Assembly: GCA_965202675.1 (NCBI GenBank)
Contig: OZ241842.1
Location: forward strand, 2,001,962 to 2,065,961
DNA: 64,000 nt
Reading direction: 5' to 3'
Source: Candidatus Spongiisociaceae bacterium
GTDB lineage: Bacteria > Actinomycetota > Acidimicrobiia > Spongiisociales > Spongiisociaceae
A model generated the notes under the pieces. The model was not told where the DNA came from. It was given only the letters and a program-made list of their open reading frames with translations, and made no database searches. This document shows, piece after piece, positions 1 to 64,000 of this stretch (within the stretch, counting starts at the first letter, position 1; the number at the start of each line of letters is the position of its first letter). Made by a program: the position numbers and the translations under genes.

Positions 1-850
1 CCCTGGGATCTCCGTACAGGGTCAGGCCGGGGGCGCCGCGGCGGTGGATCCGGCGTTTGCCGCTCTCCGTCGCGGCGGTCACCCCGTGGTCGGCGGTGCC
101 CACCATCACCGCCCCGGACGGCAGGCGGGCGGCGATCCCCTCCCAGAGGAAGGCCGCCGCAGCCAGAGCTTCGGCGTACTCCGGGCTGTTCGTTCCATGC
201 ATGTGGGCGGCCATGTCCACCTCCGGGTAGTAGGCGAACACCAACCGCCCCGGCGCCCCGGCCAGCTCCGCCGCCGCCGTTATGAAATGGTCGAGGGCGG
301 CTGCCCCCTCGAAGCGGCAGCCCCGGTACAGGGCCTTGGTGAGGGGGGTGTCCGCATAGACGGCGGGTTGGACCGCAATCGGCTCCGCCCCCGCCGCCCG
401 CAGCCTCTCCCAGAGGTTGGGGCGGGGCAGGAAGCCCGCCGTGCGGCGGCCCATCTTCCGCCCGGCGGCGTCCACCCAGCGCAGGGAGTTCACCGGAACG
501 GGATGGCCGGACAGCAGGACGAAATGCCCGATCAGCCCGTGCCGGCCGGGGGTCAGGCCCGTGGCAACGGAGGCCAGGCTGACCGTGGTGGTAGTGGGGA
601 AGGGGGCGTCCAGCACCCCGCGCAGGCTGTCCGCAAGCCCCGCCGCCGCCGGATGGTCCAGCTGGTGGACGCCCAAGCCGTCGATCATGAACAATATATA
701 GGAGGGCGCCTCGGGGATCCGGTCGGCCAGGCGGTCGTGCAGCCCGGGGGATGGAGACGACCCGGCCAGCCGCCGTTCCAGCTCCGCCGCCAGGTTGACC
801 AGCGACCCGCCGGCGTAATCCGGCGCCCTCGGATCGGATATCCCGTTCAC
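1..850 (-). CDS. Alkaline-phosphatase-superfamily phosphodiesterase / nucleotide pyrophosphatase-like protein, 3'-truncated at window edge
   Basis: Minus-strand frame, open to the window edge and so absent from the ORF track, reads ...SYILFMIDGLGVHQL...PGRLVFAYYPEVDMAAHMHG...MVGTADHGVTA. The IDGLG and TADHG metal-ligand motifs are typical of the AP superfamily. Possible starts are GTG 850, TTG 694 or ATG 688. It lies antisense to the spurious plus ORF 44-1087. Confidence 0.55.
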   Translation of the reverse strand, partial: MNGISDPRAPDYAGGSLVNLAAELERRLAGSSPSPGLHDRLADRIPEAPSYILFMIDGLGVHQLDHPAAAGLADSLRGVLDAPFPTTTTVSLASVATGLTPGRHGLIGHFVLLSGHPVPVNSLRWVDAAGRKMGRRTAGFLPRPNLWERLRAAGAEPIAVQPAVYADTPLTKALYRGCRFEGAAALDHFITAAAELAGAPGRLVFAYYPEVDMAAHMHGTNSPEYAEALAAAAFLWEGIAARLPSGAVMVGTADHGVTAATESGKRRIHRRGAPGLTLYGDPR

Positions 851-1083
851 GCCCGCCTCACGCCCGGCACGGTAGCGGGGCGGAATTCATGGGGGTGGGC
901 GCGGCACCTATACTCCATCCCGATCCGGGCGGCCGGAGAAAGCGCACCGGCGGCGCCCCGAGGAGCGCCCCGGCCGATGCCCGGGCCCCGCCTGCGCCGC
1001 AAGGCGGGCAAGACGGCGGGAACAACCAGGAACGACCGGAGACAGACAGGCATGCAGCCGGACACACCCCAGGCGGAGCAACC

Positions 1084-1449
1084 GTGAGCGAATACTTCCA
1101 GGACTATCTCGCCGTAGCCGCTTTCTCCGCCTTCGGTCTTGTTCTGGTGGTTCTCACCCTGGGGATCACCTTCCTGGTGCGGCCCTCCAACCCCACCAAG
1201 GAGAAGACGACCACCTACGAGTGCGGCGTCGATCCGGTGGGCGAGGGCTGGAACCAGACCTTCGTGCGCTACTACATCTTCGGCCTGCTGTTCGTATTGT
1301 TCGACGTGGAGGCGGTTTTCATCTTCCCCTGGGCGGTGTCCGCCGAGTCCCTGGGCCTTCCCGGGGTGATCGCCGTGGTCATTTTCATCCTCACCCTGCT
1401 GGAAGGGCTGCTCTATGCGGTGCGCAAGGGGGTGCTCAAGTGGGAATGA
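1084..1449 (+). CDS. nuoA: NADH-quinone oxidoreductase subunit A
   Basis: GTG at residue 66 of ORF 889-1449 gives VSEYFQDYLAVAAFSAFGLVLVVLTLGITFLVRP...ECGVDP. This is the typical 3-TM NuoA, about 121 aa. A GGAG sits upstream. Confidence 0.85.
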   Translation: MSEYFQDYLAVAAFSAFGLVLVVLTLGITFLVRPSNPTKEKTTTYECGVDPVGEGWNQTFVRYYIFGLLFVLFDVEAVFIFPWAVSAESLGLPGVIAVVIFILTLLEGLLYAVRKGVLKWE

Positions 1450-1489
1450 GGGCGGTCGGACGGGGGCCGGATGAGCACCGGGTGAGACC

Positions 1490-1990
1490 GTGGGCGTAGT
1501 CGCCGAGCGCTTCGGCGGCCTCAAGCCGGTGTCGTGGCTGCTCAACTGGTCGCGCCGGTATTCCCTCTGGTTGTTCCAGTTCGGTCTGGCCTGCTGCGCC
1601 ATCGAGATGATGGCCGCCTCCGGTCCCCGCTACGACTTCATGCGGTTCGGCATCATCCCCCTCCCCGCTTCTCCGAGGCAGGCCGACCTGATGGTGGTGG
1701 CCGGGACCGTCACCGACAAGATGGCCCCCGCCGTCAAGCGCCTCTACGAACAGATGCCCGACCCCAAATACGTGATTTCCATGGGGTCCTGCTCCAACTG
1801 CGGCGGCCCCTACTGGGATTCCTACTCGGTAACCAAGGGCGTCGACCAGATCATCCCCGTGGATGTGTATGTGCCGGGATGCCCGCCCCGCCCCGAGGCG
1901 CTGATGGAGGGGGTGGTTCTTCTGCAGGAAAAGATCGGCCGCGAGGACGTGCGCGAGAAATGGAAGCAGCGTGACCGCCGGCCCGTCTGA
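1490..1990 (+). CDS. nuoB: NADH-quinone oxidoreductase subunit B
   Basis: [25 protein letters not shown]...[10 protein letters not shown]...VPGCPPRPE shows the N2 Fe-S cysteine motifs of NuoB/PSST. Confidence 0.9.
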
Positions 1991-2648
1991 CGCCGTTGCT
2001 CCGGACGCCGGCCCTGCGGAGGACGCCGGCCCTGCGGAGGACGCCGGCCCTGCGGAGGCCGTCGATCCTCTGGCCGAGCTGGCCGGGCAGGTGGCCGCGG
2101 CGGTGGGGGGCCGGGCCGAGATATCCCACGGGACCGCCAAGATAAGGGTGGACGCCTCGGCCTGGAAGGAGGCCGTCACCGCCGCCCGCGACCGCTTCGG
2201 CCTGGTGTTCCTTTCCTGGCTTTCGGCCATCGACTGGTTGAACGAGGCGGCAGTGGGCGATCCGCCCGATCCGCCGGTGGAGGAGCGCTTCGAGATGCTG
2301 TGCGCCGTCTCGGATCTCGACCGGGGGCGGCTGGTGCTCATATCCGCCGACATCGACCGGGCCGCCCCGTCCATCGACAGCCTCTGCGGGGTGTACCCCG
2401 GCGCCAACTGGCACGAGCGGGAGGCGGCGGAGATGTTCGGGATCGACTTCGCCGGCCATCCCGACCTCGACAAGCTGTACCTGCCCGACGGATTCGAGGG
2501 GCACCCGCTGCGCAAGAGCTACCCGCTGTTGAGCCGCGAGGTCAAGCCCTGGCCGGGCAAGGTAGACGTGGAAGAGATGCCCGAAGACGACCCCGGCCCC
2601 GCCGCCGGCAACGGCATGGGTCCCTCGACCGTGAATCCGGGGGCGTAG
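1971..2648 (+). CDS. nuoC: NADH-quinone oxidoreductase subunit C
   Basis: 30-kDa subunit motifs are present (DWLNE..., ERE..EMFGI.F.GHPDL..L). It overlaps nuoB by 20 nt. An in-frame 18-bp triple repeat encodes PAEDAG three times. Confidence 0.85.
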
Positions 2649-3832
2649 TGGACCGGACGCTGGCCCACCATCTGTCCGAGGCGGCCGTCTCGGTGGAGAT
2701 CGAAACCGAGGGCATGACCCTGAACATCGGCCCCCAGCACCCCTCCACCCACGGCGTCCTCCGCCTGGTGGCCACCATCGACGGGGAGCGGGCCACCGAC
2801 GTGCGCCCGGTCATCGGATACATGCATCGCGGGTACGAGAAGCTGGCCGAGGTGCGCACCTACCCCCAGATCACCACCATCGTCAACCGGATCGACTGGG
2901 TGTCGGGTTTTGCCAACGAGGTGCCCTTCATCGCGGCCGCCGAGCGCCTGATGGAGGTGGAAGCCCCGCCCCGCGCCCAGTGGATCAGGCTGGTGCTCAC
3001 CGAGATGGCCCGCATCTCCTCCCATCTGGTCTTCATGGCCTCCTACCCGCTGGAGCTGGGCGCCGCCACCCCCCTGTTCTTCGCCCTGCGGGAACGGGAG
3101 CGGGTGTTGGACCTGCTCGAATCGGTTACCGGCGGCCGCTTCCACCCCAACTTCAACCGGATCGGAGGGGTCAAGCCGGTCTACGGCGCCGGGCCGGTCA
3201 CCAAGAAGGCCGGCATGGACATTCCCGCCTCCTTCCTGGCCGAGACCCGCGACGCCATGGACAAGGTGGACGCCACCTGCGGCGAGATCGAGGATCTGGT
3301 GGCCGGCAACGAGGTGTTCCTCGCCCGCACCAAGGGGGTGGGGGTGATACCGGCGGAGGTGGGGGCTTCCTACGGGGTGTCGGGACCCAACCTGCGCGCC
3401 TCCGGCTGCGGCTTCGACCTGCGCAAGGTCTCCGACTACCTGCCCTACGAGGGGTTCGACTTCGACGTCCCCGTCGGGGAGAACGGCGACTGCTGGGACC
3501 GGTGGTGGGTGCGCCTCGAGGAGATACGCCAATCGACCCGCATCATCCGTCAGGCCGTCGAGGGGATACCGTCCGGCCCCCTCCAGGCCAAGGTTCCCCG
3601 CATCATCAAGGTTCCCGCCGGGGAAACCTACGTGCGCGCCGAGAACCCCAAGGGGGAGATGGGCTACCACCTGGTGTCCAACGGCGGCCTCGGCCCCTAC
3701 CGGCTGAAGATCCGCTCGGCCTCTTTCTCCAACCTGTCCATCCTTCCCTGGATACTGCAGGGCGCCCTGGTGCCCGACTTCATCGCCGTCATGGGGTCGC
3801 TCGACTTCGTGCTGGGGGACGTGGACCGATGA
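2648..3832 (+). CDS. nuoD: NADH-quinone oxidoreductase subunit D
   Basis: GTG at residue 117 of ORF 2300-3832 overlaps the nuoC stop (TAGTG). MTLNIGPQHPSTHGVLRL...RIDWVSGFANE...DFVLGDVDR is the 49-kDa subunit signature. Confidence 0.85.
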   Translation: MDRTLAHHLSEAAVSVEIETEGMTLNIGPQHPSTHGVLRLVATIDGERATDVRPVIGYMHRGYEKLAEVRTYPQITTIVNRIDWVSGFANEVPFIAAAERLMEVEAPPRAQWIRLVLTEMARISSHLVFMASYPLELGAATPLFFALRERERVLDLLESVTGGRFHPNFNRIGGVKPVYGAGPVTKKAGMDIPASFLAETRDAMDKVDATCGEIEDLVAGNEVFLARTKGVGVIPAEVGASYGVSGPNLRASGCGFDLRKVSDYLPYEGFDFDVPVGENGDCWDRWWVRLEEIRQSTRIIRQAVEGIPSGPLQAKVPRIIKVPAGETYVRAENPKGEMGYHLVSNGGLGPYRLKIRSASFSNLSILPWILQGALVPDFIAVMGSLDFVLGDVDR

Positions 3833-4851
3833 TCCTCGAAGCGGCGGTCGCGGGGCCGATGACGGCGGGGCTGGTGTTCTGGGCGGAGCTGGGCATCAAG
3901 ATGGCCGTGGCGGCGGCGGCGGTGCCCGCCATCGGGATGGTGATCGGCTACGCCGAGATGAAGCTGTCCGCCCACATGCAGAGCCGGGTGGGCCCCTACT
4001 TCGCGGGCGGCCGCTACGGATGGGCGCAGCTCATCGCCGACGGGGTCAAGTTCATCCAGAAAGAGGACATCATCCCCGCCGAGGCCGACCGGCCGGTCTT
4101 CAAGTGGGCGCCCGCCCTGGTCATGCTGGGGACGATGGCGCTCCTGGTGGTGATCCCCCTCCACCCCTCCCGCTACGGCATGGTGCGCGACCTCGACGTT
4201 GGCATCTTCTACGCCCTGGCCGTCTCCTCGGTGAGCACCATCGGCGTGCTGATGGCCGGATGGTCGTCGGCCAACAAGTACTCGATGATCGGCGGGCTGC
4301 GGGCGGCCGGGCAGCTGATCGCCTACGAGCTGCCGCTGGTGCTGGCCACCGTGGGGGTGGTTATCCAGGCCGGCACCATGTCGATGCAGGGGATCGTCCA
4401 GGCCCAGGTGGCGCAGGGCTGGCCGTTCCTGTTGACCCAGTTCGCGGGGCTGGCCATCTTCATGATTGCCGCCCTGGCCGAGCTGACCCGCCTCCCCTTC
4501 GACATGCCCATCGCCGAGTCGGAGCTGGTGATGGGGTATGTGACCGAATATTCGGGGTTCCGGTTCCTGTTCTTCTTCCTGGCCGAGTTCGCCAACATGT
4601 TCTCGATGTCGGCCATCGCCGTAACCCTCTTCCTGGGCGGATACGGCTTCTGGGGCATCCCGACCGACACCCTCCTCTCGCCGGTGATCGTGTTCGCCAA
4701 GGTGGGCGTACTGGTGTTCATAATGATCTGGCTGCGCTGGACGCTGCCCCGGTTCCGGGAGGACCAGCTCCAGACCCTGGCCTGGAAGTGGCTGATCCCG
4801 ATCTCGATCCTCAACATCATCGCCACGGCGGTGCTGAAGGTGGTGGTATAG
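3829..4851 (+). CDS. nuoH: NADH-quinone oxidoreductase subunit H
   Basis: ATG at residue 284 of ORF 2980-4851 overlaps the nuoD stop (ATGA). YAEMKLSAHMQSRVGPY...ADGVKFIQKED is the ND1/NuoH signature. It follows nuoD directly, with no nuoEFG between them. Confidence 0.9.
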   Translation: MILEAAVAGPMTAGLVFWAELGIKMAVAAAAVPAIGMVIGYAEMKLSAHMQSRVGPYFAGGRYGWAQLIADGVKFIQKEDIIPAEADRPVFKWAPALVMLGTMALLVVIPLHPSRYGMVRDLDVGIFYALAVSSVSTIGVLMAGWSSANKYSMIGGLRAAGQLIAYELPLVLATVGVVIQAGTMSMQGIVQAQVAQGWPFLLTQFAGLAIFMIAALAELTRLPFDMPIAESELVMGYVTEYSGFRFLFFFLAEFANMFSMSAIAVTLFLGGYGFWGIPTDTLLSPVIVFAKVGVLVFIMIWLRWTLPRFREDQLQTLAWKWLIPISILNIIATAVLKVVV

Positions 4852-5370
4852 ATGAAACTCTCCGGATTGCGCAGCCTGCGCCTCCCCAAGCTGGGGATGC
4901 TGTCGGGTCTGCGGGTTACCTTCACGACCATGCTCCGCACCTGGGCCTTCAACATGAGCGGGGGCAGGGCGGGGCTGCGGGCCACGGTCAACTACCCGGT
5001 TATCAAGGAGACGCCCGCGCCCAGGGCCCGGGGCGTCATCGCCCTCGAACAGGAAGCCTGCACGGTGTGCATGCTGTGCGCCCGCTCCTGCCCCGATTGG
5101 TGCATATACATAGAAGGCCACAAGGAGATGAAGCCCCCGTCCCGGCCCGGCGGCCGGCCCAGGGCGCGGGCGGTGCTCGACCGTTTCGACATCGACTACG
5201 CGCTGTGCATGTACTGCGGCATCTGCGTGGAGGTCTGCCCCTTCGACGCGCTGTTCTGGACTCCCGAATACGAGTACTCGGAATACGAGATGGGGCCGAT
5301 GATGCACGACATGGACCGGCTCCAGGACTGGATGAAGACCGTTCCCGAAGGCCTGGGGGCGCAGTCGTGA
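4852..5370 (+). CDS. nuoI: NADH-quinone oxidoreductase subunit I (2x[4Fe-4S])
   Basis: Two CxxCxxCxxxCP ferredoxin motifs are present (CTVCMLCARSCP and CMYCGICVEVCP). The start abuts the nuoH stop. Confidence 0.9.
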   Translation: MKLSGLRSLRLPKLGMLSGLRVTFTTMLRTWAFNMSGGRAGLRATVNYPVIKETPAPRARGVIALEQEACTVCMLCARSCPDWCIYIEGHKEMKPPSRPGGRPRARAVLDRFDIDYALCMYCGICVEVCPFDALFWTPEYEYSEYEMGPMMHDMDRLQDWMKTVPEGLGAQS

Positions 5371-5407
5371 AGGCCGGCAGCGCAGCAAAAAACGGAGGAC
5401 GCCCGGA

Positions 5408-5974
5408 ATGACCTTCTCCGACTGGCTGGCGGAGCCCGTCAACTGGGCCTTCCTGGCCCTGGCGGTCCCCATGACGCTGGCGGCCCTGCGGGTGGTGACC
5501 AGCCGCAACGTGGTGCATTCCGCCCTGTTCCTTGTGCTGACCCTGGCCGCCTCCGCCGGGCTGTTCATCCTGCTGTCCGCCGAGTTCGTAGCCTGGGTGC
5601 TGGTGCTGGTCTACATCGGGGCGGTGGTCGTGCTGTTCCTGTTCGGCATCATGATCACCAGGGCGCCCATCGGCCGGGAGTCCGACCTCAGCCACGCCCG
5701 GCGGTGGCCGGCCGCGTTGGCCTCCCTGGCCGTCCTGGCCCTGACGCTGCGGCTGGTCCTGGCGGTCTCCGGCCAGGTGGAGGGATTCGGCGGTCCGCTC
5801 CCGGCGGTGGGGGCGGCCACCCCGTCGGGCGTCCTGGGGGAGGGTTTCATCAGGAAATACCTGATCCCCTTCGAGGCGGTGGGGTTCGTCCTGCTGGCCG
5901 CCCTGATCGGCGGCATCACCCTGGCGCGCAAGGACCTCACCCCCGCCGAGGAGGAAGAAGGGGGGCGGGTGTGA
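5408..5974 (+). CDS. nuoJ: NADH-quinone oxidoreductase subunit J
   Basis: It is a hydrophobic ND6-like protein sitting in the J position of the operon. Confidence 0.85.
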   Translation: MTFSDWLAEPVNWAFLALAVPMTLAALRVVTSRNVVHSALFLVLTLAASAGLFILLSAEFVAWVLVLVYIGAVVVLFLFGIMITRAPIGRESDLSHARRWPAALASLAVLALTLRLVLAVSGQVEGFGGPLPAVGAATPSGVLGEGFIRKYLIPFEAVGFVLLAALIGGITLARKDLTPAEEEEGGRV

Positions 5975-6276
5975 TCCTCACCCAGTTCCTGGTGCTGGGG
6001 GCGGTGCTGTTCTCCCTGGGCGTCTACGGCCTGCTTTCCCGCCGCAACGCGGTGGCCGTCCTGTTGGCGGTGGAGCTGATGCTGGCCGCGGTCAACATCA
6101 ACCTGGTGGCCTTCGAGGCGTTCTGGAACACCGCCGCCGCCCACGGCCAGATCTTCGCCATCTTCGTCATCACCATCGCCGCCGCCGAGGTGGGCATCGG
6201 CCTGGCCATCATCCTGCTGGTGTTCCGCAACCGGGCGTCGGGCAACGTGGACGAGCTGGACCTGATGAAATGGTGA
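5971..6276 (+). CDS. nuoK: NADH-quinone oxidoreductase subunit K
   Basis: GTG at residue 90 of ORF 5704-6276 overlaps the nuoJ stop (GTGTGA). VILTQFLVLGAVLFSLGVYGLLSRRNAV...LMLAAVNINLVAF is the ND4L signature. Confidence 0.85.
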   Translation: MILTQFLVLGAVLFSLGVYGLLSRRNAVAVLLAVELMLAAVNINLVAFEAFWNTAAAHGQIFAIFVITIAAAEVGIGLAIILLVFRNRASGNVDELDLMKW

Positions 6277-6280
6277 CGCC

Positions 6281-8341
6281 GTGGTGACGCCGTCCGCCGC
6301 CGCTCCTTTGGTCCTGGCCGCCGGGGAGGAAGGCGCCCTCCAGCTGTCGGAGGGGGGGTTCTTCGCCGCCGGCGCCTGGATCCTGCTGGTGCTTCCCTTC
6401 GCCGCCTTCATCGGCATCGTGCTGGCCGGCAAGCGCCTCCCGAAGCAGGGAGCCGAGCTGGCGGTGGGGGCGATGGCGGTCAACCTGCTGTGGTCCTCGG
6501 TGCTGTTCGTCCAGAACATGCTGGAGGGCATCCACCGGGAGGGGGCCTTCACCATCGCCCGCATCGGGCAACTGGGCGGCGCCGACCTGACCTTCGAGCT
6601 GGGCTTCGTGGCGGACGGGCTGTCGATCATGATGTACTGGTTGGTGTCCTTCGTGGGCTTCCTGGTGTTCGTATACGCGGTGGGCTACATGGAGGGGGAC
6701 GTGCGGGTGCCGTGGTTCTTCGCTTCCCTGTCCCTGTTCGCCGGGTCGATGCTGGTGCTGGTGGGGGCGCCCAACCTGATCCAGCTGATAATCGGCTGGG
6801 AGGGGGTGGGCCTGGCCAGCTACCTGCTGATCGGCCACTACTGGGAGCAGAAAGAGAACAGCGACGCCGCCGTCAAGGCCTTCCTGACCAACAAGGTGGC
6901 CGACGTGGGCCTGATCCTGGGCGCCATCCTGCTGGGGGTGTCGCTGGGCGGGTTCCGGTTCTCCGATCTGGCCAGGGCGGCGGTCGAGCACAGCGAGGCG
7001 CTGGGGGCGGTTGCGCTGGCCGGGGGGCTGCTGCTGTTCTTCGGGGCGATGGGCAAGTCGGCCCAGTTCCCCCTGCACGTGTGGCTGCCGGACGCCATGG
7101 CCGGCCCCACCCCCGTCTCGGCCCTGATGCACGCCGCCACCATGGTCACCGCCGGCGTCTACCTGATGGCGCGCACCTTCCCCCTCTACCAGAACATGGC
7201 CGCCGGCGCCCGCCAGTGGATGATCCCCGTCGCGGTCATCACCCTGTTCGTGCTGGGGTTCCTGGCGCTGACCTCCGACGACCTCAAGCGGGTGCTGGCC
7301 TACTCGACCGTCTCCCAGCTGGGCTACATGATGGCGGCGGCGGCGGCGGGCGGTTACACGGCGGGGCTGTTCCACCTGTTCACCCACGCCTTCTTCAAGG
7401 CCCTGCTGTTCCTCGGCGCCGGGTCGGTCATCCACGCCGTCCATTCCAACAACATGAGCGACATGGGGGGCCTGCGGCGCAAGATGCCGGTTACCTTCTG
7501 GACGTTTGTGGTCGGCTCGCTGGCGCTGGCCGGGGTGATCCCGTTGGCCGGCTTCTGGTCGAAGGACGAGATCCTGGCCACCCTCAGCCACGAGGGCTAT
7601 ACGGCCTTCATGTGGGCGGCGGTGGCCGGGGCGTTCGTCACCGCCTTCTACATGACCCGGGCGGTGGCGCTGACCTTCTTCGGAACCTACAAGGGTCACG
7701 GCCATCCCCGCGAGTCGCCCCCGGTGATGACGGCGCCCCTGGTGGTGCTGGCGGTCCCCAGCGCGCTGGCCGGTTTGTTGAACATTCCGGGCGTGAAGTG
7801 GGGCCCCGTCGGCAACTTCACCGAATGGGTGGGGGCGCGGGCGGTGGCGATGGGGGATTACCACCCGTCGAGCATCGAGTGGGATCTGGCCGCCTACGGG
7901 CTGGCTGCGGCGGCGGCCGGCATCGTCCTGGGCTGGTTGATCTTCTCGCCGGAGGCCGAGACGCAGGCCGCCCGCGACCGCTTGGAGATCCCGGTGCTGT
8001 ATCCGCTCCTGCGCCGCAAGTACTACATCGACGACCTGTACATGCGCGGGGTGGTCGGGCCTATCAAGGGACCCCTGGCCCGGGGGGTGGACTGGGTGAA
8101 CGGCCATGTGATCGACGCGGCGGTCAACGGGGCGGGGTTCTTGACCGCCTGGCTGGGCGGCCTGGTCTACGGACGCCTCGACCAGCAGGGCATCGACCTG
8201 ATGTTCAACGCGGCGGCGGGCGGCGTCGGAGGGGCGGGCGGACGGCTCCGGTTCCTGCAGAGCGGCAGGGTGCAGCAGTATGCGGGCGGGTTCGTGCTGG
8301 GGGTGCTGGTGCTGGCCGCCGTGTTCGCGGTCGTCACCTAG
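6281..8341 (+). CDS. nuoL: NADH-quinone oxidoreductase subunit L
   Basis: This 686-aa antiporter-like subunit carries GWEGVGLASYLLIGHYW, which is the ND5 signature. Confidence 0.9.
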   Translation: MVTPSAAAPLVLAAGEEGALQLSEGGFFAAGAWILLVLPFAAFIGIVLAGKRLPKQGAELAVGAMAVNLLWSSVLFVQNMLEGIHREGAFTIARIGQLGGADLTFELGFVADGLSIMMYWLVSFVGFLVFVYAVGYMEGDVRVPWFFASLSLFAGSMLVLVGAPNLIQLIIGWEGVGLASYLLIGHYWEQKENSDAAVKAFLTNKVADVGLILGAILLGVSLGGFRFSDLARAAVEHSEALGAVALAGGLLLFFGAMGKSAQFPLHVWLPDAMAGPTPVSALMHAATMVTAGVYLMARTFPLYQNMAAGARQWMIPVAVITLFVLGFLALTSDDLKRVLAYSTVSQLGYMMAAAAAGGYTAGLFHLFTHAFFKALLFLGAGSVIHAVHSNNMSDMGGLRRKMPVTFWTFVVGSLALAGVIPLAGFWSKDEILATLSHEGYTAFMWAAVAGAFVTAFYMTRAVALTFFGTYKGHGHPRESPPVMTAPLVVLAVPSALAGLLNIPGVKWGPVGNFTEWVGARAVAMGDYHPSSIEWDLAAYGLAAAAAGIVLGWLIFSPEAETQAARDRLEIPVLYPLLRRKYYIDDLYMRGVVGPIKGPLARGVDWVNGHVIDAAVNGAGFLTAWLGGLVYGRLDQQGIDLMFNAAAGGVGGAGGRLRFLQSGRVQQYAGGFVLGVLVLAAVFAVVT

Positions 8342-8369
8342 GTAACGCAAGGCTGGAAACAGGAGACAG

Positions 8370-9959
8370 ATGATGGAGTTCTTCGACAGCGGATGGGGGC
8401 TGAGCCTCATCGTGTTCCTGCCGGCGGTCGGAGCGGCGGCCCTGTTCGCCGTTCCGAAAGCCAACGAGGCGGCCCAGAAGTGGACCGCCCTGGCGGTAAC
8501 CGCCGCCGTTGCCCTGCTGGCCGCGGCCGCGGCCGCCGCCTTCGACTACGGAGCGGCCGAGCGGTTCCAGTTCGAGGTGACGGCCAGCTGGATACCGGCC
8601 ATCGGCGCCAACTACCACATCGGGGTGGACGGCATCAGCCTCCCCCTGCTGGTGCTGTCGGCGGCGGTAACCCTCCTGGCGGTGGTCTACTCGTGGGATC
8701 ACTGGGACGAGCCCCGCAACGTCAGGGGGTTCCTGGCGCTGATACTGCTCCTGGCAACCGGCATGAACGGGACGTTCGTTGCGCTCGACCTGGTGCTGTT
8801 CTTCATCTTCTTCGAGCTGGTGCTCCTCCCGATGTACTTCATGATCGGCATCTGGGGCGACGGCGCCCGCCGGCGCATCCCGGTGCTGGGCCGGACCGTG
8901 ACCATGCGGCTCTACGCGGCCATCAAGTTCTTCCTGTTCACCCTGTTCGGTTCGGCCTTCATGCTGCTGGGCTTCCTGGCCCTCTACTTCCGGTCGGGCG
9001 ACTTCCTGGGCGCCAACACCTTCGACATCCCGGCCCTGGTTTCCCTGGGCGCCGAGAACGCCTTCGGGAGCGGGACCTTCGCCTTCCTGGTGTTCGGGGC
9101 CATGTTCCTGGGGTTCGCGGTGAAGGTTCCCATGTGGCCGTTCCATACCTGGCTGCCGGACGCCCACACCGCCGCCCCCACGGTGGGTTCGGTGCTGCTG
9201 GCCGCCATCCTGCTGAAGCTGGGTTCCTACGCCTTCCTCCGTATTTCCATCCCCATCCTTCCCGACATGGCCAGGCAGTGGGCGCCGTTCATCGGCCTGT
9301 TGGCGGTGATCGGGATCATCTACGGCTCGCTGGCCTGCCTGGCGCAGACCGACGTGAAGCGGCTCATCGCCTTCTCGTCGGTGGGGCACATGGGTTTCGT
9401 GATGCTGGGGATCGCCACCATGACCGACGTGGGCTTCAACGCTTCCCTGATCGGGATGGTGGCCCACGGGCTGATCACCGGGCTGCTGTTCTTCCTGGCC
9501 GGGTCGATGCATCACCGCTACCACACCCGCGAGATCGCCCGCCTGGGGGGCAACCAGAAGCTGATGCCCTGGATGGGCGGCATATTCGCCTTCACCGCCA
9601 TGGCGTCGCTGGGCCTGCCCGGACTGGCCGGGTTCTGGGGCGAGTTCATGTCGCTGGTGGGGGCCTACCGTCCGCTGGCCGGCCTCAGCCTCACCCAGTT
9701 CCAGACCTACATGGTGATCGGAGCCGTCGGCACGGTCCTGACGGCCGGGTACATGCTGTGGATGCTGCAGCGGGTCAACCTGGGCGAACCCAAGGAGGAA
9801 TGGGCCGGGCGCGAGTTCGCCGATGTGGGGCGTTATGAATGGCTGGCCTGGGCGCCGCTGATCATTGCCATTGTGGCCATCGGCGTGTATCCGAGGATCG
9901 TGCTGGGGGCCACCACCGATGCGGTCGTCAACCTGGCGCGCACCGCCTTCGGAGGCTGA
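8370..9959 (+). CDS. nuoM: NADH-quinone oxidoreductase subunit M
   Basis: This 529-aa ND4-like antiporter subunit carries MWPFHTWLPDAHTAAPT. Confidence 0.9.
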   Translation: MMEFFDSGWGLSLIVFLPAVGAAALFAVPKANEAAQKWTALAVTAAVALLAAAAAAAFDYGAAERFQFEVTASWIPAIGANYHIGVDGISLPLLVLSAAVTLLAVVYSWDHWDEPRNVRGFLALILLLATGMNGTFVALDLVLFFIFFELVLLPMYFMIGIWGDGARRRIPVLGRTVTMRLYAAIKFFLFTLFGSAFMLLGFLALYFRSGDFLGANTFDIPALVSLGAENAFGSGTFAFLVFGAMFLGFAVKVPMWPFHTWLPDAHTAAPTVGSVLLAAILLKLGSYAFLRISIPILPDMARQWAPFIGLLAVIGIIYGSLACLAQTDVKRLIAFSSVGHMGFVMLGIATMTDVGFNASLIGMVAHGLITGLLFFLAGSMHHRYHTREIARLGGNQKLMPWMGGIFAFTAMASLGLPGLAGFWGEFMSLVGAYRPLAGLSLTQFQTYMVIGAVGTVLTAGYMLWMLQRVNLGEPKEEWAGREFADVGRYEWLAWAPLIIAIVAIGVYPRIVLGATTDAVVNLARTAFGG

Positions 9960-9962
9960 TCC

Positions 9963-11465
9963 GTGGACCTCGATTACCACGCCCTGGCGCCCGAGATCGT
10001 CGTAGCCGCCGCCATCCTGGCGGTGCTGGGCCTGGACGTGGCCCTGCCCCGCCGGCGCAAGTACTGGACGGCCTTCGCCGGGGTGCTGGGATTGGCCCTG
10101 GCGGCGGTTCCGCTGGCCACCCTGGCGTTCGGCGGCGGACCGGGGGCGAGGTCGATGCTGGGGGGGGCCTACGTGGTGGACGACTTCGCCTTGGTGCTCA
10201 AGGCGGTGTTCATCGTCGGCGGCTACCTGGTGCTGCTGATGTCCGTCTCCTACATCGAGAGCGACCGCTACTACCAGGGCGAGTACTACCTGCTGTTGCT
10301 GACCTCGATCCTGGGTTCGCTGATCATGGCCTCCTCCCGGGATCTGATCACGGTGTTCGTGGGCCTGGAGCTGGTCACCGGGCCGTTGTTCCTGCTGGCG
10401 GGCTGGCGCAAGGGGGACGCCCGCTCCAACGAGGCTTCGCTCAAGTTCTTCATCCTGGGGGTGCTCTCCACCGCCGTTCTTCTGTACGGGATGTCGTTCC
10501 TGTACGGGCTGACCGGTTCGGTCACCTTCGAGGGCATCCGCACCGCTGGGGCCGGGTTGTTGGACAGCGGCGCCTTCCGCATGGCCGTGCTGTTCACCCT
10601 GGTGGGGTTCGGTTTCAAGATCACGGCGGTGCCCTTCCATTTCTGGGCGCCCGACACCTACGAGGGGGCGCCCACCCCCGTAACCGCCTACCTGTCGGTG
10701 GGGTCGAAGGCGGCCGGCTTCGCGGGGCTGCTGCTGCTCTGCTACCAGGCGTTCCCGTCGGTGACCGAGATCTGGGGGCCGGTGCTGTGGGTGATGGCGG
10801 TCCTGTCGATGACCCTCGGAAACCTCACCGCCCTTCGCCAGGACAACATCGTGCGCATGTTGGCCTACTCCTCGATCGCCCAGGGCGGCTTCATCCTGGC
10901 GCCCTTCGCGGCGGCGGCGGCGACCAACGATCCGCGGGTGATCCAGGAGGCGGCGTCGGCCACCATCGTGTACGTGATCATCTACGCCTTCATGAACCTG
11001 GGGGCCTTCGCGGTGGTGATCGAAGGCGTCCGCCGCACCGGGACGGCCATGATCGACGCCTGGGCGGGGATGTGGCGCTACGCCCCCCGGGTGGCGGTGC
11101 TGGGGGCGGTCTTCTTCTTCTCCCTGGCGGGGATTCCCCCGCTGGCCGGATGGTACGCCAAGTTCGCCATGTTCCTGGCCGTCCTGCGCCCCGTCAACCC
11201 CTGGACCGTTGCGCTGGCGGCGGCGGCGGCGGTCAACGCGGTCATCGCCCTCGTCTACTACGCCCGGGTAGCCAAGACCATGTGGATGGACCCCCTGCCC
11301 GAGGGCGCCCCCTCGGACAGCGAAGCCCGCACCCGCCCGATGGGCGGCGCCATGGCCCTGGCCCTGGGGATAACCGCGGTCTTCGTGATCGCGGCGGGGG
11401 TGCTGCCCTTCCAGCTGGCCGCCGTCTTCGCCGAAGCCGCCAAGGTGGTAACCGCCGGCATCTGA
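9963..11465 (+). CDS. nuoN: NADH-quinone oxidoreductase subunit N
   Basis: This 500-aa ND2-like subunit is the last gene of the operon and carries FHFWAPDTYEGAPTPVTAY. Confidence 0.9.
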   Translation: MDLDYHALAPEIVVAAAILAVLGLDVALPRRRKYWTAFAGVLGLALAAVPLATLAFGGGPGARSMLGGAYVVDDFALVLKAVFIVGGYLVLLMSVSYIESDRYYQGEYYLLLLTSILGSLIMASSRDLITVFVGLELVTGPLFLLAGWRKGDARSNEASLKFFILGVLSTAVLLYGMSFLYGLTGSVTFEGIRTAGAGLLDSGAFRMAVLFTLVGFGFKITAVPFHFWAPDTYEGAPTPVTAYLSVGSKAAGFAGLLLLCYQAFPSVTEIWGPVLWVMAVLSMTLGNLTALRQDNIVRMLAYSSIAQGGFILAPFAAAAATNDPRVIQEAASATIVYVIIYAFMNLGAFAVVIEGVRRTGTAMIDAWAGMWRYAPRVAVLGAVFFFSLAGIPPLAGWYAKFAMFLAVLRPVNPWTVALAAAAAVNAVIALVYYARVAKTMWMDPLPEGAPSDSEARTRPMGGAMALALGITAVFVIAAGVLPFQLAAVFAEAAKVVTAGI

Positions 11466-11529
11466 CCCCGGCAGACCCCTGGAGCTTGTTCGAGCCGGCG
11501 CGCACTGGGCCGCCGGTAAGAGGCACAAG

Positions 11530-11575
11530 GGTATTGAAACTTTCCTTAATATTCGATACCTTAGAGTAGATAATG
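11530..11575 (+). promoter_or_regulatory. AT-rich promoter-like region (TTGAAA ... TAGATAAT) upstream of the orphan large gene
   Basis: The sequence reads ggtattgaaactttccttaatattcgataccttagagtagataatgg. It is the only strongly AT-rich stretch in a 70% GC context and contains -35-like and -10-like hexamers. Confidence 0.35.
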
Positions 11576-11796
11576 GTAGATACATTGATTCTGCGCCAAG
11601 AGAGGCCGCCTCCCGGCACCGTGCTCTTGGTCCACTACGGCGCAGGCGCCCGGTCCCTGGACCAACTTGTCAAGAACAGCCTCACGCAGTACCGCGCCTA
11701 TGGTCCTGTGCTGGAGGCACTGGGCAGGGACGCCGTCGATGGCCGGACAAAGACGAGTGGGCCCGCCGGTGTTCCGAGGAGGGTCCGTGGCGAGAG

Positions 11797-14700
11797 GTGC
11801 GGGTGCTCGACGCCGATAACCTCGAAGGCTGGCTCGAATCGAACTATGTCGTCCATGTTCGGGTATCCGAGCAGCTCGGCCGCCGCCCTTTGGAAGCGGA
11901 GTCGTTGGACAGGTGGTGGCCTCGGTGGGCGGACCAGACGGATCCGGTTTTGCCGCCGGCCCTGCTGTTGGCCGGCCGTCGGGCCGAGGCGGAGAAACTT
12001 TGCGCCGCGTTGACCGGGCCCCCGAAGGTCACAGGGGTTCGGGCCGCCTCGCGAGAAGAGGCCTTAGCTTTCGGGGCCGTTGCCCTGAGCACGGTCAAGG
12101 ACGACGTTTCTGCTTCGCCGGCGGCAGTGGTCGTCAAGTCTCTTGCGGTGTGGGATCGGTGTGCGGCGAGTCCCGGCCCGGCCATTCTGATCCCCCCGCG
12201 GGTCGAGGGCATCGACCTGCCGGCCGCGGTCCGGCAGGGTCATCCGGTTCTGATTCCTATGGGAGCAGGTGATGTCGACGGGGGAGGCGAAACGATCCTG
12301 CTTCCCCGGATCGGTCGGTCGGAGGCGCGGGAAGCACTGGAGGCGGCCGGAGCGTCTTCGGACAAGGCGGACGGATACGCGGTCGCGGCCCGCCGGAGCC
12401 TGCTGTCCCTGCGCCGAAGGATTTCCCTGCATCCCGCGACGGCCAGACCTGTGTGGGCGCAAGGCGGGGAAGCCGAGCTGTTGGCGGCCCTCGTATTGGT
12501 CGGGGCGTGGGAACAGAACAACGACTATGACCGCGCCGCAGTGGAGCGGATCGCTGATTGCGGCATCGAGGCGGTGGAGCGCCGGCTGCAGCGCTGGGAG
12601 AACACCGATGATCCTCCCTTCCGACGTTCGGGCGGCGCTTGGCGGTTGTCGTCTCCGGAGGATGCATGGCCGCTCCTTCGCAGCATGATTACCCGGGATT
12701 GCCTGAGGCGGTGGCGCGAGGCAGCGCTCGGAGTGCTGGGCGCTTCCGGTTCGGCGATCGAGCCGCCCGGGGGCCGTTTCTTCGCCCCCTTCCCAGGGGC
12801 GGCGCGGAAATGGTCTGCCGATCTGCGGAGAGGGTTGGCGCAGGGGGCGGTTTTCCTGGCGGCCTTCGATTTGCCGCGGCCCTTGGACGGTCTCAGAGGT
12901 TCCGAACACGCCGAGCGGATGGTGATGGAACTGTTGGATCAGGCAGGCGCCGACTCCGCCGGCGTGTTATGGAGGTCCTTGGCCGATGTACTGCCCTTGC
13001 TGGCAGAGGCGGCGCCGGACATCTTCCTCCGAGCTGTACATCGAGACGCGGCGGGCGGCGCCCCTTTGTTGGCCGGAATGTTCACCGACGCCTGCGGGTT
13101 CACAGGGTCCCCGCATACCGGCCTGCTCTGGGCTTTGGAGGCCTTGTGCTGGTCGGATAGATACCTGCCCTCTGCCCTGGACGCCCTGTTGCGGTTGGCC
13201 GAAATCGATCCGGGAGGCCGGACGGCCAACCGACCCCTGGACAGCGCGCGCCGGGTGCTCCTGCCTTGGCTGCACCAGACAAGCGCCTCGATCGAGCGCC
13301 GTATGGACGTGCTCGACGGTGTTGTGGAGCGTCATGAAAAAAAGGGATGGGAGCTGTTGCTGAGCCTGGTTGCTCTGCGGGGCAGTCATACGCACAATAT
13401 CAACAGACCGCGATTCAGAGATTGGATGACCGAGACGACGGGAATCTCCGGAGAAGAATCACGGCGGGCGGCAGAAGCGATTACTATCCGAGCGCTCAAA
13501 AAGGCTGGCGCCAATCCCTATCTTTGGGCGCAGCTGATCGAACACATACCCCTTCTCTGGGTTGGGCAGAGAGAACAGGTCATCGATGCTCTCGAAAGCT
13601 CAGGCATAGAGGCGCTCGACCATGGTGATCGCTTCGTCATTTGGAAGTCCCTGAACAAGTTGGTCGGGAACCGTCCGGATCGGAAGGCTCTACAGGATAG
13701 ATTGTCTGCCGCCGGCCTTGAGCGTTTGGAGAATATAAGGACCAAAATACGCCCCGATACGCCAGAAGTTCTGATCCAAGAGCATCACGAGTTGTTCGAT
13801 TGGCATCCAGAACGTTCGGATAGAGAGCGTCAGGATGCCGTCACAAGCATCTATCGATCAGCGGGAGTCGGGGGGCTGAGAGACCTGTCGAAGGAAGCTG
13901 TTCGTCCGGAATTGATCGGTGCATCGTCAGCTGACGCCATTATTGATCTGAGGGCAGAAGAGATGCTTCCCCTGTTGAACCAGGAAGGGCCGGATCGCGC
14001 GTTCGTTATGGGATGGATTACTCGAAGGGCAGAGCTCGACGGGGCGGAATGGATAGAAAGAACTGCGGATTCATTGGCAGATTTGTCTCATTCTGGCCAG
14101 GCTCTCTTCTTTCTTTCCTTGAGTCCTGATACTACTGTATGGAAAATCTTGGACCAGATGCCGCCCTCTGTCCAAGATCAATATTGGGAACGGGTCCATT
14201 CTTTTTATATACCACGGAGCGATTTCCTGATGTACTTGGATAAGCTCTTGGAGCACAGGCAACCTTGGTCTGCTGTAGAGTTCCTGTTTAGTCAACTAAG
14301 CAAGGATAAGAAGGAGGGCGGCAGCCTGGTTACAAGCGAGATGGTAGAGCGAACTATACTCAAACTGATAGAATCTGATACGAAGGAGCACCCCAGCGAG
14401 ATGTCTGCCTTTTGTCTGGGTAATTTGCTGGACTATTTGGATAAGCACGAGCCCGACTCGAGCAACCTGGCTGATTTCGAGTTAGCTCTATTTTCGGTAC
14501 TGCGCCGGTCCGACCGCCCGCCGACCGCGATATACCGGCGGCTCCAAGCAGAGCCGGCCGAATTCGTCAAACTGGTCTGCGGCGTCCATCGACTGCCTGA
14601 CGAAGAACCGGAAAATGATTCATTCGAAAGTACTGCTCCGCTTGATAATGCCTGGTCCATTCTGAAGGAATGGCGGACTTTGCCGGGCACCGACCGCGAT

Positions 14701-15126
14701 ACAGGCGATATCGAGCACGAGCGGCTGCGGGCGTGGGTGTTGGAGGCGCGCCGGCTGTTGCGGGAACGGGGCCGGAGCAGCATCGGAGACCAGTACATAG
14801 GAGAGCTCCTGTCCGGCGCCCCATCGGGAAGAGATGGGATATGGCCGGCCGAGCCGGTGAGGGATCTGCTGGAAGAGCTTGCGAGCGAAGGCGTGGAGCA
14901 GGGTGTTCTGGTCGGCCGCTTGAACAGCAGGGGGGTTACCGTCCGTGATCCGTTCGAGGGCGGCGCCCAAGAAAGGGACTCGGCCGGCCGGTACAGCGAT
15001 TGGGCGCAGCAGGTCGAGGCCAAGCGGCCGAGCACCGGCCGGGTGCTGCGGCAGTTGGCCGACTCCTATGAACGGGAAGCCCGCCGGCATGACGAAGAGG
15101 CCGAAGCCCTATCCGACCAGGATTGA
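11797..15126 (+). CDS. Large (1109 aa) hypothetical alpha-helical protein in a partly low-GC insert; no domain recognised
   Basis: The long ORF has sensible codon usage. GC drops to about 55% over roughly 13.3-14.7 kb. The frame stays open upstream of the GTG at 11797. ATG 11573 opens a second frame (146 aa) that overlaps it, so a frameshifted N-terminus is possible. Confidence 0.55.
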   Translation: MRVLDADNLEGWLESNYVVHVRVSEQLGRRPLEAESLDRWWPRWADQTDPVLPPALLLAGRRAEAEKLCAALTGPPKVTGVRAASREEALAFGAVALSTVKDDVSASPAAVVVKSLAVWDRCAASPGPAILIPPRVEGIDLPAAVRQGHPVLIPMGAGDVDGGGETILLPRIGRSEAREALEAAGASSDKADGYAVAARRSLLSLRRRISLHPATARPVWAQGGEAELLAALVLVGAWEQNNDYDRAAVERIADCGIEAVERRLQRWENTDDPPFRRSGGAWRLSSPEDAWPLLRSMITRDCLRRWREAALGVLGASGSAIEPPGGRFFAPFPGAARKWSADLRRGLAQGAVFLAAFDLPRPLDGLRGSEHAERMVMELLDQAGADSAGVLWRSLADVLPLLAEAAPDIFLRAVHRDAAGGAPLLAGMFTDACGFTGSPHTGLLWALEALCWSDRYLPSALDALLRLAEIDPGGRTANRPLDSARRVLLPWLHQTSASIERRMDVLDGVVERHEKKGWELLLSLVALRGSHTHNINRPRFRDWMTETTGISGEESRRAAEAITIRALKKAGANPYLWAQLIEHIPLLWVGQREQVIDALESSGIEALDHGDRFVIWKSLNKLVGNRPDRKALQDRLSAAGLERLENIRTKIRPDTPEVLIQEHHELFDWHPERSDRERQDAVTSIYRSAGVGGLRDLSKEAVRPELIGASSADAIIDLRAEEMLPLLNQEGPDRAFVMGWITRRAELDGAEWIERTADSLADLSHSGQALFFLSLSPDTTVWKILDQMPPSVQDQYWERVHSFYIPRSDFLMYLDKLLEHRQPWSAVEFLFSQLSKDKKEGGSLVTSEMVERTILKLIESDTKEHPSEMSAFCLGNLLDYLDKHEPDSSNLADFELALFSVLRRSDRPPTAIYRRLQAEPAEFVKLVCGVHRLPDEEPENDSFESTAPLDNAWSILKEWRTLPGTDRDTGDIEHERLRAWVLEARRLLRERGRSSIGDQYIGELLSGAPSGRDGIWPAEPVRDLLEELASEGVEQGVLVGRLNSRGVTVRDPFEGGAQERDSAGRYSDWAQQVEAKRPSTGRVLRQLADSYEREARRHDEEAEALSDQD

Positions 15127-15160
15127 GCCGAGCTCTTGCGGTCGATGAGCGCGCCGGGGG

Positions 15161-16228
15161 TTATCCGGCTATGAAGGACTCCACGGCTTGGCGGGCCTCT
15201 TCGTCGCGCATCTGGCGCGGGGGAGACTTCATGAAGTAGGCGCTCGGCTCGTACAGCGGGCCTGCCAGCCCCCGGTCCAGGCCCAGCTTGGCGCAGCGGA
15301 GGGCGTCGATCACCACCCCGGCCGAGTTGGGGCTGTCCCAGACTTCCAGCTTTACCTCGGCGCTCATGGGGGTGTTGCCGAAACCGGTTCCCTCCAGGCG
15401 GATATGCGCCCACTTGCGGTCGGTCAGCCAGGGAACGTGGTCCGAGGGCCCCACGTGGATGTCCTCCACCGGCATATGGGTTTCCAGCTGGCTGGTCACG
15501 GCCGTGGTCTTGGACTCCTTCTTCGACTCCAGGCGGCTGCGTTCCAGCATGTTCAGGAAGTCGGTGTTGCCGCCGAAGTTGAGCTGGTAGGTGCGGTCCA
15601 CCTCGACGCCTCGGTCCTGGAAGAGGTTCACCAGGCTGCGATGCAGGATGGTGGCGCCCACCTGCGATTTGATGTCGTCGCCCACGATGGGCAACCCCGC
15701 CGCCCGGAACCGCTCGGCCCATTTCTCGTTGCGGGCGATGAACACGGGAATGCAGTTTACGAAAGCGCACCCGGCTTCCAGCGCCTGCTCCGCGTAGTAC
15801 TCGGTGGCCTGCTGCGACCCGACCGGCAGGTAGGAGATCACCACGTCCACCCCGGCCTTTCGCAGCTCCTCGGCTACGTCGACCTCCTCCTCCAGGGACT
15901 CCTCCACCAGGTCGGCCACATAGGAACCGATCCCGTCCAGGGTGGGGCCCCGCTTCACGGTGACGTCCAAATGGGGGACCTCGGCGAACTCGATGGTGTT
16001 GTTTTCGCCGGACTTGAGGGCCTTGGAGAGGTCTTGGCCCACCTTGGCTGCGTCTACGTCGAAGGCCGCCGCGAACTCGATGTCCCCGATGTGGTAGCCG
16101 CCCAGCTCGGGATGCATCAGTCCGGGGATGGTCTGGCCGGGATCGGCGTCCCGGTAGAACTCCACTCCCTGCACCAGGGCGGAGGCGCAGTTCCCCGCCC
16201 CCACAATCGCCGCCCTTATCTTGCTCAC
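15161..16228 (-). CDS. ino1: myo-inositol-1-phosphate synthase (inositol-3-phosphate synthase)
   Basis: The protein is near-collinear with actinobacterial Ino1, for example [17 protein letters not shown]...NNTIEF...GPTLDGIG...SYLPVGS...IKSQVGATI...[22 protein letters not shown]...[17 protein letters not shown]. It starts at GTG with a GGAGGAGG RBS. Confidence 0.9.
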
Positions 16229-16382
16229 GATTTCTTCCTCCTCGAATAGAGACCCGCCCAGTTTGCCCGCTTTCGTTAGTTAGGTCTAATAAATAGTTCT
16301 ATACTATAGAGAAGGTATTGCTTATGAATTCAGGGCGCGGTGCGGGCATGGAGACAGGGCGGTAGAGATCAGGAAGGTAAAT

Positions 16383-17321
16383 ATGGAACGAGAAATGGAA
16401 ACGGAGATCCCCCTCATCAACTTCAGGAGCCTGCGCTGCCTGCAGGAAGTGGAGCGGAGCGGCTCGTTCACCGACGCGGCCTATGCGCTGCGGATCAGCC
16501 AGCCCGCTCTCTCCCAGTCCCTGGCCGAGCTGTCCAATCGGCTGGGCGCCCCCCTGTTCCGCAAGGAAGGGCGCCGCCGGGTGCTCACCGAGGGCGGCCG
16601 CCGGACCGTCCGCTACGCCGACCGGGTGATCGGCCAGACCGCCGACCTGCTCCGGTGGCTGGAGAGGTGGGAGAGGGGGGAGGCGGGGCTGCTTCGGGTG
16701 GGGATGATCGACACCGCCTGCCTCTACACCGTTCCCGCCGGGCTTTCCCGCCTGCGCGAGGAGCATTCCGAGATCGAACTCCGGTTGGTGGTCGACGACT
16801 CCGCCGCATTGCTGGCGATGCTGGATGAATATCGGCTGGACCTGGCTTTCACGGTGGGGCCGGCGGGGGAGGGCCGCGGCTCGGCGCCGATAGCCGCCGA
16901 GCCCATGTACATCTACTCGCCGCCCCATTTCCCGCCCCTGGAAGCCGGGGGCGCCGGCGCCGGGGAGGCCGCTCCCGAAGGCTGGGCGCTCTTCCCCTCC
17001 CGATCCCGCACCCGCCGGCTGGTCGACCAGGGCCTGGTCGGGATGGGCATCCAACCCCGGGCGGCCCTGGAGTCCGCCAACCCCACCGTGCTGCGCCAGA
17101 TGGCGGTGTTGGGCTACGCCCGGACGGTGCTCCCCAAACAGGTGGCGGAATCCGGCGCCGCCGCCGTCCTCCTGGAAGAAGGTCCGCTGGTGGCCGAGCG
17201 CTCCATCGAAGGGGTCTGGCGCTCGGGCGAAGCCCTCGACCCGCGCGCCCGGAAACTCATCCGCCTAGTCCAAGGGGCGCAGGAGGGCGAAACGCACCGG
17301 CCCGTACAGCCGGCCGGGTAG
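16383..17321 (+). CDS. LysR-family transcriptional regulator
   Basis: An N-terminal HTH (FTDAAYALRISQPALSQSLAELSNRLGAPLF) is followed by a LysR substrate-binding region. An AGGAAGG RBS is present. The gene is divergent from ino1. Confidence 0.85.
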   Translation: MEREMETEIPLINFRSLRCLQEVERSGSFTDAAYALRISQPALSQSLAELSNRLGAPLFRKEGRRRVLTEGGRRTVRYADRVIGQTADLLRWLERWERGEAGLLRVGMIDTACLYTVPAGLSRLREEHSEIELRLVVDDSAALLAMLDEYRLDLAFTVGPAGEGRGSAPIAAEPMYIYSPPHFPPLEAGGAGAGEAAPEGWALFPSRSRTRRLVDQGLVGMGIQPRAALESANPTVLRQMAVLGYARTVLPKQVAESGAAAVLLEEGPLVAERSIEGVWRSGEALDPRARKLIRLVQGAQEGETHRPVQPAG

Positions 17322-17399
17322 TTGTGCATCTGCTCGATCTGGGGGGCCGGGGGAGCCGCCGCTCCGCGAAGGCCGGCGTTGCGCTACGATACGGGCCGA

Positions 17400-17471
17400 G
17401 GGCGCTTAGCTCAGCGGGAGAGCGCTGCCTTCACACGGCAGAGGTCACTGGTTCGATCCCAGTAGCGCCCA
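17400..17471 (+). tRNA. tRNA-Val (anticodon CAC)
   Basis: GGGCGCU-UA-GCUC-AGCGGGA-GAGC-G-CUGCC-UUCACAC-GGCAG-AGGUC-ACUGG-UUCGAUC-CCAGU-AGCGCCC-A folds as a 72-nt cloverleaf with a GTTCGATCC T-loop. CCA is not encoded. Confidence 0.85.
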
Positions 17472-17533
17472 CCGCCGCCGCTGTTGGCAAGCGGTGCAGG
17501 TCAGGGGGAGTTCTTTGATCCCCTGCGGCAGAT

Positions 17534-18472
17534 CTATACGCCTTCGGCGGGCTCGATTCCCTTCTCTCCGAACCGGCGGGCGGCCCACCGGTCGAAAGCA
17601 ATCAGCCCCGCCGCGCTTGCCGCCGCCAGGAGGAACGGCGCTACCGCATCAGGGCCGGGTGCGCCCAGGACGGCGGCGCCCTCCCCGTTCTCACCGCCCA
17701 GGCCGTTCGGCCACGGCCACAGGATGCGGAACGAGCCCGCCATCAGACCGATCATCACCGCCAGCAGAGGGTCATGCCGGCGGACCAGCAGCCGATGCAG
17801 TATCCGGGCGAAGCCGCCGAGGCCCAGCGCCATCCCGGCCGCCAGCGCCGCCAACGCCGCCGGCTCCGGTCCGGCCGCCGCCCTTATCACCGGCTGGTAC
17901 ATGCCCGCCGCCAGCAACACGAACGACCCGCTCACCCCCGGCAGGATCAAGGCGCACACCCCGGCCGCCCCGGCCAGGAAGAACGCCCACCCGGACGGGT
18001 CGGACACCGATTCCGACCGGAAACCGAACCCCCAGAAGGCGGCCGCCCCCACCGAGGCGGATATCGCCAGGTGCGCGAAGGCCGGACGGCGGAGCATCCG
18101 CACGGCGGCCGCCACCGCCCCGGCCATCAATCCGGCGAACACCGCCGCGGTGCGCACCGGATGCTCGGCCAGCAGGTATTCGATCACCCCCGCCAGGCCC
18201 AGCACCGCCGGAACCGCCCCCGCCGCCAGGGCGGCCGCGAACCAACGGTCGATCGACCGCAGCCGCTGCCCCGCTCTCCGCGCATCCCCCCGCACCAGGG
18301 CGGCCGCCGCCTCCGCCGCCAGCGCCGCCGCCCCCAGCAGGCGGGGGTAGATGCGGGTGACCAGCGCCACCGTACCCCCGCTGACCCCCGGCACCAGGTC
18401 GGCCGCCCCCACCGCCGCTCCCCGCAACCACAGCAGCGCCAGCTCTCCGAAAGAGGGGCGGGTGCGCGTCAT
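17534..18472 (-). CDS. DUF368-family membrane protein (putative polyprenyl-phosphate transporter, PopT-like)
   Basis: It is a polytopic membrane protein with two PGVSGG/PGVSGS motifs, which are characteristic of DUF368. Confidence 0.7.
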   Translation of the reverse strand: MTRTRPSFGELALLWLRGAAVGAADLVPGVSGGTVALVTRIYPRLLGAAALAAEAAAALVRGDARRAGQRLRSIDRWFAAALAAGAVPAVLGLAGVIEYLLAEHPVRTAAVFAGLMAGAVAAAVRMLRRPAFAHLAISASVGAAAFWGFGFRSESVSDPSGWAFFLAGAAGVCALILPGVSGSFVLLAAGMYQPVIRAAAGPEPAALAALAAGMALGLGGFARILHRLLVRRHDPLLAVMIGLMAGSFRILWPWPNGLGGENGEGAAVLGAPGPDAVAPFLLAAASAAGLIAFDRWAARRFGEKGIEPAEGV

Positions 18473-18687
18473 CTGACGATCATAAACAGCGAACAGCCCG
18501 GCGGGTTGTCCGAAGCCCCCTATCTATAGTTCTGCCCGAGGAGACAAACGGCGCTTTGCCGACCAAACACCGGCGGAGGGGCGTTCTGCGCATGAAAGAT
18601 AGGTTCCGACGGAACAACGAGGAAAGCGGCGCAGGATATTTTCTCGGAATCCGCTCATGCTAGAGTTGGAGTCTTGGAGGAATTGTA

Positions 18688-19425
18688 ATGAGGAAGATCG
18701 TCATCTTTTTGGCGGCGGTGCTGGCGCTGTCGGCGTCTGCGTGCAGCAGAGGAGAACCGACCGATACGGCCTCCACCAACTCCGTTTTCGATGACATCCT
18801 GTCGACCTCCGAGCGCTCCCAGCCGGTTACCACCCCCCCCGCCGACACGATTCCTCCTACTGTCCCCACCACGGAACCCGAAAGCCCTACCACCACCCCT
18901 CCCACCCTGCCCGCCGTAGAAACAGAGGTCGAAGACGCAGAAACAGTCTCGCAGCCGGCGGCGCTGACCTCCGCTTCCATAGTCACGCTGCGCGCCCTGG
19001 GGCCGGTGCGGATCGGCATGTCGGTGGCGGAGGCGTCCGAGGCGGCGGGGCTGGAACTCCGCCGGGACCTGGGCAGGTCCTCGACCGACAGCTGCTACCA
19101 CGTGAACGCCGGCCCCACCATGCGGGGGGTGTCCTTCATGGTGGTCAACGACCTGATCAGGCGCATCAACATCGATCCGCCCAGCCCGGTCGCCACCAGG
19201 TCGGGGGTGGGGATAGGCACCACGGCGAGCAACCTGCGGGAGGTCTACTCCGACAACATCCAGCGGGCCGACAGCGCGGCGGCGGGCGGCCAGGGCTGGG
19301 CGTTCGTGCCCAACGACGAATTCGACGACGACTTCCGCATCTACTTCGAGATCGAGGCCGGGTCCGTGGCCCGTTACCGCCTGGGGTCCAGACCGTCGGT
19401 GGACTCCCCCGGCGGCTGCCAATAA
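18688..19425 (+). CDS. Secreted/lipoprotein of unknown function with Pro/Thr-rich linker
   Basis: The signal peptide ends in a lipobox-like LSASAC. A PTT-rich low-complexity linker is followed by a globular C-terminal domain. An RBS is present. Confidence 0.6.
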   Translation: MRKIVIFLAAVLALSASACSRGEPTDTASTNSVFDDILSTSERSQPVTTPPADTIPPTVPTTEPESPTTTPPTLPAVETEVEDAETVSQPAALTSASIVTLRALGPVRIGMSVAEASEAAGLELRRDLGRSSTDSCYHVNAGPTMRGVSFMVVNDLIRRINIDPPSPVATRSGVGIGTTASNLREVYSDNIQRADSAAAGGQGWAFVPNDEFDDDFRIYFEIEAGSVARYRLGSRPSVDSPGGCQ

Positions 19426-20125
19426 CGGCGGTGCGCGGGCAGGGCGCCGGAAGGCGTCCGGCACAAGCTGCTGGACGGCGTTGCCCCGCCGGCGGAACAG
19501 CAAAGCCACCCCCTATCCGTGCCTCCTTCTATACCCGATACCTGACAGAGAAGCGCCGGCCACCGCGTAAGCCCGAACCTCCCTCCGCACCCACCGGTCG
19601 AGACCCTATTCCACCGCGCCGACCCTGGCGACCCGGAGGCGGCTTCCTCCAACTCACCGGTCAAGCCATCATTCCACCGGGAAGGCCTTGCACGAGACGA
19701 CCCGCCGGACAGTTGCATCCTCTGAACCCCTGTTCAACCCCTTCCTGACGCGGCGACCGCGGCGGGCGGCGGGGCGATGCTGGGAGGTATATCCTCCGAA
19801 CCCCTCGGTCAAGCCCCTTTCCCACCCCAAGCCCCTTTCCCACCCCCGGACCCCGGCAAGAACGCGAAAAACGCCGCCCCCGCGCCCCGCTTGGCGGGCC
19901 CAGCCCCCACCGCCACCACCGAATTTCCGGACGCGTTCGGTCAGTACCCGGAGGGTCGCGTTCGGAGGATGATCCCTGTCTCGGTCTGCGGTACCTGCCG
20001 ACCGGAGGTGCTTGCGGCTCTTCCATTGATACAGCATCGGTGCGGCAAGGTCAATACCCTTATGGGCAGATCTGACGGGTTTTTTTTGTCATTCCATGAT
20101 TCAAGGGCGGGGATCGACCCGTTGC

Positions 20126-21475
20126 TCACAGGCGGGAGGGGGGATCGGGCTCGTGTTCCTTGCGGGGCGCCCGCTGCATCGGGTGGCGCATCCGCCTGGC
20201 CATGTGGAGGACGAGGCCGCCCGCCCGGGCCGGCGCCACGACAAAGGCCTGCCGTTCCTCCTCGGGGACGCCCTCATTGGCGACGATCCGCAGGCCGGTG
20301 TAGAGGGTGATGCAGCCGTACACGCCGCCGACGAACCAGAACAGACCCTCGTGGCCGATGACCTCCATGGCCAGGGCCCCGCCGAGCGGACCGAGGATGG
20401 CCCCCACCCCGGTGATGAAGGACATCAGGCTGCTCACGCCCGCCGCCGAACCGGGGGGCAGCCGGTCGTTGATGTGGGTGAGGGCCAGCGGATACAGGGA
20501 GAGGGCGAGGCCCCCGGTTACGAACGAGAGCGCCACCGCCCACCAGCTCAGATGGTCGGTGTACACCATGATCAGGCACGCCCCGACGGCCAGCAGGCCC
20601 ACGCCCAGGATCACCTTGCGCCTTCCCAACCGGTCCGACAGCATCCCCACCGGCGCCTGCAGGGCGATGCTCCCGAAGATCGCCATGCTGGTGAACAGGG
20701 CGATGCGGTTGGTGCTCATCCCCACCCTGGCCCCGAACACCGCCCCCAGGCTCAGCAGGGCGGCCACGCCGACGCCCTGGCACAGCGCCGCCGCCGCCCC
20801 CAGCGGAGCTTCTTCCCAAACCTGCCGGACGGGCAGCTTGCCGGCGGAGACGGCCAGGCGGGGGGCGGTGGAGGCGGACAGCGTGATCGGGATCACCGCG
20901 ACCGACACGAGGATCGAACCGACGATGAACAGGACGATCCCGGCCGGGTCGGCCAGGATCAGGAGCAGCTGGCCGAGGCCCATGCCGCCCATCAGCACCA
21001 CCATGTAGGCGGCCAGTATCCGCCCCCGATTCTGGTTGGTGCTGGCGTCGCCCAGCCAGCTCTCGGCGATGATGAACAGGCCGGACATGGCGAAGCCGGT
21101 CAGCAGCCGGGCCCCGCTCCAGACGATCGGGGCGGCGGCGACGATGTATACAAGGGTGGCGGTCGAGGCCAGCGAGGCCAGCGCCGCGTACACCCGGATG
21201 TGGCCCACATGGAACACCATCCGGCGGGTCAGCATCGCCCCCGCCAGGAAACCGGTGTAGTAGGAGCCCATCATGATCCCGGTGGCGGCGGTCGAGAACC
21301 CTTCGAGTTCGGCCCTGATGCCGAGCAGCGGCAGCATCATCCCGTTGCCCAGCATGACCAGGAGGACGGCGGCGAACAGGGCCCATGATCCCAGCACGGC
21401 TTCCCGCGCGGTTCCGGGCAGGGCCGTGTCTGCTGATACAGCAGCGCCGTCAGAGGATTCGAAGGAATCAATCAT
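20126..21475 (-). CDS. MFS transporter
   Basis: The 12-TM MFS pattern includes the conserved GxLaDRxGrR loop (MLSDRLGRRK). The start is taken at the internal ATG (MIDSFESS); the upstream in-frame start at 21535 is an alternative. Confidence 0.75.
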   Translation of the reverse strand: MIDSFESSDGAAVSADTALPGTAREAVLGSWALFAAVLLVMLGNGMMLPLLGIRAELEGFSTAATGIMMGSYYTGFLAGAMLTRRMVFHVGHIRVYAALASLASTATLVYIVAAAPIVWSGARLLTGFAMSGLFIIAESWLGDASTNQNRGRILAAYMVVLMGGMGLGQLLLILADPAGIVLFIVGSILVSVAVIPITLSASTAPRLAVSAGKLPVRQVWEEAPLGAAAALCQGVGVAALLSLGAVFGARVGMSTNRIALFTSMAIFGSIALQAPVGMLSDRLGRRKVILGVGLLAVGACLIMVYTDHLSWWAVALSFVTGGLALSLYPLALTHINDRLPPGSAAGVSSLMSFITGVGAILGPLGGALAMEVIGHEGLFWFVGGVYGCITLYTGLRIVANEGVPEEERQAFVVAPARAGGLVLHMARRMRHPMQRAPRKEHEPDPPSRL

Positions 21476-21683
21476 GGTTGACCGCTTCGGGAAGAGGGCC
21501 GCCCGAAGGTTTCGGACGGCGGGCCGATGGAACACCGCGGGATGTACCCGACCCTCGGCATGGTAGCAAGGCCCCGTTATTACTTGCGCGGACCCGGGGT
21601 TGCTTGCGGACCCGGCCGGGGCTCCCGGCGGCGGCGGTGCGGCCCCGGGGCCCGCAGTGCGGACGCCCGGATCGGAGCGCCCT

Positions 21684-22466
21684 TCAGCGGCCCTTCCATA
21701 CGGGCGGCCGCTTTTCGGCGAAGGCGCGGGGGCCCTCGACGGCGTCCTCGGAGGACAGCATGCGCCGGTAGGACTCGATGCCGCCCGACCGCATCAGCGC
21801 CAGCGCCTCTGCGGCGGCCATTCCCTCGGTGCGGCGGCGTATGTCGAGGATGGCCGCCACCGCCAGCGGCGCCATCGCGCACACCCGGTCTGCCAGACGC
21901 CGGGCGGCGTCCAGGAGCTCATCGGCCGGCGTCACCCGGTTGACGAGCCCGAACCGGAGCGCCTCTGCCGCGGAGAGGCGGCGGCCGGCGATCAGCACCT
22001 CTGCGGCTACGGGGGCGGGCAGCAGTCTGGGAAGGCGGACCGTTCCCGCGTCGGGGATCACCCCCGCCGCCGCCTCCGGCAGCCAGAACTCCGCATGGTC
22101 CGCCGCCGCCGCCAGGTCGGCCGCCATGGCCAGCTCGAAGCCGCCGCCCACCGCCATTCCGTTGACGGCGGCGATCACCGGCTTGTTCAGCCCCGGAAGC
22201 TCGGGGAAGCCGCCGAACCCGCCCGGCCCGTAGTCGCTCTCGTAGGCCTCTCCGGCGGCGGCCGCCTTGAGGTCCCATCCCGCCGAGAAGAACCGCCCGC
22301 CCGCCCCGGTGAAAACGGCGACCCGCAGCCGGGGGTCGTCCCGGAAGTCGGCGAACACTGCGCCCAGCTCTCGGCTGGCGGCGGCGTCGACGGCGTTGGC
22401 CTTGGGGCGGTCGAGGGTTACCTCGATCGTCTCCCCGCGGCGCACCACCCTGACGGCTTCGGTCAT
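21684..22466 (-). CDS. Enoyl-CoA hydratase/isomerase family, CaiD-like (carnitinyl-CoA dehydratase-like)
   Basis: FSAGWDLKAAAAGE...KPVIAAVNGMAVGGGFELAMAADLAAAAD...SEDAVEGPRAFAEKRPPVWKGR is closely collinear with CaiD. Confidence 0.8.
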   Translation of the reverse strand: MTEAVRVVRRGETIEVTLDRPKANAVDAAASRELGAVFADFRDDPRLRVAVFTGAGGRFFSAGWDLKAAAAGEAYESDYGPGGFGGFPELPGLNKPVIAAVNGMAVGGGFELAMAADLAAAADHAEFWLPEAAAGVIPDAGTVRLPRLLPAPVAAEVLIAGRRLSAAEALRFGLVNRVTPADELLDAARRLADRVCAMAPLAVAAILDIRRRTEGMAAAEALALMRSGGIESYRRMLSSEDAVEGPRAFAEKRPPVWKGR

Positions 22467-24553
22467 CGCCCCGGAATCCTATAGACGGACACGAGGGCGT
22501 CCACCGCCCAGGCCGCGTCCGGAGTGACGATCAGGGGGTTGATCTCCGCCTCGGCCAGATCGGGGCGGTCCGCCGGCAGGGCGGCGAGACGGTCGACCGC
22601 CTCGGCCGCCGCCTCCAGGTCGGCGGGCGGGCGGCCGCGGAAACCGCGGAGCGCCCGCCCGATCCGCAGGCGGTCGAACGCCCGGTCGAGATCGGCGCGG
22701 GAGGCCGGGAGCAGCAGGACGGCTGCGTCTTGGAGCAGCTCGACCAGCTCCCCGCCCGCGCCCAGCGTCAGCACCAACCCGACGGGCGGCGCCCGGCGCA
22801 CCGAGACCAGCAGCTCGGCCACGCCTCCGGTGACCTGTTCTTCCACCAGCACCGGCGCGGCGGGGCCGCCCAGCCGCCGGACTGCTTCTTCCAGCTCGTC
22901 CTCCGTCTCGATTCCGGTGATCACCCCGCCGAGCTCGGTCTTGTGGCCGGGACCCACCATCTTGGCCGCCAGCGGGAAGCGGAGGCCGGCCGCCGCTTCG
23001 GTTCCGACGCCCGCCCCGGACCCGGTTCCTCCCAGCACCGCCCCGGCGGGGACGGCGATCCCGGCCTCGCGGAGCAGCGCCTTGGAAGCCGGTTCGTCGA
23101 GGGTGCGGACAGATTCGGGCGCGCCCCGGCCGGCTGCCGGCGGCGCCGAGGGGGGCAGGTGGAGGGGCGGGGGCGCCCCGGCGAACCACCGTCCGACCGC
23201 GGCGGCCGCCGCCAGCCCGCCCAGGGCCTCGTCGATGGAGCCGGCCGCCGCCAGGCCCCGCCCGGCCAGGTGCTCCCGGATCCGGGGGGGCATGTTCTCC
23301 GCCAGCCCGGCCGCCGCCAGGCCCGGTTTTCCCGCGGCGGCGCAGGCGTCCTCGAAGGCCAGGAGGGTGGGCTGCCAGTCGGAGTCGTCGCAGCCGTCGG
23401 GAGGCCAGTCGAGCACCAGCAGGGCGGCGTCGAACGGTCCGGACAGCGCCTCCGTGAAGCACCGCTCGAGCGCGGGGCGGTCGCCCCAGATGTAGGTGTG
23501 GTAGTCGAGGGGGTTGTTCACCGTTGCCCGCCCGGACAGGGCGGCCGACACCCGGGCGGCGTGGTCGGGGGCGAACGGCTCGAAGCGCACCCGGTAATGG
23601 ACGGCCCGGTCCGCCGCCAGGGCCGCCTCGCCGCCCGAACACGACAGCGACACCAGGCGGTTGCCGGGGAGGGGTCCGATCGTTCCCAGCACGCCGAGGA
23701 CGTTGATCAGCTCCGCCGGGGTGTCCACCGCGATCACCCCGTACCGCTCGAACAGAGCGTCGTAGGCGGCGGCGCCCCCGGCCAGGGCGGCTGTGTGGGA
23801 GGAGGTGATCGCTCCGGCCTTCGCGGTGCGGCCCGACTTGAGCACCGCCACCGGCTTGCGGGCCTCGCGGCAGGCCAGGGCCGCCCGCCCGAAGGCAAGG
23901 GGGTCGGATATCGACTCCAGGTAGAGGCCGGCGGCGGTTACCTCGGGCCGTCCGGCCAGGTAGGCGAGGCATTCCTCGGCGGTGACCGAAGCCTGGTTGC
24001 CGAGGGAGACCACGCAGCTGAAATCCACCCCCCGGCGGTTGAAGGTGAGGTTGAGGGTCAGGTTCCCGGACTGGCTGATCAGCGCCGGGCCGGTTTCCAC
24101 CCGGCGGCAGCCGTGGATGTCCGGCCACAGCACCGCGCCGGTAACCGGGTTGATGACCCCGTAGCAGTTGGGGCCTACGATCGGCATGCGGTGCCCGGCC
24201 ACCAGCCGTTCCTGCAGGGCGGCGCCCTCCGGTCCGGCCTCGGCGAACCCGGAGGCGTGGAGCACCGCCCCCCCGCAGCCGAGGGCGGCCAGCTCGTGCA
24301 CCATCTCCACCGTAAGACGGCGGTTGACCGCCACGAAGGCGGCGTCGGGCGCTCCGGGCAGCTCGTCCAGCGACCGGTACACCCGCCGCCCCGCCATGGT
24401 CCGCCGGGAGGGGTGGACCGGCCAGATCTCGCCTGTGAACCCGAGGAGGTCGGACTGGCGGACGGCCCGCTCGGCGGCGCGGCCCCCGATCACCGCCGCG
24501 GTGCGGGGGTCGAGCAGGCGGCCCAGATCACGGCCGGTCCGGTCCGTTTTCAT
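22463..24553 (-). CDS. Acyl-CoA synthetase (NDP-forming), CoA-binding + ATP-grasp fusion
   Basis: The start is taken at MKTDRT (residue 64 of ORF 22463-24742), which has a GAGAAG RBS. The N-terminal part is a succinyl-CoA-synthetase-alpha-like CoA-binding domain and the C-terminal part an ATP-grasp domain. It overlaps the caiD-like start by 4 nt. Confidence 0.8.
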   Translation of the reverse strand: MKTDRTGRDLGRLLDPRTAAVIGGRAAERAVRQSDLLGFTGEIWPVHPSRRTMAGRRVYRSLDELPGAPDAAFVAVNRRLTVEMVHELAALGCGGAVLHASGFAEAGPEGAALQERLVAGHRMPIVGPNCYGVINPVTGAVLWPDIHGCRRVETGPALISQSGNLTLNLTFNRRGVDFSCVVSLGNQASVTAEECLAYLAGRPEVTAAGLYLESISDPLAFGRAALACREARKPVAVLKSGRTAKAGAITSSHTAALAGGAAAYDALFERYGVIAVDTPAELINVLGVLGTIGPLPGNRLVSLSCSGGEAALAADRAVHYRVRFEPFAPDHAARVSAALSGRATVNNPLDYHTYIWGDRPALERCFTEALSGPFDAALLVLDWPPDGCDDSDWQPTLLAFEDACAAAGKPGLAAAGLAENMPPRIREHLAGRGLAAAGSIDEALGGLAAAAAVGRWFAGAPPPLHLPPSAPPAAGRGAPESVRTLDEPASKALLREAGIAVPAGAVLGGTGSGAGVGTEAAAGLRFPLAAKMVGPGHKTELGGVITGIETEDELEEAVRRLGGPAAPVLVEEQVTGGVAELLVSVRRAPPVGLVLTLGAGGELVELLQDAAVLLLPASRADLDRAFDRLRIGRALRGFRGRPPADLEAAAEAVDRLAALPADRPDLAEAEINPLIVTPDAAWAVDALVSVYRIPGR

Positions 24554-24567
24554 CTTCTCTGGGTTGG

Positions 24568-25728
24568 TCAGCCGCCCAGGGGGCGGAGCATCGACCGGGA
24601 GATGATGTGGCGCTGGATCTCGGAGGTGCCGTCCCATATGCGGTCCACCCTGGTGTCCCGCCACAGCCGTTCCAGGGGCAGCTCGTCCATCAGGCCCATG
24701 CCGCCGAAGATCTGGACGGCCTCGTCGGTAACGAACTGGCACATCTCGCTGGCGTACAGCTTGGCCATGGCCGCATCGGCGTCGGTCATGACGCCCCGCC
24801 CGTCCTTCCAGGCCGCCCGGAGGGTGAGCAGCTCGGCGGCTTCATAGCGGGTCTGCATGTCCGCCAGCTTGAAGGACACCCCCTGGAAGCGCCCGATCTG
24901 CTGTCCGAACTGGCGGCGCTCCACCGCCCATTCGGTTGCCAGGTCGATCGCGCGCCGCGCCCGGCCCAGGCAGACGGCCGCTACCTGGAGCCGGGTCGAC
25001 CCCAGCCATTCGTTGGCGACCTCGAAGCCCCGGTGCTCCTCTCCGAGGACCGCCGATTCGGGCGCCCGGCAGCCGTCGAAGGCCAGGACGAAGTTGTGGT
25101 AGCCCCGGTTGGACACCGCCCGGTAGCCGGGGAGCACCTCGAAACCGGGGGTGTCCATATCCACCAGGAAGGCGGTGATCTTCTTGCGGGGCCCTCTGGG
25201 GCCGGCTTCTTCGCCGGTGGCGGCGAACAGGATCACGTAGTCGGCCAGGTCGGCGTGGCTGATGAAATGCTTCGTCCCGTCGATGACGTAGCCGTTTCCG
25301 TCTCGGACAGCCGCGCATTTCATGCCCCGCAGGTCGGAGCCTGCGTCCGGTTCGCTCATCGCCAGGCATTCCACCCGCTCACCCCGGACGGTGGGCAGCA
25401 GGTAGCGCTCGATCTGCCCCCCCCGGCAGGCCCGCAGGATGTTGGAAGGCCGGGCGACGATGTACTGCAGGGCGTAGGAGGCGGCGCCCAGTTCCCGCTC
25501 CACCAGCGCCAGGGTCAGGGGGTCGAGGCCCGCCCCTCCGTATTCCTCCGGCATGTTGGCGGCGTAGATGCCCGCCTCGATCGACCGGGATTTGATCCGG
25601 TCGACCATCTCCGGCGAGACCCGCCCGGTGCGTTCCACCTCTTCTTCCAGGGGGAACAGCTCCTGTTCGGTGAACCGCCGGGCGGTCTCGACGATCAGCT
25701 CCTGTTCGCCGCTCAGCTCGAAGTCCAT
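24568..25728 (-). CDS. Acyl-CoA dehydrogenase (CaiA-like candidate)
   Basis: ACAD fold motifs are present: MSEPDAGSDL, GTKHFISHA and QIFGGMG..ELPLERLWRD.R..RIWDGTSEIQ. Confidence 0.85.
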   Translation of the reverse strand: MDFELSGEQELIVETARRFTEQELFPLEEEVERTGRVSPEMVDRIKSRSIEAGIYAANMPEEYGGAGLDPLTLALVERELGAASYALQYIVARPSNILRACRGGQIERYLLPTVRGERVECLAMSEPDAGSDLRGMKCAAVRDGNGYVIDGTKHFISHADLADYVILFAATGEEAGPRGPRKKITAFLVDMDTPGFEVLPGYRAVSNRGYHNFVLAFDGCRAPESAVLGEEHRGFEVANEWLGSTRLQVAAVCLGRARRAIDLATEWAVERRQFGQQIGRFQGVSFKLADMQTRYEAAELLTLRAAWKDGRGVMTDADAAMAKLYASEMCQFVTDEAVQIFGGMGLMDELPLERLWRDTRVDRIWDGTSEIQRHIISRSMLRPLGG

Positions 25729-27272
25729 GATTCCGCCCTCTCCTGCGCTCCGGTTTCCGGTACAACCCGGGGTTCTGCTTCGGGTCCGGGGTGCTCCCTG
25801 GTTGCCATCACCCGCCCCAGGTATTCGGGCCGGGGCGCCTCCTTGTGCACCCGCCGGACGGCCGCCAGGGCCAGGGCGGGGGCGTCCTCGATGGGGGCCG
25901 GGCGTCCGGCGTCCGTGTCCATGTGCAGCAGCATCTGCTCGGCGGCGGCCGCCCGCTCACCCGTGCGGCGGTCGAACATCTCGTGGTAGAGGTGGAGCCG
26001 TTTCCGGTCGAGGCCCGCCACCAGGGTGGTAAAGCGCAGCGAGTCGCCGCCCGACACCTCCCGCAGATAGTTGATATGCGTTTCCACCGTGTAGAAGGAA
26101 TGCCCCGCCGCCCGGTACTCCTCGTCGTCGCCGATGTAACGGAACAAGGCGTCGGAGGCCCACCCGAAGGCGGTCAGGTAGGCGGCCTCGGTCATGTGGC
26201 CGTTGTAATCGACCCAGTCGGGTTCCACATCACAGCCGAACAGCTCCAGGGGCGCGGCGATCCGGTCTCCCTCGGACCAGGGCCGGGCGCCCTGCCCGTA
26301 GCGGCGGGCTTCGCGGCGGGCCAGGATGTTCCCGGCGCCCACCCCCGCCGAGCGCAGCGCCCTCATCACGGCCAGCAGGTAGTCGTCCCGCAGCCGTTCC
26401 AGATCCTCGACGCTCCGCCCGGCGGCCTGGGCGGCGGTTCCTTCCACCATGGCGTCGATCAGGCCGTCGGTCAGCTCCGGCGCCTCCAGCCGGGTCCAGG
26501 GGAGCTTCAGGGCGGGGCCGAACTGTTCCAGCATCCGCCGCATTCCCGAGCGCCCCCCCGCCAGATGGAAGGTGAGGTTGACGCCCATGCCCGCCCAGCG
26601 CAGCCCCGGTCCGTAGACGATGGCGTCGTCCAGTTCCCCGGTGGTGGCCAGGCCGTCGTTCACGATGTGGAGGATCTCCCGCCACACCGCCTCCTGGAGC
26701 CGGTCGGACAGGTAGCCGGGAAGCTCGTTGCGCACCACCAGCGGATACATGTCCAGCCAGTCGTACACCTCGGCGGCCTGTTCGACGGTCTCGGGGGAGG
26801 TGCGCCCGCCGGGCACCACCTCGCAGAGGGGCAGCAGGTAGACCGGATTGAAGGGATGGCCGATCACCACCCGTTCGGGATGGGCGCAGCCGGATGCGAT
26901 CCGGGTGGGCAGCAGACCGGAGGAGCTGGAGGCGATGATCACCCCGGGCGGGGCGGCCGCATCCAGGCGGGCGAGCAGGCCGGTTTTCAGAGCCTCGTCC
27001 TCGGGGGCCGACTCCTGGATGAAATCGGCGGCGCCGGCAACCTCCTCGGGTGTGTCCATGAAAGCGATCCGGTCGGGCCGGGCGCCCGGGTAGAGGCCCA
27101 GCCGCTGGACGGACAGCCAGGACCGGTCGACAGCTTCGCGGAGGCGCTGCTCGGCGTTCGGGGCCGGATCCCAGGCCGACACGTCGAGGCCGCGGCTCAG
27201 CGCCCTGACCGCCCATCCGGCGCCGATGACGCCGGTTCCGATCACGCCGAACACCCGGGGAGGCGGGTTCAC
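25713..27272 (-). CDS. lcdH: L-carnitine dehydrogenase fused to C-terminal thioesterase (betainyl-CoA thioesterase-like) domain
   Basis: The N-terminus (VFGVIGTGVIGAGWAVRALSRGLDV) is a 3-hydroxyacyl-CoA-dehydrogenase NAD fold resembling LcdH. The C-terminal roughly 150 aa form a hotdog/4HBT-like domain, as seen in fused carnitine dehydrogenases. Confidence 0.8.
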   Translation of the reverse strand: MNPPPRVFGVIGTGVIGAGWAVRALSRGLDVSAWDPAPNAEQRLREAVDRSWLSVQRLGLYPGARPDRIAFMDTPEEVAGAADFIQESAPEDEALKTGLLARLDAAAPPGVIIASSSSGLLPTRIASGCAHPERVVIGHPFNPVYLLPLCEVVPGGRTSPETVEQAAEVYDWLDMYPLVVRNELPGYLSDRLQEAVWREILHIVNDGLATTGELDDAIVYGPGLRWAGMGVNLTFHLAGGRSGMRRMLEQFGPALKLPWTRLEAPELTDGLIDAMVEGTAAQAAGRSVEDLERLRDDYLLAVMRALRSAGVGAGNILARREARRYGQGARPWSEGDRIAAPLELFGCDVEPDWVDYNGHMTEAAYLTAFGWASDALFRYIGDDEEYRAAGHSFYTVETHINYLREVSGGDSLRFTTLVAGLDRKRLHLYHEMFDRRTGERAAAAEQMLLHMDTDAGRPAPIEDAPALALAAVRRVHKEAPRPEYLGRVMATREHPGPEAEPRVVPETGAQERAESWTSS

Positions 27273-27361
27273 CGCCGGCGGTCCTTCCGGCCCCGGCCGT
27301 CCGGCCGGGGTTGTCCGGTCACACGCGCTCGGCCGTTTGCTCCGGTCATCCGGTCAGCCGG

Positions 27362-28291
27362 TCAGAAGGCGACCGCGCCCAGGCCCTTGAGAGCCAGGCG
27401 TTCCCTGGTCTCGGCCGGGTCGGCCGGCTCGCGGGACAGCTCCCGCAGGATGCGCACGATCTTGGCCACCTGCTCGGCGTTGGACTCGGCCAGCTTGCCC
27501 TTCCGCAGGTAGATGCCGTCCTCCAAGCCGACCCGCACGTTGCCGCCCATGACGGCCCCGGCGGTGACGATGTCGAACTGATGGCGGCCCCCGCCCAGGA
27601 TCGACCACTCCAGGTCATGGCCGAACAGGCGGTTGGCGGCCGTCTTCATCGCCGCTACGTTCTCGATGTCCGGCCCGATGCCGCCGAAGGTGCCCATCAC
27701 GAACTGCATGAAGATCGGGGGCTTGACCAGGCCCCGGTCGGCGAAGTAAGCCAGGGTGTAGAGGTGGCCGACGTCGTAGGCCTCGAACTCGAAGCGGCAG
27801 CCGGTCTTGTCGGCCAGCACGGTGAGCATGTATTCGATGTCGCCGAAGGTGTTGACGAACGGCTCCCACTTGGTGCTCTCCAGGAAGGGCTCCTCCCAGT
27901 CGTACTTCCAGCGGCCCTCGTAGCGGGGGATCATCTGGAAAAGGCCGTAGTTCATGGTGCCCAGGTTGCAGGTGGCCAGCTCGGGTTTCAGTATCTCGAT
28001 GACCCGCAGGCGCTCTTCGATGGTCTGGCCGGTGGCCCCTCCGGTGGTGATCGAGATGACCGCGTCGCACCCTTCCTTGATCCCGGCGCAGTACTCCCGG
28101 AAAATACCGGGGTCCGACACCGGGCGCCCGTCCACGGGGTCCCGGGCGTGGATGTGGATGACGCTGGCCCCCTCGCGGGCGGCGTCGACCGACTGGGTTA
28201 CATGCTCATCGACGGTGACCGGGATGTCGCTGTTCATGGTGGGGGTGTGCGAAGCCCCCGTTACCGCACACGTAACGATCACACCGCTCAT
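27362..28291 (-). CDS. Beta-keto acid cleavage enzyme (BKACE/DUF849; 3-dehydrocarnitine cleavage enzyme-like)
   Basis: Kce/BKACE family signatures are present (VIVTCAVTGA...IHIHARDP...GCRFEFEAYDVGHLY...GGNVRVGLED). It lies immediately upstream of lcdH on the same strand. Confidence 0.85.
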   Translation of the reverse strand: MSGVIVTCAVTGASHTPTMNSDIPVTVDEHVTQSVDAAREGASVIHIHARDPVDGRPVSDPGIFREYCAGIKEGCDAVISITTGGATGQTIEERLRVIEILKPELATCNLGTMNYGLFQMIPRYEGRWKYDWEEPFLESTKWEPFVNTFGDIEYMLTVLADKTGCRFEFEAYDVGHLYTLAYFADRGLVKPPIFMQFVMGTFGGIGPDIENVAAMKTAANRLFGHDLEWSILGGGRHQFDIVTAGAVMGGNVRVGLEDGIYLRKGKLAESNAEQVAKIVRILRELSREPADPAETRERLALKGLGAVAF

Positions 28292-28378
28292 CTGCCCCTC
28301 CTTGTCGAGACCGGCTGCCAGGATAATCGTACTGCCGTTCCGCCCGCCGCGCCGCCGTACCCCTGTCGGCCCCGGAGG

Positions 28379-28945
28379 TCAGAGGTCCAGGCTCTCGAAC
28401 TTGCTGCGGTGCCTGTTCGGCAAGCCGTCGACCACGGCTTTGGCCGCGGCTATGAGCTCCTGAGCGGCTTCCAACTCGGAACGCGTGCTGTCCAACGCCT
28501 GACGCGACTCGGACAGTTCACCGTCGATCCGGGTCTGGATGCCGTTCACCTGCTCGCGGATGGTTTCCTGCCCGCTCGCCAGCTCGCCCAGCTTGTTGTC
28601 CTGCGTCTCCGATTGTTCGGCCAGCCTGCCGATTTTGTCCTTGGCGGTGTCCACCCCGGTGCGGATAGCAGTCAACTCGGCTCCGGTCACCAGATCCTCT
28701 GCACGCTGCAACGATTCCATGGTCTTTCCTATCGCCGACCGCAACAGGTCGCAGAGCTCCGCCATCTTGGTCGAGGTTTCCCGCAGGCTGCTGGATGCAT
28801 CGGATACAGCCGTCGAAGCCTGCTCCTGTCTGCTTGCGGCACCGGCCATCCCTTTGAGCCGCTCCTGCAACTCCTTCAGGGCATCGGTAGCCTCTTCGAA
28901 GCGGCGCTTGACCGCCTCGAACTCAACTGTATTATCTGATGCCAT
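28379..28945 (-). CDS. 188-aa coiled-coil protein of unknown function (low-GC island, translationally coupled to the helicase gene)
   Basis: Heptad-rich, Q/E/A-rich sequence with no TM segments. It starts 2 nt after the helicase stop. GC is about 52%. Confidence 0.5.
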   Translation of the reverse strand: MASDNTVEFEAVKRRFEEATDALKELQERLKGMAGAASRQEQASTAVSDASSSLRETSTKMAELCDLLRSAIGKTMESLQRAEDLVTGAELTAIRTGVDTAKDKIGRLAEQSETQDNKLGELASGQETIREQVNGIQTRIDGELSESRQALDSTRSELEAAQELIAAAKAVVDGLPNRHRSKFESLDL

Positions 28946-30395
28946 GCTTACTCACCTCCGTAGGTTTCCAGTATAGTGATGGCGAAGTCTCGGGCAAATT
29001 CAACACCTTCCGCTAGGGAGAACACAGTGAGTGGCCAGTTATGCTCACTGTATGTCCACATTTCCTCATCGGTCACAGCAGGAGGCGCTTCCGAATAGTG
29101 AGCTACTCCGAATAAACCGGCCGCCCATTTGGTTTCCCATCCTAAGAAATCAATCATCAAAGAGACCGCTTCGCTGATGACATCCTGAGGAACTTGATAC
29201 AAGACTCGCGCCGACTGCAGGGACTCCTTTAGCCCGTTTTCGAACTCACGAGAGTTGCCGTCTGGAATCATGGCCTCGGTTATTGCTCGGGTAGCTAGTA
29301 ACCATGGATAATCGGGGTAAGAACCAAGCAATCGGCCAGCCGCGCCTCGCCACTCGCGTGCGGTGGTCTCGGTTTCTATTATGTTCCATTCTATTATCCA
29401 TTCAAGGAAACGAAGATACGATTCCTGCACTAATCGCAATAATACTTGGGTTGCGAATCCCTCCTGTAGATAATCCAATATTTGTCGCCGCATTTCCATG
29501 TTAGGATCGCTATTTTCGGCGGCGGAGTGTGTAGCCAACCACATTTCTCTCATCGACCGGCGGCGCGCTGTCTCGATTGTACGATATACAAACCTTATCA
29601 ATTCCTGTCCACATCTTTTGATAGATGACATCAGGTCACCCGGATGCCCTATTCTGTTCCTTATCGCTGTTATTTGTCCAGGTTGACTTCGTTCAATAAA
29701 GGCTTCCAAACTCTTAGTAACTGTTTCCATGCTTACACTGCGAACTGTGACTTCGAAGGTTTGTGATCCGCGCTCCTTTAGATAATCTTCTACTACTCCT
29801 AGAACGGCCAGTCTGTGAAGGGCCCGTTCACGAGCATCCTCGCCAGCTCTCGTTTGTCTATCTCTAAAAGGCAGGCTGATCTCTTGTCGTTCTGTCCTCG
29901 GGTTCAATTCGTATGCAACTCTCATGAGGACAGATATCTCATCTTCCATACCAGCGAAGGTATTAAGGTGAAACCATAGGGCAGTAGTAACATCATCTTT
30001 GGCTCTATTACTAATCTCTTCAATCCGTTGTCGTATGTCCTCCAGAGGAGTATCTTCCGACAAAAGATTCTGATTCCGATCCTTGTCGAATTCGCTAAGG
30101 ATCAGCATGCATTCTGCTCGATCTCCGTCGCGTCCTGCTCTGCCTACTTCCTGATAGTAAGCCTCTATGGATCTTGGAAACAGGTAGTGAATACTCCACC
30201 TAATGTTAGGTTTATCTATCCCCATGCCAAAAGCACTGGTGCACACTAGGGCTAATATTTCATTGTTCATGAAGCGATTAACACTATCGTCCTTTATTAT
30301 CTCGAATTCATGGTGGGAGATGGTTCTTGGATTGCTACCCGCGTACACACCTACGCTAGGACAGATTATCGCAACGGCATCTTTAGCATTAATTA

Positions 30396-31209
30396 GGGCG
30401 TGTTAACACTATTTCGTTTTGATATGGTATCATGCGGGGATGGAGATTACAGAAGCTCAGTACGAGCGTATCAAGTCGTATTTACCGACGCAGCGCGGTA
30501 ATGTCCGCGTGTCGAATCTGGATGTGCTCAACGCTTTTTTGTATGTGTTGGAGCACGGATGTAAGTGGCGGGGGTTGCCTGACCGGTTTGGTAATTGGCA
30601 TACCATCTACACGCGGATGAACCGCTGGTCGAAGAATGGCGTGCTGGACAGGGTGTTTAGGGGTTTGCAGGATGAGGGGATCATCCGGATGAATCTGGAG
30701 GTTGTTTCTTTGGACAGCACGATCGTCAGGGTTCATCCCGATGGGATGGGCGCTCTGAAAAAAAGGGGCCCCAGGCGGTCGGCCGGTCCCGGGGGGGTTG
30801 GACGACCAAGATTCATATGGTTGCCGCGGATGCTCGAACGGCGGTGATGTTTTCTCTTTCTGCGGGTCAGGATCATGACGCTGCGCATGGGCGGAGGCTG
30901 TTGGAGCGGATCGGCGTGCAACAGGATCCGTTGTTCCTGGTGATGGACCGGGCGTATGAGGGGGACGAGACGCGGCAGTTGGCTTTGGATCTGGGGTATA
31001 CGCCGGTGGTTCCTCCTACAGTCCGGCGGCGGAACCCTTGGGTCTATGACCAGGAGGTTTACAAGCGGCGCAACGAGGTCGAGCGGTTGTTCCGACGGCT
31101 GAAGGAGTATCGTCGTGTCTTCTCCCGTTACGATAAACTCGACGTGGTTTACCTGGGGTTCATCACCTTTGCGCTGATAACAGAAACCCTACGTAGTGTT
31201 AACAGGCCC
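30396..31209 (+). mobile_element. IS5-family (IS427/IS1031-group) insertion sequence, 814 bp, with imperfect terminal inverted repeats and a TA target duplication
   Basis: IRL is GGGCGTGTTAACACTAT and IRR is ...TAGTGTTAACAGGCCC. TA flanks both ends. GC is about 50%. It encodes an orfA-orfB transposase. Confidence 0.8.
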
Positions 31210-31212
31210 TAG
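30440..31212 (+). CDS. IS5-family transposase (orfA-orfB, programmed -1 frameshift at A7 run ~30758-30764)
   Basis: OrfA reads MEITEAQYERIKSYLP...VSNLDVLNAFLYVLEHGCKWRGLP...WHTIYTRMNRWSKNGVLD. OrfB (30817-31212) reads ...DHDAAHGRRLLE...LVMDRAYEGDETRQLALDLGYTPVVPP...NEVERLFRRLKEYRRV, the DDE_Tnp_1 C-terminus. The two ORFs overlap around the GAAAAAAAG slippery site. Confidence 0.75.
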
Positions 31213-33715
31213 TCCTGGTAATCCTCCAGGGCGTTGATTAACAGTAGGAACGAATACCAAGCCGGAGAAGGTCTGCTCTCCTCTATTAGGCATAAAATAC
31301 CTTGCTTGATTGACATCAAACAGGGCGGGCAAGCGCCTCAAGCAACCTTGGAGAGTAACTGGGTGATCAGGGGAAGTACATCTTACATGATAGTTGAGTT
31401 CTGGTCGATCAAAGGATTCTGGTTGTACGATAGAATTATCATTGTGTTCCATAATACCCAACTGAAATAGTACATCGCTTAGTACTGCTCGAGATGCTGT
31501 TCCAGTTAAGGCAAGCAGTGGGGGAGGTTGTCCGCTTTGATCTTTAGATAATTTACGAATAATGTTGCCCAAATTGAGGTATGCATATCTGAAGTCATGC
31601 CCCCATTCAGAAACGCAATGTGCCTCGTCTACTACGACTAGGTTGACAAGAGTAGCGTTTGCCAACCTAGCTAAAGCCTTTCTAAATTTCTTTGTCTGAA
31701 TACGCTCGGGAGCGACAAACACATAGTAAGGCTCGGCATTTGCTATATGTTCCAAAACTACATCTTGTTCTCTAGTACGACTTGTGATTTCTTGTACACG
31801 GTCGATGCCGTGGCTTCGTAGGCCTTTAACTTGATCATTAATCAAGGCTACCAACGGGTCGATCACTAAGGTTCGTCCGGGCAGGCATAACCCGGCTAGC
31901 TGATAGATCAAGCTCTTGCCCGCCCCCGTCGGGAGAAGCACGGCACAATCCCTCATGGACATGACCTCGACTATGGCTTCATACTGACCATCACGAAAAC
32001 CCTCTTTGGCAAACACAGCGCGGAGTAATACCCTCAGAGGGTCCCTGCCCTCGTCTCCTTCGATATGAACGGTTGCTCGATTGTTGTCGCCTTCTAGGCG
32101 ATCGGACATCAGAACGGGAACACCTGTGGATCGGATAACCACTGTTGGTGTGCCATCGCGATCAGGGAGTGGCTGGCACGAAGTACGATCACACTGCAAC
32201 AGGATACGGGCGCGAGGGTTAGACACCGATTCTTCGGAGGCATCTTGGCGCTCGTATCGGCCTTCCGGGGTGCGGTGGAAGAGTACTCTATCTTCACTGT
32301 CCTCGAATAACACTCGTCCTGGCACAACGGAGCGGGCATCCCACAGGCAACAGAGGGCGTAAAGAACTTCCAGATATGGTACTATCAGTTCGATGGCCAT
32401 ATGCGTAGGATCTTCGACTTCTACTATCCAGGAATCCCCGCTTAGGAATCCGCGGCGGATGGCTTCGCATAGTCCCAAAACCAAGCGATGAACCTGGATA
32501 GAACCCCAGACCAATAATTTATCTTCATCCGAGGGATTTGTGGCTTGACTGACTGTCGCCTCTATAGCGTTGGTAACGGCTTCAAGTTGAGAGCCGTGTC
32601 CCATTCTGATTTCACTTGTAGACACGCGGATAGTTTCTATGCCGATATTTCTAAGCAATTGGTCCCGCTCTTGGTCAGTTAGTTGTTGAGTTTCGTGTTG
32701 CGTACCGTCTATTTCAATTACAAATGGACAGCTACCCGGTGGTGCCCAGAGAAAATCGCAACGGCGGTTCCCGCCTGCTCCATGGCCTGCTGCCTGCAGG
32801 AGGCCGTCTAATGAAGCTTGAGGTATCAGCCAACGAGCAACTCGTGGATGGTGCTCTGCCATCCATTCCATCAGTAGCCGTTCCTCGTCCGATTCAGCCA
32901 GAGATGGTTCGATTTCAACGTGGTAGCCACCGGGTATCACGGTGAGGTCGCGTAAGCTCACTGAATAAGAATCGTGCAGATTGAATGACACATCTCCCGG
33001 TTGCGAGCTAGGTCGGATACGGTCACCTAGACCGACAGACTCAATCAGTATCCGCTCAGAGTCGGGGTGTAGGGGCGGTGTCAATCCTCGGCGGAGAAGT
33101 TTGCCCATTACGTCCAGCACTCTTTGAGTGTTTCTATCAGACTCAAGTTCGTGGAGAGGGGATGTGCTTGCTATCCAGCAGTTGGAGAGAGAGTCCATGT
33201 CCTCAACCTTGACAGACCTAAGAGATGCTCCTACAGTGGCATATTCGACCTGCCAGCCAGCATTTTCGAAGCCAAAGGTACCATCAGACCAGTGAACACG
33301 TTGTTTTCTGAGAACATCCTGCCCGAATACCTTTGCTGGGTTCGGATGATTGGTGATCATCGTGTCGGGCTGAGGTGTATCCGGAGGGTTTATTATTGGC
33401 GGGTTAGCCCTTTTTTCCTCGTTGCTATTGAAAGTTGTGGTTCCTCGGCAACTGGGGAATTGCAGGCATCCCCAGAAACGGTTTCCGGACCTTGCCCCCT
33501 GCTTCGCGGTGCGAAGGGTCATATCACTCCCACATCTTGGGCATCTGGGGCGGTTTCCACTCGTGCTGTTCCTTCGCCACGTTGACCCCCCGCGCTTGCG
33601 GTGGTCTGTCTCGGAGTCTAACCCCGACGAGGGGTCGCGGTTTCTGGACACACAGGCGTTTGGTGATCGACAAAACTGTCAGGCGGCGATCCCGATGAAG
33701 GGTTATGCACCTCGC

Positions 33716-34840
33716 TTAGGCGTTCCGTTCGGCGAAGGGGAGGGGTTCGGTTACCGCGGTAAGCCGCAGGCCCTCCACCGACGCCTCCAGCGCGGTGCCG
33801 GGGGCGGCCGCCGTCCGCTCGACGAGGGCGAAACCGAGGTTGGCGTCGAAGCGGGGGGAATAGGCCGCCGATGTGAGCCGTCCGACCTGTCGGCCTTCCA
33901 GGAAAAGGGGGTAGTGGACCGGGTTGCCCAGGATGGGCTCGCCTCCCATCCGGACCCCGGTCAGCAAACGGGCCGGCCCCTGCTCGGCGATCTTCATCAG
34001 CGCCGCCCGCCCGGCGAAGTCCTCCCCGTCGTAGAAATCGACCAGGCGGCCGAAGCCCAGCTCGAAGGGGTTGACCGTATCGTCCATGTCGGTTCCGTAG
34101 GAGAGGATGCCCCCTTCGATGCGGCGGATATGGTTGGGGGCGGCGGCCCGGACGCCGTAACGGCGACCTGCCTCGAACAGCAGGTCCCACAGCCACGCAC
34201 CCCGGGTGCGGTCGGTCAGGAACACCTCGTAGCCGTACTCGCCCGACCAGCCGGTCCGGGAAACCAGCAGGTTCACTCCGTCCAGGTTCGTCCAGGCGCA
34301 CCGGTAATAGGGCAGATCGGCCACCTCGCCGCCGAACACGTCCGCGACCAGCGGCTTCGACTTGGGACCCTGGATCTGGAGGGGCGAGACATCCGGCTCC
34401 CTGACCGCCGCGTCCAGGCCCCTTTCGTAGGCGATGGCCTGCGCCCAGAGGAGAATGTCGCGGTCGGCCAAAGACAGCCAGAACCGGTCTTTCCCCACCC
34501 GCAGGAGCACCGCATCGTCGAGGATTCCCCCGGCGTGGCTGCAGATGAAGACGTAGCAGGCCCGGCACACTTCCAACCGGGAGGTGTCCCGCGTGCACAG
34601 GTACCGGGTGAGCCGCCCCGCGTCGGGGCCCTCGATCTCGACCTGGCGCTCACCCCCTACATCCCAGATCGTCACGTCCTCCACCAACGCCCGGTATTCA
34701 TCGAGCAGGCCGGAGTACCGGGCCGGCAGGATCATATGGTTGTAGATCGTTACCCCGGTCAGCCCGGCCCGGAGGGTCGCCTCGAAGTAGGGCGAAGGCC
34801 GCAGCCGCGGCGATCGGATCAGCGGCAGGTCATCGGTCAT
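33716..34840 (-). CDS. Aminomethyltransferase-family (GcvT-like) protein, probable THF-dependent demethylase
   Basis: GcvT fold motifs are present (IWDVGGERQVEIEGPDA...GYEVFL...). The start is taken at MTDDLP (residue 26 of ORF 33716-34915), 11 nt inside the upstream MFS stop. Confidence 0.7.
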   Translation of the reverse strand: MTDDLPLIRSPRLRPSPYFEATLRAGLTGVTIYNHMILPARYSGLLDEYRALVEDVTIWDVGGERQVEIEGPDAGRLTRYLCTRDTSRLEVCRACYVFICSHAGGILDDAVLLRVGKDRFWLSLADRDILLWAQAIAYERGLDAAVREPDVSPLQIQGPKSKPLVADVFGGEVADLPYYRCAWTNLDGVNLLVSRTGWSGEYGYEVFLTDRTRGAWLWDLLFEAGRRYGVRAAAPNHIRRIEGGILSYGTDMDDTVNPFELGFGRLVDFYDGEDFAGRAALMKIAEQGPARLLTGVRMGGEPILGNPVHYPLFLEGRQVGRLTSAAYSPRFDANLGFALVERTAAAPGTALEASVEGLRLTAVTEPLPFAERNA

Positions 34841-36134
34841 CTGCGCCTCGGTAATCCGGCTCGGAGGAGGATTCCCCCAGCCACAACGACTCGATGGCCT
34901 CGGCGAGGTCTTCACCCCGGCCGTCCGCCGGGGTTCGATGCCCTGCCCTGAACCACAGCGTGAGCGCCGCCGCCAGCACCGCCAGCACCGCCGTCGGGCC
35001 CCGGAAGCTTCCGGTTCGGTCTATCCACGCGCCCGAGACGGCGATGGAGACCGCCGCCGACAACGACGCCGCCACCAGCCCGCCCGACACGGCCCGCACC
35101 GCCAGAAGGGGAGGGAGGCTGCGGTGGGCGGCCAGGCCGATCAACCCCCAGACCGGGAAGTTCAGGACGCCGTACGCCAGCGCCGCCGCCAACAGGGCGG
35201 GGTGGGACCACCGGAGGGCAAGCAACCCGAGGAGGGCCGCATAGGCTCCGGCCATTGCCGATACCACCCCGACGGGCGAGCCGCGGTCGGCCAGCCAGCC
35301 CAGGGGCAGGGCGGCCGCCGACCCCGCCCCCGCCGCCAGCCACCAGGGGAAAGCGGCCGCCAACGGGCTCAGCGCCAATTCGTGGACGGCGATTTCGGCC
35401 ATGTAGGCGGCGAAGGTCAATCCCGCCAGACCCGACACAACGCTCATCAGGATCACCGCCCGGCCGCCCGGTATCAGCAGGATCTGCCGCCAAGCTCCCT
35501 CGCGCCCGGTCTCCTCCATACGGAACGGCAGCTCTATCGGGCGGCGGAAAACCAGCAGGGTTCCGGCGATTGTTGCCGCCGCGGCGGCGGCAGCGATTAC
35601 GAACGCCCATCTCCACTCCTCCGCTCCGGTCATCGTATGGACGAAGACGCCGTTCAGCCCGTACCCGATGCCGGTGCCCGCGCTGGCCACGGCCAGAACC
35701 CGCCCGTGGTGGCGCGGGTCCACCGCTGCGCCGGCGATGTTGACGGAGGCGGACCAGCTGACGGGCGCGCAAACGCCGATCACCATCACGGAGAGGGCCA
35801 GCATTCCCGGCGAGGACGCCGCCGACGCGGCCAGAAACCCCGACCCGCAGACCGCCAGACAGAGGATCAGCAGCCCGCGTGAGGGGAGGCGGTCGACCGC
35901 CTTGATCCCGAGGGCCGCCCCCAGCCCGTAGGCCGCCAACCCGACGGACAGGGCCAAGCCGAGCACCCCGTACCCGGAACGGAAGGATTGGGTGATCCGG
36001 GGCAGCATGGCCGCAACAAGACCAACTCCGAACCCGTGGGTGATCAGGATCACAGACCCCAAAAGAGCCGCCGCCGCGATCGACCCTACGAACCGTCCGC
36101 CCTCCGGCGCCCCCATCGCCGTTCCTACGGTCAA
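34830..36134 (-). CDS. MFS transporter
   Basis: A 434-aa, 12-TM hydrophobic protein with an MFS pattern. Confidence 0.7.
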   Translation of the reverse strand: MTVGTAMGAPEGGRFVGSIAAAALLGSVILITHGFGVGLVAAMLPRITQSFRSGYGVLGLALSVGLAAYGLGAALGIKAVDRLPSRGLLILCLAVCGSGFLAASAASSPGMLALSVMVIGVCAPVSWSASVNIAGAAVDPRHHGRVLAVASAGTGIGYGLNGVFVHTMTGAEEWRWAFVIAAAAAAATIAGTLLVFRRPIELPFRMEETGREGAWRQILLIPGGRAVILMSVVSGLAGLTFAAYMAEIAVHELALSPLAAAFPWWLAAGAGSAAALPLGWLADRGSPVGVVSAMAGAYAALLGLLALRWSHPALLAAALAYGVLNFPVWGLIGLAAHRSLPPLLAVRAVSGGLVAASLSAAVSIAVSGAWIDRTGSFRGPTAVLAVLAAALTLWFRAGHRTPADGRGEDLAEAIESLWLGESSSEPDYRGADDR

Positions 36135-36353
36135 CCGCGCACACGACGCAATACCGCAAAGGGTTGCGGGGCTCGCCGCGGCGCTCGGAGGACGGCCATG
36201 TCCGCAGTGTAAAAGAAACGGGCGCAGCGGCGGGAAGCGTACTTCCGGGCCGCTGCCGATTACCTGGACGGCTGGAAGCGTCGATAGGAGGCCGGCTCTG
36301 CGCCCCGGCGGTGACCGCGCCCCGCTCTCTTCGCCGAACGGATGGCCTGAGCG

Positions 36354-36914
36354 TCAGGCTGGCCGGGTTCCTTCGGGGCCGGCGGCGCCGCGATTGCGTT
36401 CCTGTATTCGGTACAGCTCAGGGAGGGCGGCCAGGTCCGGTTCCCGGCGGAGAGCCTGCTTTGCTTCGATGATGTCGTCGAGGTGCGCTATCAAGACGGC
36501 GGTTCCATATATACGGACAGTGCGGGCCTTGGGCAGGAGCGCATCGTAATCGGCCAGGTTGCCGGCCCGGGTCGGGGCGCCCGAAACGACATCGAGGTCG
36601 CCGTGGCGGGTGCGCCAGGCAGATACCTCAAAGGACGACAGGGACTGTCCGTCGATGGGGAAGTCGACGACGGCTCGGGAACCAGGGGTGTCTCCTTCCA
36701 CGCGCAACCGGGCGCCCATCGCGACGAGAGCGTCCGCAAGCCGGCCGAGGTTGCCGTCCTGCCATTGCGGGGTTATGTCGAAGCCTCTGGTTACGCGGTG
36801 AGAACCGTGGGCCGCGGCGGCGATGCCTCCTATGACTATGTAGACCACCTTGTGCTCGGCGAGGGTGTCGACCATTTCCCTGGTCGAGAGAGCGGGCGCG
36901 TCAGGGTCGCTCAT
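36354..36914 (-). CDS. Nucleotidyltransferase-fold-like protein (possible toxin/partner of XRE regulator)
   Basis: The start is taken at MSDPDA (residue 104 of ORF 36354-37223), overlapping the XRE stop as ATGA. The IVIGGIAAAAHGSHRVTRGFDI hG[GS]...D motif is suggestive but unconfirmed. Confidence 0.45.
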   Translation of the reverse strand: MSDPDAPALSTREMVDTLAEHKVVYIVIGGIAAAAHGSHRVTRGFDITPQWQDGNLGRLADALVAMGARLRVEGDTPGSRAVVDFPIDGQSLSSFEVSAWRTRHGDLDVVSGAPTRAGNLADYDALLPKARTVRIYGTAVLIAHLDDIIEAKQALRREPDLAALPELYRIQERNRGAAGPEGTRPA

Positions 36915-37261
36915 GGGGAGAGGCCCGAACGGAGCTGGGACACCAGCGATGCGTAGGCGTCGTTGGCGGATAAGCGTTCTTCCACTTTCTGTTCCAGCGC
37001 TGTGGAGGAGAGCAGCTCGTGATCGGGCCGGTCTGCAAGCTTCAGCTCCAGGTGCATGCCGCAGGCTTCGACGATCCGGATGAGGGTTCCGATCTCCGGC
37101 AGGACCAGGGCCCGTTCGTACCGGCTGATCTCGGCCTGCGATGTCCCGGCCCGCTCGGCCAGCTCGGCCTGGGTGTACCCCGCTCTCCGACGCGCCTCGC
37201 GGATAATCGACCACGCCGGCCATCGGGCCGGATCGATCCGTCGTTTGGGCGCCGCAACCAT
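36911..37261 (-). CDS. XRE-family helix-turn-helix transcriptional regulator (antitoxin-like)
   Basis: AGYTQAELAERAGTSQAEISRYERALVLPEIGTLIRIVEACG is a classic Cro/C1 HTH. It is 116 aa. Confidence 0.7.
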   Translation of the reverse strand: MVAAPKRRIDPARWPAWSIIREARRRAGYTQAELAERAGTSQAEISRYERALVLPEIGTLIRIVEACGMHLELKLADRPDHELLSSTALEQKVEERLSANDAYASLVSQLRSGLSP

Positions 37262-37370
37262 CCTGTTATGTGTTATAGCATATATTCAGGAGTCCTCGGA
37301 CCATTACGTTGGGCCCGAGCGTCCAAGCCGACCTCAGGGAAGTACATCCAAAGTTGTGCGGCGCTCGAAA

Positions 37371-37456
37371 TTCTAGGGAAAATACCTATAATCCAGCGCA
37401 AAGTTGGGATTTTTGCTAAGAATTTGCTAGTTTCTAGGGAAAATACCTGTAATTTG
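37371..37456. promoter_or_regulatory. Two 22-25-bp direct repeats (TTCTAGGGAAAATACCT[A/G]TAAT) each embedding a -10-like hexamer, in the divergent XRE/ATPase intergenic region
   Basis: Copies sit at about 37371-37395 (with a perfect TATAAT) and 37432-37456 (TGTAAT), spaced about 61 bp apart in an AT-rich region. Confidence 0.4.
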
Positions 37457-37497
37457 GACAATCCGGGGTTCTGGGGTCGGAATCGGGAGGAGATGGG

Positions 37498-39546
37498 ATG
37501 GCGGGGCGGCCGATGTTCAGGCGGCGGGTGCTCGATAGGGCGCTCGAGGCCATGCGCAGCTTTCCGGTGGTGATGCTGCAGGGGCCGAGGATGGTGGGCA
37601 AGACCACCCTGCTCGAGGAGATGGCCGGGCGTTTGGGCGGGGCTGTCGTCGATCTCGACCACCCGGGCGCCAGGTCGAAGGTCAGGGCCGACCCCGACTC
37701 GGCGGTCACCGGACCCGGCCCTGGGTTCATCGACGAATATCAGAAGATGCCGGAGTTGCTCAACTACATAAAGGCCCGGCTCAACGTCGATGGGTCCCCC
37801 GGCCGGTTTGTGTTAACCGGATCGTCCCGTCACGAGGCTCTGCCCAGGGGCGTCCAGGCGTTGACCGGCCGGTTGCTCAGGCTGCCTGTTCTGCCCCTGT
37901 CGCAGACCGAGATAGCCGGGGCGGGGGGCAACTTCATCGAAAATATGTTCGACAGCCCGGAGGCGTTCGCTTCCTCCGGCGGCGGCGGCCGCGAAGACTA
38001 TGCGGCGAGGGTCGTTGCAGGGGGGTTCCCCATGCAGGTCAACAGCCGCGATGACCGAGAGCGCCGGGGGATGATTGAGCAGTACCTCCGGCTGTCGATC
38101 GAGGTGGACGCCCGCGAGCTGCTGCGGGTGCACCGGCCCGAGGCCCTTTCCTGCTTTCTGCAGCGGCTGGCCGCCCAGACCGGGCAGATCCTCAACATGG
38201 CCAAGGCGGGCGGTGATGTGGGCGTCAAGGCCGGCGCCGCCGAGAACTACACCAGGCTCTTGGAGGCTGTCTTCATCCTGCGGCGGCTGCCGGCGTGGCG
38301 GAAGACCGCCCGCGGTCCGGTCCGCCGCCCCAAGATATACGTCCTCGATTCGGGGGTGGCCGCCCACCTGCTCGGTTTCACGGCGGAGAGGCTGCGCAGC
38401 AACGCCCCTTTTGCCGCCGAGCAGTTCGGTCATCTGCTGGAGACCTTCGCGGTGGGCGAGATTTGGAAGGCGGCCTCGTGGCTGGAAGACGCCCCCATGT
38501 ACAAGGTCGGGTATTGGAAGCACCGGAGCGGCGCCGAGGTCGATCTGGTGATCGAACGTCCGGACGACGGCGCGGTGATCGCCCTCGAGGTCAAGGCCGC
38601 CCAACAGGTCCGGCCCGATGACACCAAGGGGCTCCGCCTGCTGCGGGACGAGCTGGGGGAGCGCTTCAGGGCCGGCGCCGTGCTCTACACCGGTCGTGAA
38701 ATATACCGCCTGCCCGACGGCCTGTACGCGATGCCCATCGAAGCGGTGTGGCAAGGGGAGGCCGTCGAACAGCCCGGCCCCGACCGGCGCCGGCATGGAG
38801 GAGGGAAGGTTCGCGCGCCGGGCGGGCTTCGGGCTGCGGGCGAGGCCGCCGCCGAGGATGCATTGCCGCCGCCGGTCCGCGCCGCCGCCGACCGGATGCT
38901 GGAGATGCTGAATCCGGGGGAGTCGGCTTACTGGGAGATAGCGGTCACGCCGTCAGAGCCGGTGCACTTCGACGACTTCTATTCCTCGGCGGGCGTTCGC
39001 GGCGCCCTGATGGAACTGCAGACCCGTTATCCGGGGCGGCGGGCCTTCGGCCTCGGCCATCAAGGGGCGGTGCAGACCATCGGCGAGTGCGCAGCCCTGC
39101 TTGACGCCGGCCGGGGGATCCTGGTGCATCCGGCGGGAACTGTGGCGGCGGCGGCCTTGGGCATCGATGCAGAGTTCCGGGATTTCCTGGGATGGTCGGA
39201 CGACCTTGAAGACAGGCATCTCATCGCCAGGCACGAAGTACTGAACCAGTGGCCGCTGGAGATCGCCCTCTTCATCCATGAGCAGCTCCGGCCCTGCCTT
39301 CCGGCCGGGGAGTTGATCTTCTGGTCGGCGGGCAGGCGGCTTCTGACCGGACGGCCCGCCCTCCTGCTGGGGGATGAGCAAGGATCGCCGCCCTCGCTGA
39401 CACCCGCGGTGGTCGACAACCCCTACCGCAAGAGAATCCTATCCACGGGCGATCCCGAGGTCGACGCCTACCACCTGAAGGCGTCCTTCTACGAATGGTT
39501 CGGCATTCCCGCCGCCGACCTACCGGAAGCCGGCAGGGCCGTATAG
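37498..39546 (+). CDS. AAA_14/DUF4143-family ATPase with ~280-aa C-terminal extension of unknown function
   Basis: It has a Walker A motif (LQGPRMVGKTTL), a DUF4143-like middle region and a strong GGGAGGAG RBS. The 682-aa length compares with about 400 aa for typical family members. Confidence 0.7.
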   Translation: MAGRPMFRRRVLDRALEAMRSFPVVMLQGPRMVGKTTLLEEMAGRLGGAVVDLDHPGARSKVRADPDSAVTGPGPGFIDEYQKMPELLNYIKARLNVDGSPGRFVLTGSSRHEALPRGVQALTGRLLRLPVLPLSQTEIAGAGGNFIENMFDSPEAFASSGGGGREDYAARVVAGGFPMQVNSRDDRERRGMIEQYLRLSIEVDARELLRVHRPEALSCFLQRLAAQTGQILNMAKAGGDVGVKAGAAENYTRLLEAVFILRRLPAWRKTARGPVRRPKIYVLDSGVAAHLLGFTAERLRSNAPFAAEQFGHLLETFAVGEIWKAASWLEDAPMYKVGYWKHRSGAEVDLVIERPDDGAVIALEVKAAQQVRPDDTKGLRLLRDELGERFRAGAVLYTGREIYRLPDGLYAMPIEAVWQGEAVEQPGPDRRRHGGGKVRAPGGLRAAGEAAAEDALPPPVRAAADRMLEMLNPGESAYWEIAVTPSEPVHFDDFYSSAGVRGALMELQTRYPGRRAFGLGHQGAVQTIGECAALLDAGRGILVHPAGTVAAAALGIDAEFRDFLGWSDDLEDRHLIARHEVLNQWPLEIALFIHEQLRPCLPAGELIFWSAGRRLLTGRPALLLGDEQGSPPSLTPAVVDNPYRKRILSTGDPEVDAYHLKASFYEWFGIPAADLPEAGRAV

Positions 39547-39581
39547 CCTTCTCGCCTCTGCCCGGTCGGGCGGGGGGCGGA

Positions 39582-40966
39582 TCACGCGGAGGCGGGTCCT
39601 TCCCGCAGCCGGGCGGCGAGATCTTCAGGGGCGGTGAAGACCACTTGCCGGCCTTCCTTGTAGTCGTTGAGCCATCCATGGTTCTGTAGGGTGAGTAGAT
39701 CAGTGCGCGCTGTTTGTCGGGATACGTTGTGGCTGCGGGCATGGCTCTGGTATGTGTAGCGGGTCCCCGGTTTTCTCAGGGCGTGGCCGAGCAACGCCCT
39801 TTGCCGGTGGTTCAAACCCGGTAGTTCCCCCGCCGCCTGCTCCGCGGCGCGGGTTCGTTCAATGGTCTTGTCAACGTAATTTGCCAATTCCTCGAATGCC
39901 CGTCCCATGACATCGAGCTGGTGGAGGAGGAAGTACGTCAGGTCATTGTCGTCGGTCTCGGAATGGATGAAGGCGCGTCCGTATTGTGCGGGTGCACCCA
40001 GGATGATCTTCGAGATAGAGACGAATTCGACCAGCCAGTACCCGGCCCGCAGGGCGTCCAGTAGAACAGGGCGCGGGCGGTGCGTCCGTTGCCGTCGACG
40101 AACGGATGCACGTAGGCCAGCCAGAAGTGCAGCATGATCGCCTTGACCAAAGGGTGGGTGAACGGTCCGTGCTCGTCGTTGGCGAACTCGCAGAGCTGAT
40201 CGATGCGCTCCGGGATCTCCTCCGCCGGCGGCGGCTTGTGCACCAGATCTTCATCTCGGTCGTAAACGGCCACCCTGGCCTCGCCCGGTTGTTGAAACCG
40301 CCCGGCGTCCGCCGGTTCTTCCAGGGTTCCATCGGTGAGCTCTGCATGCAGCTCCATCAGCAGGGCCGGGGTCAGATCCTGCGTTGCGGCCTCCCCGATC
40401 CGGCGAATGGCCCGGTAGTTGTTGATGATCATCCGCTCCGATCGGTCGCGGGGTTGCCGTCCTGCCCTCAGCATTTCCTTCGCCACTCGGCGGGTAGTAG
40501 CGGCGCCTTCGAGCAGTGAAGAGGAGATGGCTTCTTCGATCATCCCCCGCACCATGTACCGGTCGCGGGTGGTTCGGTCCACGACCGCGGCGGGCGCGGC
40601 CAGCCGGCCGGCGGCGCGCAGGTCCAGGTGGTGCAACCGCTCCAGAAGCGGGTCGACGAGGCTGTAGGTGAACGGTTCGCCGCGCGTGTCCATCAGATCG
40701 GTCGGTCGGGCGGACAGATGCCGCGTCAGGCGCATTCCCATCCACCATTGCTCCCGGGTGAGCCCCTCGGGGGGTTTCCGCCTGCGTACCTCGTCCCAGT
40801 GCAGGTAGCGGCCGTTTACGGCGGCGCCGATTTCGACCAGCCTGCTCAATATTTGGGGGCCGACGCCCTCCAGCGCAGTGGACATCGGCGGCGGTCGTGC
40901 TATTCGGATGGTCATTTCTGCTCCGAGTGGTGGGGGCTTCCTGCCGGGGACAGCAAGTGCAGGCAA
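39582..40966 (-). pseudogene. Fic-family protein gene (DUF4172-Fic-wHTH architecture) with a frameshift just after the Fic motif
   Basis: ORF 39938-40966 carries HPFVDGNGRTARALFYW and then runs out of frame. The authentic continuation (LLDALRAGYWLVEF...) and the C-terminal wHTH (ORF 39582-39908) lie in the adjacent frame, so a 1-nt indel is implied. Confidence 0.7.
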
Positions 40967-40969
40967 GTG

Positions 40970-41005
40970 TATAATTTAGTGCTAAGAAGTGCTAATTTAG
41001 CACTT
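40970..41005. promoter_or_regulatory. TATAAT hexamer plus 9-1-9 palindrome AAGTGCTAA-T-TTAGCACTT (with an extra AGTGCTAA half-site) upstream of fic
   Basis: A perfect inverted repeat lies in the 70-bp gap between the fic start and the etfA stop. Confidence 0.4.
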
Positions 41006-41037
41006 GGGTGGGTTCCGCTCTCGACAGGGGCGGCGGG

Positions 41038-42033
41038 TTATCCGTCTTCTCGGGCGAGGCCTCGGCGGCGGATTATCTCGGCGGTGATGGCGGGCACCAC
41101 CTCGTGGAGGTCGGCGATCACGGCCCAGTCGGCTTTGGTGACCATCGGGGCGTCGCGGTCGGTGTTGACGGCCAGGACGTGCTTGGCGTTCATCATGCCC
41201 ACCCAATGCTGGATGGCGCCCGAGATGCCGCAGGCGATGTAGAGGTCGGGCGCTACGACCGTTCCGGTCTGGCCCACCTGGAACTTGTGGTTCTTCCAAC
41301 CGTTGTTGGTAACCACCCGCGAGCAGCCCACCGCGCCGCCCAGCAGCTCGGCCAGCTCCTCGATGCCGGCGAAACCCTCGGCGCTGCCCACGCCCCGCCC
41401 CCCGCTCACCACCACCGGCGCGGTGGCCAGGGTGATCCCTTCGGTGAGGGTCACCCGGTCCTGCACCATGGTTGCGGCGGCCGACTCGTCGAGCTCCGGG
41501 GTGAACACCGAGCGCCGCCCGCCGTCCGCAGCCGGGGAGGGGGCGGCCTCGGTGCTGTGCGGAGCGAGCGTTACCAGCTTGGTCGGGGCCGACAGCCGGG
41601 CCTGCTCGTGGAGGCTGCCGCCCCAACGGACCCGGGTCATCGTCCAGTCGGCGCCGTCGGCTTCGATCTCCAGGCAGTTGGCGGCCATCGCCAGGTCCAT
41701 CCTCGCCCCGGCCCCGGCCATGACCTCGTTGCCCCGATCGGTGCCGGTTGCCATGACCGCCGCCGCGTCGAGGGCGCCGGCCAGCTGGACCAGGCTGTCG
41801 GCCCACGCGTCGGGTCCGTAATCGGTGAGCATCGGATGCCGGACCAGATGGGTCTCCTCCGCGCCGTAGGGGTCGATCTCGTCCGCGACCGCGTCCGCCC
41901 CCTCGCCGATCACCGCCGCATGGAGCCGGGCGTCCATGGCCTCGGCCAGCAGGCGGGCCCCGGTGAGGCCGCCGAGCGCCGTCTCTTCGATCCGGCCGCG
42001 GTCGTGCTCGACCAGGTAGAGGAAAACGCTCAC
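41038..42033 (-). CDS. etfA: Electron transfer flavoprotein alpha subunit
   Basis: The C-terminal FAD-binding signature is present (LYIACGISGAIQHWVGMMNAKHVLAVNTDRDAPM). Confidence 0.9.
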   Translation of the reverse strand: MSVFLYLVEHDRGRIEETALGGLTGARLLAEAMDARLHAAVIGEGADAVADEIDPYGAEETHLVRHPMLTDYGPDAWADSLVQLAGALDAAAVMATGTDRGNEVMAGAGARMDLAMAANCLEIEADGADWTMTRVRWGGSLHEQARLSAPTKLVTLAPHSTEAAPSPAADGGRRSVFTPELDESAAATMVQDRVTLTEGITLATAPVVVSGGRGVGSAEGFAGIEELAELLGGAVGCSRVVTNNGWKNHKFQVGQTGTVVAPDLYIACGISGAIQHWVGMMNAKHVLAVNTDRDAPMVTKADWAVIADLHEVVPAITAEIIRRRGLAREDG

Positions 42034-42797
42034 AGCAGGCCCAGCCCCTCCATGATGTCGGCGACGGCCGGGGCCGCATCCGCCCCCTCGCCGAGGATCT
42101 CAACGGCGCCGCCTTCCGCGGGCGGGGTAACCAGCATCACCTTGGACTGCCCGCTCGACCCGGCCGCCGGCTCGATCCGTTCTACCGCAGCCTTGCGGGC
42201 GGCCATCCGGCCCTTCAAGGTCGGGTAGCGGGGCAGGTTGATGCCTTCCTTGACCCCGACCGCCGCCGGGAGCGGCAGCCGGTACACCTCCGAACCAGAG
42301 GGGGTCTCGCGCCGGAGGGTCACCGACCCGTTCTCTACGTCGATGCCCTTCACGCCGTTGACGATGGGCCGGCCCAGCGCTCTGGCGGTCCGGACGCCCA
42401 CCTGGTAGCCGCCGGAGTCGGCCGACTCGTTGCCGAACAGGATCAGGTCGAACGGTTCGCCCGCGGCGCCCTCCAGTCCGGCGGCCGCGGCGGCCAGGGC
42501 CTTGGAGGTGGACACCGGATCCCAGTCGGGGATGCCGGTCGGCAGGAGCACCAAGGAATCCGCCCCCACCGCCGCCGCCGAACGCAGCTGCTCCTCGGCC
42601 TCCGGCGCCCCCAGCGTCATCACCGTCACCGAACCCCCCTCCCGCTCTGCGATCTGCACCGCTTCTTCGACCGCGCACTCCTCATGGGGGCTGACGGTGA
42701 ACCCCAGCAGGGCGGCGTCTATGTCCTGGGCGTCGGGGGTCAGGACGATCCTCGCCCCCGGCGCCGGAACCCGCTTGACGCACACCAGTATCCGCAC
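42030..42797 (-). CDS. etfB: Electron transfer flavoprotein beta subunit
   Basis: MRILVCVKRVPA... is the EtfB N-terminus. The gene overlaps etfA by 4 nt. Confidence 0.9.
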   Translation of the reverse strand: MRILVCVKRVPAPGARIVLTPDAQDIDAALLGFTVSPHEECAVEEAVQIAEREGGSVTVMTLGAPEAEEQLRSAAAVGADSLVLLPTGIPDWDPVSTSKALAAAAAGLEGAAGEPFDLILFGNESADSGGYQVGVRTARALGRPIVNGVKGIDVENGSVTLRRETPSGSEVYRLPLPAAVGVKEGINLPRYPTLKGRMAARKAAVERIEPAAGSSGQSKVMLVTPPAEGGAVEILGEGADAAPAVADIMEGLGLL

Positions 42798-42821
42798 GGG
42801 GTTACCCCGGAGCCCCGTTGT

Positions 42822-45338
42822 TCAGCATTTCATCCGGCTGTCGTCGGGGTCGAACAGAGGCCGCGAACCCACCCTGGCCACCGTCACCGGAAACAGCTCG
42901 TTCTGGTACATGACCTGCAAGGACCGCCCTTCCTCCGCCAGGTCCGGCGGCAGGTAGCCCAGCAGGAGGTAGGCGTCCAGCGAAGGGCCCGCCCCGGCGG
43001 AGGTAACCCGCGCCTCCCGGCCCTCGGCGTCCGTGATCCGACCGCCGTCCGGGGTAAGTATCGGCTCGCTGCCGCCCATCGGGAAGCGGGGAACCCCCGA
43101 ACCGCCGTCCGCCGTGTGGCTGTCCATCGTCAGGGTGCAGCACACCGCCGCCGGGCCTTCCTCCCTCGCCGCCAGGTACGCCTGTTTGCCTATGAAATCG
43201 GCGCTTTTGACCCTGGGGCGGGCCAGGCCGGCTTCGACCGGGTTGTACTCCGACTCCAGCTCCGCCCCCATGAGGCGGTAGCCCTTCTCCAGCCGGGCGG
43301 TGGTCCCGTAGACGCCCGCCCCCACCGCCGCCGCCCCGAACTCCCGGCCCGCCTCCCAGAGCGCATCCCACAGCATCGGGGCGTGTTCCATGCCGGCGGT
43401 GATCTCCCAGCCCAGCTCGCCCACATAGGAGATGCGGAACATGGTTACCGGGATGGAGTCGATGACGGCATGGCGGAACGCCCCGTAGGGGAACCCTTCG
43501 TGGGAGATGTCGTCGGAGGTGATCTTGCCGACCAGCCGGCGGGCGTCCGGCCCCCACACACCGATGGTCGACAGGGCCGAGGTCAGATCGGTGAAGACAA
43601 CCGATCCGTCCGAAGGAAGCCATTTGCGGAACCAGTAGGCGTCCCGCCCGCCGTCGAAGCCCCCGGTTATCACCCGGAAATGGTTCTCGCCCATCCGCAG
43701 CACCGTCAGGTCGGAGCGGAAGCCGCCCTGCTCGGTGAGCAGCGGCGTGTATATCCCGCTTCCCGCCGGGCGGTCCACCGTGTTGACCGTCATGTACTGC
43801 ATGTAGTCGAGGGCGCCGGGGCCCTTTACGTCGAAGACGGCGAAGGCGGTCAGGTCGATCATGCCCGCCCGGTCCCGCAGGGCCAGGTGCTCGGCGTTCT
43901 GGATGGGCGACCACCAGCGGGAGTCCCACTCGTGGGGGCGCTCCGGGATCCGGTCGCGGTACTCCTCCAGCAGGGGGGCGTTCGACTCGTACCAGTGGGG
44001 CCGCTCCCAGCCGCCCGCCTCGAAGTACACGGCGCCCAGGGCCGAGGTGAGGGGGTGGAGGGAGCTGACCCGGCTGCTGCGCCTGGTTTCCCACTGCTCC
44101 CTGGGGTGGACGATGCCGTAGGTCTTGTTGAAGTGCTCGGAGCAACGGGCCAGGATGTGGCGCTCGGTCTTCATGTAGGGGTAGAAGCGGGCGATGTCGG
44201 AGGCGTGGGGGTCGATCTCCGGGTAGCCCTGGGTCATCCATTCGGCCAGGGCCCGCCCGGTGCCGGGGCCTTCCTTGATCCAGATGGCCGCGCACGACCA
44301 GAGGTTGCGCACCTCCGGGGTCTCGCCCACCAGGGGCATGGCGTCGGGGGTCAGCGACAGCAGGCCGTTGATGCCGTACTTGATCTCGGCGTCGCCCAGG
44401 AAGGGCATCAGCTCCACCGCCTGCTCCAGCTGCGGGTCGAAGTCGTCCATGGTGAGGGGCAGCTCGGTGGGGGACAGGCGGGACTCCTCGATGGAGGGAA
44501 TGGTGTCGGGATGGTGGAAGATGGGCCGGTGGGCGTAGGAACCCACCTCCATGGAGCCGCCGGTCTGGCGCTCGTAACAGAAGGTGTCCATGTCCCGGAC
44601 GATCGGATAGCCGATCTCGCTGTTGGTGGCGGAGAGGATGTCGAGAGGCCCTACGTCGATCATCTGATGGACGGCGGGGGTGAGGGGGATGGACGCTCCG
44701 GCCATCCGGGCCAGGCGGGGCGACCACACCCCGCAGGCGATTACTGCGTGCTCGCAGGCGATCCGGCCCTTGTCGGTCACCACCGCCTGCACCCGCCCCC
44801 CGGCGGTTTCGATGTCCGTCACCTCGGTAACCGGATGGACCGACAGCGCGCCGCGCTCCTGCGCGTACTCCCGCATCAGGGTTCCGGCCCTTAGGGAGTC
44901 CACCACCGACACGCTGGGCGTGTACCAGCCCCCCAGGATGACGGACGGGTCAAGGAAGGGCACCAGCTCGGCCGCCTCCGCCGGGCTGACCAGCCAGCTT
45001 TCGATCCCCCAGCACTTGGCGGAGGTCATGCGGCGGTCGAGCTCGTGCATGCGTTCGGGGGTGCGGGCCACCTCCAGTCCGCCCGAGACGGTGTTGACGC
45101 CCATCTCCTCGTACTGGCGCTGGCTGTCGAGGGTGAGATGGGCCATCTCCTTGTTGTGGTCGACCGGGTAGATGAAGTTGGAGGCGTGTCCGGTGGAGCC
45201 GCCCGGGTTGGGAAGGGGGCCCTTGTCGATCTGCACGATGTCCCGCCATCCGTGCTCGGCGAGGTGCCTCACCACCGAGTTGCCGACAATCCCGGCGCCG
45301 ACCACGACGACTTGGGCGTTGGCGGGGAAATCGCTCAT
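42822..45338 (-). CDS. Dimethylglycine/sarcosine dehydrogenase family (FAD DAO domain + GcvT-like folate domain), 838 aa
   Basis: An N-terminal GAGIVG FAD fold is followed by a C-terminal aminomethyltransferase-like domain. The gene sits adjacent to etfAB. Confidence 0.8.
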   Translation of the reverse strand: MSDFPANAQVVVVGAGIVGNSVVRHLAEHGWRDIVQIDKGPLPNPGGSTGHASNFIYPVDHNKEMAHLTLDSQRQYEEMGVNTVSGGLEVARTPERMHELDRRMTSAKCWGIESWLVSPAEAAELVPFLDPSVILGGWYTPSVSVVDSLRAGTLMREYAQERGALSVHPVTEVTDIETAGGRVQAVVTDKGRIACEHAVIACGVWSPRLARMAGASIPLTPAVHQMIDVGPLDILSATNSEIGYPIVRDMDTFCYERQTGGSMEVGSYAHRPIFHHPDTIPSIEESRLSPTELPLTMDDFDPQLEQAVELMPFLGDAEIKYGINGLLSLTPDAMPLVGETPEVRNLWSCAAIWIKEGPGTGRALAEWMTQGYPEIDPHASDIARFYPYMKTERHILARCSEHFNKTYGIVHPREQWETRRSSRVSSLHPLTSALGAVYFEAGGWERPHWYESNAPLLEEYRDRIPERPHEWDSRWWSPIQNAEHLALRDRAGMIDLTAFAVFDVKGPGALDYMQYMTVNTVDRPAGSGIYTPLLTEQGGFRSDLTVLRMGENHFRVITGGFDGGRDAYWFRKWLPSDGSVVFTDLTSALSTIGVWGPDARRLVGKITSDDISHEGFPYGAFRHAVIDSIPVTMFRISYVGELGWEITAGMEHAPMLWDALWEAGREFGAAAVGAGVYGTTARLEKGYRLMGAELESEYNPVEAGLARPRVKSADFIGKQAYLAAREEGPAAVCCTLTMDSHTADGGSGVPRFPMGGSEPILTPDGGRITDAEGREARVTSAGAGPSLDAYLLLGYLPPDLAEEGRSLQVMYQNELFPVTVARVGSRPLFDPDDSRMKC

Positions 45339-45517
45339 TTCCGGCTCCTGTCATCCTCCTCTGGTTCCACGATGCGGAACTTTCTTACTATACGGAACAG
45401 CCTACCCGTCTGCGGAGTAGGCTCTTGCCCACAAAGAGCCGCCGCGGGGTTGAAATGCTGTATCCTGGTTCCACGATATAGAACCATTCCGCATCATGGA
45501 AACACCCCGGCCCGGTT

Positions 45518-46258
45518 GTGGTCATACAAGAGGGGCGGCCGACCTTCCCGGATGACATGAGCGAAGAAGAACTCGATCTCCGAGCACTCCCCGACGGCGA
45601 GCTGGTCGAGCAGATGCACGACGACCTCTACGACGGCCTCGCCGCGGAGATCACAGAGGGGACGAACATCCTGCTGGAGCGGGGATGGAGCGCTCCGGCC
45701 GTGCTCAACGATGCCCTGGTCGAGGGCATGCGCATCGTAGGGATCGACTTCCGGGACGGCATCCTCTTCGTTCCCGAGGTGCTGCTGGCCGCCAACGCCA
45801 TGAAAGCGGGCATGTCGGTGCTGAGGCCCCTCTTGGCCGAGACCGGCGCAGAGACGGTCGGCAAGGTGGTGATCGGAACCGTCAAGGGGGACATCCACGA
45901 CATCGGCAAGAACCTGGTGGCGATGATGATGGAGGGGGCCGGATTCGAGGTCATCGACCTGGGGATCAACACCGACGTTGAGGAGTTCATCGAGGCGCTG
46001 GAAGAGCACCGCCCCGACATCCTGGGTATGTCCGCCCTGCTCACCACCACCATGCCCTATATGAAGGTGGTGGTGGACGACCTGGTGCAGAGGGGCCTCC
46101 GAGAGCGCTACATCGTGATGGTGGGCGGGGCGCCCCTCAACGAGGAGTTCGGACAGGCGGTGGGTGCCGACGCCTACTGCCGGGATGCGGCGGTGGCCGC
46201 CGAGACCGCCAAGACCCTGGTGGAAAAGCACCGCATCCTCATGAGCGAGAACGTCTGA
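45518..46258 (+). CDS. Corrinoid (cobalamin-binding) protein, MtbC/MttC-like
   Basis: The B12-binding DxHxxG motif (GDIHDIGKNLV) is present along with an N-terminal helical cap. An alternative start lies at ATG 45557. Confidence 0.8.
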   Translation: MVIQEGRPTFPDDMSEEELDLRALPDGELVEQMHDDLYDGLAAEITEGTNILLERGWSAPAVLNDALVEGMRIVGIDFRDGILFVPEVLLAANAMKAGMSVLRPLLAETGAETVGKVVIGTVKGDIHDIGKNLVAMMMEGAGFEVIDLGINTDVEEFIEALEEHRPDILGMSALLTTTMPYMKVVVDDLVQRGLRERYIVMVGGAPLNEEFGQAVGADAYCRDAAVAAETAKTLVEKHRILMSENV

Positions 46259-46259
46259 T

Positions 46260-46952
46260 ATGGCCGGCGCTGCGGCCCGGACCCGGGAACCCTCCGCCGG
46301 CGCCGAACCGGATGCGCCCCCGTCCGCGCCTTCGCAAGCCCCCGCCCCGCCCCGTCTTCTGGTGCTGGCCTGCGGGGCGCTGGCGTCGGAAATCCTCTAT
46401 TTGATCAGGATCAACCGTTGGCGCCACATGACGCTGGACTGCCTGCCCGCCCGGTTGCACAACACGCCGGAGATGATTGCGCCGGAGCTGGAGAAGCGCC
46501 TCCGCACCCTGGCCGGCCGCTACGACCGGGTGCTGGTCGGCTACGCCGACTGCGGAACGGGCGGGCGGCTCGACGCCCTCATCGAGCGGTGGGATAACGT
46601 GGAGCGGATCCCCGGCGCCCACTGCTATGAGTTCTACGCCACCCCTCCAGTGTTCGCCGAGCTCCACGAAGCAGAGCACGGGACGTTCTACCTGACCGAT
46701 TTCCTCGCCCGCCACTTCGACCGCCTGGTGTGGAAATCGCTCGGACTCGACCGTCACCCCCAGCTCCGGGACGCCTATTTCGGCAACTACCGGCGGCTCG
46801 TCTACCTTTCTCAGTTCGACGACTCGGGGCTGGTTGCGCGGGCCGAGGAAGCGGCCCGCCGCCTGGGTCTCGAGTTCCATCACCGCCGGGTGGGGCTCGG
46901 GGACCTGGGAGGCGGCCTCCATCGTTTCGCCGCCGCGGCGGCGGACGGCTGA
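46260..46952 (+). CDS. DUF1638-domain protein (accessory protein of corrinoid methyltransferase clusters)
   Basis: LVLACGALASEI...GYADCGTGG matches the DUF1638 pattern. The call rests mainly on position in the cluster. Confidence 0.6.
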   Translation: MAGAAARTREPSAGAEPDAPPSAPSQAPAPPRLLVLACGALASEILYLIRINRWRHMTLDCLPARLHNTPEMIAPELEKRLRTLAGRYDRVLVGYADCGTGGRLDALIERWDNVERIPGAHCYEFYATPPVFAELHEAEHGTFYLTDFLARHFDRLVWKSLGLDRHPQLRDAYFGNYRRLVYLSQFDDSGLVARAEEAARRLGLEFHHRRVGLGDLGGGLHRFAAAAADG

Positions 46953-46958
46953 TTCGCC

Positions 46959-47375
46959 GTGTTGGAGGCGCCCGCTTCGAACGAGGCGGCCGACCATGCC
47001 GGCCGGCGCACCGCCGCCGCCCGCAACCAGAGGGTGCGTTCGGAGCTGGTAACGATCCTGTGGCGCGACATCCCCGCCCAGGTCACCGCCCGTTCGGGCC
47101 GGATCAAGAGCGCGGTGGAGCTGCCGCCCCGCTTCCAGTCGGCCATCGACCGGGCCGCCATGGTGGCGGGCAAGAACACCTACGACGCATATATAGAGGA
47201 GTGGCGGCGGACGTCGGCGCCGTGTGGAGAGGACGTAGAAGCCGAGGCGGCGGCGGCCGCCGCCCGGATCGAGCAGGAGTATCCGCCGGCCCGTTTGGCG
47301 CGGATGGCGGCCGGCGGCGGGTACGAGCCGCCTCCGGGCGGTCCGCCCGCCGGACCCGAAAAGGCGGGCCCGTGA
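46959..47375 (+). CDS. Small hypothetical protein conserved position in MttB-family clusters
   Basis: A 138-aa ORF whose stop overlaps the next start (GTGA). No domain recognised. Confidence 0.45.
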   Translation: MLEAPASNEAADHAGRRTAAARNQRVRSELVTILWRDIPAQVTARSGRIKSAVELPPRFQSAIDRAAMVAGKNTYDAYIEEWRRTSAPCGEDVEAEAAAAAARIEQEYPPARLARMAAGGGYEPPPGGPPAGPEKAGP

Positions 47376-48301
47376 CTGCGCCCCGCACGGTGGTGAGCTC
47401 GGCGGCTCGGGAGGTGGCGATCGGGCCGGATCAGCCCTTTGCGGTGATCGGAGAGCGGATCAACCCGACCGGGCGCAAGCTGCTGGCGGCCGAGATGAAA
47501 GAAGGCGACTACAGCCGGGTGGAGGCTGACGCCCTGGCCCAGGTGGCGGCGGGCGCCCACATGCTGGACGTCAACGCCGGCATCCCGCTGGCCGACGAAC
47601 CGGCCATCCTGGCCGAGGCGGTGCAGCTGGTGCAGTCCTTGGTGGACGTCCCCTTGTCCATCGACTCGTCGATAGTGGAGGCGCTGGAGGCGGGTCTGGC
47701 GGTGTACGAGGGCAAGGCCCTGGTGAACTCGGTGACAGGGGAGGAGGAGCGGTTGGAGCGGGTGCTGCCCCTGGCGGCGGAGTACGGAGCGGCGGTGGTG
47801 GCCATCTCCAACGATGAATCCGGCATCTCCGAGGACCCGGACGTGCGCTTCGAGGTGGCCGCCAAGATCGTGCACCGGGCCGCCGACTACGGCATCCCGC
47901 CCGAGGACGTGGTGGTGGATCCGCTGGTGATGCCGGTGGGGGCGATGCGGTACGCAGGCGCCCAGGTCTTCCATATTCTGCGCCGGCTGCGGGACGAGCT
48001 GGGGGTCAACTCCACCTGCGGCGCATCCAACATCAGCTTCGGCCTCCCCAACCGGCGCGGCATCAACAGCGCCTTCTTGGCCATGGCCATAGCCAACGGC
48101 CTCACCTCGGCCATCACCAACCCGCTGGAGTCCGAGATCGCCCACGCCGTGAAGGCCGCCGATGTGCTCACCGGCAACGACCGGGACTGTACGAACTGGA
48201 TACGCACCTTCCGAGAGCCGGGGGCCGAGGGCGAGGGGCGGGGCCGCCGACGGGGGGGCCGCCGCCGGGCCCGAGGCGAAACGCCGGGGGCGGGCCCATG
48301 A
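47372..48301 (+). CDS. Pterin-binding methyltransferase (methylcorrinoid:tetrahydrofolate methyltransferase, MtrH/MtqA/AcsE-like)
   Basis: The start is taken at GTG at residue 215 of ORF 46730-48301. Pterin-binding TIM-barrel motifs are present (VIGERINPTG, MLDVNAG, LSIDSS, ALVNSV). Confidence 0.8.
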   Translation: MTAPRTVVSSAAREVAIGPDQPFAVIGERINPTGRKLLAAEMKEGDYSRVEADALAQVAAGAHMLDVNAGIPLADEPAILAEAVQLVQSLVDVPLSIDSSIVEALEAGLAVYEGKALVNSVTGEEERLERVLPLAAEYGAAVVAISNDESGISEDPDVRFEVAAKIVHRAADYGIPPEDVVVDPLVMPVGAMRYAGAQVFHILRRLRDELGVNSTCGASNISFGLPNRRGINSAFLAMAIANGLTSAITNPLESEIAHAVKAADVLTGNDRDCTNWIRTFREPGAEGEGRGRRRGGRRRARGETPGAGP

Positions 48302-50379
48302 CCGGCGCGGCGGAGCGGTCGGTGCAGGTGGTGTTCACCCCCTCGGGAAGGCGGGGGCGGGTGAGGGCCGGAACCGCCGTCCTGGACGCGGCCCGCAGCC
48401 TGGGGGTGGACATCGACTCGGTGTGCGGAGGCCGGGGAATATGCGGGCGCTGCCAGATAATGCTGGGCGCGGCGGCGGGAGCGCCCTCCGCCGACGGCGC
48501 CCTTTCACCCCCCGGCCAGACGGAGATGGGCTATCGGAGCCGGCGCCGCCCCCTGCGGGAAGGCCACCGGCTCTCATGCGCCGCCCGGCTGCAGGGCGAC
48601 GCGGTTATCGACGTTCCCCCCTACAGCGCCGTGCACCGCCAAGTGGTGCGAAAACGGCCTGAGGCGGTGGACATTCCCGTGGATCCGGTGGTGCGCCTGC
48701 ACTACGTGGAGGTGGAACCCCCCGACATGCACAAGCAGGCCTCCGATCTGGCCCGGGTGCTCCAGGCGCTGGAAGGGCAGTGGGGGATCTCCGCAGAGGA
48801 GGTGGACCATCACGTGCTGGTCGGTCTGCAGGACGCCCTGCGGGAAGGCGGATGGAAGATAACGCTGGCGGTCCACGACGGGTCGGCGGTGACCGGGGTG
48901 TGGCCGGGCTTCTACGACGGTTCGGTCGGGGTGGCCATAGATGTGGGGTCGACCACCGTGGCCGGGCATCTCTGCGACCTTTCCACGGGTGAGGTGCTGG
49001 CCTCCACCGGGATGATGAACCCCCAGATCCGGTTCGGCGAGGACCTGATGAGCCGGGTTTCCTACGCGATGATGAACGAGGGGGGCGCGGAGGAGCTGAC
49101 CGGCGCGATACGGGAAGCCCTGGACCGGCTGGTGGGAGAGCTGGCGGAAGCGGCCGGGTCGGAGCGCGGCGCGGTGCTGGAGATCGCCTTGGTCGGGAAC
49201 CCCGTCATGCACCATCTGGTGCTGGGGATCGATCCGCGCCGTCTGGGGGTGGCGCCCTTCGCGTTGGCCACCGACGGGGCGGTCCGCATGGAGGCGTCGT
49301 CCGTAGGAATCGAGGCCCACCCCGGCGCCCGCCTCTACGTGCTTCCCTGCGTGGCGGGTCATGTGGGCGCCGACGCGGCCGGCGCCATGCTGTCGGAAGG
49401 CCCCCACCGCGGCCGGGACATCCAGCTGCTGGTGGACGTGGGCACCAACGCCGAGATTGTGTTGGGCAGCGCCGGGCGCCTGCTGGCCGCTTCCAGCCCC
49501 ACCGGTCCGGCCTTCGAAGGGGCCGAGATCGGTTCCGGGCAACGGGCCGCCCCCGGAGCGATCGAGCGGGTGCGCATCGACCGCCGCACCCTGGAACCCC
49601 GCTTCAGGGTGATCGGGGTGGATATGTGGTCGGACGAGGAGGGCTTCGAGGAGGCGGCCGCCGGTGCGGGGGTGACCGGGATATGCGGCTCGGGGATCAT
49701 CGAGGCGGTGGCCGAGCTGGCCCTGTCGGGGGTGGTGTCGGCGGACGGTCTGATCCTGGACACCGGACGGAGCAGGCGGGTGGCCGCGGACGGCCGCACC
49801 GCCTCCTACCTGCTGTACGAGGGGGGCTTGTCCGGCGGCGGGGGCGCCCGGATCGTCATCAGCCAGAACGACGTGAGGGCGATCCAGCTGGCCAAGGCGG
49901 CGCTCTACGCGGGGGTGCGGCTGCTCATGGATCGGCTGGGGGCGGCGGCGGTAGACGAAATCAGGCTGGCCGGCGCCTTCGGCAGCCATATCGATCCCAT
50001 ATATGCAATGGTTCTGGGCATGATCCCCGACTGCGACCCGGACAGGGTGTCGGCGGCGGGCAACGCGGCCGGCGCCGGAGCGATGATGGCCTTGCTGAGC
50101 GGCGCCGCCCGCCGGGAGGTCGAGGAGCTGGTGCGGCGGGTGGAGAAGATCGAGACGGCGGTGGCGTCCGATTTCCAGCAACATTTCGTGGAGGCGATGG
50201 CCATTCCCCATGCCGCCGCCCGCTTCGAGCAGCTGTCCGGCCGGGTGGACCTGTCGGGCATCGCGGCGGGGGACCCGTCTGCCGCCCGCCGCGGCCGCCG
50301 GTCGGGCCGGGCCGGTTCCGGGCGGGGCGGCGCCGGGGGCCGCCGTCCGGCGGCGGCCGCCCGAGAGGCGGCGGTGTGA
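48298..50379 (+). CDS. RamA-like corrinoid reductive activase (N-terminal 2Fe-2S ferredoxin + ASKHA ATPase domain)
   Basis: The N-terminal cysteines CGGRGICGRCQ are followed by a large ASKHA domain (GIAIDVGSTTVAG...LVDVGTNAEIV). Confidence 0.8.
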   Translation: MTGAAERSVQVVFTPSGRRGRVRAGTAVLDAARSLGVDIDSVCGGRGICGRCQIMLGAAAGAPSADGALSPPGQTEMGYRSRRRPLREGHRLSCAARLQGDAVIDVPPYSAVHRQVVRKRPEAVDIPVDPVVRLHYVEVEPPDMHKQASDLARVLQALEGQWGISAEEVDHHVLVGLQDALREGGWKITLAVHDGSAVTGVWPGFYDGSVGVAIDVGSTTVAGHLCDLSTGEVLASTGMMNPQIRFGEDLMSRVSYAMMNEGGAEELTGAIREALDRLVGELAEAAGSERGAVLEIALVGNPVMHHLVLGIDPRRLGVAPFALATDGAVRMEASSVGIEAHPGARLYVLPCVAGHVGADAAGAMLSEGPHRGRDIQLLVDVGTNAEIVLGSAGRLLAASSPTGPAFEGAEIGSGQRAAPGAIERVRIDRRTLEPRFRVIGVDMWSDEEGFEEAAAGAGVTGICGSGIIEAVAELALSGVVSADGLILDTGRSRRVAADGRTASYLLYEGGLSGGGGARIVISQNDVRAIQLAKAALYAGVRLLMDRLGAAAVDEIRLAGAFGSHIDPIYAMVLGMIPDCDPDRVSAAGNAAGAGAMMALLSGAARREVEELVRRVEKIETAVASDFQQHFVEAMAIPHAAARFEQLSGRVDLSGIAAGDPSAARRGRRSGRAGSGRGGAGGRRPAAAAREAAV

Positions 50380-51914
50380 ACGCCCGGCGGGGCCGCAGAG
50401 CCGGCGGCCGGGCGGCGCGCCAGGCGCAGCGGACGGCCCGCGTGATCGAGCAGCAGCCCTTCCTGGTCCGCAGGATCAGCCCCGCAGAGGTGCTGTCGGA
50501 GGAGGGCGTCGAGATCATCGAGCACAACGCCGACACCCTGCTCGAGGAGGCGGGCGTCGAGATCATGGACTATCCGGAGGCGCTGTCCATCTACGCCGGG
50601 GCGGGCGCCGAGGTGGACGGAACCAGGGTTCGTTTTCCCAGGGGCATGTGCCGGGAGCTCATAACCGCTTCGGCGCCGGAGGTGTTCACCCACCACGCCC
50701 GCAACCCGGAACGGTCGGTGTCGATCGGAGACCCGTACACGGTTTTCGCCCCCGCCTACGGACCGCCCTTCGTGCGGGACCTGGAAGGGGGCCGCCGCTA
50801 CGCCACCCTCGGGGACTTCGAGAACTTCGCCAAGCTGACCCACATGTCCCCGGCGCTCCACCACGGCGGAGGGACCCTGTGCGAGCCGGTGGACCGCCCG
50901 GTCAACAAGCGCCACTACGACATGATCTACTCCCATGTCGTCTACCACGACAAGCCGTTCATGTCGTCCGTTACCCAGCCCGAACGAGCCCAGGACTCGG
51001 TGGATATGGCCAAGATCGTGTTCGGCGGGGACTTCGTGCAGAACAACACGGTCCTGATCGGCCTCTGCAACGCCAACTCCCCGATGACCTGGGACCTCGC
51101 CATGCTGGGATCGGCCAAGGTGCTGGCCGAGAACAACCAGTGCGCCCTGATAACCCCGTTCATCGTCGCCGGGGCCATGTCGCCGGTTACGGTGGCGGCT
51201 ACCGCAACCCAGACCCTGGCCGAGGCGATGGCGGGTATGGCCTTCACCCAGATCGTCCGGCCCGGCGCTCCGGTCATATTCGGCTCGTTCGCCGCTTCGA
51301 TGTCGATGCAGAGCGGCGCCCCCACCTTCGGAACCCCGGAGACGGCCTTGGTGCTGGGATCGGTCAAACAGCTGGCGGTGCGGCTGGGGGTGCCGTTCCG
51401 ATCGGGCGGCGCCCTGACCGCCTCCAAGATTCCAGACGCCCAGGCGGCCTATGAAAGCATTATGACCCTTCTGCCCGCGGTCGGGGCCGGCGTCAACTTC
51501 GTTCTGCACTCCGCCGGATGGCTCGAGGGCGGCCTCACGATGGGTTACGAGAAGTTCGTTCTCGACGCAGATCAGGCCTCAATGATGAACCGGCTGACGG
51601 GCGGGGTGGATCTGAGCGAGAACGGCCTGGCGTTGGAGGCCTTGCTGACCAACGGCCCCGGCGGGCATTTCCTGGGCGCCGAACACACCATGGAGAACTT
51701 CGAACAGGCATTCTGGGTGTCGGAGTTGGCCGATGCGGACAGCTTCGAGCAGTGGGAGATCGACGGCGCCCTTGATTCCATCGACCGGGCCAACCGGAAA
51801 TGGAAGCAGATGCTGGCCGAATACCAGCCGCCGCCGCTCGATCAAGCGGTGCACCAGGAGCTGACCGAGTGGATCGCCGCCCGCAAGGCCTCGTTCCCCG
51901 ACTCCGATTACTGA
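50376..51914 (+). CDS. Non-pyrrolysine MttB-superfamily methyltransferase (quaternary amine:corrinoid methyltransferase, MtgB/MtcB-like)
   Basis: This 512-aa TIM-barrel MttB-family protein has no in-frame TAG, so it belongs to the non-Pyl clade. It starts at GTG overlapping the ramA stop. Confidence 0.8.
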   Translation: MNARRGRRAGGRAARQAQRTARVIEQQPFLVRRISPAEVLSEEGVEIIEHNADTLLEEAGVEIMDYPEALSIYAGAGAEVDGTRVRFPRGMCRELITASAPEVFTHHARNPERSVSIGDPYTVFAPAYGPPFVRDLEGGRRYATLGDFENFAKLTHMSPALHHGGGTLCEPVDRPVNKRHYDMIYSHVVYHDKPFMSSVTQPERAQDSVDMAKIVFGGDFVQNNTVLIGLCNANSPMTWDLAMLGSAKVLAENNQCALITPFIVAGAMSPVTVAATATQTLAEAMAGMAFTQIVRPGAPVIFGSFAASMSMQSGAPTFGTPETALVLGSVKQLAVRLGVPFRSGGALTASKIPDAQAAYESIMTLLPAVGAGVNFVLHSAGWLEGGLTMGYEKFVLDADQASMMNRLTGGVDLSENGLALEALLTNGPGGHFLGAEHTMENFEQAFWVSELADADSFEQWEIDGALDSIDRANRKWKQMLAEYQPPPLDQAVHQELTEWIAARKASFPDSDY

Positions 51915-52029
51915 TGGGCTGCTCGAAGGCGTTCGTGCGGTTGCGGCGGAGGGCCTGCTCCTTCTTCCCGGCCCGGATCGGGGGAACCGTCCGCCTCCGC
52001 CCTCTCGGGCCGCCCCTCTAGGGCAGGGC

Positions 52030-52884
52030 GTGGCAGGCCGCCGGCGCCGCCTCGACGGATTCGCCAGAGCCGCCCTCCGGCGGGCTCTGGAAACCCCCAA
52101 ATTCGAGGTGCTTCCCCTCAAAGGAGTGCTGGACCAGGCGGGGATCCTGCCGGAGGGGGCGCAGGTGTCGGTTACCGCCTCTCCTACCAAGACCATGGAA
52201 GACACCATGAACCTGGCCGCCGACCTGCGGCAGCAGGGGTTCGACGTGATACCGCACCTGTCGGCCCGCATGACCCACGACCGGTCGCATCTGGCCTCGC
52301 TCCTGCGGCGGATGGAGGACCTGGAGATATCCCGGGTTTTCGTGGTGGGGGGAGACGCTTCCCAGCGGGGGGATTTCCGGGATTCCTTCTCCTTGCTGCT
52401 GGCCATGGAGGAGATGGGGCACCACCTGACCGAGCTGGGGGTTACGGCCTACCCGGAGGGGCATTCTCTGATATCGGACGACCTGCTGCGGCAGGATCTG
52501 CACAACAAGCAGCCCTACGCCGCCTATATGACCACCCAGATGTGCTTCGACGGGAGGGCCATCGCCGATTTCTTGGCCGGATGCCGGGCCGACGGCGTTT
52601 CCCTGCCGGCGCGGATTGGGATTCCGGGGGTGGGCGACCGGCTGAAGTTGATGAGAATATCTACCCGGATCGGGGTGGGGCAGTCGGTGCGGTTCCTCAC
52701 CAAGCACCGGGGGATGCTGGGGAGGTTCATCCGTCCGGGCGGCTACACACCCGAGGACCTGTTGAGGAGCCTCGCCCCGGTCTTCGCCGCCCCGGAGGCC
52801 GCCGTCATCGGGGTGCATATCTACACTTTCAACCAGTGCGAGACCACCGAGCGGTGGCGGCAGGAGTACCTGGAGAGCCTGTAG
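52030..52884 (+). CDS. metF: 5,10-methylenetetrahydrofolate reductase
   Basis: The MetF fold is present (SVTASP...VIPHLSAR...VFVVGGD...). Length is 284 aa. Confidence 0.8.
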   Translation: MAGRRRRLDGFARAALRRALETPKFEVLPLKGVLDQAGILPEGAQVSVTASPTKTMEDTMNLAADLRQQGFDVIPHLSARMTHDRSHLASLLRRMEDLEISRVFVVGGDASQRGDFRDSFSLLLAMEEMGHHLTELGVTAYPEGHSLISDDLLRQDLHNKQPYAAYMTTQMCFDGRAIADFLAGCRADGVSLPARIGIPGVGDRLKLMRISTRIGVGQSVRFLTKHRGMLGRFIRPGGYTPEDLLRSLAPVFAAPEAAVIGVHIYTFNQCETTERWRQEYLESL

Positions 52885-52936
52885 AGGGCCCCGCCCCGCG
52901 GCCGCAAAAGGGTTGCGGGCCCCAGGACGTCCGGCC

Positions 52937-54691
52937 ATGACCAGCCCCTCATCCCCGGAAGGCCCGGCCGCCCGGTTCGACGACCGGCGCGGCGGCGGCG
53001 CCTTGGAGCTGCGCGATCCCTACCGGGTGCTTGTTGCCTTCCGGTCCGACCAGGCGGCGGATGTGATCGCCGAGGCCGAGGCCGAGGCCCGTTCGGGCGG
53101 CTGGGTGGCCGGGTGCGTCGCCTACGAGGCGGCCCCCGCCTTCGACCGCGCCCTGACGGTCCGCCCGCCCGGCTCCGACCTGCCCCTCGCCTGGTTCGCG
53201 GCCTTCCGGACGGCGGCGCCCGAACCCGCCCGGCGGGGCGGGCCGTACCGTACGGCTCCTTGGCGGCCCGAGATATCCGAGGCCGGGTACATGGAGGACG
53301 CGGCCGCCGTACAGGAACTGATCGCGGCGGGCGACACCTACCAGGCCAACTACACGTTTCGCCTGCGGGGAAGGGTGGAGGGCGACCTGCGGTCCGTCTA
53401 CGCCGATCTGCTCGACGCCCAGGGCGGCGGCCACCACGCCTACCTGGAGACGGGAAACCGCACGGTGGTATCCGCCTCGCCCGAGCTGTTCTTCCGCTGG
53501 GACGGCAGGCGGATAGAGACCAGGCCCATGAAGGGGACCGCCGCCCGCGGACGCTGGGAGCAGGAGGACCGGGCCAACCGGGAGCGGCTGCTGTCGTCCG
53601 GGAAGGACCGGGCCGAGAACGTGATGATCGTCGATCTGTTGCGCAACGACCTGGGAAAGGCCGCCCGGTTCGGAACGGTCGGAGTTGAGCGCCTGTTCGA
53701 GATCGAACGGTTCGAGACGGTCTGGCAGATGACCTCGACGGTGGCCGCCGAAACCCGGCCCGGAGTGGGCCTGTTCGACATCTTCGCCGCCATGTTTCCG
53801 TGCGGTTCGGTCACCGGCGCCCCGAAGGCGAGGACCATGGAGATCATCTCCGATCTGGAGGCTTCCCCGCGGGGCGTCTACTGCGGGGCGATCGGGTTGC
53901 TCGCCCCGCCGGGGTCGGGGCGCCCCCGGGCCGAGTTCTCGGTGGCGATCAGAACCCTGGTCGTCGACGGGCGGGACGGCTCGGCCGAGTACGGGGTGGG
54001 CGGCGGGGTGGTGCACGAGTCCGTGGCGGCCGAGGAATACCGGGAGGCGATGGTCAAGGCAAGGGTGCTGCATCGCCGCAGGAAACCCTTGACGCTGCTG
54101 GAGACGATGCGCTGGGACCCGGAAACGGGGGTATGGCTGCTCGACCGTCATATGGACCGCCTCCGCTCCTCCGCCCGCTACCTGGGCGTCGAGCTTCCCG
54201 AAGCGGAGATCCTCGCCCTGATCGAGGGCGTCGGGGGCGTCCGCCCGTTGCGGATCCGGTTGCTGGTGCCGGAGGCCGGGCCGCCGCGCCTCGAAGCGGC
54301 GCCGCTGGCCGTCCTGCCCCCGGCGGCGGGCCTCGCCCTGGACGACCGTCCGGTCGACCGCTCCGACTTCCTCCGTTACCACAAGACCACCCGCCGGGGC
54401 CCCTACGAGGCGGCGGCGGCCCGGCATCCGGAGGCCGACGACGTGGTGCTGGTCAACGACCTCGGCGAGGTGGTGGAGACCACCGTCGCCAACCTGGCCG
54501 TGCGGCTCGGGGAGGAGTGGTTGACCCCGCCCCTGGAAGCCGGATGCCTTCCCGGCGTCTACCGGGGAGAGCTTCTCGACCGGGGCCTTCTGATCGAACA
54601 GCCGGTGCCGATAGACGCCCTTCTAGCAGCCGACGAAATCGCAGTGCTCAACTCGGTTCAGGGCCGCCGGTCCGCCAAGCTGCTCGGTTAG
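52937..54691 (+). CDS. pabB: Aminodeoxychorismate synthase component I fused to aminodeoxychorismate lyase (PabB-PabC)
   Basis: Chorismate-binding domain motifs are present (PELFF...RPMKGTAARG...NVMIVDLLRNDL...FPCGSVTGAPK). The C-terminal roughly 200 aa form a class-IV aminotransferase-like PabC domain. Confidence 0.8.
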   Translation: MTSPSSPEGPAARFDDRRGGGALELRDPYRVLVAFRSDQAADVIAEAEAEARSGGWVAGCVAYEAAPAFDRALTVRPPGSDLPLAWFAAFRTAAPEPARRGGPYRTAPWRPEISEAGYMEDAAAVQELIAAGDTYQANYTFRLRGRVEGDLRSVYADLLDAQGGGHHAYLETGNRTVVSASPELFFRWDGRRIETRPMKGTAARGRWEQEDRANRERLLSSGKDRAENVMIVDLLRNDLGKAARFGTVGVERLFEIERFETVWQMTSTVAAETRPGVGLFDIFAAMFPCGSVTGAPKARTMEIISDLEASPRGVYCGAIGLLAPPGSGRPRAEFSVAIRTLVVDGRDGSAEYGVGGGVVHESVAAEEYREAMVKARVLHRRRKPLTLLETMRWDPETGVWLLDRHMDRLRSSARYLGVELPEAEILALIEGVGGVRPLRIRLLVPEAGPPRLEAAPLAVLPPAAGLALDDRPVDRSDFLRYHKTTRRGPYEAAAARHPEADDVVLVNDLGEVVETTVANLAVRLGEEWLTPPLEAGCLPGVYRGELLDRGLLIEQPVPIDALLAADEIAVLNSVQGRRSAKLLG

Positions 54692-54837
54692 CTGTGCTTC
54701 CCATGGACGTGGTTGACAGTTTTGGCGGCGGGGTGGCAGGCCGCCCCCGGACGGTCGACCTTCGACCCCGGTCCCCTTGATCACGGGAGGAGCCCTCCGG
54801 GCCGTTGTAGGAGCATATCGTCAGGTGTACGCAACAC

Positions 54838-55608
54838 GTGGAAGGGGAGAGCGGGTCCCTTGCGGAACCGGGCTCTCCCCGGGTAGAATTGTTTGCTCTG
54901 CAACAGTATAGCAGGAAAATGACCGCATTGGAAGCACCGCATCTGGTCATCGGCCGACTGCGCGACTACTTCGCGCGCAGAACCAACTGGCAACGCCGAC
55001 TCTGGAATCCAGGAACCGTCACTGTACTACAGGAGACTTTGGAAGCGGTTCAGCTACTTGAGGGTGAACAAGTCGCTCTAGATGGGTAGCTCCAAGGTTG
55101 CCATGACTAGAAAGGGTATATAATCATAGTTTAGATTGATTACAAAGCATATGATAACCAGGATGATGACGAATGAGCCGCTTAGCTCGGCTCCTCGGCG
55201 ATTGGGCTGTGCCTGTAATCGGCGTGTTTCCGCGGTTGGTCGGCGGAAACAAAACCCTTATCCCTTGGAACTACCCATCTAGGGGCCGTTGAAGCCTTGG
55301 CGAGAACAGCGGAGCGGCGAGCTGGACCGGATTCTGGGATTGGTACTACGGCTAAACGAAAGGCTATCACCGAGACCCTCCGTAAGGTAAGCAAAAGCCA
55401 GATGGTCAGGTATCAGTTTGAGTATCTCCTCCGGGGGGTTGGTGATGGTTACCTGCAACGTTGGTCGGAGAAACTGAGGGACCAGCCAGATAAGATCAAG
55501 ACCGAAGAGGCTTCACGATTAGTGGCGGGGCACCTACTCGGTCTAGGTTTCAGCCCCGATAAGCTCCATCGGTGGTCAACTTGGCTATATAGGCAAAGAC
55601 AGCCCTAA
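54838..55608 (+). pseudogene. Small ORF (~185 aa, unknown function) interrupted in frame by a MITE-like element
   Basis: ORF 54838-55089 stops at the TAG inside the left TIR. ORF 55297-55608 resumes in the same frame. Removing 55078-55278 rejoins them as ...EGEQVAL/GAVEALARTAE.... Confidence 0.45.
55078..55282. mobile_element. MITE-like 205-bp nonautonomous element with 20-bp terminal inverted repeats (CTAGATGGGTAG[C/T]TCCAAGG) and CTAG/TA target duplication
   Basis: The ends are near-perfect inverted repeats (1 mismatch). The interior is AT-rich and non-coding, and the insertion is in frame in the host ORF. Confidence 0.55.
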
Positions 55609-55963
55609 ACGCTAGCAGATCTATTCGAGGAAGCCGAAGCCTTGGCGCGTTCAAGGAAGGCCGAGTGGGTGGTGTTTATCCCGTTCCGAGCCCTTGGGCG
55701 GCATGGCCAAACAATGCCAGACGAGTGGCTTGACCTAGGATAGGCGAGCCGATGGTTGTTAGATCATGTTGGAAGTGTCAAAATACGGTCACTGATCTGG
55801 TTGCTCTTTATGGTATTGGCTGAAACCAACTCTCTCTTCATGCCTTCAAGTACGGGCAGATGCGGTTGCCAATGGGTGGGATGGCTCGTTGCCGAGGGTA
55901 GCCTTGCCCCCGCTGGTGGTTTCATCCTTGAGAAACCTTACGGTTTTAAGGTCCGGTCCCGGT

Positions 55964-57274
55964 TCAACCAAGGGGCAGGGGCGGATGGTCGGGTTGGGGC
56001 AGTCCGGGGCCCCATAGGCCGGCGATCGGGGCGGCTTCTACGCCGCGGTCGAGCTCGTACCGGTGCGGCCCGGTGTGGAATAGCACTCCGCCGTGGAAGC
56101 GGTCTCCGGCTACTTTGTCCCGGAACCAGATCAGGTGGCGGGCATCCGACCGGGTGGGGGCGCGGCCGGCCTTGAACTCGAAGGCGAAGAGCTTCATTCC
56201 GCGCTCGGCCACCAGGTCGATCTCGCGGTCTCCGTTGGCGGTGCGGAGGTGGTACAGCCGCACCCTTCCGTCCGCTTCGGCCTCCACCCGGAGCTGGGCC
56301 GTTATGAAGGTGTCGAGCATCCGGCCCCTCAGATCGGCATCGGAATAGACATCGTCGACGGTCAGATTCAAGGCGGCGCAGGCCAGGCCGGGGTCGGTGA
56401 ACTGGCGCTTGACCCGGTCGACCAGCAGGCGTTTCTGCCGGTTGCCGGTCCAGGGAGGGAGCTCGTCGACAATCCCGAGCGTTGTCAAGGCGTAGAGGTA
56501 GCCGTTGGCGGTGCGTTGGTCGATCCCGACCCGCCCGTGGATGGTCGAGTGCGGTGCCACCCCCGCGGTGTTGAGGGCGTAGGATTCCATGTAGGAGCGG
56601 AAGAGCCGGGCGTCCTTGGGCCGGCCGGTGTCGGCGGCCAGCGAGCGCAGGTCGCGATTGACTATGGCCTCCGAATAGGAACGGAGCCATTGCGCCCGCT
56701 CGCGGCCACCCGGTATTGCGATGGCCTCGGGGAAACCGCTCGCCAGAGCTGTCTCGAGGTACTCGCGCAGTCCGGGCGGGTCGGCGGGTACGCTGAACCG
56801 CCGGTCTCGGTCGTTCCACCGCTCGAACAAGGACGGGGCCGCCGCCGACCCGAAGCGTTCCCGCCCCGTGATGCCCCAGAGGCGTTGACGGACGAGCCTG
56901 CCCGTGCCCGGCCACATATCGGTCAGCAGGTCGTTGCGGGCCGAACCCGTCACGATGAACCTTCCGGGGGCCGGATGGTCGTCGACCTTTCGCTTCACCG
57001 CCCTCAGGACATCGGGGACCAGCTGCCATTCGTCGATCAACAAAGGGGGTTGCCCGGTTGCCGCCGCTATGGGGTCGGCCCGGCACAGGTCCTGATCGTC
57101 GGGGTCGTCGAGGCGCAGCTGCGACGCCGAGAACTCGAGGCCGGTGCGGGTCTTTCCGGCAGCTCGCGGGCCGGTGATGAGCATCCCCGGGAAGTTGTCC
57201 AGGCCCGTTCGGAGGGCGCGGTCGATTATGCGCGGGCGGTACGGCCTCGCACCGGGCGCGTCGTCACCCGGCAT
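55964..57274 (-). CDS. AAA_14/DUF4143-family ATPase (paralog of 37498-39546)
   Basis: It has a Walker A motif (ITGPRAAGKTRT) and a DUF4143-like C-terminal part. Length is 436 aa. Confidence 0.7.
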   Translation of the reverse strand: MPGDDAPGARPYRPRIIDRALRTGLDNFPGMLITGPRAAGKTRTGLEFSASQLRLDDPDDQDLCRADPIAAATGQPPLLIDEWQLVPDVLRAVKRKVDDHPAPGRFIVTGSARNDLLTDMWPGTGRLVRQRLWGITGRERFGSAAAPSLFERWNDRDRRFSVPADPPGLREYLETALASGFPEAIAIPGGRERAQWLRSYSEAIVNRDLRSLAADTGRPKDARLFRSYMESYALNTAGVAPHSTIHGRVGIDQRTANGYLYALTTLGIVDELPPWTGNRQKRLLVDRVKRQFTDPGLACAALNLTVDDVYSDADLRGRMLDTFITAQLRVEAEADGRVRLYHLRTANGDREIDLVAERGMKLFAFEFKAGRAPTRSDARHLIWFRDKVAGDRFHGGVLFHTGPHRYELDRGVEAAPIAGLWGPGLPQPDHPPLPLG

Positions 57275-57299
57275 GAACTCGAACCAAGCAGTTCATGCG

Positions 57300-57560
57300 C
57301 TTCCTGGCCTCATGGTTCATGTATCTCCCGCATGGCGGTTCGTGCGGCTCTGGCATGGTAGTTTATGCTTCTCCCGCATAGTAGTTTATGCATCTGCGGC
57401 ATGGTGGTTCATGTATCTCTCGCATGGCGGTTCGTGCGGCTCTGGCATGGTAGTTTATGCTTCTCCCGCATAGTAGTTTATGCATCTGCGGCATGGTGGT
57501 TCATGTATCTCTCGCATGGCGGTTCGTGCGGCTCTGGCATGGTAGTTTATGCTTCTCCCG
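57300..57560. repeat. Tandem array: ~11 abutting copies of a degenerate 23-bp unit (CATGGNGGTTYRTGYNTCTSNSG), organised as ~2.8 copies of a 92-bp higher-order repeat
   Basis: The 92-bp block recurs at about 57365, 57457 and partly at 57549. It lies between the divergent ATPase (-) and FAH (+) genes. The units abut with no spacers. Confidence 0.8.
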
Positions 57561-57649
57561 CACGTGTGGCCCCGCCCGCCGCCTCCTTCTTTCGACCGGT
57601 GGCCGTTCCTATACAATCACCGCCCGGACGAGCAGGAAGGAAATCAAAG

Positions 57650-58477
57650 ATGAGGATAGGCAGGTACAGGGCCGGGGCGGAGGAGGGTTGGGGTTTCGTG
57701 TCGGCTGACGCAATCCGCCCGGCGGTCGGCGGACCGGACCTGACGGAGGTGCTGGGAGACCCCGCCGCCCTTGCCGGTCTGGCCGGGCAGGCCGGCGCCG
57801 AGATACCGCTCGGCGGAGTCGATCTGCTGGCGCCGCTTCCCAATCCGCCCCAGTTCCTGGGCATCGGCCTCAACTACCGGGGTCATGCCGCCGAGTCGGG
57901 CGCCCCGGTGCCGGAATCGCCGGTGAGCTTCGCGTTCTTCAACTCCTCGATTACCGATCCGGGCGCCGCCGTTCGGTTGCCTCCTTTTACCGACCAGGTG
58001 GACTGGGAGGTCGAGCTGGGGGTGGTGATCGGACGAGAGGCCTGTTGCGTGCCGGTGGAAGAGGCGCTTGATTACGTGGCGGGGTATGTGATCGTGAACG
58101 ACCTTTCGGCGCGGGACATCCAGTTCGCCGAGGCGCAATGGACCCGCGCCAAGTCGTTCGACACCTTCAAGCCGATGGGTCCCTGGATTGTCTCCGCCGA
58201 CGAGCTGGGCGCAGCCGACGACCTCGATGTGAAGCTGTGGGTGAACGACGAGCTGAAGCAGTCGGGCAACACTTCCGATCTGGTCTTTGATGTACCCACC
58301 CTGGTCTCCCACATGTCGCAGCACCTGACGCTGGGGGCGGGGGCGGTGATCTCGACCGGCACCCCGGCCGGAGTGGGAATGGGCCGCAAACCCCCCGAGT
58401 ACCTGGCGCCGGGAGACGTAATGACCCTGGAAATCGAGGGCATCGGCAGGATCACCAACCCAGTAGAGTCCGCCTAG
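57650..58477 (+). CDS. Fumarylacetoacetate hydrolase (FAH)-family protein
   Basis: The start is taken at MRIGRY (residue 96 of ORF 57365-58477), which has an AGGAAGGAAA RBS. FAH-fold motifs are present (GLNYRGHAAE, DWEVELGVVIG, TGTPAGVG). The stop codon lies inside the repeat that begins at 58474. Confidence 0.8.
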   Translation: MRIGRYRAGAEEGWGFVSADAIRPAVGGPDLTEVLGDPAALAGLAGQAGAEIPLGGVDLLAPLPNPPQFLGIGLNYRGHAAESGAPVPESPVSFAFFNSSITDPGAAVRLPPFTDQVDWEVELGVVIGREACCVPVEEALDYVAGYVIVNDLSARDIQFAEAQWTRAKSFDTFKPMGPWIVSADELGAADDLDVKLWVNDELKQSGNTSDLVFDVPTLVSHMSQHLTLGAGAVISTGTPAGVGMGRKPPEYLAPGDVMTLEIEGIGRITNPVESA

Positions 58478-58540
58478 ATGGGTAGTTCCAAGGGATAAGG
58501 GTTTTGTTTCCGCCGACCAACCGCAGAAACACCCAGAACC
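58474..58540. repeat. Third copy of the MITE terminal sequence (52 bp identical to the reverse complement of 55232-55283, ~65 bp similar), inverted relative to the 55232-55283 copy
   Basis: CCTAGATGGGTAGTTCCAAGGGATAAGGGTTTTGTTTCCGCCGACCAACCGC matches the MITE right-end interior. No partner TIR is seen downstream. Confidence 0.5.
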
Positions 58541-58607
58541 GAGTGATTCGTTCCTGCGGGCTCCTTTGTGATTCCCACCAGATCTTTATATATGGTAACT
58601 CAGTTAT

Positions 58608-58853
58608 ATGGATGGGATATATGCTGTTGTGATGGGAGACAGAGGCCGGATCGTGGTGCCCGCCGCGGTGCGCGAACGCGCCGGGCTCTCTGCAGGCACT
58701 CCGTTGGTGGTGGTCGAATCTTCCGAAGGCCTGATTCTGTTGACGCGGGAGCAGCTGCGGGCGCGTATTCGGGATGAGCTGAGCAGCGCTGATCTGGTGG
58801 GGCAACTTCTCGCGGATCGACGGCGGGCGTCCGTACGGGAGGATGCCGGATGA
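58608..58853 (+). CDS. AbrB/MazE/SpoVT-family DNA-binding protein (VapB-like antitoxin), no cognate toxin adjacent
   Basis: VMGDRGRIVVPAAVRERAGLSAGTPLVVV is a swapped-hairpin SpoVT_AbrB motif. The next gene is a dehydrogenase, not a toxin. Confidence 0.55.
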   Translation: MDGIYAVVMGDRGRIVVPAAVRERAGLSAGTPLVVVESSEGLILLTREQLRARIRDELSSADLVGQLLADRRRASVREDAG

Positions 58854-58929
58854 GCATCGCGCATGATGCCGGGTGCGCCGCCGGAAGAGTGGAACAGATC
58901 CGTTGACCGACGCAACCGGCGCAGGGCTT

Positions 58930-59895
58930 ATGAGGGTCGGTTTCATCGGGCTCGGCAACCTGGGCGCAAAGCTGGCGGGGAGCCTGTTGCGCAACGGCTG
59001 CCGGCTGGCGGTCCGCGACCTCGACCGGGCGGCGGCCCGGCCCCTCCTCGAGGCCGGCGCCGAATGGGCCGGCACCGGCCGCGATCTGGCCCGGCGCAGC
59101 GGCCTGGTCGTTACCTGCCTACCGTCGCCGTCCGCGGTGAGGTCGGTCATGGAAGGGGATGAGGGGGTGCTGGCCGGCCTGGGGCCGGGCAAGCTCTGGC
59201 TGGAGATGAGCACCACCGACGAGGCCGAGGTCCGGCGGCTCGGCCGCCTGGCCGCGGAGTCCGGCGCCGGACCGCTGGACGCCCCCGCGTCGGGAGGCTG
59301 CCACCGGGCGGCGACCGGGAACATATCGATCTTTGTCGGCGGCGAGCGGGAGGATTTCGAAAAGGCGCTTCCGGTCCTCGCCGTCATGGGGCGGCGGATA
59401 CTGCACACCGGGCCGCTGGGGTCCGCATCGGTGCTGAAGGTGGTGACCAACTACCTGGCCTCGGTGCATCTGGTCGCGCTGGGGGAGGCGATGATGACCG
59501 CCCGGCGGGCCGGAATCGACCTCGCCGCCGCCTTCGAGGCGATCCGCATCAGCTCCGGCAACTCGTTCGTCCACGAGACCGAATCCCAGGTGATCCTCAA
59601 CGGCAGCTGCGACATCGGCTTCACGATGGACCTGGTGGTGAAGGACATGTCGCTGTTCCAACAGCTCGCCGACCGGCAGGGAACCCCGCTCGAGCTGTCG
59701 CCGCTGGTGCTCGACATCTTCCGCCGGGGCGAGCGGATCTACGGTTCCCGGGCCTGGTCGCCGGGGATCGTGCGCCTTCTCGAGGACGCCTGCGGGGTGG
59801 AGCTGCGGGCGCCGGGCTTCCCGTCGGAGCTCGTCGACGCGGAGCCGGAGGAACCGGGCTGCGAGGTGTTTCCCGCCCCGACGCAGCGGACGTGA
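58930..59895 (+). CDS. NAD(P)-dependent oxidoreductase, 3-hydroxyisobutyrate dehydrogenase (HIBADH) family
   Basis: The start is taken at MRVGFIGLGNLGAKLA, a Rossmann GxGxxG motif. The HIBADH-family C-terminal domain is present. Confidence 0.75.
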   Translation: MRVGFIGLGNLGAKLAGSLLRNGCRLAVRDLDRAAARPLLEAGAEWAGTGRDLARRSGLVVTCLPSPSAVRSVMEGDEGVLAGLGPGKLWLEMSTTDEAEVRRLGRLAAESGAGPLDAPASGGCHRAATGNISIFVGGEREDFEKALPVLAVMGRRILHTGPLGSASVLKVVTNYLASVHLVALGEAMMTARRAGIDLAAAFEAIRISSGNSFVHETESQVILNGSCDIGFTMDLVVKDMSLFQQLADRQGTPLELSPLVLDIFRRGERIYGSRAWSPGIVRLLEDACGVELRAPGFPSELVDAEPEEPGCEVFPAPTQRT

Positions 59896-59897
59896 GG

Positions 59898-60869
59898 TCA
59901 TTCGGCGGGAGCGTCCAGCTGTCCTTCCCAGTGGTAGCCCCAGCAGATTATGCGGCCTTCGCCGTTGATTGCGCAGGTGTGGAAGTAGCCGGCTGACAGG
60001 GCGGTGTATCGGTCTGCCGGGGCGTCGGCCTGCCCGGCTTGGTTTGCCCCCCAGCAGGCGGCGGCGCCATCGGGGCGGAGAGCGCAGGTGTGGGCGCCGC
60101 CCGCCGATACGGCGGCGAAAGGTTCCTCCGGGGCGTCGGCCTGGCCGTCCTCGTTCTTGCCCCAGCAGGTTATGCGGCCTTCGCCGTTGATTGCGCAGGT
60201 GTGGAAGTAGCCGGCTGACAGGGCGGTGTATCGGCCTGCCGGGGCGTCGGCCTGCCCGTGTTGGTTGCTTCCCCAGCAGGCAATGCTTCCGTCCGGACGC
60301 AGGGCGCAGCTGTGTCGGCCTCCGGCGGCCAGGGCGGCGAAGCTTCCCGCCGGCGGCGCCGTCTGGCCGTAGAGGTTGCTTCCCCAGCAGGCGGCCGCCC
60401 CGCTGCCGTCCAGAGCGCAGGTGTGGCCGTCGCCCGCCGATACCGCCCGGTAGGAACCCTCGGGAGGCTCCGACTGTTCGTCCCAGTTGCTTCCCCAGCA
60501 GGCGATTGATCCGTCGGTGCGTATTCCGCAGCTGTGCAGCGTCCCGGCGGCCGCTTCGGTGAAGGTTCCGGCGGGCGGGTCCGACTGGCCGAGGCTGTTG
60601 TTCCCCCAGCAGGCAGCCCCGCGGCCGGTCCGCAGGACGCAGGAATGCAGCCCGCCGGAGGTCAGGGAGCCGAACCCGGCGAACCCGTCCGGCTCGCCGG
60701 ACGGCGCCGGGTCCGAGGCGGTTTGCGCGGGGGCCGAAGCAGGGGCGGGGTCCGGGCCGACGCCGTTTCCGCAGGCCGCCGCCGACAGGGCCAGGGCCGC
60801 GGCCACCAGCGCCGCCGCCGTCCGTCCGGCCGGCGTTGCCGGCGGGAGCGGGGCCGATAAATCAGACAA
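59898..60869 (-). CDS. RCC1-repeat (regulator of chromosome condensation-like beta-propeller) lipoprotein
   Basis: The signal peptide ends in a lipobox (LSAAAC). About six repeats have the form HSC/HTCAL...DGS..CWG.N..GQ. The gene contains a 98-bp near-identical internal duplication. Confidence 0.75.
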   Translation of the reverse strand: MSDLSAPLPPATPAGRTAAALVAAALALSAAACGNGVGPDPAPASAPAQTASDPAPSGEPDGFAGFGSLTSGGLHSCVLRTGRGAACWGNNSLGQSDPPAGTFTEAAAGTLHSCGIRTDGSIACWGSNWDEQSEPPEGSYRAVSAGDGHTCALDGSGAAACWGSNLYGQTAPPAGSFAALAAGGRHSCALRPDGSIACWGSNQHGQADAPAGRYTALSAGYFHTCAINGEGRITCWGKNEDGQADAPEEPFAAVSAGGAHTCALRPDGAAACWGANQAGQADAPADRYTALSAGYFHTCAINGEGRIICWGYHWEGQLDAPAE

Positions 60870-62109
60870 ACGGGAAGGGAGGCGTCCGCAGGGCGTCCAT
60901 ATCCCTTTTCGAGAACCAGGGAGTCAGGGCGGCGTACCACTTCGGCGAGCCTCCCTTATAGCGCCGCTCCACCCGGTTGTTGATGGCGCAGAAAACCTCG
61001 TAGGGGATGGTGTCCGCCCATTCGGCCAGGTCGGAGGCGGTTATCTCGGCCTTCCCCTGCGATCCGATCAGCACCACTTCATCGCCGTTGTAGGCCTCGC
61101 CGTCCGGTCCGATGTCCACCATCATCTGGTCCATGCAGATCCGCCCTACGACCGGCCGTCGGCGCCCCCCGACGAGGACTTCGCCCCGGTCGGACAGGGA
61201 CCGGAAGTAACCGTGCCCGTAGCCGACCGGGACGGTGATCAACCGGGTGTCCCGGTCGGGCGCCCAGGCGCCGCCGTAGCTGACCGGGCTGCCCGCCGGC
61301 TGGACCTTGAAATACACCACCCGGGTCTTCCAGGTCAAGGCCGGGGACACATCAACGGTGCGGGGAACCTGGTCCGGAGCGGCCGGGTACAAACCGTAGA
61401 GCAGGATGCCGGGCCGGACCATATCCAGATAGGAATCCGGATGCTGGAGGATGGCGCCGGAGTTGGCGATGTGGAGCATGGGGGTGGGAATGCCCCGCTC
61501 GGCGTAGAAGGAAACAGCCTCGCGGAACCTTTCCAGCTGGCGGCGGGTCGGCTCCGGATCGGCGCTGTCGGCGGAGGCGAAGTGGCTGTAGACCGCTTCC
61601 ACCTCCACGTGACGGGCCGCATGGGCCGCCTCGAACATGGCGGGGGCGGTGTCGGGGCGCATTCCGATCCGCCCCAGGCCGGTGTCGATCTTGAGGTGGA
61701 CCCGGGCGGTCTTCCCGAGACAGGCGGCGGCGCGGTCGATGTTCCGCAGCTTGTCGACCGAGGAGGCGGTGATGGTCAGGTCGTAGACTATGAAATAGGG
61801 TATCTGGTCCACGTCGATCCCGCCCATGACCAGGATGGGGCAGCGCACCCCGGCCTCCCGGATCAGCGCCCCTTCCTCCACGAACGCCACCGCCAACCCG
61901 GCCGGTTCCAGGGTTTCCAGATGCCGGGCCACCGGAACCAGGCCGTGTCCATAGGCGTTGGCCTTGAGCACCGGAAGCATCCGGGCGCCCCCGACAGCCT
62001 GCTCTACGGCCCGATAGTTGGCGGTGATCCGGTCCAGGTCGATCTCGGCGATGGTCAGAGGGGGGAAGCGGGGGTCTGCAGGAAGGACCAAGGCGGGTTT
62101 TGCCTTCAT
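60862..62109 (-). CDS. alr: Alanine racemase
   Basis: The PLP-binding motif (LPVLKANAYGHG) and overall Alr collinearity (...GRICMDQMMVD...) are present. Confidence 0.85.
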   Translation of the reverse strand: MKAKPALVLPADPRFPPLTIAEIDLDRITANYRAVEQAVGGARMLPVLKANAYGHGLVPVARHLETLEPAGLAVAFVEEGALIREAGVRCPILVMGGIDVDQIPYFIVYDLTITASSVDKLRNIDRAAACLGKTARVHLKIDTGLGRIGMRPDTAPAMFEAAHAARHVEVEAVYSHFASADSADPEPTRRQLERFREAVSFYAERGIPTPMLHIANSGAILQHPDSYLDMVRPGILLYGLYPAAPDQVPRTVDVSPALTWKTRVVYFKVQPAGSPVSYGGAWAPDRDTRLITVPVGYGHGYFRSLSDRGEVLVGGRRRPVVGRICMDQMMVDIGPDGEAYNGDEVVLIGSQGKAEITASDLAEWADTIPYEVFCAINNRVERRYKGGSPKWYAALTPWFSKRDMDALRTPPFPFV

Positions 62110-62157
62110 AGTGTGAGGGTAGCGTTAGCTGGGCAGCCAGACGGGAAACCGCCGGGA

Positions 62158-63285
62158 ATGGAACAAAACGCGCCGCCCCGCTTCTTCGACAGCCGGGCCG
62201 CCTATACGATGTTCGTTACCACCACCACCGAGAAGTCGGAGGTGGCGGCCCGCATCGCCCGGGAGGCCCCGAAGGTGACGCCCGGGCCGGACGCCCTGCG
62301 CCTCTTCGACGCCGGGATGGGCGACGCCACCGTGCTCGTGGAGGCGATGCGCAGGTTCCATGAGGTGTACACCCACGTCCCCTGGCTGGTGGTGGGCAAG
62401 GAGATCAGCATGGAAGACGTGCGGCAGGCGCTCGACAAGCTGCCCGACCGCTTCTACGAACACCCCGAGATGGTCTTCGTGGTTACCAACATGACCTACA
62501 AGGAAGTGTCCTCCGGCCTCCGGCCGCGATCCGGGAAACAGGCGGTGTCTTGGCGCCGGACGGCTCTAGAGGGGTCCACCACCTTCGAGTTCACCCGCCA
62601 GATAAGGGGCATCAGGGACCAGGTGGCCGAGGACTGGCGGGTGATTACCAGCCCCAAGACCGGGAATCCCGTCTACGTCCGCCCGGCCGTCCATGTCATC
62701 TACCGCCAGGACCGGGAGTTCATACTGCGCCGCCTCCTGCCCGAGGAGGACACCTATCGGGGTTCGTACGATCTGATCATCGCCTCCCAGCCCTACCGGG
62801 CGCGCACCACCGCCGAGCACAAGGTCAGGACGGTGATCGGGCCCCTGGCCAGGATGCTGGCGCCGGGGGGGCGCCTGCTGGGGATCCACGCCTACGGCCA
62901 TGATCCGGGCATCGAGATCATCCGCAACCTGTGGCCCGGCGAGAACCCCTTCTGGACCGACCGCCGCGCCCTGCTGTCCGAGGCCGCCCGCCGGCTGTCG
63001 GCGCCGGAGGACCGGGATCTGACAATGGTGGATTCGACCGACGAGGAGTCGCTGTTCCGCTACGAGATGCAGGTCATGCCGGTGGACGTCCAGGAACACA
63101 TCGGCACCTCCTCCATCCTGGCGGCTTGGAACGCGGCGGCCTACGTAGCGCAGATAGACGAGCAGCGGATGGCCGAGGCGGTGGCGTCCGGCGCCTATCT
63201 GGAGGCCGCCCGGTCGGTGATCGAACGCTGCGGCAGGGTGTGGTTCCAGGACGAGAGCTACGTCATCTTCCGGAAACCCCGGTAA
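62158..63285 (+). CDS. Hypothetical protein (375 aa), no domain recognised
   Basis: This is the C-terminal 375 codons of the long ORF 60487-63285, taken from ATG 62158. Its upstream part is antisense to alr and the RCC1 gene. Confidence 0.5.
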   Translation: MEQNAPPRFFDSRAAYTMFVTTTTEKSEVAARIAREAPKVTPGPDALRLFDAGMGDATVLVEAMRRFHEVYTHVPWLVVGKEISMEDVRQALDKLPDRFYEHPEMVFVVTNMTYKEVSSGLRPRSGKQAVSWRRTALEGSTTFEFTRQIRGIRDQVAEDWRVITSPKTGNPVYVRPAVHVIYRQDREFILRRLLPEEDTYRGSYDLIIASQPYRARTTAEHKVRTVIGPLARMLAPGGRLLGIHAYGHDPGIEIIRNLWPGENPFWTDRRALLSEAARRLSAPEDRDLTMVDSTDEESLFRYEMQVMPVDVQEHIGTSSILAAWNAAAYVAQIDEQRMAEAVASGAYLEAARSVIERCGRVWFQDESYVIFRKPR

Positions 63286-63289
63286 TCCC

Positions 63290-64000
63290 ATGGACATGGC
63301 CGCCGCGGACGTGAACGACACCATCACCGCCGTCCAAGGGGTGGAGGTCGGGCACTGGACCTCCGATGAGCACGGTACGGGGGTAACCGTGCTGGTGTTC
63401 CCCGAACCCAACACCGCGGCGGTGGAGGTGCGGGGGGCGGCGCCCGGAAGCCGGGAGACCGCCCTGCTGGGACCGGAGATGCGGGTCGAACAAATACAGG
63501 CCCTGGTCCTGGCGGGCGGGTCGGCCTTCGGGCTGGCCGCCGCCGACGGGGTGGCCGGTGAGCTGGCGGCGGAAGGGCGGGGGCATCCCACCCGGGGAGG
63601 TCCGGTTCCCATCGTCCCGGCCGCGGTCATATACGACCTGGACCGCCCGTCGGGGTTCCGCCCCGGAGCCGGGGAAGGGGCCGAGGCCTACCGGCGGCGC
63701 TCGGCGGCCCCGGCGCCGACGGGGCGGGTGGGGGCGGGGAGGGGGGCGACCACCTCCCAGTGGCGGGGGCGGCGGGCGGTGCAGCCCTCCGGGGTGGGAT
63801 CGGCGGCGGTGGAAGCGGCGGGGGTGCGGGTGGGTGCGCTGGCGGTTGTCAACCCGGTGGGCGACGTGTTCACCCTCGAGGGGGCGCCCCTCACCGGGGG
63901 GAATCCCCTTCCCGGCCCGCCCGCCCCGGGCGTTATCGCCCGCGCCAATACCACCCTGGTGGCGGTGGCCGTCGAGGCGCGCCTCGGGCGGGTCGATCTG
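63290..64000 (+). CDS. P1/S58-family peptidase (DmpA/L-aminopeptidase D-Ala-esterase-like), 3'-partial
   Basis: GVTVLVFPEPNTAAVEVRGAAPGSRETALL...ALVLAGGSAFGLAAADGV matches the DmpA/ArgJ-like fold. The gene runs off the window end. Confidence 0.65.
   Translation, partial: MDMAAADVNDTITAVQGVEVGHWTSDEHGTGVTVLVFPEPNTAAVEVRGAAPGSRETALLGPEMRVEQIQALVLAGGSAFGLAAADGVAGELAAEGRGHPTRGGPVPIVPAAVIYDLDRPSGFRPGAGEGAEAYRRRSAAPAPTGRVGAGRGATTSQWRGRRAVQPSGVGSAAVEAAGVRVGALAVVNPVGDVFTLEGAPLTGGNPLPGPPAPGVIARANTTLVAVAVEARLGRVDL

Follow-up and report, generated by a model that had tools for sequence, protein, structure and literature searches.

Between the divergently transcribed genes of a DUF4143 ATPase and an FAH-family protein, a row of short direct repeats abuts without spacers in a chromosomal setting, and the question is which of the two genes the row belongs to, what might bind it and with what effect. 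The locus was examined within a stretch of 64,000 nucleotides, referred to below as the window, and was compared with the regions upstream of homologous genes.

Structure and setting of the repeat array

The preliminary description of this locus counted eleven abutting 23-bp repeats, arranged as about 2.8 copies of a 92-bp unit and flanked by the divergent ATPase and FAH genes. The array proved to be real, with 11–12 units counted by Tandem Repeats Finder (TRF) and unit alignment, and the flanking genes are as described, the FAH start being corrected to 57650 from 57651. The features of the intergenic region and its two genes are as follows.

57331–57560, minus strand, same orientation as the ATPase gene: ten full 23-bp direct-repeat units (TRF, repeat search, motif scan and unit alignment)
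57288–57330, minus strand: two degenerate gene-proximal units (sequence, unit alignment as u11/u12, permissive TRF)
57313–57562, no strand assigned: higher-order 92-bp block of four units, 2.7 copies at 99% identity (TRF period 92, score 493)
55964–57274, minus strand: 436-aa AAA_14 + DUF4143 ATPase-nuclease gene, PADLOC candidate PDC-S01 (Pfam PF13173 and PF13635, PADLOC PDLC04790)
57650–58477, plus strand: FAH-family gene with an N-terminal Rv2993c-like domain (Pfam)

Twelve head-to-tail units of about 23 bp each occupy positions 57288–57560, ten of them at the exact length; one degenerate unit, at 57311–57330, is reduced to 20 bp by a 3-bp deletion, and the other lies at 57288–57310. TRF gave a period of 23 with 10.7 copies and 71% matches at 57313–57557, a permissive run gave 12 copies, and a repeat search found nine in-register copies at exact 23-bp spacing. 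Since no spacers separate the units, the array is not a CRISPR array, as had been stated before. On the ATPase-sense strand, on which the units are A-rich with a strong AT skew, the unit consensus is CGGGAGAnGCATGAACTACCATG; four unit variants (A–D) alternate along the array, eight columns of the unit alignment are invariant, and GC around the array never falls below 0.53. The motif CATGGYRGTTYRTGC, allowing up to two mismatches, has 10 matches inside the array and one elsewhere in the 64 kb (with two mismatches), a total of 11 against 0.91 expected in the whole window that was reached in none of 100 shuffles. On neither strand did the motif scan find the units a second time elsewhere in the window. 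The 99% identity between copies of the 92-bp block points to a recent block duplication or expansion.

The array ends 13 bp (57275–57287) from the ATG of the ATPase gene and 89 bp from that of the FAH gene, and these 89 bp belong to the FAH gene itself and include a good ribosome-binding site. The neighbourhood consists of chromosomal, metabolic genes and is not a defence island. A syntenic orthologue (L007; FAH, array, ATPase, pabB) is found on the 3.19-Mb chromosome OZ251535.1.

Coding and RNA-gene readings of the array were both rejected. An open reading frame at 57365–58477 crosses the array in the FAH frame, yet the FAH protein is complete from 57650, no Pfam family matches the extension (57365–57649), and repeat periods of 23 and 92 are not divisible by 3. 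Translation of the region into a longer real protein and an invariant copy number had been named beforehand as refuting observations; the former was not seen, and copy number does vary among relatives. Rfam covariance models gave no match at E ≤ 1 in 54500–58000 on either strand, ARAGORN found no tRNA or tmRNA, and RNA folding (z = −1.9 and −0.45) was no better than that of shuffles.

The ATPase-nuclease gene and the repeats of its relatives

The protein encoded next to the array carries two further domains of interest, as follows.

56399–56611, minus strand: predicted winged-helix domain, residues ~222–292, with a conserved recognition helix 'RTAxxY' and basic wing 'W..NRxKRL'
56012–56392, minus strand: C-terminal PD-(D/E)XK nuclease-like domain, residues ~295–421, with the conserved motif D353 ... 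E366-x-K368

The match to PDLC04790 in PADLOC (E = 5.9e-84) extends nearly end to end, from residues 12–422 to profile positions 11–419 of 422, and Pfam matches were obtained for PF13173 (E = 2.4e-11) and PF13635 (E = 5.9e-30, over its cut-off). The ATPase motifs are intact, with conserved Walker A (GPRAxGKT) and Walker B (LLIDEWQ), as is the PD-(D/E)XK motif, in which E351, D353, E366 and K368 are invariant or nearly so in 32 homologues. An AF2 model of the ATPase has a pLDDT of 84.9 and finds SSO1545 among its best fold matches; the fold is related to those of STAND and Orc/Cdc6 ATPases, which oligomerise on ligands or DNA. The ATPase profile gave only insignificant matches to PDB sequences, no NCBIfam model covers the protein, and neither the ATPase nor the FAH protein was found by exact-sequence look-up; the near-identical cluster representative P0001 stood in for the ATPase. 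DUF4143 has been listed as a PD-(D/E)XK family (PMC3424549). PDC-S01, an ATPase fused to a PD-(D/E)XK domain, was reported to rank fourth in frequency among the defence systems of prokaryotes as a whole, with ~29,500 bacterial and 10,000 archaeal instances, and is a defence candidate whose function and mechanism are unvalidated (PMC12988326).

The search for relatives of the ATPase returned 581 homologues at E ≤ 1e-10. The same 23-bp units stand directly upstream of the gene in the homologues L001–L003 (100%, 93% and 84% identity), and L003 keeps the array and the ATPase with a MazE/PIN pair beside the array where FAH otherwise stands. Because close homologues with other neighbours retain it, the array is a property of the ATPase gene, the only gene consistently linked to it, and not of the FAH gene, whose link to the array is incidental.

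The periodicity extends far beyond this clade. Default TRF settings missed many degenerate arrays (26/83 loci), and more was learned from the autocorrelation lag with its controls: for 49 of 78 genome loci, the best lag within 200 bp upstream of the gene was 23, 24, 46 or 47, compared with only 1–8 of 73–83 in five control regions, and about one third of the loci (29/78) gave no 23-bp signal. Among IMG/VR homologues (27–31% identity), a 23-bp-type lag was found in 19 of 21, against none of 21 in-gene controls. Homologues are also frequent on plasmids (262 records), and most of those analysed show ~23-bp periodicity, across five phyla. The top lag was 22, 23 or 46 in eight of the first nine (Mycobacterium, Rhizobium, Azotobacter, Thermus, Agrobacterium, Collinsella, Allochromatium, Roseivivax and Moraxella); among seven further ones, Bacteroides, Sulfitobacter and Brucella gave a lag of 22–23 at both window sizes tested, Rhodoferax did so weakly, and the other three showed no sign of it. 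The array of Bacteroides ovatus is unique among 72,556 plasmids. JGI metagenomes scanned for the gene-proximal junction AAGCGCATGAACTGCTTGGTTC gave no match, and a protein-based scan of them found no close relatives, only proteins of 21–28% identity. In such distant relatives (21–28% identity), the best lag is 32–34 in 25 of 57, and paired palindromes ~32 bp apart were read by eye in several loci. Such promoter repeats in another layout would be expected of a superfamily whose members all bind their own promoters.

An array subfamily was defined by at least about 2.5 head-to-tail units of 22–24 bp, in gene orientation, ending no more than about 40 nt from the start codon or at the −35, and the 12 units of the window have this layout. 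The unit consensuses differ between clades, yet they align cyclically to the core T...C.AAA..GC.A...AA, with a family profile of 9.4 bits compared with 6.5 on average and at most 6.8 for 20 shuffles. Between clades, the unit sequence drifts and the period is retained. The window units fit this core (TGCCAGAGATGCATGAAC...), and the unit TGCCAGAGATGCATGAACCACCA matches related consensuses such as those of L039, L063, L065 and L070; automatic rotation placed the window's clade otherwise, and this core alignment was therefore made by eye. The arrays differ in unit class, for example TGGTCCAAAGCGCTA versus CCGCAAAAGCGG, and recognition-helix residues co-vary with the repeat class, but shared descent confounds the comparison.

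Copy number ranges from about 2.5 to 15 units between relatives, in line with the variability proposed earlier. The upper end is represented by L007 (24 bp × 14.9 units), and multi-unit blocks occur in L010 (46 bp × 3.9, 100% identity) and L080 (46 bp × 2.4, 100%). With 12 units rather than the usual 3–5, the window array is an unusually expanded case; some of it may be neutral expansion, since 12 units is far above the number that is apparently enough elsewhere. Together with the fresh 92-bp block duplication, this makes it a good case for array dynamics.

Promoter position, proposed function and alternatives

As had been described, the array sits within the promoter region of the ATPase gene. 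At 48 of 81 loci, a TANNNT hexamer stands 5–8 nt ahead of an in-frame ATG or GTG, compared with 2% of shuffles, which indicates putatively leaderless genes, and in the loci inspected by eye the hexamer falls within the last unit. In AT-rich relatives, a sigma-70-like promoter comes right after the last unit, as in L113 (TTGCAA-17-TATAAT) and L103 (TTGATA-17-TATACT). Usually the last unit either contains the −10 of a leaderless gene or borders directly on the −35. The suggestion that the repeats act as a phase-variable promoter spacer is unlikely, given that units in the relatives lie upstream of or at the −35/−10 elements and not between them. A simple-sequence contingency locus was rejected on the same observation and on unit length (23 bp versus 1–9 bp). 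A sigma-70 scan of 56900–57900 in the window found no promoter and only weak repeat-internal terminator-like matches.

The evidence leans, if modestly, toward reading the units as iteron-like operator or assembly sites that would be bound through the winged helix of the ATPase-nuclease, which would thereby control its own promoter. The array would be a cis element of the DUF4143/PDC-S01 ATPase gene with one putative binding site per ~23 bp (~2.2 helical turns), all sites being in gene orientation and the row ending at or inside the core promoter. The repeats are conserved in position, orientation, period and core and are linked exclusively to the ATPase gene. It is this linkage that points to the ATPase-nuclease itself as the most likely binder, through its predicted winged-helix domain. 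In STAND-like ATPases, the winged helix is often structural and not DNA-binding, which counts against it as the reader of the repeats. The protomers would lie side by side along the repeats, probably in a cooperative and nucleotide-dependent manner. Binding would then control transcription of the protein's own gene, most plausibly by negative feedback, so that a nuclease with toxic potential stays at a low level, and it might also nucleate the oligomer. The 12 units of the window would represent the usual 3–5 units expanded by a recent duplication of a four-unit block.

Several other explanations share parts of this evidence. The 99–100% identity of block copies in the window, L010 and L080, the range of copy numbers, the short-read contigs of L001 and L002 that end within the array, and the resemblance of the units to the −10 region of the real promoter (CGGTAnnn) could all be explained by slippage-prone promoter or operator copies, whose number changes by drift or under selection for tuning or switching expression, without a dedicated binder. 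We consider this quite unlikely, because neutral duplication would not hold the period at 22–24 bp, keep all units in one orientation and preserve a common core from Bacteroidota to Actinomycetota, and extra units upstream of the promoter leave the −35/−10 spacing unchanged. It is very unlikely that the units serve a host factor or DNA structure, such as curved DNA formed by phased A-rich tracts, an UP-like element, or a stretch to which a nucleoid protein or RNA polymerase binds. The AT skew of the sense strand, a family core built on AAA and AA runs and the placement of the array immediately upstream of the −35 in AT-rich relatives fit such an element, but it follows one gene family through five phyla with differing nucleoid proteins, and clade-specific non-A positions are conserved within arrays. 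Moreover, a second DUF4143 paralogue inside the window has a different upstream repeat, a misfit for a shared factor. In the window's own clade (L001–L007), neither a −10 element nor a leaderless start can be recognised and the units resemble a Shine-Dalgarno sequence followed by ATG (GGGAG..ATGAAC), so that the array could lie there in a transcribed leader and exert its effect by way of upstream ORFs or RNA structure. All A-type units have this look (GGGAG..ATG), an 18-codon upstream ORF at 57320–57264 on the minus strand (MNHEARKRMNCLVRVHAG*) runs across the ATPase start codon and stops 8 nt beyond the ATG, and gene callers begin several homologues at the ATGAACTAC of the unit, giving MNY... 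N-termini. There is only a slim chance that a leader is the function of the array, in that most window units carry ATA or ACG instead of ATG, the folding and Rfam results above are negative, and the rest of the family has homologous units upstream of the promoter, where they cannot be in the mRNA.

A role in replication or partition, as raised in the preliminary description, or as the end of a mobile element, found little in its favour beyond geometry. Plasmid iterons, parC-type centromeres and the right end of Tn7, which consists of four abutting 22-bp TnsB sites, are built alike, homologues are recorded on plasmids, and the ATPase-array-FAH segment lies between the two arms of a 65-bp inverted repeat. 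However, no Rep, Par or transposase gene lies nearby, and the ORFs scanned at 46.7–63.6 kb include no partition NTPase or adaptor Pfam families. The DnaA box TTWTNCACA has no match in the 64 kb, and the origin reading was rejected for this reason; a Tn7-like or other mobile-element end was rejected because the window holds no second, inverted copy of the unit and the locus is syntenic with its chromosomal orthologue. The 65-bp inverted repeat is also absent from relatives that keep the array. Any such function is highly improbable. The array could instead be an assembly platform and not an operator, namely a DNA cofactor for oligomerisation of the ATPase-nuclease, comparable to DnaA boxes or to Orc1 on ORB elements. 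The complex would then be the state in which a defence system rests or senses, and control of transcription would be a secondary matter. The 23-bp period kept across phyla despite sequence drift, a row of 3–5 units and a further one at the promoter, which comes near an AAA+ oligomer in size, the relation of the fold to oligomerising ATPases and the match to PDC-S01 are consistent with this. We nevertheless regard it as unlikely, since nothing separates it from simple autoregulation, which directly explains why the array always touches the promoter, and the defence role of PDC-S01 is itself only a candidate (PMC12988326). A bolder form, which is speculative and rather doubtful, would make the array an integral, DNA-encoded part of a widespread single-gene immune candidate, in which the ATPase-nuclease assembles in cis on its own iterons into a filament or ring with one protomer per 23 bp. 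This assembly would be a sensor or safety catch that infection releases or remodels by altering DNA topology, transcription or the competing DNA. If so, PDC-S01 would be a two-part system of a protein plus its cognate repeat array.

The conserved, clade-specific promoter array of 22–24 bp repeats offers the first concrete molecular handle on the PDC-S01 family. The favoured reading, self-control from iteron-like operator sites, predicts sequence-specific DNA binding by the protein, with specificity set by the recognition helix, and control of its own gene, and it predicts that different repeat sequences prevent cross-talk between paralogues of the same genome. A protein-only defence annotation would miss part of the locus, ORF starts are often called inside the last repeat, and short-read assemblies break at arrays.

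Comparison with known systems

PADLOC PDC-S01 is the closest match to the protein, with the same ATPase and PD-(D/E)XK architecture. The papers found describe the protein without an upstream array, and our literature search found none linking DUF4143 or PDC-S01 to upstream repeats; the metabolic neighbourhood in the window is a further difference.

Among the closest known systems for the array are archaeal Orc1/Cdc6 with origin recognition boxes, STAND regulators, parC-type arrays and plasmid iterons. The STAND regulators (MalT boxes, SARP/AfsR repeats and mycobacterial IniR) are signal-transducing ATPases that control transcription by oligomerising on repeated promoter boxes. However, their DNA-binding domains are separate and of LuxR or OmpR type, they carry sensor repeats, and their targets are other genes, whereas here the internal winged helix is the only candidate reader, the effector is a nuclease and the own promoter is the only known site. 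The IniR paper mentions SSO1545 (PMC5760070). The parC-type arrays (R1 ParR-parC and pSK41 parC) share tandem direct repeats overlapping the promoter of the operon for the binding protein. Cooperative coating of such par repeats is coupled with autorepression. They differ in that ParR is a small ribbon-helix-helix adaptor that works with an actin-like motor, no such genes being present here, and in a unit length of 10–20 bp compared with ~23 bp.

The description of the array as iteron-like holds well, as direct repeats that abut and each span about two helical turns lie beside the gene of a likely DNA-binding protein. When set against plasmid iterons, the locus has tandem direct repeats of 17–23 bp and lacks the Rep gene, DnaA boxes, unwinding element and plasmid location. 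The neighbouring gene encodes an AAA+/STAND-like ATPase fused to a PD-(D/E)XK nuclease and not a Rep_3-type initiator, no AT-rich unwinding element accompanies the array, and the context is chromosomal with a second paralogue in the window. In other respects, the array resembles the iterons of R6K pi, F RepE, pPS10 RepA and P1 RepA: the direct repeats of ~22–23 bp abut in one orientation, they adjoin the gene of a winged-helix binder, which is only proposed here, and they combine a fixed period with a clade-specific sequence. Binding of the plasmid Rep protein to its iterons also autoregulates the rep gene.

The repeat array and its flanking genes

Tandem Repeats Finder (TRF) reports a repeat of period 23 at 57313-57557 (10.7 copies, 71% matches) and of period 92 at 57313-57562 (2.7 copies, 99%), and a repeat search of the window found nine copies in register, spaced exactly 23 bp apart. 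The 92-bp block arises because four variants of the 23-bp unit alternate. The core CATGGYRGTTYRTGC, with up to two mismatches, has ten matches within the array and one more in the rest of the 64 kb, whereas 0.91 were expected in the whole window and none of 100 shuffles reached 11. The consensus of twelve units on the ATPase-gene strand is CGGGAGAnGCATGAACTACCATG, with eight invariant columns. GC content in the array region is 0.53-0.62 versus about 0.69, and AT skew is strong.

Repeat units and flanking genes
57331-57560, ATPase strand: ten full units, each exactly 23 bp
57311-57330 and 57288-57310: two degenerate units closest to the ATPase gene
55964-57274, minus strand: AAA_14 and DUF4143 protein (ATPase), 436 aa
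57650-58477, plus strand: FAH-family protein

These spacings and motif counts, together with TRF, establish the repeat at the place where the preliminary description had put it, and gene and family annotation bears out the flanking genes and strands named there. The array is not CRISPR, as had also been stated, because spacers are absent between the 23-bp units. Coding sequence was considered and rejected: neither period (23 or 92) is divisible by three, the part of the FAH-frame ORF that crosses the array has no family match, and FAH is complete from 57650. The region is therefore non-coding.

Linkage to the ATPase gene and spread across its family

At E <= 1e-10, the homology search retrieved 581 ATPase relatives. 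Those with names, few in number, belong to Acidimicrobiia and include the sponge-associated genus Poriferisodalis; two copies occur in some genomes. All three closest relatives (100%, 93%, and 84% identity) carry the same 23-bp units directly before the start codon, and the contigs of two of them stop within the array, as is common where short reads are assembled across tandem repeats. In one of the three, L003, a MazE/PIN toxin-antitoxin pair rather than FAH lies on the array side, and the DNA past this pair corresponds to window 58572-59777. FAH is thus not part of the ATPase-array unit, and the proposed promoter spacer shared with FAH has to be given up. The syntenic orthologue L007, on a 3.19-Mb Spongiisociaceae chromosome, keeps the order FAH - array - ATPase - pabB, with flanks 79-89% identical in nucleotides and an ATPase 70% identical in protein; its array has 14.9 copies of a 24-bp unit. 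Array copy number among close relatives ranges from about 3.4 to 15. The array goes with the ATPase gene, not with FAH.

A scan with one genome per species added 80 loci with 43-74% identity to the ATPase, from Acidimicrobiia, Solirubrobacterales, Pseudonocardiaceae, Glycomyces, Kineosporia, and some proteobacterial MAGs. At 26 loci, TRF with default settings detected arrays of period 23 (at times 24, 46, or 47) that end right before the gene, with widely divergent unit sequences such as GGTACTCAGGGCTGCGGGAGAAA, CCCGCAAAAGCGGTAGTGATTAG, TGGTCCAAAGCGCTATCAAAAAA, and AGTGTCGAAAACCGCTAGTAACA. A threshold-free statistic, the lag (8-60) with most self-matches in the upstream 200 bp, gave a best lag of 23, 24, 46, or 47 at 49 of 78 genome loci, compared to 1, 2, 4, 4, and 8 of 73-83 in five control regions. 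Eight of the nine plasmid homologues examined first (23-45% identity; Mycobacterium riyadhense, Rhizobium, Azotobacter, Thermus, Agrobacterium, Collinsella, Allochromatium, Roseivivax, and Moraxella) have a best lag of 22, 23, or 46. Seven further plasmid homologues gave lag 22 or 23 in Bacteroides ovatus, Sulfitobacter, and Brucella with both window sizes, and weakly in Rhodoferax. For IMG/VR homologues (27-31% identity), 19 of 21 non-redundant regions have a best lag of 23, 24, or 46, against 0 of 21 in-gene controls.

Arrays usually comprise 2.5-5 units, the largest being those of L007 (15), the window (12), and the family locus L010 (8); the Bacteroides ovatus array repeats AAGCCAAACTGCCGAATAATATT three times almost perfectly. 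Aligned cyclically, 58 unit consensuses yield a family core, T...C.AAA..GC.A...AA, of 9.4 bits (shuffled consensuses: mean 6.5, maximum 6.8). The sense strand is the A-rich strand in the listed consensuses, and the window unit, written as TGCCAGAGATGCATGAACCACCA, aligns by eye with those of four family loci (L039, L063, L065, and L070). Judged from these alignments, the repeat units are homologous across the family. The tandem 23-bp array is a hallmark of one large family branch.

Poriferisodalis and its relatives, the group at 47-50% identity, show the 23/24-bp signal weakly or not at all. Several genomes have at least two ATPase paralogues (e.g., OZ242297.1, OZ246894.1, and CAZHMP01), and at locus L013 another DUF4143 gene (...IEAVPICGLWG*) ends immediately upstream of the match, so tandem paralogues exist. 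The 23-bp array is absent from distant DUF4143 relatives (metagenomes, 21-28% identity, n=57 in the lag test). The best lag of these loci (L131-L202) is 32-34 in 25 of 57, and by eye several carry a palindrome such as TTCGGTTTGAACCGAA twice, ~32 bp apart, beside the promoter. The window itself encodes a second paralogue, 29% identical to the first, whose AT-rich upstream region (37368-37450) contains two 22-bp copies of TTCTAGGGAAAATACCT[A/G]TAAT, 61 bp apart, and no abutting array. Across the superfamily, then, such genes seem generally to carry repeated elements at their own promoters.

Second paralogue
37498-39546, plus strand: AAA_14/DUF4143 protein, ORF to 682 aa

The ATPase belongs to the PDC-S01/DUF4143 family and matches PADLOC candidate PDC-S01 (PDLC04790, E = 5.9e-84). 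Its AlphaFold model (pLDDT 84.9) predicts three parts:

about residues 17-215: AAA+ module
about residues 222-292: winged helix
residues 295-421: C-terminal alpha/beta domain

In the alignment, Walker A (GPRAxGKT) and Walker B (LLIDEWQ) are intact and the nuclease motif D353 ... E366-x-K368 is present; DUF4143 is included in the PD-(D/E)XK family list (PMC3424549). The predicted recognition helix RTAxxY of the winged helix is conserved, with invariant T255 and Y259, as is its basic wing (W275 ... N-R282-x-K-R ... K289-R290). Unit classes track recognition-helix variants, a pattern that shared ancestry could also give.

Several further features were observed around the locus.

46730-52884, upstream: methyltransferase cluster
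54700-55960: low-GC stretch, ~1.27 kb (GC 0.47-0.57 versus about 0.69 around it)
55219-55283 and 58473-58537, inverted: 65-bp repeat pair, 95% complementary (98% over 60 bp)
55078-55097: partial third copy of the 65-bp repeat
59898-60869, minus strand: RCC1-repeat protein, seven RCC1_2 repeats

The cluster encodes a pterin-binding protein, a RACo-type corrinoid activase, an MTTB-family trimethylamine/glycine-betaine methyltransferase, and an MTHFR-like protein, indicating a neighbourhood of ordinary chromosomal metabolism. The low-GC stretch, between a pabB-like gene and the ATPase stop, gave no Pfam match in the ORFs tested and no Rfam or tRNA match; it is missing from L007, and the sequence of the close relative L001 departs from that of the window within it, near position 55787. 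The 65-bp arms lie 3189 nt apart and enclose the low-GC stretch, ATPase, array, and FAH; the FAH stop codon marks the start of the right arm, and a hairpin, GTTTCCGC ... GCGGAAAC, is present in both arms. This repeat is not present at L007. It may act as a shared terminator, be a small mobile repeat, or mark where an invertible segment ends. Over window 58572-58855, identity to the MazE-antitoxin region in L003 is 84%, but the PIN gene downstream of MazE there has no counterpart in the window. This remnant, separated from the array by FAH, may represent a toxin-antitoxin pair that has decayed. The RCC1-repeat protein accounts for TRF's 111/222-bp tandem repeat at 59937-60392, which is a coding repeat.

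Promoter, start codon, and proposed function

A TANNNT hexamer lies 5-8 nt before an in-frame ATG/GTG near the conserved N-terminal region at 48 of 81 genome loci, versus 2% of shuffles, an arrangement that characterises leaderless actinobacterial genes. In loci read by eye, the hexamer falls within the last unit, where ..CGGTAnnn.. turns into ..GGTATCGT.. or ..GCTATTAT... In two AT-rich relatives, a sigma-70-like promoter directly follows the last unit, so that the array spans roughly -35 to -130:

L113: TTGCAA-17-TATAAT
L103: TTGATA-17-TATACT

The window's clade (L001-L007) is an exception: a -10 element of the TANNNT type is not seen, and a simple promoter scan at the window array gave no match. 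In this clade, the units contain GGGAG followed by ATGAAC, resembling a ribosome-binding site and start codon. Gene callers often start homologues from the unit's ATG, producing MNY... N-termini, and the call for one homologous protein, P0029, repeats MNYPDELG five times. The window has the following uORF:

57264-57320, minus strand: 18 codons (MNHEARKRMNCLVRVHAG*), starting at the ATG of degenerate unit 11, behind GGGAG

Its stop lies 8 nt beyond the ATPase ATG, an overlap that could allow translational coupling, and A-type units farther up also open short ORFs (MNHHAADA*, by eye).

With slightly more confidence than doubt, we infer both binding and its consequence: the ATPase itself would read the array as a series of iteron-like sites and thereby control its own gene's promoter, and the array might nucleate an ATPase oligomer. 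This reading is based on an element tied to the ATPase gene alone, a period of about two helical turns kept while sequence drifts, units sharing one orientation and a common core, and contact with the promoter (in the window's clade the -10 is not seen). It also draws on a motif with no other copy in the 64-kb window, bar one 2-mismatch match, and on the Bacteroides ovatus array, which is unique in PLSDB. At 10.5 bp per helical turn, 23 bp per protomer would, by our reckoning, rotate neighbours by ~70 degrees, giving five to six per turn.

A pure assembly platform is unlikely. It is quite unlikely that the array is an unstable promoter duplication or copy-number tuner, and a host-factor site or curved DNA element is more doubtful still. 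A transcribed leader with uORFs, which concerns the window's clade and its GGGAG-ATGAAC units, appears less probable again. Iterons of an origin, centromere, or transposon end are very improbable: the nearby ORFs scanned include no Rep, Par, or transposase gene, the window has neither a DnaA box nor a second repeat set, and chromosomal synteny is kept in L007. The iteron-like part of the preliminary interpretation stands, and its replication or partition role does not.

Comparison with known systems

The family literature searched (DUF4143, PF13635, COG1373, and PDC-S01; full text, with subscription journals outside coverage) does not mention repeats, nor does the paper introducing PDC-type candidates. 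In array geometry, the locus resembles plasmid iterons, parC-type operator/centromeres, and the Tn7 right end, and its nearest parallel in protein logic is either Orc1/Cdc6 with its ORB boxes or the STAND regulators that bind direct repeats. It belongs to none of these systems. Tests for the partner genes and origin features that define them showed these to be absent. What seems new, although it may have been described earlier, is that a defence candidate of the AAA+-nuclease type carries a probable iteron/operator array, which opens the DNA binding and regulation of the very abundant, uncharacterised PDC-S01/DUF4143 family to direct testing.
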